Shown: positions 1 to 32,000 of the stretch, piece by piece | How positions within the stretch are numbered: the first letter of the stretch is position 1 | Layout of the letters: each line of letters opens with the position of its first letter | Assembly: GCA_963718915.1 (NCBI GenBank) | Contig: CAVRAI010000015.1 | Span: 330,001-362,000 of the forward strand | Source of the DNA: an uncultured Chloroflexia bacterium | GTDB taxonomy: Bacteria; Chloroflexota; Ktedonobacteria; Ktedonobacterales; JADMIN01 | Reading direction: 5' to 3' | DNA: 32,000 bases | Notes under the pieces: generated by a model | What the model was told of the DNA's origin: nothing | Databases searched by the model: none | What the model saw: the letters and a program-made list of their open reading frames with translations, nothing else | Program-made: the position numbers and the translations under genes

Positions 1-342
1 CGCCAGCACCAGCGGCAGCCCGCGCAGGCCCCAGGTGAGACTGCGCGGCTCGGTGATTGGACTGATCTGGCTGAAGACACACCAGCCCATCAGCAGCCAA
101 AGGAGCGCTGCCCCGGCGATGAAGAGCGCATGCCACGCTCGGCGGCGCGAGTGCTGACGGAGAGGCGACAGTGATAGCGCCATCAGCGCCGCGCCCGCAA
201 CGAAGAGCAGCATGGCTGGCAGCCGCGCTGGCTCGAAGGCGGCAACTGGCGGAATCAGCAGGCAGCAGAGAAGAGCGCCCACGACCAGCGTGAGCGCCGC
301 AAGCAACGGTTTCGAGTTGGCCAGGACATGCGCGTTGGACAT
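1..342 (-). CDS. hypothetical integral membrane protein (first 114 codons; gene continues past the left window edge)
   Basis: The minus-strand frame is open from ATG (342-340) to base 1. The translation MSNAHVLANSKPLLAALTLVVGALLCCLLIPPVAAFEPARLPAMLLFVAGAALMALSL... is dominated by helix-length hydrophobic segments. The start overlaps the stop at 344-342 as TGATG, which fits operon coupling to the pre-insertion ligase gene. Confidence 0.5.
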   Translation of the reverse strand, partial: MSNAHVLANSKPLLAALTLVVGALLCCLLIPPVAAFEPARLPAMLLFVAGAALMALSLSPLRQHSRRRAWHALFIAGAALLWLLMGWCVFSQISPITEPRSLTWGLRGLPLVLA

Positions 343-2138
343 CAGGCGGTCTGGACCCCCGCTGCGGTGTGCAGCCCCCACTCTTCGACGGACTGCTGAC
401 GCATGATGAATTTTTGAATCTTGCCGGTGACAGTTGTAACACAAACAGAGGTACTGCCGTCCGATTCGGTGATGACGGGCAGCACGCCGGAGACGGGCAG
501 ATGCAGGTCCAGGGCGATGCGCGGGTCGCGATCCCCCACCTTCCAGACGCGCACCTGCGCGCCGAGCGCCGCGAGGACTTCCCGGCGTTGGCGCATGGTC
601 AGGGCGTCTGCGTTACGTCCGACGTTCGCGGCCCAGTCTATAATCCGCTCAAGCGCCTGCTCTTGTCGTATGGATTGCTCGGCGTGGACTGCGGCGATCT
701 GGCGCTCGCTGCTGAGCATCCGCTGCTGGCGCGCGAGGTCGGTTAATTGTTCAGTCAGCGGGGCAAGCGCATCAGGGTCCGTCATGAGCGTGATGGCCCT
801 GGTCACATTCGCGCGTTGGCGGTCGATCTCTGCCAGCCGGGTATCAATGGCGGCAAGCACGGCGCGCGCCGGGTCTTCTGTCTGGTCCGTGCGACTCCGC
901 TCGAGCTCGTAGGCGATCACACGCGGATCGAGCAACAGTGCGCGGACGCTCTCCCAGACGGTGGCGTCTAACAGGTGCGCCTTGATCGCGAAGGTCACAC
1001 AGGAACCCTTCACGCGGATGGGCTTCTTGCACTGGTAGTTGCTGGCTGGGGTGCCATCCTCATGGCGTCTGAAGGTGCCCGATAGCGTGAGCGCACCGCC
1101 ACAATAGGCGCAGCGCGCGAAGCCGCCCTGGAGCAGTGTCGCATCGGGGTTGCGGTTATTCCGGCTGGCCAGTTGCCGATTGAGCGCGAGGCGATCCTGT
1201 ACCTGCTGGGCGAGTTCCTCGGTGACGAGTGGGGGCGCGACGCTGGCTGGCAATTCCACACGCTCTTCATCGGGGCGCAGTGCGCGGATGGTCCGGTGCT
1301 TGTAGCCGCCGCGCATGCGTTCCTGTGGGGTCAGGTGGACCGCCTTGCTGACGAAGGCGCGCGGCTTGCCCCAGTAGGTGGGGTGCTTGAGGATCTGCCG
1401 CACAACAACATGGTCCCATGCCGCTGCGCCGTTCTTGTTGCCAGCATAGGTCGCGGGCGTCGGGATACCTTCCGCCGTCAGCGCCGCAGCGATGCTGCGC
1501 AAGGTCTGCCCTGCGGCCGCGTCGCGGAAGATGCGCTGCACGATAAGCATGGTTATAGGATCGGGCACCATGCGCACTTTGGCAGGCAACCCCTTCTCAT
1601 TGCGCTCTGGTCCCCACGCATAGCCGTAGAGCGGGCGATTGCTGGGAAGCAGATGGCCGGATGCCACGCGGGCACGCTTCGCCCGCATGGTGCGCTCCTT
1701 GCGCATGCGATTCTCCATCTGCGCCGCGTAGCCCTTGACGTAGGCGATCAGGCGTCCCTCTGGCGTATCCTCGAGGCTATCAATAGCAAACTTCACATCG
1801 AGGCCAGCGCGCTCGAGCTCAGTGAGCGCCACGAGCAAATGGTTCGGATCGCGCGAGAGCCGATCGACACAATGCACCAGCACAGTCCCGAAGGCGCCAC
1901 GAGCCGCTGCCGCGCGTAGATCGAGCAAGACTGGGCGCTCGTAATAATCCTCGGCGGTGGAGCTCTCCCAGTAGACGTGCGCCTCGTCAATCGTCAGCCC
2001 TTGAGAGGCTGCATACGCCCGGCACTCGGCTTCCTGGGTCTTGAGGCTGGTTTTGTCGTCAGTAGCCTGCTGTGGGCTGCTCACACGCAGATAGAGGGCG
2101 ACGGTGCGCGGGACGGTGTGAAGTTGCCTCGCCATCAT
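342..2138 (-). CDS. large serine recombinase (phage-type serine integrase)
   Basis: 598-aa ORF with the standard large-serine-recombinase layout. It has a resolvase catalytic domain (VALYLRVSSPQQ ... LVHCVDRLSRD) and a recombinase domain (YGYAWG, GQTLRSIAAALTAEGIPTP). It also has zinc-ribbon cysteines (CAYCGG ... YQCKK ... GSC) and a long coiled-coil segment. The last 26 codons (419-342) lie beyond the att core and read like an acyl-CoA ligase C-terminus. Confidence 0.9.
   Translation of the reverse strand: MMARQLHTVPRTVALYLRVSSPQQATDDKTSLKTQEAECRAYAASQGLTIDEAHVYWESSTAEDYYERPVLLDLRAAAARGAFGTVLVHCVDRLSRDPNHLLVALTELERAGLDVKFAIDSLEDTPEGRLIAYVKGYAAQMENRMRKERTMRAKRARVASGHLLPSNRPLYGYAWGPERNEKGLPAKVRMVPDPITMLIVQRIFRDAAAGQTLRSIAAALTAEGIPTPATYAGNKNGAAAWDHVVVRQILKHPTYWGKPRAFVSKAVHLTPQERMRGGYKHRTIRALRPDEERVELPASVAPPLVTEELAQQVQDRLALNRQLASRNNRNPDATLLQGGFARCAYCGGALTLSGTFRRHEDGTPASNYQCKKPIRVKGSCVTFAIKAHLLDATVWESVRALLLDPRVIAYELERSRTDQTEDPARAVLAAIDTRLAEIDRQRANVTRAITLMTDPDALAPLTEQLTDLARQQRMLSSERQIAAVHAEQSIRQEQALERIIDWAANVGRNADALTMRQRREVLAALGAQVRVWKVGDRDPRIALDLHLPVSGVLPVITESDGSTSVCVTTVTGKIQKFIMRQQSVEEWGLHTAAGVQTA
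420..431. repeat. left att core (attL), CTTGCCGGTGAC
   Basis: Exact 12-bp direct repeat of 12827-12838. On the minus strand both copies encode V-T-G-K in a ligase C-terminal motif. Confidence 0.75.
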
Positions 2139-2365
2139 GCGCCCCCTTCCGGGTCTTTGTTTAGTAGATCATCCGTCGAGATCCCGAGCGCCTCGGCGAT
2201 CTTGCGAATGTTGGCAAAACTCACCACTTCGTCACCGCGCTCGGCGCGCGCCATCGTGCCCTTCGACACGCCCACCTTGCGCGCCAGCTCGGCCTGCCCG
2301 AGCAGCTTTTCGAGTCGCCACGCCTTCAGGTAGGGCAGTGGCTTCCCACGTATGTACTCCGCCAT
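2135..2365 (-). CDS. XRE-family helix-turn-helix transcriptional regulator
   Basis: MAEYIRGKPLPYLKAWRLEKLLGQAELARKVGVSKGTMARAERGDEVVSFANIRKIAEALGISTDDLL is a typical HTH_3 pattern. Its stop overlaps the recombinase start (ATGA at 2138-2135), so the two are co-transcribed. I chose the start at ATG 2365 (GGGGA upstream); the ORF track allows an upstream start at 2428. Confidence 0.8.
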   Translation of the reverse strand: MAEYIRGKPLPYLKAWRLEKLLGQAELARKVGVSKGTMARAERGDEVVSFANIRKIAEALGISTDDLLNKDPEGGA

Positions 2366-2430
2366 GATCGTGTCCCCAATCATGCGCATTCTCGCTTTCT
2401 CACACGCCGTACAACCACGGCCCAACAACT

Positions 2431-2458
2431 ATAATAGCAGAATAACACGACGTTACAA
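2431..2458 (-). promoter_or_regulatory. possible leftward promoter for the XRE-recombinase operon
   Basis: On the minus strand: TTGTAA (2458-2453), 16-bp spacer, TATTAT (2436-2431), about 65 nt upstream of ATG 2365. Confidence 0.3.
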
Positions 2459-2476
2459 TGAATGTCAAATTGGGTA

Positions 2477-2506
2477 TTGACAACGCTATAACGGTCATGG
2501 TACAAT
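2477..2506 (+). promoter_or_regulatory. near-consensus sigma-70-type promoter for the rightward genes
   Basis: TTGACA (2477-2482), 18-bp spacer, TACAAT (2501-2506), with TG at 2498-2499 giving an extended -10. It lies about 60 nt upstream of the SWIM ORF. A CGTTGCAACG palindrome (2509-2518) sits just downstream. Confidence 0.55.
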
Positions 2507-2568
2507 GACGTTGCAACGGGGTTACAGCGACGGGTGAAGCGCGGTTAGTTGGTGGGAGGTGCTAGGCC

Positions 2569-2955
2569 ATGGGGCGGCAAGCAGTCAGGGCTGAGGGCAT
2601 GCAAAACACACGGGTAGTCGCTACCCGTTCCCCACGTGAAACCGACGAGGCGCGCGAAACGCCGAATCAGCCTCCGATGCCTGCGGTGATCGGCGAGGGG
2701 CATTCCCTGGAGACGCATACCCCGTTCTATCTGGTGACGAGTCGAAGCGTGCCTGGGCAGCTCTATGTGGTCTACCAGCTGGTGACACGTCTGCAATGCA
2801 CCTGTCAGGCGGGCAGGCTCGACAAGCCGTGCGTGCATCGGGCCGTCGTGCGTGACTTCCTGCTCGACCGCATGGTAGGAGATAGCCCGGGCCATCCTGG
2901 GGACACTGCGCCCCTGCGCAGGAGCAGTCGTCCGTTTAGTTTGATGAAGACGTGA
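2569..2955 (+). CDS. small SWIM-type zinc-finger protein
   Basis: 128-aa ORF with GGGAGG about 10 nt upstream. It contains CTCQAGRLDKPCVH, which fits the SWIM signature CxCx(n)CxH. Confidence 0.6.
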   Translation: MGRQAVRAEGMQNTRVVATRSPRETDEARETPNQPPMPAVIGEGHSLETHTPFYLVTSRSVPGQLYVVYQLVTRLQCTCQAGRLDKPCVHRAVVRDFLLDRMVGDSPGHPGDTAPLRRSSRPFSLMKT

Positions 2956-2969
2956 GAGCGCGCTCTCAC
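2952..2969 (+). terminator. 18-bp perfect palindrome overlapping the SWIM stop codon (possible terminator hairpin without a U-tract)
   Basis: GTGAGAGCGCGCTCTCAC. It is followed by an A-run rather than a T-run, so intrinsic-terminator function is uncertain. Confidence 0.3.
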
Positions 2970-3403
2970 CCGCAGAAAAAAGCAGCCACGCGCCCAGGCT
3001 CACACTGGTCCGAGGCCGCGCTCTCAACTGCGTGAAATATGCCTCATAACCTCCTACGCGCCTCAAGGTCGGGGGCTGCACGCAACACCCGGTGATCGAC
3101 TCGCCAGAGCGGTACCGGTTGCCCCCTTCCTTGGGGCTTTGTGTCCGTTCCTCTAGACACGACAAAAGCGCCATGCCTCATCAGGGTATGGCGTAGGGAG
3201 ATATGGACGCCAATTCTAGGATCGCGGTGCCTGGCGTGTCCCGCAGCGGCCTCTTCGCGCCCTTCGGCTCGATGTGGCGCCGTGCCTCGCGCACAGGACT
3301 TGCTGCTTCACCTGCCTTTCCCTGGCAAGTGTACTGCATACCATCACACACTGCACGCCTGGCTACCCTCTTGTGCTATGCGCCTCGGCGCTCGTTTTCT
3401 TTG

Positions 3404-3412
3404 TGGTACAAT
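3404..3412 (+). promoter_or_regulatory. extended -10 element (TGGTACAAT) upstream of the small Cys-rich ORF
   Basis: TGnTACAAT at 3404-3412 with no good -35. The surrounding 13-mer GGTACAATGAATG (3405-3417) repeats GTTACAATGAATG at 2452-2464. Confidence 0.3.
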
Positions 3413-3476
3413 GAATGCTTGAACGTTGGTTCCATGCACAGACAGGCAATACAAGTAAAAATATGGAGTTACTACC

Positions 3477-3650
3477 ATGAACGGAAAGTGCGATACCTGC
3501 GGTGAGCCCGCAGGAGCGAAGTGTGATGCCCCTGGCTGCTCAAACGAGATGTGCGAGGCGCACGCGGCACGAAAGTGGGCGCCGTTCTCGATATCGACAA
3601 TCCACCTGAGCCGAATCCGCAGGTGTTCTGCCCCGAGCATGCCCATCTAG
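3477..3650 (+). CDS. small Cys-rich (zinc-ribbon-like) protein, 57 aa
   Basis: Below the ORF-track size cutoff; I translated it by hand as MNGKCDTCGEPAGAKCDAPGCSNEMCEAHAARKWAPFSISTIHLSRIRRCSAPSMPI. GGAG lies at 3465-3468, 8 nt before the ATG. It has an N-terminal CxxC...CxxxxC...C cluster. Confidence 0.45.
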   Translation: MNGKCDTCGEPAGAKCDAPGCSNEMCEAHAARKWAPFSISTIHLSRIRRCSAPSMPI

Positions 3651-3686
3651 CGATCAACTAGCCTGTAAGCCCATCAAACCTATCAC

Positions 3687-3726
3687 GACGCGCCGAGAAT
3701 AGCTGGCCAGCTATTCTCGGCGCGTC
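3687..3726. repeat. 40-bp perfect palindrome
   Basis: GACGCGCCGAGAATAGCTGG / CCAGCTATTCTCGGCGCGTC, an exact reverse complement with no spacer. It lies between the Cys-rich ORF and the nuclease-ParA gene. No T-tract follows. Confidence 0.9.
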
Positions 3727-3871
3727 TGCCTCCGCTGTAGGCTGATCGATGGGCAATGATGCCGTCACCGTGTCTCAGGTGTTATCGCTATGTCATCCGC
3801 TCGTTATACGCAGTAACAGCTTTGCTGCTATTGCCCTGCTGCGTCCTGAGACACAAGGAAACGGGAGATGT

Positions 3872-5272
3872 TCTATGGCTGTCTCATCTGATCAAGGCGC
3901 AACGTTGCCTTTGTCCACTGGCGATGATGAGGATGCGCTTGCAACCGAAACGGTATCGTCACCTCCGCCCTCATCCCCTCACGATCAGTTCGCTGAGTTA
4001 TATCAGAAACCCACCATTGAGGGGATGAGACATCTTGGCGCTCGCGGCCTCGAGTTCGAGCGCTTCATCAAGTATGTACTGGATCATGCGGGCTACCAAG
4101 CCAAACATACTGGCCCAGTATTCAAGGGTGGCGTCGACGTTGAACTCTTGGAACGTGTAGACCACGGGAAGGCTCGCCGCCTTGGCGGGGTGGAGTGTAA
4201 ACGGTACAACCGCCAACAGCCGGTCGGAAGAGACCCTGTTCAGAAACTTGCCGGTGCACGCGCTCTAAAAGGGGGGCTGCCAGGCTATCTCATCACAACG
4301 AGCACGTTCACCAAGCCAGCGCGAGAGGAAGCAGCTGCTCACCCAACCCTTCACTTAATCGATGGCGAAAGGCTCACGCGCTATATCACCTATGTGGCTG
4401 GATCTGCTGGCGCTGAACGCAAGCACTCACTAACCGCAATCTCGCCAGATGTGGTACTCAGAGCAGATCGCATACAGGTGCAGCCGCCCGCCAAGATGCC
4501 ACACATTGTCACCATAGCCAACAATAAGGGCGGCGTAGGCAAGACGACGACTGCGCGCTTCTTAGGCTTAGAGTTGGCCTCTGGCGGAGAGCGGGTCTTG
4601 TTGATTGATATGGATCCGCAGGCCAATCTAACGGAGTTTGTCCTGGGCGTAGGCCCGGACGACCTCACACCGCCATCACTGGCTGACTATTTCGTTGAGG
4701 CCGCTTCTCTCCGTGATGCAGTCCATCCGTCACCACAGCAGCCACTCTTATCGATCATCCCTGCTCACCCGTTGCTCGCACGGTATGACTCTGGCGGCTT
4801 TGGCCGCCCTGACCTTGAGCTGCGTTTTGTGGAGTCCGTCAATGCCGCCTTCGGATCAAAGGAAGGACATCTCCTCTTCGATTGGATCATCATCGATACA
4901 CCGCCGAACGTCTCGCTTTTTACGCGCGCGGCGCTGGCAGCCAGTGAGTACATATTGGTACCAGCCAGAGCGCGTAAGTCATCACTTCGTGGCACACTAA
5001 ATATGCTCGAGGCTCGCAAGGCAATGGGCGCGCTCATGGGCAGTACCCCGAAAGTCCTCGGCGGCCTTTTCACACACTGGGGAGAGGATAACGCCTCACA
5101 AGATACTGAGACCGACCTTGCGGTAATTCTCGGCAATGTCGAAAGTGGAGTACTTGAGGTCAGGATCCCGATGTCCAATGCGATTGAATCAAACCCGATC
5201 GCAGCACACAACGCGATGAAAGAATACAGGAAACTCGCTGAGGAGGTAAAGAAGCATGTCAGCCCCCAGTGA
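3872..5272 (+). CDS. fusion protein: N-terminal Mrr-type restriction-endonuclease (PD-(D/E)xK) domain + C-terminal ParA/MinD-type P-loop ATPase
   Basis: The nuclease part reads [17 protein letters not shown]...GGVDVELL...GGVECKRY...[31 protein letters not shown]. This follows the Mrr_cat pattern, and the D...ExK residues are present. The ATPase part has a deviant Walker A ([12 protein letters not shown]), then [12 protein letters not shown], and Walker B (WIIIDTPPN). I preferred the start at ATG 3872 (GGGAG 7 nt upstream); the ORF is open from ATG 3749. Confidence 0.8.
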
Positions 5273-5774
5273 ATCAACGACCGCTGAAACGGTTGATAGA
5301 AGCGTTGCCGCAACACGGCAACTGTGCGACGAACTCGCTCTCGGTATACTAAAACCGAAGGATCTCAAACTTCTATCGACCGCGCTCATGGAAGCAGCTT
5401 CAATTGAAGCTGGTCACAACACTGCGTTTCGCGCCTGTATTCTCAAGATTTATGGGGACTTGAAGGCTGACGCAGCTCCCAAATCTGCCAGCACTCGTGG
5501 TGGAGCATCCAAAACCAAGTCGCCAATGACATGGCTAACGCCTATTAATCCTGTTGACCCCAAACGGTTCGGCCCAGACAAACTCTTGGACCCATACTTG
5601 ATCCAATATGCATATGGGGACGACAACCTTCGCCTTATTTTGAACGGGTATACTCCAGCCCGGTTGAAGGAAGCCGTAGCGATCGTAGAGGAGCGCAATC
5701 CAGGCACAAAGCCAACGAATCGCAGTAAAAAAGATGCGCTTGTCGAGTACATCATCCGGTATGTGATTGCCTAG
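5256..5774 (+). CDS. hypothetical protein coupled to the nuclease-ParA gene; possible C-terminal helix-extension-helix (SAP/Rho_N-like) DNA-binding motif
   Basis: 172-aa ORF overlapping the upstream stop by 17 nt. GAGGAGG lies 9 nt before the ATG. The C-terminus YTPARLKEAVAIVEERNPGTKPTNRSKKDALVEYIIRY resembles the HeH pattern L-x-EL...KK-x-LI-x-x-I; this is a tentative call. Confidence 0.65.
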   Translation: MSAPSESTTAETVDRSVAATRQLCDELALGILKPKDLKLLSTALMEAASIEAGHNTAFRACILKIYGDLKADAAPKSASTRGGASKTKSPMTWLTPINPVDPKRFGPDKLLDPYLIQYAYGDDNLRLILNGYTPARLKEAVAIVEERNPGTKPTNRSKKDALVEYIIRYVIA

Positions 5775-5783
5775 CGTCCAAAC

Positions 5784-6419
5784 CTATTCACTCGGCAGAA
5801 GCGGTGGCAGTTGAGACACGTTTAGTTGCTGAGCGCCTGCCTCGGCGATGTTCACCTGTGCCACCTGCGGACGCAGCAGCCGTCTCACCTTCGCCAGTGT
5901 CAGTGTTGCGCGCAGGAGCCGCTCATGGGCGCGTGTCACCATCTCGGCATGCTGCATCACTGAGACGGTGGGCGGAGGGGACATCTCCAGTTCGCCGAGA
6001 ATCATCTGCGCCGTCACTACCCGTTCACAGACGATCCGCTCCAGCGCCGTCGGGTGCTCACCCTCGAGTTCGCATTGGAGCGCCTCGGCCTGTGCCACAA
6101 ACAGTTCCGGGGTGAGCAGGTCACCCGAGGCGCTGGTACGCCGTGCGAGGGCGTAGCGTTGGGTGCGCGCGGGACTCCAGAGGCGCTGCGCCGTGTCAGG
6201 ATGGGCGGCCAACATCGCGCGAAGCTCTGACACGGCCGTCTTGTCCCCATCCATGACCCGCAGGACGAGCACCCGGCGCTCCTCGCGCGTCCACTCGGTT
6301 TTCTCCCCTGCACGCGGCACGACACTGCCGACCATCGCGACGGTGCGCACCTCAGGCTTATCCTGCTGTTTCTTGGTTGCCACGTGGCCGCCTCCATTCT
6401 CCGCGCTCATGCTGGACAT
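5784..6419 (-). CDS. hypothetical protein (last gene of the leftward element operon)
   Basis: 211-aa ORF with host-like GC. I recognised no domain. The start is uncertain: ATG 6419 overlaps the upstream gene by 62 nt, and the alternative ATG 6335 avoids the overlap. Confidence 0.55.
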   Translation of the reverse strand: MSSMSAENGGGHVATKKQQDKPEVRTVAMVGSVVPRAGEKTEWTREERRVLVLRVMDGDKTAVSELRAMLAAHPDTAQRLWSPARTQRYALARRTSASGDLLTPELFVAQAEALQCELEGEHPTALERIVCERVVTAQMILGELEMSPPPTVSVMQHAEMVTRAHERLLRATLTLAKVRRLLRPQVAQVNIAEAGAQQLNVSQLPPLLPSE

Positions 6420-6699
6420 AGCCCGCTGCTGTCAGCGCCTCACGCACCAGCACACTGCTGGCCGCCTCTAGCACGTCCAGCGGGCCAAAGAGGCGCGCAT
6501 AGTAGGCGTCGCGTTCCGCCTGCTCCTCTGCCGCGATTGCTGCCTTCAGCGCCTGCTCTTCACGCGACTGCGCATCGAATCTGGCGATCATTTCCGCCAG
6601 TGCACCAGTGCCGACGTACTCACGCACGCGGCGTCCGCCAGGCCGACGGTGTGTGCGAGTGTAGTAGCGCCCTTTGCCCTGGCGGGTCTCCCAGGTCAT
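6358..6699 (-). CDS. hypothetical basic protein
   Basis: Start chosen at the internal ATG giving MTWETRQGKGRYYTRTHRRPGGRRVREYVGTG... (113 aa). The rest is predicted helical. No domain recognised. Confidence 0.5.
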   Translation of the reverse strand: MTWETRQGKGRYYTRTHRRPGGRRVREYVGTGALAEMIARFDAQSREEQALKAAIAAEEQAERDAYYARLFGPLDVLEAASSVLVREALTAAGYVQHERGEWRRPRGNQETAG

Positions 6700-6757
6700 G
6701 CGCGCATCTCCTCTAGTTCTGCTATGGTGTTGTGTGACGTGCCAGTGCCTGCACCGC

Positions 6758-6904
6758 CTATTCGTCGCCTTCGTTGCGCTGCTGGCGACGCCGTTCAAGA
6801 ATGCGAATCCAGTTCGCGTTGTCAGGGTCTTCGTCTAGATTGATGACAGGCAGGTCTTTGCCCTCTTGCGTGTCATCGTCGTCTTCAGGAGTATCGTGCT
6901 TCAA
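6758..6904 (-). CDS. possible small acidic/basic protein, 48 aa (TTG start)
   Basis: Hand-translated as LKHDTPEDDDDTQEGKDLPVINLDEDPDNANWIRILERRRQQRNEGDE. The TTG start overlaps the upstream stop (ATTGA at 6905-6901). It fills an otherwise empty gap in a tightly packed operon. Confidence 0.3.
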   Translation of the reverse strand: MKHDTPEDDDDTQEGKDLPVINLDEDPDNANWIRILERRRQQRNEGDE

Positions 6905-7188
6905 TGGATCGCTCCTGGCGGAACATCGAGCAGGGGCAGTTTGCCGGTCTGCGTGGTGGTGCGCGGCTCGAAGAGGAGTTTCATCATGGCGCAGGCGGTA
7001 TAGGGGCTAGAGAGGTGGTCGGTGGTGGTGTAGGGGCCGCCGGGCTGGCCGCGACACACGCCCTCGGAGAGTTCGGCGATCAGATGCAAGCGCTCAACCG
7101 CCTCAGCGTCACTGGTGATCTTGCCATCCGTCCAGGCGACAGTGACACGCTTGCCGCCTCGTAGACCGGTAATTGAGAAGCTGGTCAT
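6901..7188 (-). CDS. hypothetical protein, 95 aa
   Basis: MTSFSITGLRGGKRVTVAWTDGKITSDAEAVERLHLIAEL... with a strong RBS (AAAGGAGGG) directly upstream of ATG 7188. Confidence 0.6.
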   Translation of the reverse strand: MTSFSITGLRGGKRVTVAWTDGKITSDAEAVERLHLIAELSEGVCRGQPGGPYTTTDHLSSPYTACAMMKLLFEPRTTTQTGKLPLLDVPPGAIH

Positions 7189-7232
7189 GTGCCCTCCTTT
7201 CAACCTACCGCTATCCTACACCGCGCGTCTAC

Positions 7233-7364
7233 TCACTTCCGCCGCGCCAGCATGAGCCACATGAGGGCGCACCAGACGGCGGCACAGAGCAGCCACACCG
7301 CAAAGGCGGGCTGGTCGGGTGCTGCTTGCGCTTCGTCATCGTCGCGGGACTGGTCATTGTTCAT
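7233..7364 (-). CDS. possible small single-pass membrane protein, 43 aa
   Basis: Hand-translated as MNNDQSRDDDEAQAAPDQPAFAVWLLCAAVWCALMWLMLARRK, an acidic head plus one hydrophobic helix. The RBS is weak. Confidence 0.3.
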   Translation of the reverse strand: MNNDQSRDDDEAQAAPDQPAFAVWLLCAAVWCALMWLMLARRK

Positions 7365-7484
7365 GGTATCTCTCTACTGTGTCTATGATATGTTGCCCTT
7401 GACACGCTTTGCGGCGTGCAGACTGACTGCCTCATTGAGAGCATGCGCACGGCCAGCCTCACACGCCGCGTACAGATGGTGTCG

Positions 7485-8306
7485 TTAGTTCAGCTTGCAC
7501 TCCTTAGCGAGCGCGTCAAGCGCCTGTGTCGCGCCGCTACTCGTCTCGCTGATGAGTGTCTGAATATCCGGGAAGAGCTGAATCAGCGCGCCACCTGGCA
7601 CTGCGCCGAGGCCCATCAATGGATTCAGCCCAACCTTCGCCATCTGCGCGTTCGCATACACCGATTGCAGCGTCTGCTGATTGACGCCCAGGCTGTCCGC
7701 CCGGAACTTGAGGGGATCAGAGCAAAGGCAATACGCCGTCAACTGGTCGCCCTCTTTGACGGCCTGGTGGATGAGCGCTTGCGCCTTGGCGTTCGCGCCG
7801 TTCCTGCCTGCGGCTTCTAAAGCGACCGCCAAATCCTCTTTGCGGTCAGCGATCTGCGCGTCGGTCGCATTGTCTGGCGTGCTGATGACGCCCGCGAGCA
7901 CCGCAGGCTTGAGGGCCGTGAAGGCGTCCTTAGCCGCTGTGCTGCTCGTGGCGACGATCTCACGCTGGGCATTGAGGCTCTTTTGCGCGGAGGCGATCTG
8001 ATCGCTGGTGGCGGTCTTCTTGGGGATGCGCCGCGTCGTCGAGACGCCGCCAACCGTCGTCTGCTGATCTTCAGTCGTCAAATTGCGAATGTAGGCGGTA
8101 GCCATGCCACTGCCCGCCTCTTCGATGTTGGCGAGGCTGCTCAAAATGGTACGCATCTGGTCGCGCGCTTCAGTCGGGAGGCCAGCGACGGCGGCGCCGA
8201 ACGTCGACGCACGCTGCATACGCACCAACTTCGGATCGGGCGGGGCGGGCTTACGCACCCACGGATTGTCGTTCGTGTCTTCGTTGTTGGGATACTGATT
8301 GGCCAT
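7485..8306 (-). CDS. hypothetical protein, 273 aa
   Basis: Long ORF in the operon orientation with host-like codon bias. It is Ala/Thr/Gln-rich and I recognised no domain. Confidence 0.6.
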   Translation of the reverse strand: MANQYPNNEDTNDNPWVRKPAPPDPKLVRMQRASTFGAAVAGLPTEARDQMRTILSSLANIEEAGSGMATAYIRNLTTEDQQTTVGGVSTTRRIPKKTATSDQIASAQKSLNAQREIVATSSTAAKDAFTALKPAVLAGVISTPDNATDAQIADRKEDLAVALEAAGRNGANAKAQALIHQAVKEGDQLTAYCLCSDPLKFRADSLGVNQQTLQSVYANAQMAKVGLNPLMGLGAVPGGALIQLFPDIQTLISETSSGATQALDALAKECKLN

Positions 8307-8371
8307 TTGATTGCTTGTCCTTTGCTGCTATTCGCTCTCGCCCCGCCCATTGCGGGACGTTGTGCGCTATT

Positions 8372-8782
8372 TCACACGCCTACACCTTCGCGGCGCTCGT
8401 TCAGTGCCTGCCATAGCGCCTGGATGCAGCGCCGACATCGGCGGAAGCGTTGTATGAAATCCGTCGGCAGTTCGTCTCCACAGAGCGAGCAGTGACCTGG
8501 CATATCGCACTCCGCCGTCTGACATATGCGCGGTGGCCAGATGGGACCGCGGGCAGGGATGCGTGCGCGGAAGGTGGCTACCCGCCAGGCAATTTCATCC
8601 TCTTGCGCATCACCTGAGGCACCGACAAAACCGACAAAACTATCTACTGACGGGGTTATGTCGGTTTTGTCGGTGGGTGTCCTAGCTGTTTCGAGAACTG
8701 ATGCATAGGCACTCTCGACTTCCGGCGCGGCAGACAAGTGATGCTTTAGGCGGTCAAGCCAGGGGCGCTTAGTCGTCTCCAT
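8372..8782 (-). CDS. hypothetical protein with C-terminal Cys cluster (zinc-binding?)
   Basis: Start at ATG 8782 (METTKRPWLDRLKHHL) with GGGAGG 9 nt upstream. It overlaps the primase-helicase stop by 14 nt. The C-terminus is CQTAECDMPGHCSLCGDELPTDFIQRFRRCRRC. Confidence 0.6.
   Translation of the reverse strand: METTKRPWLDRLKHHLSAAPEVESAYASVLETARTPTDKTDITPSVDSFVGFVGASGDAQEDEIAWRVATFRARIPARGPIWPPRICQTAECDMPGHCSLCGDELPTDFIQRFRRCRRCIQALWQALNERREGVGV
8620..8675. repeat. inverted pair of a 21-bp element CACCGACA(A/G)AACCGACA(A/T)AAC
   Basis: Copy 1 is 8620-8640 (CACCGACAAAACCGACAAAAC). Copy 2 is 8655-8675 on the opposite strand (CACCGACAAAACCGACATAAC). A 14-bp perfect inverted core lies at 8622-8635 / 8660-8673. 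Each unit is itself a tandem of CCGACAnAA. Confidence 0.85.
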
Positions 8783-11498
8783 TGTCGCTACCTCCCTTGG
8801 ATGAGTCCGCGCGAAGAGAGGTGTGCAGGTGAACCTTAGTCGATGATCTCCCGCCTTTCGGGCCTGCGTCCAAACGCTCGATACGCACCCATCCGTGTGC
8901 TTCAAGGACTTGTAGAGCGTCCTCGGCCTCTTCAACGGTCTGAAGGTGTTCCCATCCGTGCACGTAAATGTCGCGGACGCTAGCACCCTCTAGAACCTCC
9001 CTACGCTTGATATGTTTGAGGAGTGAGCTGGCACGTTCCATGCTTGGACTGGCTGCGCTGGCATACACCCTTCGGGCTAGGCGTTTCCAGATATTCGCAC
9101 CAACTAATCGCCTGAAGCGCTGCCGCCTCACCGACAGAACCGACATAACCCTCAGTAGCAGGGTCAGAGTCAATGAGATGGAAGAGCAGGGCAAGCGCGG
9201 GCATCAGGCTCCGATACTTGGCGAGATGCGATGTAAACGCATCGCTCAAGTCCCCAGAGCGAAGCCGCTGCTCTAAGCTAGGCCACCATTCGTAAAACAA
9301 CCGCTGGGCGGTGTCGCTGAAGCGGAGTGTGGGAATCGCGTGTGGGTCGGTCTCATCATCGGACGCGGCGCCATAGTCGGATGGATTCAGGTTTGCCAGT
9401 CGCTCAAAAATGGCGAATACGGTGTTCTTGGCTTCGGTGTTGGGCCAGCGATCCACAATCTGGAAGTGGGTGTGCGCATCCGGCCACACCAGCAACTGGA
9501 ATCGCTGAAGAAAGCCATCAGCCCCAGCGCCGATACTGTCCGTGGCCGCGTACACATAACTCCGAAGCGGGCCAGGCTGGATTCCTCCCAGGACACTGAC
9601 ACAGAGGGCTGGCACGATGATTGAGCCGCGGCCAATCCGATCTACTTCGTAATTGGTGGATGTCCTCCCCACGCCTCGGTGTAGAATGCGCGATCTCCCT
9701 CGTGGCCTTGCTTCTCCAGGGTCCGCAACCAGCCCATGAGTTCATCGCGATGAACGAGCAAGCCCGACGGATTAGCAATCAGCAGTTCGGCGAGCTTCTC
9801 GATGGTCGTATCATTCGTCCGATACCGCCGGGCTGTGGGTTCCTGGGGAGGTCGGAGCACAGCGAGTTGCTGTTTCAGTTCCTCGATAGACTCGGTTGGG
9901 ACCGCTTCTGATTCGTCGGTCGGTTTTGTTGCTCTACCGGCTGCGCGTGCCGCTGCTCGGATGCGATCAGTTAGGGTAGCTTTCTCGATCTCATAAGAGA
10001 TTTTCTCGGCGGCATACGTGGCGAGTGCTGACTCATGGTCCGTTCTTGCCTCGGCAATCAGGCGCTCGATGGGTTTCATCGCAGCCGTCATACTGGGCGT
10101 CTTACCCAGGCCGGAACGGCCAACCACTGCGCCCCAGAGATTAGGCGGCACCGTCCAATCATCCGCTTTCTTGGGGCGGATTCCGATGCAACGGCCAACA
10201 GTAGCGCCCAGCGACACTACTGCTGCGACGGCGGGATAATCAGGCGGCACTTGCTGCCGCTCAGCAATGTCCCAGACGAAGCCGCGAATCTTCGCAGGCA
10301 GCATGTCCATGTCAAAAGGCGCCACAGTGGGAAGCAACTCAGACAAGGGTGTCGGATCGTCCCAGGCGCGCGCGGCCCCGGTATCTGCTGGCGGATGCTG
10401 CCCCTTGGTTATCGTCGGCGGTGACTGCCGCCAGCCAGCTTCCCAGACATCTCTCATATCTGCGAATTTACGTCCCTGACAGGAGTTGTGATGGCAGCCG
10501 CCCGTGATAGTACCTGTGCCTACAAACTGCCTGACCCATGCGCTGCCCTGATGTTCTCGATTCCAAGGGCATTCATCGAGTTCCCAGGTAGTACCTTGCG
10601 CATCGGGCTTCGTCCGCCGCACCTTTACGCCATGCGCGTTGAGATATTGCTCGGCGTCCATGATCCAACGCTCGCCGCGTGGCCAACTTTTCGCGCGCGA
10701 ATCAGGCGATGCCCCGGTTGCGCCAACTGGCGCCAAGGCATCTGCCAGCGCGCGCAGTTGCTGCTCTGAGACAACCCCAATAGAATCGGGCGCCTCAAGG
10801 ATGTGTGAGCGCCGATGCGGGCGCTCAGGGAGCACGTCTCCCTTGCGTGTCAGTGTCCCGTACAGTTTGATGATGCGTGCGGCGTTGCCGACAGTGGTGT
10901 CCAACTTGATGCACGGGAACTCTGTGGCGGCATCATCAAAGCGTGCCGCCAACCCCTTTAGAATGCGTTCTACCAGCCGACGCGCCTCATCATCATTGGG
11001 AAGGTCAATGGCGTAGAGGAGATGGCCGCCGTTGCCGCTGTCGGCGAAGATCGGCTCTGGCCAACCCTGTGGATCAAGATAGGCACGGATAGCACGTGCC
11101 TTGTTGAGCGCAGCGTTGTGTTCACTATCCGTCGAGGAGATCGCAGACGGCCTCGATGGGTCAGCATCGAGCGGAAGCCAGCGCCGCCGAGTGATCTCAA
11201 CATCGTTCGTAGTCGCCCGGGCATGGCCTTGTAGCCGCGCATTGGCTCGAGCTCGTATGTCCGATTTGACAGGGTTCAGGGTGACGTAAACCGCCTCTAC
11301 CTTACCATCCATCTGCGCGACGATATCGCGTGCACACTGCTGCGGGTCGCTATAATAGCCGCTGCCGGTACCCTGTCTCGTACGGAGAGCACGGATCTCC
11401 CAAACGTCGCCAGGGTGATGGAGGAGGCTCAGGGTGTTGGCGATCTCTTCTTCAACGGTGCGCTCATGTGGAAGCGCGGAGTTTGGAATTGCGTTCAT
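8769..11498 (-). pseudogene. replicative primase-helicase (AEP prim-pol domain + zinc motif + DUF3987/YfjI-like P-loop domain), interrupted by two frameshifts
   Basis: The N-terminal part carries AEP motifs (RRWLPLDADP, SGNGGHLLY) and a zinc motif (ECPWNREH...GGCHHNSC). It also has Walker A (GRSGLGKT). The conserved DUF3987 run breaks at ...AFYTEAWGG and resumes as ...TSTNYEVDRIGRGSIIVPALCVSVLGGIQP in another frame, near 9655-9672. It returns to the first frame near 9081-9090, where CEYLE is followed by (R)LARRVYASAASP. The pieces are ORFs 9642-11498, 9001-9672 and 8769-9194. Confidence 0.8.
9129..9149 (+). repeat. third copy of the 21-bp element
   Basis: CACCGACAGAACCGACATAAC, matching copies 1 and 2 at 19-20 of 21 positions. 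It lies inside the C-terminal part of the primase-helicase gene. Confidence 0.8.
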
Positions 11499-11779
11499 GC
11501 GGCCACCTCCGTACCCACAGTTGACAAGAGAACGGCGGCGGGCAGCACTTGCGCTATTGCGTGAAGTTGGATAGCGACGCGAGTGACGTGCAACGCCAGG
11601 CGCACGAGGTTCGCATCGTGGGTGACCGCAGCAAGATAGAGGAGGTCATGAGCAAGTAGCGCTACCGCTGTGCAAGCCTGGTCGCACTGAGGTATGATGT
11701 TGTTAGAAGTGTTTTCGCTATCGCTGCCGCTCTGTCCCGCGCCATCGGGCCAGGCGGCGTTTGTTTTTTCCTCCATCAC
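11495..11779 (-). CDS. hypothetical protein, 94 aa
   Basis: The ORF's stop overlaps the primase start (11498/11495), and its start overlaps the upstream stop (ATGA). This indicates operon coupling. Confidence 0.45.
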   Translation of the reverse strand: MMEEKTNAAWPDGAGQSGSDSENTSNNIIPQCDQACTAVALLAHDLLYLAAVTHDANLVRLALHVTRVAIQLHAIAQVLPAAVLLSTVGTEVAA

Positions 11780-11973
11780 CGCGCCTCCACTTCTTCGCGG
11801 GCTGCGGAGGACACGACATCAGCGGGAGCGCTTGTTGGCGCTTCTCGGGATGGCTCAACAGGCAGAGGCGCAAGGAGGCGCTGCCAGATGGCGCTCCAGG
11901 CAGGGGTACGCGGCGCGGTATGGATAGTCACACTGAGGGTGAGCCCTACTGGCTCTTTCTGCTTAGCTCGCAT
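11776..11973 (-). CDS. hypothetical Pro/Ala-rich protein, 65 aa
   Basis: It fits the coupled gene chain between the HTH gene and the 94-aa ORF. The composition is unconvincing, so confidence is low. Confidence 0.35.
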   Translation of the reverse strand: MRAKQKEPVGLTLSVTIHTAPRTPAWSAIWQRLLAPLPVEPSREAPTSAPADVVSSAAREEVEAR

Positions 11974-12175
11974 GCTGCATCACCTCCTGGTCTAAACCAA
12001 GAGCAACGATGCCGCGTGCGATCTTGATGCTGGCCAGTTCGCCAGGTTCCTGGCTTCCGGTGAGGATGCGACAGACATAAGCGCGATTGAGGCGGCAGAC
12101 ATCAGCGAAGTGAGTGTGGCTGATCTGCTTTTCTGCGAGGATGCCTCGCAGCTTGCGGATGCTGATGGGTTCCAT
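11963..12175 (-). CDS. Cro/CI-like helix-turn-helix DNA-binding protein (first gene of the leftward operon)
   Basis: MEPISIRKLRGILAEKQISHTHFADVCRLNRAYVCRILTGSQEP... shows an HTH pattern, at 70 aa. Confidence 0.7.
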   Translation of the reverse strand: MEPISIRKLRGILAEKQISHTHFADVCRLNRAYVCRILTGSQEPGELASIKIARGIVALGLDQEVMQHAS

Positions 12176-12177
12176 AG

Positions 12178-12313
12178 AAAACGCCCGTCCCTTCGGACGA
12201 TGCCATCCCGGTCCCTATGCGCACACCGCACCTATCCGCTCCTTCGACATGGAGGGACTAGGGCGGCGTGCAAGGGGAGCCGGGGGTCGCACCGATGGGA
12301 CGGGCGGGGTTTT
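12178..12313. repeat. long imperfect inverted repeat immediately upstream of the HTH gene
   Basis: A 10-bp perfect GC core: CGCCCGTCCC (12182-12191) against GGGACGGGCG (12297-12306). It is extended inward by TCGG/CCGA, CCCGG/CCGGG and TCCC/GGGA. It is flanked by AAAA (12178-12181) and TTTT (12310-12313). The central loop is about 60 nt. Confidence 0.7.
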
Positions 12314-12373
12314 CAGCTCAACCAGCGAGCAGCGCAACGCCAGAATGGCGACACTACACTACATCAACTACGA

Positions 12374-12649
12374 CTACGATAGGTTATCCTTGCCTTGCGG
12401 ACGAGAAAATGCGCGAGCCCACCGTGCCCGCACCTCAGGGAAGAAGAGGAAGTCAGACTCTACCTGGGCAATGAGCCTGTCCAGGGAACCGGATCGCATC
12501 CGCTTATCGACTTCGCGATACCAGTCCAGCGCCAGGCGTGGGTCTCTGACCACTCGCCCGCCAAGACTGAACGATTCCGCGAGCTGCTCACCTGGCTGAT
12601 AGTCGCCAGGTATGCGCGACTTATGTCTGCGGGTGTGTTTTCGGCTCAT
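12374..12649 (-). CDS. hypothetical basic protein, 91 aa (positional candidate for an excision/directionality factor)
   Basis: It is the only ORF between the leftward operon and attR. GGAAGG lies about 10 nt upstream of the ATG, and a TTGACG box further upstream at about 12690. No domain recognised. Confidence 0.4.
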   Translation of the reverse strand: MSRKHTRRHKSRIPGDYQPGEQLAESFSLGGRVVRDPRLALDWYREVDKRMRSGSLDRLIAQVESDFLFFPEVRARWARAFSRPQGKDNLS

Positions 12650-12748
12650 GCCTCTGCCGCCTTCCGCTTCGCTGTGATTGTTTGCTGCTCTAGTTATGGA
12701 CGCTTATACAAGTGTTCGTCAAGGGCAAAACGTGCTAGTGCGATTGGG

Positions 12749-14477
12749 CTACGCCGTCTTGGTATCGGCGGCGAAGTGCAGGCTCAACTCGGCGATCGCC
12801 TCTTCGCGCATCTTGTATTTAGTTACCTTGCCGGTGACGGTCATCGGGAAGGCATCCACGAACTTCCAGTAGCGCGGAATCTTGAAGGTGGCGATCTGGC
12901 CCTGGCAGAACTGCGTCATCTCCTCGGCGGTGGCCTGCGCGTCCTCCTTCAGTTTCACCCAGGCGGCGATCTCCTCGCCGTAGCGCTCGCTGGGCACACC
13001 AAAGACCTGCACATCACTGACGGCGGGGTGCGTATAAAGGAACTCCTCGACCTCGCGCGGATAGACATTCTCGCCGCCGCGAATGATCATGTCTTTGAGC
13101 CGCCCGACGATATTGACGTAGCCATCATCGTCCATGGTGGCGAGGTCGCCGGTATGCATCCAGCGGGCGGAGTCAATCGCCTTCGCGGTCGCCTCCTCAT
13201 TGCCCCAGTAGCCCAGCATCACCGAGTAGCCGCGCGTCAGCAGCTCACCCGGCTCACCTCGTGTGACGACGTTGCCCGTCACCGGATCGACCACCTTCAC
13301 CTCGACGAATGGGTGAATCTGTCCGACGGTGGAGACCCGCTTCTCCAGCGGGTCGTCCAGGTGCGTCTGGAAGGAGACGGGGCTGGTTTCGGTCATGCCA
13401 TAGCAAATCTCGACGTCGCTCATATGCATCCGGTCAATCGTCTGGCGCATAACCTGCACCGGGCATGGCGAGCCGGCCATCACACCAGTCCGCAGGCTGC
13501 TCAGATCGTACTGGTCAAAGTCCGGCTGCGCCAGCTCGGCGATGAACATCGTCGGGACGCCATAGAGCGCGGTGCAGCGCTCGTCCTGCACGGTCTGCAA
13601 CACCGCCTGTGGCTCGAACGTCTCGGCGGGATAGACCATCGTCGCGCCGTGCGTCATGCAGCCGAGATTGCCCATGACCATCCCGAAACAATGATAGAGC
13701 GGGACGGGAATGCAGAGCCGGTCGTTCTCGCTGAAGTTTTGCAGCCGTGCCACGAAATAGCCGTTGTTCAGGATGTTGTGATGGCTCAGCGTCGCCCCTT
13801 TCGGGATTGCCCGTGGTGCCAGAGGTGTACTGAATGTTGATGGGATCGTCGAACTCCTGCTCGGCCTGGCGCTGGGCCAGTGTCTCGGCTGAGACCTCGC
13901 CCCCCCGTTGCAGCGCCTCGCCCCAGACCCACATGCCTGGGATGCGCTCGTCACTCAGGCGGATGACATGGCGCAGCTGCGGGAACTTGTGCGCGTCGAG
14001 CTGGCCGGGCGCGAAATGCGCCAGCTCCGGGCAGAGGGTCTGCATCATCGCCGTGTAGTCAGTCGCGCGGAAATTGGGCGCGAGCACCAGCGCCACGCAG
14101 CCGGACTGATTCAGCGCGTATTCAAGCTCGTGCAGGCGGTAGGCGGGGTTGATGTTGACGAGGATCGCCCCGATTTTGGAGGTGGCGAACTGGGTGATGG
14201 TCCACTCCGCGCGGTTGGGGGACCAGATGCCCACCCGGTCGCCTTTGCTGATGCCAATGGCGAGGAAGCCACGGGCCGCCTGATCGACCGCGTCGCGTAG
14301 CTGTGCCCAGGTGTAGCGCAGATTCTGGTGGCGCGAGACGAGCGCCTCGCGGTCAGGGAAACGCGCGACGGTCTGATCGAATGCGTCGCCGATGGTCATG
14401 CCGAGCAGCGGGGTCTCGCTGGGGCCGCTGACGTAGCTTCCATTCTGGGTCCGCTCTGTCTGTGGTGTCTGTGTCAT
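12749..14477 (-). pseudogene. AMP-dependent acyl-CoA synthetase/ligase (FadD-like) with one frameshift; the 3-prime 78 nt are supplied by the integrated element
   Basis: Start at ATG 14477 (MTQTPQTERTQ...) with AGGAGG 9 nt upstream. The AMP-binding motif [13 protein letters not shown] runs into ERGDAE, while [17 protein letters not shown] continues in another frame. One extra base lies in the CCCCTTTCGGG stretch (13795-13805). Downstream motifs are intact ([32 protein letters not shown]). Confidence 0.85.
12827..12838. repeat. right att core (attR), CTTGCCGGTGAC
   Basis: Exact direct repeat of 420-431, inside the ligase C-terminal codons PMTVTGK. Confidence 0.75.
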
Positions 14478-14732
14478 CCGGGGATCCTCCTGAACCGCAA
14501 AACAACGGTTATTGTGGCCAGCGACTGTCACAATTCTTCATAACGTGCGTGATGACGCCGACCCGATGCCCTCTCATGACGCCGCCTCGTAGTGAGACAT
14601 ATTGAGACATTCTGTGCGCACAACCTGGTCTTGTGTCAATGCGCGCTCGCGGAGAGGCGCCGCGCGATGAGCCGGGTGAGTCCGGATGTGAGTGCGCTAT
14701 AGCCTGAACGGGTGGCGCCTGGGGACAAATTG

Positions 14733-14761
14733 TTGTTGTAGTTCGCACGCTATGATATACT
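14733..14761 (+). promoter_or_regulatory. candidate promoter for the 14950-16169 gene pair
   Basis: TTGTTG (14733-14738), 17-bp spacer, TATACT (14756-14761), preceded by TG (14753-14754). This would give a leader of about 190 nt. Confidence 0.4.
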
Positions 14762-14949
14762 GGCGCGGTCCGGGGTGGCCGGACATGCACTTCTTGTCGG
14801 CGATAACGTTGGCAGATTGCAGTTCCGTGTGCATATGTGGTGGCAGGGGTTGCGGGCACGGCCCGATCCGGTCACAGCACGTCGAGCAGATCGGGCAATG
14901 CGCCCGGCATGCTCCCAACAGATCGAACAGATCGAGCGGGGAAGACAGC

Positions 14950-15477
14950 ATGGGCAAGTACAAGCAATGGCTGCATCATCAGGAGATCGGCCGGCGCCTG
15001 CGTGATCAGATTAACACGCTGGAGCAGGAGCGCGCGCGTGTCCAGAAAATGGCGCCCGCGAAAACGACCTCCCTGCCAGACCTGGACAATCCAATTGTCA
15101 CGGCGCTGTTGAGCTATACCAGTTCAGGCAACAAGCTCAGCAACATTGACGTCATCAAGGCTGCGATGCCAGCACTGGATTCTGACCCGGACCAACGTCG
15201 GCCCGCGGTTAGCGCTCCAGCGGCGGCCTCTAGCGCAAAACGCGCTCCGGGGAGCGCCGCCACTCCGGTGGCCACGCCTCCCGCCGGGAATGAGGAAGTT
15301 GTTGCGAGTTTGCTGGCGCGGGCGGATCAGATGCCCAGTGATCCGATGGAGCAGATGCGCGAACTTTCGCGCGCGCGTGAGGCCAAAGCGCCTGGCGCTG
15401 CCTCCTCCACGGGGTCGGCGCAGTCCACCAGCGATTCAGTGTCTGGCTGGTGGCAACGTCAGCGGGATGAAGATTAG
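14950..15477 (+). CDS. hypothetical protein (N-terminal coiled-coil, Ala/Ser/Pro-rich remainder)
   Basis: Start chosen at MGKYKQWLHHQEIGRRLRDQINTLEQERARVQKM. The upstream in-frame sequence is Cys/Arg-rich and overlaps the promoter. 175 aa. Confidence 0.55.
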   Translation: MGKYKQWLHHQEIGRRLRDQINTLEQERARVQKMAPAKTTSLPDLDNPIVTALLSYTSSGNKLSNIDVIKAAMPALDSDPDQRRPAVSAPAAASSAKRAPGSAATPVATPPAGNEEVVASLLARADQMPSDPMEQMRELSRAREAKAPGAASSTGSAQSTSDSVSGWWQRQRDED

Positions 15478-15503
15478 GCTGAGAAGCGAAGGTTGTGGGA
15501 ACA

Positions 15504-16169
15504 ATGGCTTCCGATCCAACAGCGGTTACCAAGATTTATGAGCAAATCCCGCTCCAGGCGATGCAGCAGGTCTCAGAAAGCTACCTGTCCTGGTATGTGG
15601 AGCGCGTCACGAGCGAACTGGACCGGACGACGGCTGGCCTACGCTCGGAATTGCGGGAAAATGACGCGAAAGAGGCTTCGTTCCGGCCATCACCCAATGA
15701 GCTTGCCGCAATCGAGCGGTTGCAGCGCAGTGGCGTGACCGGGATGGATCTGCTCGACCGGATGGTTGAGCAGGGCGAAGACTGGCTGATGCTGACGATG
15801 CGTCGGCTCGATCACTTCGAGCGCACGGGCCTCGCCCCGAAAGACTACTCGACCTGGTGTGAGCATGCCCTTGGTGGAGCATACGACTGGATCGATCACG
15901 AGCGGCTCGCAACGTCGGGTTCGGCTCCGACACAGTCTGGCGCTCCGGCGCGTGGCGCGGCGAACGGAAATGCTGGCGGCAACTCAGCCGACTGGAATCG
16001 CAGCGGTGGCGCCGCGCCCCGTGGCGGTTACGCCGAGGAAAGCCCCACCGCGCCAGTGCCCAGCGTGAGCGGCGGCCAGGGCTGGAATCAGAACGGCCAG
16101 GGCGGCCAGCAGCAGCAGAACGAAGAGGACGGCAAGGGCCGCAACATCTTCCGTATCTTCACGAACTAG
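15504..16169 (+). CDS. hypothetical protein with Gly/Gln/Asn-rich C-terminal tail
   Basis: MASDPTAVTKIYEQIPLQAM... ending ...GGQGWNQNGQGGQQQQNEEDGKGRNIFRIFTN. A terminator follows. Confidence 0.6.
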   Translation: MASDPTAVTKIYEQIPLQAMQQVSESYLSWYVERVTSELDRTTAGLRSELRENDAKEASFRPSPNELAAIERLQRSGVTGMDLLDRMVEQGEDWLMLTMRRLDHFERTGLAPKDYSTWCEHALGGAYDWIDHERLATSGSAPTQSGAPARGAANGNAGGNSADWNRSGGAAPRGGYAEESPTAPVPSVSGGQGWNQNGQGGQQQQNEEDGKGRNIFRIFTN

Positions 16170-16200
16170 AACTAATTGCGCGATAGCAGCCCATGCTGTT

Positions 16201-16238
16201 TAGCCCGGTGGATTCTCCGCCGGGCTAGCTCTGTTTTC
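16201..16238 (+). terminator. rho-independent terminator
   Basis: The stem is TAGCCCGGTGG / CCGCCGGGCTA, 11 bp with one G-U pair, and the loop is ATTCT. It is followed by GCTCTGTTTTCC. Confidence 0.7.
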
Positions 16239-16500
16239 CCGAATAGGTTCGCACCTTGCGAGTCATACCTCCCGCCATTCACCTCTTGTTGTAGTAGCCG
16301 TTACCCTTCTCTGCATGCCGCATGCTCTTGGCATACAGATGGAGTCAGAGAGTAGCTTTATCACGTGTTTCTTCAGGCCGCTCATGATGACGCCTCTCTG
16401 CTAGATGCGTTACCCGCGTGCAAGCGGTACGTCTGATGTTACAAGCGATATGTTGTATCGCGGTGAGAGGTAAATGCGGAAGGGAACGAGGCGGACGACA

Positions 16501-16836
16501 ATGGGGTTTATGGATCGATACAAGCCGTGGGCATGTGACGAATGCGGGAAAAAGAACATCAGCGCGAATAAGCAGGCGTGCCCTGAGTGTTACGCTCCGC
16601 GGCCCGGCACTGAGGCAGCCGAAGCTGAGTTGGCAAATCGGCAGAAGGTACGCACCTATGAAGGTGAGAAGGATATGCAGGCGGGCATCAAGCGCATGGC
16701 AGCGCTGGGCTGGAAAGTGGAATCACAGTCTGCCTATCAGCCACGGGCCGGATTGGGACGTGTGGCGCTGCTGGGACTCGGCGCACTGGTGGTGAAGCCC
16801 AAAGCGAAATTCACGGTCATCTACGCGAAGGCGTAG
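16501..16836 (+). CDS. zinc-ribbon (RanBP2-like) protein with hydrophobic C-terminal segment
   Basis: MGFMDRYKPWACDECGKKNISANKQACPECYAPRPG (WxCxxC...N...CxxC), then GLGRVALLGLGALVV. Confidence 0.55.
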   Translation: MGFMDRYKPWACDECGKKNISANKQACPECYAPRPGTEAAEAELANRQKVRTYEGEKDMQAGIKRMAALGWKVESQSAYQPRAGLGRVALLGLGALVVKPKAKFTVIYAKA

Positions 16837-17020
16837 CTATCAAGAGGCAACCGCTAATGCCTCCGTTTGGCGTTGACGTTCGCCTTCTTTGCGGCTGCAT
16901 CATTGAGGATTGCCCCGCATTCCCAATCCAGTAGTTCAGTGGATGATAGATGCTGGAGCATGTTGGCCGCTCAAAAGGAGAGAGTGGCCGACTCAGTCAG
17001 GGCAAAAAGCGCCACAATCC

Positions 17021-18061
17021 TTAGCTATTCCACACTGGGGCGCCCGTGGAAAACACGATGCGTGTCCCGCGCAGCTTCCAGTCGAGCAGGCGGGAGCCTT
17101 GCACAGTGAAGGAGAGGACGTTGCCGAACGCGGTCACATCTGGCATCTCGTCGAAGACGAAGTTGCCGAGGCTGTAGATGATGGGCTTCCCGTGATACAT
17201 CTCGTACGGCTCGATGACATGTGGGTGCGCCCCCACGACGAGATCCGCCCCCGCATCGACGGCGAGCCGCGCCATATACTGCTGATGAGCATTCTCCTGG
17301 AGCACGTACTCAACGCCCCAATGGGTGAAGACGATCAAGAAGTCCACCTGCGAGCGTGCGGCGGCGATATCCTGTTTCATGGCGGTGGCTTCCAGCCAGG
17401 CATGACCAGGGGTGGTCGCGGTCGCGGCAAAGCTGGATGGTTCGATCTCACAATATGCCAGGATGCCAATCCTCGTAGTCCGCACCTGATAGGTCACCAG
17501 TCGGTGCGCCTCGGTGCGGTTCGCGCCGCCGCCGACAGGCGTGATACCATACGTAGGCAGGTGGGCCAACATGTCGCTGAAGGCGGCTTTCCCATAGTCG
17601 CCGCTGTGGTTGTTCGCCACCGAGACAATCTGGAAACCCGCCGCGCGCAGCCGCTCAAACGCCTGTAGCGGCGCCTCGAAGGTATACGTTTTGGGCTGGG
17701 GGCTGCCGAGCGTCGAGACGACGCACTCCAGATTGCCGATGCGCAGGTCGTGGCTCTTGAGCACGTCCGCGGTGTCGGCGAATGGGAAGAGGCTGTTACT
17801 GGCAGTGGTCTTGATGCGCGCGCCCACCGACCGCGCCATCATGATATCGCCCGTGATGGCCACGCTCACCGGTCGCGTATCCGCAGTAGGCGAAGGCACG
17901 ATGGTTGAGGTTGGTGTGGGTTTTGGTGGCTCGGAGTGTGCGGTGCTGAGGCCACAGCCCGCCAGCAGACCCACGCCAGCTACTCCCAGGCCCGCGCGCA
18001 GAAGGTCGCGCCGGGTGAGCGCTGGGTGATGAGGCGTCGTATTGTTGGGCTGTTTACGCAT
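17021..18061 (-). CDS. CapA/PgsA-family metallophosphoesterase-like lipoprotein
   Basis: A twin-arginine plus lipobox signal (TRRDLLRAGLGVAGVGLLAGC). PGA_cap-type motifs are present: ITGDIMMAR, GNLECV, ANNHSGDYG, FTHWGVEY, GAHPHV, YSLGNFVFD. Confidence 0.8.
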   Translation of the reverse strand: MRKQPNNTTPHHPALTRRDLLRAGLGVAGVGLLAGCGLSTAHSEPPKPTPTSTIVPSPTADTRPVSVAITGDIMMARSVGARIKTTASNSLFPFADTADVLKSHDLRIGNLECVVSTLGSPQPKTYTFEAPLQAFERLRAAGFQIVSVANNHSGDYGKAAFSDMLAHLPTYGITPVGGGANRTEAHRLVTYQVRTTRIGILAYCEIEPSSFAATATTPGHAWLEATAMKQDIAAARSQVDFLIVFTHWGVEYVLQENAHQQYMARLAVDAGADLVVGAHPHVIEPYEMYHGKPIIYSLGNFVFDEMPDVTAFGNVLSFTVQGSRLLDWKLRGTRIVFSTGAPVWNS

Positions 18062-18199
18062 GCGCCGAGTATAGTACACTGCCAGCAGCTGAGCGCGCTC
18101 AGTGGCACTTCTGTCTGGCGGCACGCTCTTTGCGCTCCTGGAAGGTGCTCTTCTGGATCACCTTTTGGCGGCTCTGAGTATTGACGGGAGGGGGACTCG

Positions 18200-19429
18200 G
18201 TGCAAGGCTCAATTCACGTCGGCTCGATTGCCGGGATGCGCATAGAAATCAACTATGGCTGGCTCATCATCCTCGTTCTCGCGACCATCTCCCTGGCCGC
18301 CGGATGGTTCCCAGCAGCTATTCCGGGCCTCGATCCGGGCGTGTACTATATCCTCGGATTCAGCGCGGCAATTCTGCTGTTTGTCTCGGTGCTGGCGCAT
18401 GAGTTGGCGCACATCCTGGTGGCCCACGCCTGTGGACTGCCCGTCAGAAGTGTCACGCTGTTCATCTTCGGCGGCGTTTCTGACCTCGAAAACGAGCCGC
18501 ACAGCGCGGGCACGGAGTTTTTGGTAGCAGCTATTGGGCCTGTCATCAGCCTTATCATCGGTACCGCATCCTGGCTCCTGGCGTTCCTGATGTCGGGGTA
18601 TAGCGCGCTGCCGGCAGCGATTCTGACCTATATAGGATTGGCCAATGTGCTGCTGGGGCTGCTCAATCTCATGCCCGGCTTCCCACTGGACGGGGGCCGC
18701 GTGTTGCGCTCGATCATCTGGAGGGTGACCGGCGACCTGCGCCGGTCCACGCATTGGACCGCGCGCCTTGGGCAGATCATCGCGCTTCTCGTCATCTTCT
18801 GGGGAATCGTGGAGGTCTTGCGTGGGAATCTCTTTAGCGGAGTCTGGCTCGGCTTCATAGGCTGGTCCGTGCTGACCGCCGCGCGTAGCGCCGATAGCTC
18901 GCTTGCCCTGGGAAAGTTGCTCCGCAACGCGCGTGTTGCGGATGCTATGCGGCCGGTGACGTTGAGCGCGTCGCCGAGCATGTCGCTGCGGGAGCTGGTG
19001 GAAGTCTTGCTGCCGCCGGGCGTGCGAACGGCGCCAGTGGTGCAGCGGGAGCAGGTGATTGGGCTGATTACGCTGGCCGATGTGGAGCGGATCCCTCGAA
19101 GCCACTGGGACGATATGCCGGTTGGTAATGTCATGATTCCGCTGGCGCGCCTGCGTGCCATTGCCCCTGAGGAGAGCCTGAACGCCGTGCTGCCGCTGGT
19201 GTCTGGCCGGGGGGATATGAACCAGTTGCCGGTCGCACAGTATGGGCGTGTCGTCGGTATCATCAGTCGCGAGGCGATCATGAGCTATGCGGAGGCGGAG
19301 GCTCGCCACAGCCCGGCGGTACCGGAACGCAGAACGTGGGAGGACGACAGTCGGCGCGAGATGGATCGGATAACGGCCCCGCTGCCCGCCCAGGCCCAGG
19401 ATACCATGGACCGCCACGAGCACAGGTAA
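18200..19429 (+). CDS. site-2 protease family (M50) zinc metalloprotease with tandem CBS domains
   Basis: GTG start after GGGAGGGGG. It has HELAHILVAH (HExxH) and NLMPGFPLDGGRVL. The body has multiple TM helices and the C-terminus is CBS-like (VADAMRPV..., GLITLADV..., VVGIISREAI). Confidence 0.85.
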   Translation: MQGSIHVGSIAGMRIEINYGWLIILVLATISLAAGWFPAAIPGLDPGVYYILGFSAAILLFVSVLAHELAHILVAHACGLPVRSVTLFIFGGVSDLENEPHSAGTEFLVAAIGPVISLIIGTASWLLAFLMSGYSALPAAILTYIGLANVLLGLLNLMPGFPLDGGRVLRSIIWRVTGDLRRSTHWTARLGQIIALLVIFWGIVEVLRGNLFSGVWLGFIGWSVLTAARSADSSLALGKLLRNARVADAMRPVTLSASPSMSLRELVEVLLPPGVRTAPVVQREQVIGLITLADVERIPRSHWDDMPVGNVMIPLARLRAIAPEESLNAVLPLVSGRGDMNQLPVAQYGRVVGIISREAIMSYAEAEARHSPAVPERRTWEDDSRREMDRITAPLPAQAQDTMDRHEHR

Positions 19430-19490
19430 TACGATTCATGACGTTACCTGACACGGGCTACAGATGTTTGGCAGCATCATGCGCAATGCA

Positions 19491-19523
19491 ACGAAAAGAG
19501 CCGCGGCGGCTGGCCACGGCTCT
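19491..19523 (-). terminator. candidate terminator downstream of the Dabb gene
   Basis: The stem is AGAGCCG (19497-19503) / CGGCTCT (19517-19523). On the minus strand it is followed by TTTTCG. Confidence 0.45.
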
Positions 19524-19557
19524 CGTCATGCATCTATTGCCTGAAGCACGATGAATC

Positions 19558-19863
19558 TCAGCTTGTTTGATGCTCCGACCCAACCAGGTAGCTGCCTGCC
19601 GCCGAGGACTCCGCCATGCGGCTCACTTGCTGCACAGCGCGCCTGTGCTGTGGATGGCGCGTGAAGCGCTGGAGGGCCATCTCGTCCGACACCTCCACTA
19701 CCAGCATCGCGTGACGGTAAGCGGGCGCGTTGTTGACGCCGTAGAGCACGCGCTCTACCCCGGAGATGCTCATGAGCAGTTCACGTACCTCACCCAGCGT
19801 GCGATCAATCACCTCACGGGTAATTTCCGGCTTAATGCGCAGGATGACCTCATGCCGAATCAT
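19558..19863 (-). CDS. Dabb (stress-responsive alpha/beta barrel) domain protein
   Basis: MIRHEVILRIKPEITREVIDRTLGEVRELLMSISGVERVLYGVN... is the typical Dabb pattern, at 101 aa. Confidence 0.7.
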   Translation of the reverse strand: MIRHEVILRIKPEITREVIDRTLGEVRELLMSISGVERVLYGVNNAPAYRHAMLVVEVSDEMALQRFTRHPQHRRAVQQVSRMAESSAAGSYLVGSEHQTS

Positions 19864-19964
19864 GGAAACGTTCAGCCCTTCTGTATAACAACACGTAACA
19901 CGAAAACGACGAGTTCAGAGAGAGTATATCCCACAATTCCCGCTGGTCGCAAAGGATTTGCGAT

Positions 19965-20008
19965 CAAAAGGACGAATCCCCTTCGCCAATGAGCGGAGAA
20001 GGGGATTC
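19965..20008 (-). terminator. rho-independent terminator of gyrA
   Basis: An 11-bp perfect stem, GAATCCCCTTC (19974-19984) / GAAGGGGATTC (19998-20008), with a 13-nt loop. It starts 16 nt after the gyrA stop and is followed on the minus strand by GTCCTTTTGAT. Confidence 0.7.
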
Positions 20009-20023
20009 ATCGTCGGCGGGCGG

Positions 20024-22522
20024 CTATTTCCCGCTGGTATCCGTATCATCCTCATCGCCATTGCCGTCCCACATCGAGAGAGGCATGACCTCGTCTTCGT
20101 CGCCCTTCATCGTCGTAATGGCGACGACACGATCACCCGCTCCGCCCATGTTCATCAGCCGCACACCCTGGGTGGGGCGGCCACTCTGGGCCACCGTGTG
20201 CCAGTCGGTGCGGATGACGGTGCCCTCGGCGGAGACGATCATCAGGTCGCGATCCTCCTCGGTAAGGATGCGCGCCGCCGCCAGTTTGCCAGTCTTCTCG
20301 GTCAACCGCGCGGTGATGATGCCGCCGCCGCCACGTCCATGCGTCGGATACTCGCCGACTGGTGTACGTTTGCCGTAGCCTCTGGTGGTGACGACGAGCA
20401 ACTCGGCGTCTGGGATGATGGCGCAGAGCGAGACGACGTTATCTGTCTCATCCAGGCGGATGCCACGCACGCCGCCACTTGTGCGTGACGCCGACCGCAG
20501 CTCCTGCACCTCGAAGCGGATCGCCTGGCCGTGCTCGGTGGCCAGCAACACCTGATCGTCCGCGCCAACCAGTCGCGCGCCAATCAGCTCGTCGCCCGGC
20601 TCAAGATCCATCGCGATCAGGCCAAGGCTGCGCACGACGGCGAATTCGTCGAGGCTGGTCTTCTTGACCTCGCCGCGTCGGGTCGCCATCACCATGTAGT
20701 CACGCGCGATGAACTTCGGCACGCTGACGACGGCGGTGACGGTCTCGTTCTGATCGATGCCGATCAGGTTGCGGATATGCTCGCCCTTGGCGGTGCGCCC
20801 GACATCAGGCAGCCCGTAGGCCTTGAGCTGGAAGACACGTCCGCGGTTGGTGAAGAAGAGCAGCGAATCGTGCGCGCGTACGGCCAGCAGGTGGCCCACG
20901 GCGTCGTCTTCGTGCGTCGTCATGCCGCGACTGCCACGCCCGCCACGCCGCTGCGCGCGATACTGGCCGGTGGCCATGCGCTTGACGTAGCCGTTCTGCG
21001 TCAGCATGACAACGACTTCATCGTTGGGGATGAGGTCTTCTTCGGTGAAGTCGGTGGCCTCGGTATCGACGATCTCGGTGCGTCGCGGATCGCCATACTT
21101 CTCCTTCAGGTCGGCTAGGTCCTCTTTGATGAGCGCGCGAATCTCGGTGATATTGGCAAGAATTTTCTGCAAGTGTGAGATGGTCTTCTTGACCTCGCCC
21201 AGTTCGTCCAGGATGCGGCGGCGCTCGAGCGCGGCCAGTCGTCCAAGCTGCATATCGAGGATGGCCTTCGCCTGCTCCTCGCTGAGCTTGAAGCGTGTCT
21301 GCAGGTTGCTCGATGCGGTCTCACGGTTCTGTGACCGGCGGATCGTCTCGATGACGGCATCAAGGTTGTCTAGCGCGGTCGTCAGGCCTTCGAGAATATG
21401 CTGGCGTGCCTCGGCCTTCGCCAGATCGAATTTCGCGCGCCGGGTGATGACCTGCTCGCGGTAGTTGATGTAGTGTTGCAGAATCTGCTTGACCGTCAGG
21501 GTGCGCGGCTGGTTATCCACCAGCGCCAGCACGTTCGCGCCAAAGGTGGTCTGCATCGCGGTAAACTTGAAAAGCTGGTTGAGCACCGAGAGATGGCGCG
21601 CGTCACGGCGTAGCTCGATGACGACGCGGATGCCCTGGCGGTCGGATTCATCGGAGACGCCGGTAATGCCATCGATCTTCTTGTCGCGCGCTAGTTCGCT
21701 GATTTTGCGCACCAGTTCGGCTTTGTTGACCTGATAGGGCAACTCCGTCACGATGATGGCGATGCGTCCGCGCTCGTTCTCTTCGGTATGCACCTTCGCC
21801 CGCACGATGATACGGCCACGGCCAGTGGTGTAGGCGCTACGAATGCCCTCGCGTCCCTGGATGATGCCACCGGTGGGGAAGTCTGGCCCGCGAATGATGT
21901 GGCTCAGGTCTTCAGTGGTGGCGTCGGTGTGGTCGATCAGGTAGACGATGCCATCGCAGATCTCGCGCAGGTTGTGCGGTGGGATGTTGGTGGCCATGCC
22001 GACGGCGATGCCCGCCGCGCCGTTGAGCAGCAGGTTGGGCAGGCGCGCTGGCAAAACCACTGGCTCTTCGCTGTGGCCGTCGTAGTTGGGCCTGAAGTCT
22101 ACGGTGTCGCGGTCGATGTCGGCCAGTAGTTCGTTAGAGATGGCCGCCATCTTTGCCTCAGTGTATCTCATCGCGGCTGCTGGATCATCATCGACAGATC
22201 CGAAATTTCCCTGCCCCATGACCAGCGGGTAGCGCAAATTCCAGGGCTGCGCCATGCGGACGAGAGTATCATAGACGGCGACATCGCCGTGGGGATGGTA
22301 TTCTTTCAATACTTCGCCGACGATACCGGCGCATTTACGAAACGATTTATTCGACTGAAGCCCCATCCGCTCCATCGCGTAGAGCACGCGACGATGCACC
22401 GGCTTCAGGCCATCACGCACATCAGGGAGCGCGCGACTGACGATGACGCTCATCGAATAGTCCAGATAGGCGCCCGTCATCTGCTCGACGATGCCTACTG
22501 GCTTGACAATGCCAAGTTCCAT
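20024..22522 (-). CDS. gyrA: DNA gyrase subunit A
   Basis: [38 protein letters not shown] and the active-site region AAMRYTE are present. A GyrA-box ([10 protein letters not shown]) is present, and the C-terminal domain is repetitive. I preferred the start at ATG 22522 (GGGAGG upstream); the ORF track's GTG at 22561 is possible. Confidence 0.95.
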
Positions 22523-22817
22523 AGAACTAACTGACCTCCCAACACCAGATGGATTATCCACTGCTTTAACGCACTTTAGTCATCTATTCTTCCGCGGAGG
22601 CGGTAAAATGGATACACCGCAATGTTCCGACGACCGGCGAAAGCACATTTCGAATGTAGTGAAAAGCCGGTCTGAATTAACTCTCCCTGAATGGAGTGTC
22701 AGTGTGGAACACATCCTGTTCATTATATCATATAGAAGCCCTGAGGCCGCTTCATATCTGACCTTTCAGCTATCCTGAGGTGTGTAGTGCGGCGCGAGTA
22801 GAAGAGGATGGTCGAGC

Positions 22818-24101
22818 ATGTCGGATGACCCAAAACGTGGCGTGACCGTCGTAGAGAGTGCACAGGATGTCGGCCAGGGAATCAACTGGACGCGTGCGCG
22901 CGATATTCCCTTTGCCATTCTTGGGTGGGCGCTGGTTCTTTTCGTCGCCTTCTGGGGGGCGGGCCATATCATCGGCACGTTGCTAGTACTGGCGATTGCG
23001 GCGCTGATCGCCTACGCGCTTGCCCCGATAGTAGCGCTGTTGCGGCGCTGGTTGCCCTGGCCCATCGCCATCGCCATCGTCTACCTCATCTTCGTGGGAT
23101 TGCTGCTGCTGCTGATAAGCGTCATTGTTGATACCGCTATACAGCAGACGAAACCACTCACAACTCTCATCGAGTCCCTCCTCACTCCAGGCTCCAGCAG
23201 CAACTTGCAACTGGTTGACCTGCAACACCAGCTTGGGATCACCAACCAGCAACTCATCGATGTTCGCAATGCTCTTATTGGCCCGCTCACCGATATCGCG
23301 AAGAATATCATTCCCGTCGTCACAGGCGTGGCTGGTGGGTTGATCAACATCATCGTGACGTTCATCATCAGCATCTATTTCGTCGCCAACGCGCCACGAG
23401 TCGGCATTTGGCTGCGCACTGGCCTGCCGATACGGATTCGCCCACGCGCCGTCTTCATCCTCGACACCACCAATCGTGTCATCGGTGGCTACATTCGTGG
23501 CCAACTGACGCTCTCGACGCTGGTGGGCGTTCTCGTCGGGGTGAGTATGTACGCGCTGGCCATCCCCTATGCCATCTTGCTAGGGCTGCTAGCCTTCGTG
23601 CTGGAGTTCATACCCTTCCTGGGAGTGCTCATCTCTGGCGCGACCTGTGTGCTCGTCGCGCTGACACAAGGGGTCGTCAAGGCGTTGATCGTGCTGGCCG
23701 TCTTCGTCATCATCCATGTCATCGAAGGTGATGTCGTCGGCCCGCGCATCGTCGGTTCAGCCGTTGGACTGCACCCCGCCATCTCGATCATCGCGCTGAT
23801 CGCGGGCGCGGAACTCTTTGGCCTCTGGGGCGCGCTCTTTGCCGCGCCGATTGCCGGTGTGGTTCAGGCGGTGACCGTCGCTTTCTGGCGCGAGTGGAAG
23901 CTTGCCCATCCAGAACAGTTCCCCACTGGCTCAACGGTCTCGTATGACCTTGCCGTTGTTCCCGTCGCGACGGAGCCGGATGACCGTCCTCCCATCAATG
24001 GATCACCAGGAGGCGGAAGTTCGAGTGAGCCGAGTGGGGTTGGTGGCGCATCACGTGACGAGCCGGATACCGACCCATCGCACGCGACATCCGCGCCGTA
24101 A
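22818..24101 (+). CDS. AI-2E family (PerM/UPF0118) transporter
   Basis: A multi-pass membrane protein with the family's conserved C-terminal core: LLGLLAFVLEFIPFLGVLISG..., VIEGDVVGPRIVGSAVGLHP..., LFGLWGALFAAPIAGV. Confidence 0.8.
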   Translation: MSDDPKRGVTVVESAQDVGQGINWTRARDIPFAILGWALVLFVAFWGAGHIIGTLLVLAIAALIAYALAPIVALLRRWLPWPIAIAIVYLIFVGLLLLLISVIVDTAIQQTKPLTTLIESLLTPGSSSNLQLVDLQHQLGITNQQLIDVRNALIGPLTDIAKNIIPVVTGVAGGLINIIVTFIISIYFVANAPRVGIWLRTGLPIRIRPRAVFILDTTNRVIGGYIRGQLTLSTLVGVLVGVSMYALAIPYAILLGLLAFVLEFIPFLGVLISGATCVLVALTQGVVKALIVLAVFVIIHVIEGDVVGPRIVGSAVGLHPAISIIALIAGAELFGLWGALFAAPIAGVVQAVTVAFWREWKLAHPEQFPTGSTVSYDLAVVPVATEPDDRPPINGSPGGGSSSEPSGVGGASRDEPDTDPSHATSAP

Positions 24102-24128
24102 CTGCGCCATAGCAACCTGGCAATCCTC

Positions 24129-25016
24129 CTATCGCGCCAGGAAGCCAACGATGACCTGCGCCAGGTCTTCGCCGCGATCCTCTTGCAGGAAGTGGCCCGC
24201 GCCGCTCATCGTCGTGTGGGGTTGTCCCTGCGTGCCGGGCACGGTCTCCTGGAAGTAGCGCGCCCCGCCTCGGGTGATGGGGTCGCGGTCGCTGAACGTG
24301 CAGAGGAACGGCTTCTGCCAGCGCCGCAAGACCTCCCATGCCGCGCGATTGGCCGGGGCGGCGGGATCATCGGGCGCGATAGGCACGATCATCGGAAACT
24401 GGCGCGCGCCCGCCAGGTAGCGCTCGTCGGGGAATGGCGCATCGTAGGCGGCAACCACCGCGTCGGGCAGTTCGCTCGTGCAGCCACCCTTGACGATCTC
24501 GCCCGCGCGGAAGTCTGGCGTCTCCTGCGATATCTGCTGCCAGCGGAGGAAGGCGCGCCCCGGCGGAATGTCGCCCGTCGGCAGGAAGGTATTCGCCGCG
24601 ATGATTCGGGCGAAACGCTCCTCGTTTTCCGCCGCCAACCGCAGGCCAATCAGCCCCCCCCAATCCTGGCCGAAGAGTGTCACGTCGCGCAGATCCAGCC
24701 CGGTGAGCGCCCCGGTCATCCAGTCCATATGCCGCTGGTAGGTGTAGTCCTCACGCGCGGCGGGCTTATCGGAGCGCCCAAAGCCGACAAGGTCGGGCGC
24801 AATGACTCGATGGCCAGCGGCGGTGAGTATTGGAATCATCTTGCGGTAGAGAAACGACCACGACGGCTCGCCGTGCATCAGCAGCACCGGCGGAGCGTCC
24901 GCTGGTCCCTCATCCAGATAGTGGATACGGACGCCATCCACGTCGATATAGTGCGGCGCGAATGGATAGTCTGGCAGGTTGGCGAAGCGCTCATCGGGCG
25001 TGCGCAGAATCTCCAC
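24129..25016 (-). CDS. haloalkane dehalogenase-like alpha/beta hydrolase (DhlA-type)
   Basis: RTPDERFANLPDYPFAPHY..., HGEPSWSFLYRKMIP, VGFGRSDKP and GQDWGG (nucleophile Asp) track my recollection of Xanthobacter DhlA closely. I preferred the GTG start at 25016 (GGAGA 7 nt upstream); the ORF is open to ATG 25091. Confidence 0.8.
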   Translation of the reverse strand: MEILRTPDERFANLPDYPFAPHYIDVDGVRIHYLDEGPADAPPVLLMHGEPSWSFLYRKMIPILTAAGHRVIAPDLVGFGRSDKPAAREDYTYQRHMDWMTGALTGLDLRDVTLFGQDWGGLIGLRLAAENEERFARIIAANTFLPTGDIPPGRAFLRWQQISQETPDFRAGEIVKGGCTSELPDAVVAAYDAPFPDERYLAGARQFPMIVPIAPDDPAAPANRAAWEVLRRWQKPFLCTFSDRDPITRGGARYFQETVPGTQGQPHTTMSGAGHFLQEDRGEDLAQVIVGFLAR

Positions 25017-25221
25017 GGTCTTTTCTCCCCGGCAGATGCCATCAAGCTGAAACGCCCAACTCCTGGGCGTCGTTCGGTGTGGGTGCAGCATACAACAGCC
25101 GGACAGGCGAACGTGCCACTTCCCAATGTGCGGGAGGGTGGCTGTGATATCTCCAGGGGGATGTTACTTTTCGGGGGAGTGTGCCGGAGCCCGAAGGCCC
25201 CGGCGAATGGGAGAGGAAATT

Positions 25222-25245
25222 CGCCGTAGCGTTCACGCTACGGCG
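25222..25245 (-). terminator. hairpin downstream of the FAD-oxidase gene (weak terminator candidate)
   Basis: A 10-bp perfect stem, CGCCGTAGCG / CGCTACGGCG, with loop TTCA. Only a short T-run (AATTTCC) follows on the minus strand. Confidence 0.35.
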
Positions 25246-25307
25246 TGCGCCGCACAAATACCAGCGTCCCAGCCGGATTCGCTATGAGTGGCCAGGGATG
25301 GAGGCTC

Positions 25308-26708
25308 TCAGGGGCGAATGTTCTGGTTCTGGCTGAACAGGTTGGTCGGGTCGTACTCGCGCTTGACGGCTACCAGGCGGTCGTAGTTATCGCGGTAGGT
25401 TGCGCGGATACGCTCTTCGCCTTCATCCATCATGAAGTTGACATACGCGCCGCCTGCCGAGAGGGGATGCAGCGCCTCCCAGTAGTCGCGTACCCACTGC
25501 CTTCCAGATGGCAGGTTTGCTGGATCCTCACATGCTACCAGGATGACATGGACGAAGCGTGCGTCGCGATAGCTGAATGCCGTCTCGTCGTGGCCTACCT
25601 GCTGCGGTTTTCCGCTGGTGGGGTAGATGTGCATCGTCGACGAATCGATTGTCACCTGTGGGCCGAAGCGAGCATGCACATCAATAGCGGCGTCGCTCAG
25701 ATCATTCATGAAGTCGGCCTTCCAGTAATGATGGAGCTTGCCGGACGGCTGAGTAAAGTCGAACATACTGTTGAGCATCGGGAGTGGCAGCGGTCCGATG
25801 GCATCCAGCACTGGCCCGAAGTCCCGTAATGGCTTGAGTAACCCTTCCGCCTGCTCCTGCGGGCCGGTGTAGCAGACGACGATGCCGCAGACACGTTGGT
25901 TGCGCAGCGCCTCCGGGAAGGCAGGCACGTCAGGCACAATCAGGAATGCGAAGAACGCGTTGAAGTCCTCGGGCGTGGAAGCCATGACCTCGCGGAAGAG
26001 CAGCAGCGCCTCGCGGCTCTTTTCGATGGGATAGAGGATAGGGCCGCCGATGACGGTATCCACGGCGTGCAATTGCAACGAGAGCGAGGTGACCACGCCA
26101 AAGTTGCCGCCGCCGCCACGTAGCGCCCAGAACAGATCAGGGTTGTGGTCGGGGCTGGCCGTCACTAGCGTGCCGTTGGCCAGCACGACATCCGCCGAGA
26201 GCAAATTGTCGCAGCTCAGGCCGTATGTCCGGGTGAGGTAGCCGATACCGCCGCCCAGCAGCAGGCCCATGCCGGTGGTGGAGATGATACCCGCCGGTGT
26301 GGCCAGGCCAAAGGCATGCGTCGCGTGATCGACATCACCCCAGGTCGCGCCACCCTCGACGCGCGCGACACGCTGCTCAGGATCGACCCAGACGCTACGC
26401 ATGTGCGAGAGGTCAATCACCAGACCGCCATCATTCACCGCGAACCCAGTCACGTTGTGGCTGCCGCCGCGTACCGAGACATTGAGCTTTGCCTGGCGCC
26501 CGAAATTGACCGCGCTGATGACGTCGGCAACGTCATTGCAGCGTATGATGACCGCCGGACGGCGATCAATCATCGCATTGAAGACATGACGCGCCTCATC
26601 GTAGGCGGCGTCACCTGGCAGGATGACCTCGCCACGGATCGTGGTTCGCAGCGCATCGAGCTGGCTGCTATCGAGAGCTTGCCGCCCTGTCGTTGACGAT
26701 GTTGTCAT
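25308..26708 (-). CDS. FAD-linked oxidase (FAD_binding_4 with BBE-like C-terminus)
   Basis: Start at ATG 26708 (AGGAGG upstream). It has VRGGSHN, GGATWGDV and GGGIGYLTR, and a C-terminal YVNF...NYDRLVAVKREYDPTNLF typical of berberine-bridge-type oxidases. Confidence 0.8.
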   Translation of the reverse strand: MTTSSTTGRQALDSSQLDALRTTIRGEVILPGDAAYDEARHVFNAMIDRRPAVIIRCNDVADVISAVNFGRQAKLNVSVRGGSHNVTGFAVNDGGLVIDLSHMRSVWVDPEQRVARVEGGATWGDVDHATHAFGLATPAGIISTTGMGLLLGGGIGYLTRTYGLSCDNLLSADVVLANGTLVTASPDHNPDLFWALRGGGGNFGVVTSLSLQLHAVDTVIGGPILYPIEKSREALLLFREVMASTPEDFNAFFAFLIVPDVPAFPEALRNQRVCGIVVCYTGPQEQAEGLLKPLRDFGPVLDAIGPLPLPMLNSMFDFTQPSGKLHHYWKADFMNDLSDAAIDVHARFGPQVTIDSSTMHIYPTSGKPQQVGHDETAFSYRDARFVHVILVACEDPANLPSGRQWVRDYWEALHPLSAGGAYVNFMMDEGEERIRATYRDNYDRLVAVKREYDPTNLFSQNQNIRP

Positions 26709-26822
26709 GAAAGGGATCTCCTCCCTATTGCGCCGTTTTGGACGCAATATTCCCCTTGACGTGCGCCACTATACGCCGCACGCCTGTCGTACAAACGGTG
26801 ATTTTACTAGCGCAGGCTCGCG

Positions 26823-27119
26823 CTAGCTCGGCTGGGAGACATAGATGATCTCGCCGTCATGCCAGTCGGGCGGCCCATCCAGGAAGGCGAGAAGCTGGCG
26901 ATAGCGGGCATCCTGCTCGGGGGCATTCGCGTTGGCGACGTAGGCCTCTTTACTGCTGAAGATGACCGCAAGCCAATACTCATTCGGATCGCTATCCATC
27001 CGATAGACGTAGGAGCCGACCGCTCCCGCGATATGCGCTTCCTCGTAGAGGCGCATCTGTTCGGCCAATTGCGACTCCGCGCCTGGTTTTGCCCGCATTC
27101 GTGCGACGGTGCCATACAT
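26823..27119 (-). CDS. ABM (antibiotic-biosynthesis-monooxygenase-like) ferredoxin-fold protein
   Basis: A 98-aa ORF with the pattern ...YWLAVIFSSKEAYVANANAPEQDARYRQL, resembling ABM/dimeric alpha-beta barrel proteins. Confidence 0.55.
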   Translation of the reverse strand: MYGTVARMRAKPGAESQLAEQMRLYEEAHIAGAVGSYVYRMDSDPNEYWLAVIFSSKEAYVANANAPEQDARYRQLLAFLDGPPDWHDGEIIYVSQPS

Positions 27120-27346
27120 AGGTCAATGCCCTTTCCTCACGCTGAACATGTACCTGGAGCGCCAGGCTAACCCTGGAGCGCGGAGCCTCTCATCCGCACT
27201 CTCAGAGTACCCAGAAAGCGCGCGCGCGCCATCGTGGATGGTACGGAGATTGGCGCCATGGCTGTACGGAGAAACGCGCTACATACGGCTACACGGAGCG
27301 GACGAGAGGTGGACGAGGTGACAGAGAGACAGAAGAGCGCCAAACA

Positions 27347-30300
27347 TCAGCGCGACCGGCGGGAGGCGGGACGGCGCGCGCGATGGGGTGGCGCGCTGAG
27401 TAGCGTCTGGGTGGCGTCGGGCTGAGTCAATCCAATATCAACGGCCCAGGCGGCGATCTGCGCCCGCGAACTAAATCCCAGCTTACCCAGGATGTTAGTG
27501 ACATGCGATTCGGTGGTGCGTTCGCTGATGACCAGTTCATCGGCGATTGCGCGGTTGGACCTCCCCTGCGCCACCAACGCGGCGACCTCGCGCTCGCGTG
27601 CGGTCAACATCAGCGACGCCGCCCGTGTGATTTCCACCGAACGCTTCGGTTCAGGTGGCAGGCTGGCGAGGCTCTGTCGTAAAAAGACTGCGCGCAGCAC
27701 CGCATCGGAGATCGTCTCGGCCAGCCGAAAGGCCAGCTCGCGCGCTTCGTTCGCGGCGCGTGTTGCATCGTCACTACGGCCCATCTGCTGATAAAGCAAC
27801 GCCAGGTTGGTCAGTACTCGCCGCAGTGACGTCTGTGCGCCCTGTGCGCGCAAGTCTATTTCAGCGGCGTGCAGCCATGCCTCCGCTTCATCATAGCGGC
27901 CTAATGCTGTCAGCGCCTTCCCATTCAGGAGCGCCACCATAGGCATGCCATGCTGTCCGTCGGGAGACGAATTTCCAGTGAGGCGCCGGGCGATGTCGAG
28001 CGCGACGTCGGGCATTCCCTGAGCCAGCGCCAGATCCCCACGTGTCATCCAGGACAACCGCTGCCCCACGGTCTGCATGGCGATATCGATCGGAGCGCCA
28101 GCATCCAGCACAGCCTCAGCCGTTTCCAGGTCGCCCTGAGCTATGCAGGTTGCCGCGAGTACCGCGGTTAGCTCGCGCATCCAGTGTGTTGAGTTGATCG
28201 CATGAGCCAGCTTTAGCCCGTGTTCCAGGTGCTCGCGGGCCAGCGCCAACGCATAGAGTTCATATGCCAGTTCACCGAGTGTGCAATACGAAGCGGCCAT
28301 CCATTGGCGGTGCTCGATATCTTTGGCAACGGCCAATGCGGAGGTGGCGCTCGTCATACCTCGGCCAAACTCTCCGCTGGCAGCCAGGCAGAGACCCATT
28401 ACCCAAAGCGCGTTGGCCTCCCCTGCCCGCCATCCCATCTCGCGCGCGATACGCAAGCCCTCCTCAGCATGACGAGTCGCCTCGCTCAGTGTCGTAGGCG
28501 CGAGGGTCATTGTCTGTGATTGGCGGAGCGCCGCTGTAAATGGCAGCGTCACCAGGCTGGATGATAGCGGCTGCCGGTCATCCAGGGCGCGCAGCATGTC
28601 TATTGCACGCTGCCCATAGCTCACTGCGTCGATCAGATCATCGCTGAGGATTCCAGCCATGCACAGTAAATCAAGTGTTTCCGCAACGCCGCGCGCGTCG
28701 TCCGCAGCCTCGAAGATGCCTAAAGCCTCCAGGTGATAGCTCTTTGCCTTAAGCGGCTCGTCAACGTTGAGATGCCAGTTGGCAAGCCGGTTTAGCGTGC
28801 GCGCGCGTTTCAATGGCTCATCGAGCGTGTCCGCAAGCGTCAGGGCGCGCTGATAATATTCGCCTGTTTTGGCGTAGTCGCGTCCCGCCCAGAGAAGTCC
28901 CAGATCGAGGAGCGCAGCCCACTCGGTAGCGGTATCGTCGTTCTCGTGCGCCAGTGTAAGCGCAATCTCCAGATCGCTCCGTGCGTGCTCAAAATCGCCG
29001 AGTGTTTCATAGGCGCTGGCGCGCGCCTGATAGATGGCGGGAGCTACCGGCACGCCGAGGTGATGCGCGGCGTTGACGGCCTGAGTAAATTGTTCGAGCG
29101 CGGCATGTGGCGCGTAGAGCGCCAGCGCGCGTTCTCCCGCCTGATGTGCGTATTCGAGTGAGCGCGTCCATTCTCCCGCCTGGCAGGTGTGGTATGCCAG
29201 TTCGCTCAGATGGCTTTCCAACTCGTCGGCATAGAGGACTTCCAGTGCCGCTGCGATGGTGCGGTGCATCGTCCGGCGTTCGCGCTCCAGCAATTCGGAG
29301 TAGACGGCCTGGCGAGTAAGCGCATGGCGGAAGGCGAAGCGCTCGGCGGATTGTTCGACGACCAGTTGCGCCGCGATCAGTTCTTTAAGCAGATCGAGCA
29401 ACGCCGCTTCTTCACACCCACAGAGATGCTGGAGTAGCGCGAACTCGAATCGCTGCCCAACGACCGCCGCAAATGCCAGTATCTGACGCGCCGCCACGCT
29501 GAGGTGTTCGCTGCGTCGGCGGACGGCATCCTGCACGCTGCGGGGGATATTGAGATCATTGAGTGGCTTGCGCTCCCATCCCTCGCTGCTATAGTAGATT
29601 TCGTCGTCGGCCAGCAGCGCATGCAATACCTCTTCGATGAAGAACGGATTGCCTTCGGTCAGGTTATACATGGCGTCGAGGAATTCATGGCGTACGGGGC
29701 GTTGTAACTGGAAGATGACATGGAGCATTTCCTCAACTTCAGCTGACGACAGTGGGGCAAGCGCTATCTCGCTCGCCAGCCGCTCGCGGTCGAGTTGCGC
29801 GAGGAAATGCTGAAGTTGTGTGTGCTGCTCGTCGCTGCGATAGGTCAGCAGCAGCAAAATCGGGAGTTGCGGGAGCCGCCGCGCGAGGAATGTGAGAAAT
29901 TCGAGGCTAGTGTCATCGGCCCAGTGGATATCTTCGGCGACCAGGAGGAGCGGCTGGCGCGCGCTGAGTCTGGACAGCAGGTGAACCAGCGCCTCGAAGA
30001 GACGTCGCTTCTCCTGCTCCGGGCTAATCAACGGAGCAATGGCGCCGGGAGGAAGATAGGCGACCAGCTCTGGCAGCAGTCGTGCGTACTCGGTGGCGTA
30101 TGTTCCTGCGTCGCGCATCAATTCTGTCGGCGTAACAATGGCGAGCAGCGCCCGCAGGGCATCGATCAGTGGGCCGTAGGGTAGGGAACGATCTGGCTCG
30201 AAGCAATTACCCTGGAGGGTGAGCATCGCGTCTCGGCGGATGCCCGTCTTGATTTCCGCGATCAGTCGCGACTTGCCAATACCCGCCTCACCAGCCAGTA

Positions 30301-30412
30301 AAAGGGTATGCCCATGTCCCTGGCGCATCTGTCCCAGTTGGAGTGAGACGGACTCCAGATACGCCATGCGGCCAATCAGTCTTGGGCATATCGCAGAGTG
30401 CGGAGCGGCCAT
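27347..30412 (-). CDS. LAL-type (large ATP-binding LuxR) transcriptional regulator: AAA/NTPase + TPR-like repeats + C-terminal LuxR HTH
   Basis: Walker A is LLLAGEAGIGKSRL and Walker B is LLLVAEDIHWAD. The middle is long and helical-repeat. The C-terminus LTAREREVAALVAQGRSNRAIADELVISERTTESHVTNILGKLG is a GerE/LuxR HTH. Confidence 0.85.
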   Translation of the reverse strand: MAAPHSAICPRLIGRMAYLESVSLQLGQMRQGHGHTLLLAGEAGIGKSRLIAEIKTGIRRDAMLTLQGNCFEPDRSLPYGPLIDALRALLAIVTPTELMRDAGTYATEYARLLPELVAYLPPGAIAPLISPEQEKRRLFEALVHLLSRLSARQPLLLVAEDIHWADDTSLEFLTFLARRLPQLPILLLLTYRSDEQHTQLQHFLAQLDRERLASEIALAPLSSAEVEEMLHVIFQLQRPVRHEFLDAMYNLTEGNPFFIEEVLHALLADDEIYYSSEGWERKPLNDLNIPRSVQDAVRRRSEHLSVAARQILAFAAVVGQRFEFALLQHLCGCEEAALLDLLKELIAAQLVVEQSAERFAFRHALTRQAVYSELLERERRTMHRTIAAALEVLYADELESHLSELAYHTCQAGEWTRSLEYAHQAGERALALYAPHAALEQFTQAVNAAHHLGVPVAPAIYQARASAYETLGDFEHARSDLEIALTLAHENDDTATEWAALLDLGLLWAGRDYAKTGEYYQRALTLADTLDEPLKRARTLNRLANWHLNVDEPLKAKSYHLEALGIFEAADDARGVAETLDLLCMAGILSDDLIDAVSYGQRAIDMLRALDDRQPLSSSLVTLPFTAALRQSQTMTLAPTTLSEATRHAEEGLRIAREMGWRAGEANALWVMGLCLAASGEFGRGMTSATSALAVAKDIEHRQWMAASYCTLGELAYELYALALAREHLEHGLKLAHAINSTHWMRELTAVLAATCIAQGDLETAEAVLDAGAPIDIAMQTVGQRLSWMTRGDLALAQGMPDVALDIARRLTGNSSPDGQHGMPMVALLNGKALTALGRYDEAEAWLHAAEIDLRAQGAQTSLRRVLTNLALLYQQMGRSDDATRAANEARELAFRLAETISDAVLRAVFLRQSLASLPPEPKRSVEITRAASLMLTAREREVAALVAQGRSNRAIADELVISERTTESHVTNILGKLGFSSRAQIAAWAVDIGLTQPDATQTLLSAPPHRARRPASRRSR

Positions 30413-30584
30413 GGCTCAATCTGCCCTTCACGAGTATTAGAGAACGGGCACGCATCGCCAACATCATACGGGGAACTCATGACACCACGCCTTCCATGCG
30501 CAGTATATCCGCAAGCAAGGGCAATCAACAATACGCAGTCCTACCATAACACATGAGGCGCCTCCGGAGAGACACAGAAAGCAG

Positions 30585-30610
30585 CCCCCGTCTGCTCCAG
30601 GCGACGGGGG
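30585..30610 (-). terminator. candidate terminator of the TraD-like gene
   Basis: The stem is CCCCCGTC / GACGGGGG (8 bp) with a 10-nt loop. It lies 25 nt after the stop and is followed on the minus strand by CTGCTTTCTGTG. Confidence 0.5.
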
Positions 30611-30634
30611 TGTAGGGTGCGCCTGGGGTGGACG

Positions 30635-31996
30635 TCAGTTGAAGGTAAAACCGGTCGGCCCGCGCTCGCTCTCATGATCCGCGCGCTCCATATTCGAGCG
30701 CCGGTTGATCTCGCTATCCACCTCCTCGCGTGGCCGCCCATACGCCTCACGCGAGAGATCGCGGATGCCCTCCGCCCGCTGCCCGACGAACTCCACGGGC
30801 GATGGCTGGGTCTGCAGCGTGAAGACGGGTGTGCGGTGGCCCTGAATCAGCAGCCGACCGTAGGCGGTGTAGTCCGGCAATGTAATCAGGTGTTGCGCGG
30901 CAATTGGCGACGGCGCGAGAATCGACTCCATGGCTACGGCATCGGTGGCTCCCAGGCGGAACGAGATGATGCTGCCGACGTTGCCCAGCAGCGCATCGCG
31001 AATCTCGCCGGTAAGCTGGCCCACGTGCTGGTTGGCGAGCGTCAGCCCGACATGATATTTCCGCGCCTCCGCCAGCATCTGCGCCAGGCTGTCGGTGGCA
31101 TAGTTGTGGAACTCATCCACTACCAGCGAGACATCGCGCCGCTGGGCGTCGGGCAGTTGCGCGCGGGAGAGCGCCGCCCGCAGAATCATAGGCAGCAGAA
31201 TCAGCCCCAGGAAGTTGGCGTTTTCACTGCCAAGCCGCCCTTTGGCCAGGTTCAACAGCACGATCTTGCCGTTATTCATCGCCTCGTTGAAGGAGAAGCT
31301 GCTGGTGGACTGGCCCAGAATCCGCCGCATAGTGCGGTCGGTGACGAAGTGCGAGAACTTGGACACGAGCCAGTCCAGAACCTCGCTCCTGTGAAAATCA
31401 TTGGTGGCGCTGATCTGATCGGTCCAGTAGCGTTTGACAATGGGATCGGTGACGTGCGGCAGCAGATGCTGTCTCACGAAGTGGTGATCCTGGAAGGCCC
31501 GCAAGACTTCCACCAGCGTATTCCCTGGCGCGCTCATCACGGTCAGCATGACATTACGCGCCCCATGCTCGAAGCGTGGCCCGATGATGCCGGTATGATG
31601 TGGGTCGTAGAGCTTGATGAGCAGGTCGATGAAGGCATTCACCATCATCTCGCGTTCATCTTCGTCGCCGGTTTCCAGAGGATTGAGGCCGACGGGGAAC
31701 GCCTTATCCGCGGGATCGAAGAGCACGACATCGTGCATTCTTTCCTCAGGAATCTTGCCGAGAATCTGCCCAATCAGATCGCCATGCGGGTCAATCACAA
31801 TGACCGAGCGGCCGTCCAGAACATCCTGCAGGATGATATTTTCCAGCAGGGTTGATTTGCCGGTTCCGGTCTGCCCGACGATCCAGCAGTGGTGGTTCCT
31901 GCTGGCCTGGGGTAGCGTGACGGGCGACATGACGCCATGCACGCGATTGACGCCCAGGTGAATGCCATCGCGCACGGGCGCGCGGAACGGCAGCAT
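30635..31996 (-). CDS. TraD/VirD4-like (type IV coupling protein / HerA-FtsK superfamily) ATPase; 5-prime end may lie beyond the window
   Basis: Walker A is IVGQTGTGKSTLL, followed by VIVIDPHGDL. Walker B is VSLVVDEFHN, then ARKYHVGLTLANQHVGQL, which is typical of TraD/TraG C-terminal modules. The first Met is 5 nt from the window edge. Confidence 0.7.
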   Translation of the reverse strand: MLPFRAPVRDGIHLGVNRVHGVMSPVTLPQASRNHHCWIVGQTGTGKSTLLENIILQDVLDGRSVIVIDPHGDLIGQILGKIPEERMHDVVLFDPADKAFPVGLNPLETGDEDEREMMVNAFIDLLIKLYDPHHTGIIGPRFEHGARNVMLTVMSAPGNTLVEVLRAFQDHHFVRQHLLPHVTDPIVKRYWTDQISATNDFHRSEVLDWLVSKFSHFVTDRTMRRILGQSTSSFSFNEAMNNGKIVLLNLAKGRLGSENANFLGLILLPMILRAALSRAQLPDAQRRDVSLVVDEFHNYATDSLAQMLAEARKYHVGLTLANQHVGQLTGEIRDALLGNVGSIISFRLGATDAVAMESILAPSPIAAQHLITLPDYTAYGRLLIQGHRTPVFTLQTQPSPVEFVGQRAEGIRDLSREAYGRPREEVDSEINRRSNMERADHESERGPTGFTFN

Positions 31997-32000
31997 CTCG

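What the first reader, a model, noticed from the sequence alone, without database searches (positions are those of the whole stretch)
3872..5774. Mrr-type nuclease domain fused to a ParA ATPase, with a coupled 172-aa partner: candidate undescribed defence or partition module
A single ORF joins two domains.
- The first is an apparently intact Mrr_cat PD-(D/E)xK domain (GGVDVELL...GGVECKRY).
- The second is a complete ParA/MinD ATPase ([21 protein letters not shown]).

I know of no described system built on this fusion. ParA proteins normally carry at most an HTH at the N-terminus. Mrr-type nucleases normally pair with winged-helix or McrB-type modules.

The downstream gene overlaps by 17 nt and has a strong RBS, so the two act together. 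Its tail looks like a HeH/SAP DNA-binding motif.

The pair is the only compositionally foreign cargo on a small integrative element, which is the kind of site where satellites and prophages keep anti-phage systems.

Two hypotheses:
- (a) An NTPase-plus-nuclease immunity module.
- (b) A partition cassette in which the nuclease fold has become a DNA-binding domain and the partner plays the ParB or centromere-binding role.
Basis: partly seen in the sequence, partly recalled or inferred. Interest (0 to 1): 0.78.

Follow-up and report, generated by a model that had tools for sequence, protein, structure and literature searches.

The report
Nuclease–ParA fusion with coupled partner
A soil bacterium's small integrated mobile element carries an undescribed two-gene cassette: a DNA-cutting enzyme domain fused to a DNA-segregation-type ATPase, plus a small orphan partner. 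The cassette recurs in over 100 relatives, often next to anti-phage genes, so it is most likely a new kind of defence or conflict module.

Summary
One ORF (true start ATG 3875, not 3872; ends 5272) joins an intact Mrr_cat PD-(D/E)xK domain to a complete Soj-like ParA ATPase. A 172-aa gene (5256-5774) overlaps it by 17 nt behind a GAGGAGG ribosome-binding site.

- **Family size:** at least 114 full-length fusions share this architecture (39-89% identity). The only named ones are Ktedonobacterales. Sources call them 'AAA family ATPase' or 'chromosome partitioning protein'.
- **Conservation:** nuclease residues D/E/K are kept in 94-97% of members, and the Walker A lysines in 100%.
- **Partner:** a homologue lies directly downstream in all 11 independent loci I could inspect. 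It matches no Pfam, NCBIfam, PADLOC or PDB entry.
- **Mobility:** the pair has lower G+C than at least one flank in all 9 loci measured. No third gene is conserved. It sits in recombinase- or integrase-bearing elements, beside transposases, or alone among housekeeping genes.
- **Neighbours:** 5 of 11 loci have defence-type genes close by (a complete ABC-3C/Lamassu-type system, a RosmerTA-type RmrA, TIR proteins, PDC-S45).
- **Absences:** no centromere-like repeats are conserved. No copy was found in PLSDB plasmids, INPHARED phages or IMG/VR.

Best reading (about 0.5): a mobile nuclease-effector conflict module gated by ParA-type ATP dimerisation and its partner. Main rival (about 0.25): an unusual partition module. 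The SAP/HeH claim for the partner is unconfirmed.

The parts
3875..5272 (+). Fusion gene: 465 aa, Mrr-type nuclease domain plus ParA/Soj-type ATPase. An alternative in-frame ATG lies at 3749.
   Evidence: ORF list. Identical to P0001, 465 aa. Pfam Mrr_cat, AAA_31 and CbiA. AlphaFold2 model: mean pLDDT 87.4, pTM 0.86.
4046..4384 (+). Mrr_cat PD-(D/E)xK nuclease domain. Catalytic Asp is at 4136-4138 (GVDVE), Glu at 4193-4195 and Lys at 4199-4201 (GGVECK).
   Evidence: Pfam PF04471, E 3.5e-22. D, E and K are conserved in 111, 108 and 107 of 114 full-length family members. The predicted alpha-beta-beta-beta-alpha-beta core has high confidence.
4505..5269 (+). ParA/Soj-type deviant Walker A ATPase domain. 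Walker A KGGVGKT is at 4526-4546.
   Evidence: Pfam AAA_31 and CbiA. Best PDB sequence match is T. thermophilus Soj, E 1.2e-33. Foldseek to Soj/ParA, E about 1e-16, TM to target about 0.8. Walker A lysines, D-x-D and the DTPP Asp are 100% conserved in 114 members.
5240..5246 (+). Shine-Dalgarno GAGGAGG for the partner gene, inside the 3' end of the fusion gene.
   Evidence: Sequence read directly. It lies 9 nt before the ATG at 5256.
5256..5774 (+). Partner gene, 172 aa, an orphan family. It overlaps the fusion gene by 17 nt. The model shows an N-terminal three-helix domain (aa 10-73), a disordered basic linker (aa 74-110) and a C-terminal four-helix domain (aa 113-171).
   Evidence: ORF. No Pfam, NCBIfam or PADLOC hit. 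329 representatives at 50% clustering in a profile search. AlphaFold2 mean pLDDT 80.3. A homologue lies directly downstream of the fusion in all inspected loci.
3687..3726 (.). Perfect 40-bp palindrome, 149 nt upstream of the fusion start and 37 nt after a 57-aa ORF (3477-3650). Whether it belongs to the module is uncertain. It is probably a terminator or insulator hairpin, or a single operator.
   Evidence: Inverted repeat I1, 100% complementary. RNA hairpin z-score -7.1. Unique in the window. Identical in L097. No equivalent upstream of homologues.
342..2428 (-). Context: large serine recombinase (342-2138) and an HTH_3 regulator (2135-2428) at the left end of the roughly 12-kb integrative element that carries the pair.
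   Evidence: Pfam Resolvase, Recombinase and Zn_ribbon_recom; HTH_3.
9001..11498 (-). Context: DUF3987 primase/helicase-type replication gene of the element, split into two ORFs by a frameshift.
   Evidence: Pfam DUF3987 profile positions 1-181 fall in 9642-11498 and positions 181-355 in 9001-9672.

Best explanation
The two genes form a self-contained, horizontally mobile conflict module. It is either an anti-phage/anti-plasmid defence or a closely related abortive/addiction system. Its effector is the Mrr-type PD-(D/E)xK nuclease domain.

**Proposed mechanism (inferred, not shown)**
1. The ParA/Soj-type domain binds ATP and forms the usual nucleotide-sandwich dimer. This brings two nuclease domains together on DNA, so cleavage becomes ATP-gated.
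2. The co-translated partner docks on the ATPase, as ParB, MinE or McdB do on their ParA/MinD partners. It either tunes ATP turnover and so restrains the nuclease, or it tethers the complex to DNA through its basic linker and C-terminal helical domain.

**What is shown**
- Both domains are intact.
- The nuclease and ATPase catalytic residues are conserved.
- The partner is strictly linked to the fusion.
- The cassette moves as a two-gene, low-G+C unit.
- It often lies among defence genes and on integrative elements.

**What is inferred**
- Nuclease activity.
- ATP-dependent dimerisation as the switch.
- The partner's role.
- The nature of the target and how self is spared.
For: 1. Mrr_cat and ParA domains both score well above the Pfam cut-offs.
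2. The confident two-domain model has pTM 0.86.
3. In 114 full-length homologues the nuclease D, E and K are kept in 97%, 95% and 94%. Mean column conservation of the nuclease domain (0.61) equals that of the ATPase (0.61). Walker A lysines are kept in 100%.
4. A partner homologue lies immediately downstream in all 11 independent loci, usually overlapping by 4-44 nt. It tracks the fusion's divergence.
5. No third gene is conserved on either side (same calls).
6. The pair's G+C is below at least one 5-kb flank in all 9 loci measured and below both flanks in 7. This includes loci flanked only by housekeeping genes: L085 has 0.55 against 0.66 and 0.70, and L086 has 0.55 against 0.63 and 0.64.
7. 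MGE context is seen in five loci:
   - the window's serine-recombinase element;
   - L081, a tyrosine-integrase, RecT prophage-like region;
   - L082, an 11-kb serine-recombinase element splitting a TetR gene;
   - L087, with an integrase;
   - L088, with transposases.
8. Defence-type neighbours within about three genes are seen in five loci:
   - L001, a complete ABC-3C/Lamassu-type system: LmuB E 6.9e-85, plus MC3 and CTD7;
   - L082, PDC-S45 (E 2.9e-106) and a PDC-S35 TIR protein;
   - L087, a TIR protein;
   - L102, a RosmerTA-type RmrA, E 2.3e-47;
   - L103, a TIR fragment and a mad3/AriA-like ABC ATPase.
9. In the window the pair is the only unit transcribed opposite to the rest of the element, which is a moron-like position.
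10. The nuclease part hits PADLOC models PDC-S02 and type IV mREase.
Against: - There is no functional data. Defence association is guilt by association from 11 loci, without a formal background rate. Ktedonobacteria genomes are rich in TIR and STAND genes anyway.
- No whole-protein match to any PADLOC system was found.
- The ATPase is closest to bona fide segregation proteins such as Soj.
- A small gene directly downstream is exactly the layout of parAB-type operons.
- The window's element has its own replication gene, so an episomal phase that needs partition is conceivable.
- A 2026 paper reports parA without detectable parB on Ktedonobacteria secondary replicons (PMC13289182). An unrecognised partner like this one could explain that.
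- Nothing here explains how self DNA would be spared.
Confidence: 0.5

Rival explanations
1. It is a partition or positioning module for mobile elements or secondary replicons. The Soj-like ATPase segregates DNA. The 172-aa protein is the ParB/ParG-like adaptor that binds DNA and stimulates the ATPase. The Mrr-fold domain takes the place of the N-terminal DNA-binding extension of type Ia ParAs. It would act as a DNA anchor or site-specific binder, possibly with retained nicking activity.
For: - The ATPase is most similar to chromosomal Soj/ParA.
- Every ParA-defining motif is 100% conserved.
- The partner lies immediately downstream and is translationally coupled, as in parAB operons.
- The partner has a basic disordered linker and compact helical domains, like small centromere-binding or adaptor proteins.
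- The positions aligned with Soj's DNA-binding arginines are not conserved. DNA binding could therefore have moved to the N-terminal domain.
- The window's element encodes a DUF3987 replication protein.
- Ktedonobacteria secondary replicons are reported to carry parA but no recognisable parB (PMC13289182).
- A perfect 40-bp palindrome lies upstream.
Against: - Catalytic D/E/K of the nuclease are under strong purifying selection. A pure binding role does not need that.
- The palindrome is a single site in the window.
- No palindrome or iteron array is conserved upstream of eight homologues.
- The cassette often sits alone among housekeeping genes as a low-G+C island with no replication or recombination genes nearby: L085, L086, L100 and L102.
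- All four elements with a recombinase or integrase are integrative.
- No true fusion was found among 72,556 PLSDB plasmids or 50,697 phage records.
- No partner homologue was found in IMG/VR.
- The partner shows no ParB, RHH or HTH similarity.
Confidence: 0.25
2. It is a toxin-antitoxin-like addiction module. The nuclease-ATPase is a toxin, and the small overlapping partner neutralises it. The cassette would persist by post-segregational killing and stabilise the elements that carry it. It would not act primarily against phages.
For: - The layout is a compact two-gene, translationally coupled cassette.
- The pair is strictly linked and spreads on its own as a low-G+C unit.
- It occurs on integrative elements.
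- ParA/Soj-like ATPases have already been predicted as components of TA-like dyads with HEPN RNases (PMC3710099).
- A RosmerTA-type gene lies next to one copy.
Against: - The partner is downstream and lacks the HTH or RHH domain typical of type II antitoxins.
- A 465-aa two-domain 'toxin' with a fully conserved ATPase is atypical.
- This reading overlaps with abortive-infection defence and cannot be separated from it by sequence alone.
Confidence: 0.15
3. It is a DNA-processing accessory of the carrying elements. For example, it could be a VirC1-like ParA that recruits or processes element DNA for transfer, replication or excision, with the nuclease making a specific cut.
For: - ParA-family ATPases such as VirC1 give weak hits.
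- The pair sits between the recombination and replication modules in the window.
Against: - Host elements differ completely in their recombination and replication genes.
- Several copies have no element genes nearby.
- No relaxase or transfer genes are linked.
Confidence: 0.05

Closest known systems
Chromosomal Soj/ParA and small plasmid ParA ATPases (deviant Walker A, MinD/ParA family), with a partner encoded downstream (ParB, ParG, McdB, MinE)
   Same: - The C-terminal 255 aa have the full motif set and the Soj fold: PDB 1wcv E 1.2e-33, and Foldseek TM about 0.8 to Soj/ParA.
- A small partner gene follows directly and is translationally coupled.
   Different: - It carries an N-terminal catalytic-type Mrr nuclease domain, where type Ia ParAs carry an HTH.
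- The positions aligned with Soj R189 and R218 are not conserved.
- The partner is unrelated to ParB, RHH or McdB by sequence.
- No centromere repeats were found.
- Family-specific invariant motifs (RDxGGxGRPxxE, PxRARxSS, THW) remodel the surface after Walker B.
Mrr-type type IV restriction endonucleases (Mrr_N winged helix plus Mrr_cat)
   Same: - The Mrr_cat domain has the D...(E/Q)xK catalytic signature.
- The nearest non-fused relatives of the N-terminal domain are Mrr_N plus Mrr_cat proteins at about 34% identity.
- It hits PADLOC mREase_IV and PDC-S02 models.
   Different: - There is no Mrr_N or other reader domain.
- The nuclease is N-terminal and is fused to an ATPase.
- It needs, or at least always travels with, a second gene.
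Nuclease-plus-NTPase defence systems (OLD/Gabija-type ATPase-TOPRIM, PARIS AriA/AriB, Lamassu/ABC-3C, McrBC)
   Same: - The logic is the same: an NTPase coupled to a DNase effector, a small operon, carriage on prophages, satellites and islands, and adjacency to other defence systems.
   Different: - The NTPase here belongs to the SIMIBI-class ParA/MinD family, not ABC/SMC, AAA+ or GTPase McrB.
- No PADLOC system model matches the whole protein.
- Defence activity is untested.
ParA/Soj-like ATPases already noted in conflict systems: the HEPN(MAE_18760)-ParA dyads, and inactive MinD/ParA effector domains of vWA-MoxR systems
   Same: - A ParA-family ATPase is recruited outside segregation, next to or fused with a nuclease-type toxin domain (PMC3710099; PMC7159879).
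   Different: - Those systems pair ParA with a separate HEPN RNase, or they use predicted inactive ParA domains.
- Here the ATPase motifs are all intact, and the nuclease is a fused Mrr-type DNase with its own orphan partner.

Membership tests
ParA/MinD (deviant Walker A) ATPase family | Deviant Walker A KGGxxK[ST] with the signature lysine, a Walker A' Asp and a Walker B Asp | tested here: met
   KGGVGKT, DxD and DTPP are present. K218, K223, D245, D247 and D341 are conserved in 114 of 114 members.
ParA/MinD (deviant Walker A) ATPase family | Soj/ParA fold | tested here: met
   hmmsearch against PDB finds Soj 1wcv at E 1.2e-33. Foldseek on the model finds Soj/ParA at E about 1e-16, TM to target 0.78-0.82.
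ParA/MinD (deviant Walker A) ATPase family | Conserved basic residues for non-specific DNA binding (B. subtilis Soj R189 and R218; numbering from my memory of Hester & Lutkenhaus 2007) | tested here: not met
   The aligned columns are variable: Q/R/K/E and Q/A/R/T. The window protein has Q and A.
Type I parABS partition system | Centromere-binding partner of the ParB (HTH) or ParG/omega (RHH) type | tested here: not met
   The partner has no Pfam, NCBIfam or PDB sequence match. The model is all-helical with no RHH strand.
Type I parABS partition system | Repeated centromere sites next to the operon | tested here: not met
   The window has only one palindrome. No conserved palindromes or iterons lie upstream of eight homologues. 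Sites elsewhere on the replicon cannot be excluded.
Type I parABS partition system | Located on an autonomously replicating low-copy replicon, and stabilises it | not testable with these tools
   All contexts seen are integrated or chromosomal-looking. No fusion was found in PLSDB. Stability needs an experiment.
Mrr-type type IV restriction endonuclease | Mrr_cat PD-(D/E)xK domain with catalytic D...(E/Q)xK | tested here: met
   PF04471 at E 3.5e-22. D88, E107 and K109 are conserved in 94-97% of 114 members.
Mrr-type type IV restriction endonuclease | N-terminal Mrr_N winged-helix reader domain, and modification-dependent cleavage | tested here: not met
   No Mrr_N or other reader domain is present. 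The first 32 residues or so are disordered and unconserved. Modification dependence is not testable here.
Known or candidate defence systems (PADLOC-DB 2.0) | Whole-protein match to a system component model | tested here: not met
   Only domain-level hits were found. PDC-S02 and mREase_IV match the nuclease part. PDC-M28B matches the Walker A region only (26 bits). The partner has no hit.
Known or candidate defence systems (PADLOC-DB 2.0) | Genomic association with defence genes or mobile elements | tested here: met
   Defence-type neighbours occur in 5 of 11 loci. Recombinases, integrases or transposases occur in 5 of 11. No formal background rate was computed.
SAP/HeH DNA-binding motif (partner C-terminus) | Match to SAP, HeH or Rho_N profiles, or to that fold | tested here: inconclusive
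   - None of 130 partner homologues hits SAP, HeH or Rho_N at E<=1.
- One repeat-containing relative (P0280) has a sub-threshold SAP hit: 20.9 bits against a cut-off of 23.9.
- Foldseek gives only weak DEK matches, prob 0.30-0.38.
Type II toxin-antitoxin module | Small antitoxin with an HTH, RHH or similar DNA-binding domain that neutralises an adjacent toxin | tested here: inconclusive
   An adjacent, overlapping small gene is present, but it has no recognised antitoxin domain. Neutralisation is not testable here.

The most novel reading that the evidence does not exclude
A partition-type ParA/Soj ATPase has been turned into the ATP-gated dimerisation and DNA-surveillance engine of an immune nuclease. 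A ParB-analogous orphan partner sets its activity. This would be a defence system built on chromosome-segregation machinery, so far confined to the mycelial Ktedonobacteria (Chloroflexota).
Probability: 0.4. Interest if true: 0.8.

Novelty: new variant of a known kind. Interest (0 to 1): 0.62.

Why it matters
ParA/MinD ATPases are known as positioning motors. A fully intact ParA fused to a catalytically conserved restriction-type nuclease is a different use of them. A strictly linked orphan partner makes it more so.

**If it is a defence system**
- It adds a new NTPase class to the nuclease-NTPase immunity repertoire.
- It offers a simple, testable switch: ATP-driven dimerisation that brings two nuclease domains together.

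**If it is a partition system**
- It would be the first ParA with a nuclease-fold DNA module.
- It could supply the missing 'ParB' of Ktedonobacteria secondary replicons.

Either way, it defines two uncurated protein families from a poorly studied, biotechnologically interesting lineage: at least 114 fusions, and 329 partner cluster representatives. It also shows that small integrative elements in that lineage carry cargo cassettes.

Tried and rejected
1. **Genome-contig scan with the fusion alignment.** The tool chose generic ParA peptide patterns.
2. **Exact-sequence look-ups.** Look-ups of the window's own fusion (465 and 507 aa) found nothing.
3. **Third homologue search, N-terminal 200 aa only.** It gave mostly fragments and generic Mrr proteins at about 34% identity. 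It revealed no alternative architectures.
4. **tblastn against PLSDB.** Two hits seemed to cover the nuclease part (Rhodococcus pRJH4, Mycetohabitans). Annotation showed ordinary 266-270-aa ParAs, so they are over-extended alignments and were rejected.
5. **Other collections.** The phage collection gave only ParA-domain hits. IMG/VR gave no partner relatives. The metagenome scan with the partner gave only seven short contigs.
7. **Pfam scan of 130 partner homologues.** There was no recurrent family, so the SAP/HeH idea could not be supported.
8. **Centromere idea.** The palindrome at 3687-3726 is unique in the window and not conserved in homologous loci.
9. **Rfam.** Nothing was found in the window.
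10. **Core-gene idea, considered and rejected.** I asked whether the fusion is the vertically inherited chromosomal ParA of Ktedonobacteria. The published parA/parB sits with dnaA/dnaN. Here the neighbourhoods differ in every locus, and the pair is compositionally foreign.
Full report
**Observation**

The ORF list shows a 507-aa ORF at 3749-5272(+) and a 172-aa ORF at 5256-5774(+). Translation from 3875 gives 465 aa, identical to database protein P0001.

Pfam places three matches on the fusion (positions in the 466-aa translation from 3872):
- Mrr_cat at aa 59-171 (E 3.5e-22).
- AAA_31 at aa 212-381 (E 4.5e-31).
- CbiA at aa 213-438.

NCBIfam gives only sub-threshold ParA, RepA and MinD matches. 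The partner's ATG overlaps the fusion's stop codon by 17 nt and is preceded by GAGGAGG at a 9-nt spacing. The pair is compositionally distinct. Its G+C is 0.546 against 0.62 and 0.61 in the flanks. Its GC3 is 0.57 and 0.51 against 0.70-0.78 for neighbouring genes.

**Surroundings**

The pair lies in an integrated element of about 12 kb, with this layout:
- A large serine recombinase at 342-2138(-) and an HTH_3 protein at 2135-2428(-).
- A run of minus-strand genes with no family match.
- A DUF3987 primase/helicase-type gene split by a frameshift at 9001-11498(-).
- Ordinary host genes from about 12.7 kb: AMP-binding enzyme, PGA_cap, M50 protease, GyrA, AI-2E transporter and others.

The pair, plus a 57-aa ORF upstream, is the only plus-strand unit in the element. 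The same element occurs at 94-96% identity in a second sample (L097). No tRNA or Rfam feature is present.

**The fusion family**

The best 120 database hits all share the Mrr_cat-plus-ParA architecture at 39-89% identity. Where named, they come from Ktedonobacterales and are auto-annotated 'AAA family ATPase' or 'chromosome partitioning protein'. So the fusion is not a one-off.

In an alignment of 29 members the following are invariant: E63, D89, E108, K110, the Walker A lysines, DxD and DTPP (numbering of the 466-aa translation). In 114 full-length members (true-protein numbering):
- D88 is kept in 111, E107 in 108 and K109 in 107.
- Walker A and Walker B residues are kept in all 114.
- Mean column conservation is the same for the nuclease and ATPase domains, 0.61 each.

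The AlphaFold2 model is confident (mean pLDDT 87.4, pTM 0.86). It shows a canonical alpha-beta-beta-beta-alpha-beta nuclease core, a helical linker and a Soj-like ATPase. By sequence profile and by fold, the ATPase is closest to chromosomal Soj/ParA.

Family-specific invariant motifs (RDxGGxGRPxxE, PxRARxSS, THW) lie where other ParA/MinD proteins contact their partners (the location is my inference). The positions that align with the DNA-binding arginines of B. subtilis Soj are not conserved. That Soj sequence and its numbering come from my memory, so this is a lead only.

The nearest non-fused relatives of the N-terminal domain are ordinary Mrr_N-plus-Mrr_cat proteins at about 34% identity.

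**The partner**

It has no Pfam, NCBIfam, PADLOC or PDB sequence match. A word-indexed search found 19 clusters. A profile search of 1.84 billion representatives found 329 at E<=0.001, almost all 150-190 aa.

The model (mean pLDDT 80.3) has three parts:
- A three-helix N-terminal domain, aa 10-73.
- A disordered basic linker, aa 74-110.
- A four-helix C-terminal domain, aa 113-171.

The C-terminal domain also occurs as tandem repeats in a few long proteins.

One repeat protein has a sub-threshold SAP hit. Foldseek gives only weak DEK matches. None of 130 family members hits SAP, HeH or Rho_N.

**Linkage**

Every locus where sequence downstream of a fusion gene is available carries a partner homologue immediately after it, usually overlapping by 4-44 nt:

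| Locus | Note |
|---|---|
| window | |
| L001 | |
| L081 | |
| L082-84 | |
| L085 | ORF missed by the gene caller |
| L086 | |
| L087 | |
| L088/89 | |
| L100/101 | |
| L102 | |
| L103 | |

tblastn confirms the homology. Partner identity tracks fusion identity: 68/47, 54/47 and 44/36%.

Starting from the partner, short metagenome contigs show a ParA C-terminus upstream wherever there is room. The one exception is L091, where the partner gene is truncated next to Cas1-like fragments. No third gene is conserved on either side. This is a two-gene module.

**Contexts**

- The window, L081, L082 and L087 have a recombinase or integrase within a few kb. L082 is an 11-kb element that splits a TetR gene.
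- L088 has transposases.
- L085, L086, L100 and L102 show mostly housekeeping neighbours.

Even in those housekeeping loci the pair is a low-G+C island. It is below at least one 5-kb flank in all 9 loci measured and below both flanks in 7 (L001 and L082 are each below only one flank).

Defence-type genes lie within about three genes in five of eleven loci:
- L001: a complete ABC-3C/Lamassu-type system (LmuB/DUF3732, MC3, CTD7).
- L082: PDC-S45 and a PDC-S35 TIR protein.
- L087: a TIR protein.
- L102: a RosmerTA-type RmrA.
- L103: a TIR fragment and a mad3/AriA-like ABC ATPase.

No true fusion is present in PLSDB plasmids or INPHARED phages; the two apparent plasmid hits were alignment over-extensions. 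No partner relative was found in IMG/VR.

**Centromere test**

The palindrome at 3687-3726 is perfect and forms a very stable hairpin. It is a single site in the window. Upstream regions of eight homologues show no shared palindrome or iteron array, only ordinary hairpins after upstream genes. It sits 37 nt after a small ORF, so a terminator or insulator role is at least as likely as an operator.

**Interpretation**

Five observations point the same way:
- Catalytic residues are under purifying selection in both domains.
- The partner is obligate.
- The cassette spreads on its own as a compositionally foreign unit.
- It is carried on unrelated integrative elements, in a moron-like position.
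- It is repeatedly adjacent to defence systems.

Together these fit a conflict module (defence, abortive infection or addiction) better than a partition system. I put this at about 0.5, plus about 0.15 for the TA-like variant.

The mechanism I propose is inferred from established ParA/MinD behaviour, where ATP sandwich dimers are regulated by a partner peptide. It has three inferred steps:
1. ATP-driven dimerisation juxtaposes two PD-(D/E)xK domains on DNA.
2. The partner modulates ATP turnover or DNA tethering.
3. The result is a nuclease whose activity is gated by ATP and the partner.

How self DNA is spared is unknown.

The partition reading (about 0.25) keeps real support. The ATPase is Soj-like and the operon layout is ParAB-like. 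The element has its own replication gene. A 2026 paper reports that Ktedonobacteria secondary replicons carry parA but no detectable parB (PMC13289182).

**Comparison with the known**

The ATPase domain is a member of the ParA/MinD family; its motifs and fold were tested and met. The nuclease domain is a member of the Mrr_cat family. The whole protein is not a classical Mrr, because it has no reader domain. The pair is not a recognisable parABS system, because it has no ParB or RHH partner and no repeats. Neither protein matches any PADLOC system as a whole.

Literature searches found no description of this architecture. The nearest precedents are predicted HEPN-ParA dyads (PMC3710099) and inactive MinD/ParA effector domains in vWA-MoxR conflict systems of multicellular bacteria (PMC7159879).

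**Verdict**

This is a real, conserved and apparently undescribed two-gene module. I rate it a new variant of known kinds, built from known domains in a new combination with an orphan partner. Its function is unproven, and defence is more likely than partition. Interest is 0.62.

Noticed in passing
window 9001-9672(-) and 9642-11498(-); window 12749-13954(-) and 13515-14531(-): Two genes are each split into overlapping ORFs whose Pfam matches are consecutive halves of one profile. DUF3987 has profile positions 1-181 in one ORF and 181-355 in the other. AMP-binding has 1-177 and 177-384. These are frameshifts, from either long-read assembly indels or pseudogenisation.
   Followed up: partly
window 3687-3726: A perfect 40-bp palindrome with no loop. 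It is unique in the window, identical in the related contig L097, and gives an RNA hairpin z-score of -7. It lies 37 nt after a Cys-rich 57-aa ORF (3477-3650). Its function is unknown.
   Followed up: yes
L082/L083/L084 3026-14871: An 11-kb serine-recombinase element is inserted into a TetR gene: TetR_N lies at 3026-3277 and TetR_C at 14212-14871. It carries PDC-S45, a PDC-S35/CAP12-type TIR protein, the fusion-partner pair and a Peptidase_S78 (prohead protease-like) gene. This looks like a satellite-like element loaded with defence cargo.
   Followed up: partly
L001 9925-13961: A complete ABC-3C/Lamassu-type system (DUF3732/LmuB ATPase, MC3 middle component, CTD7 effector) lies convergent with the 68%-identical copy of the pair and directly adjacent to it. 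A SUKH-1 immunity-type protein lies upstream at 3348-4076.
   Followed up: yes
L102 12324-13846: A RosmerTA-type RmrA (HTH plus M78 peptidase; PADLOC E 2.3e-47) and an adjacent unannotated 230-aa gene lie directly downstream of another copy of the pair.
   Followed up: partly
L091 1111-2335: A partner gene lacks its first 45 codons or so. It is flanked on both sides by near-duplicate Cas1-like fragments (…FLHADTDRRDSLVYDLMECERGTVDGLVLDFL…). The locus appears rearranged or decayed.
   Followed up: no
proteins P0157, P0201, P0225, P0280: The roughly 60-aa C-terminal domain of the partner (…DPYxLxxxYGDxQLxxAL…HPGTKP…) occurs as two to four tandem copies in longer proteins of unknown function. One variant copy in P0280 gives a sub-threshold Pfam SAP hit.
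   Followed up: partly
window 27347-30412(-) and 30635-31996(-): There is a 1021-aa STAND-type AAA_16-TPR-LuxR regulator and a 453-aa TraG/VirD4/FtsK-like P-loop protein that runs to the window edge. Neither is linked to the finding.
   Followed up: no
literature: PMC13289182: Ktedonobacteria secondary ('chromid-like') replicons are reported to carry parA near the putative origin, with no detectable parB. It would be worth checking whether those parA genes are this fusion with its unrecognised partner.
   Followed up: no
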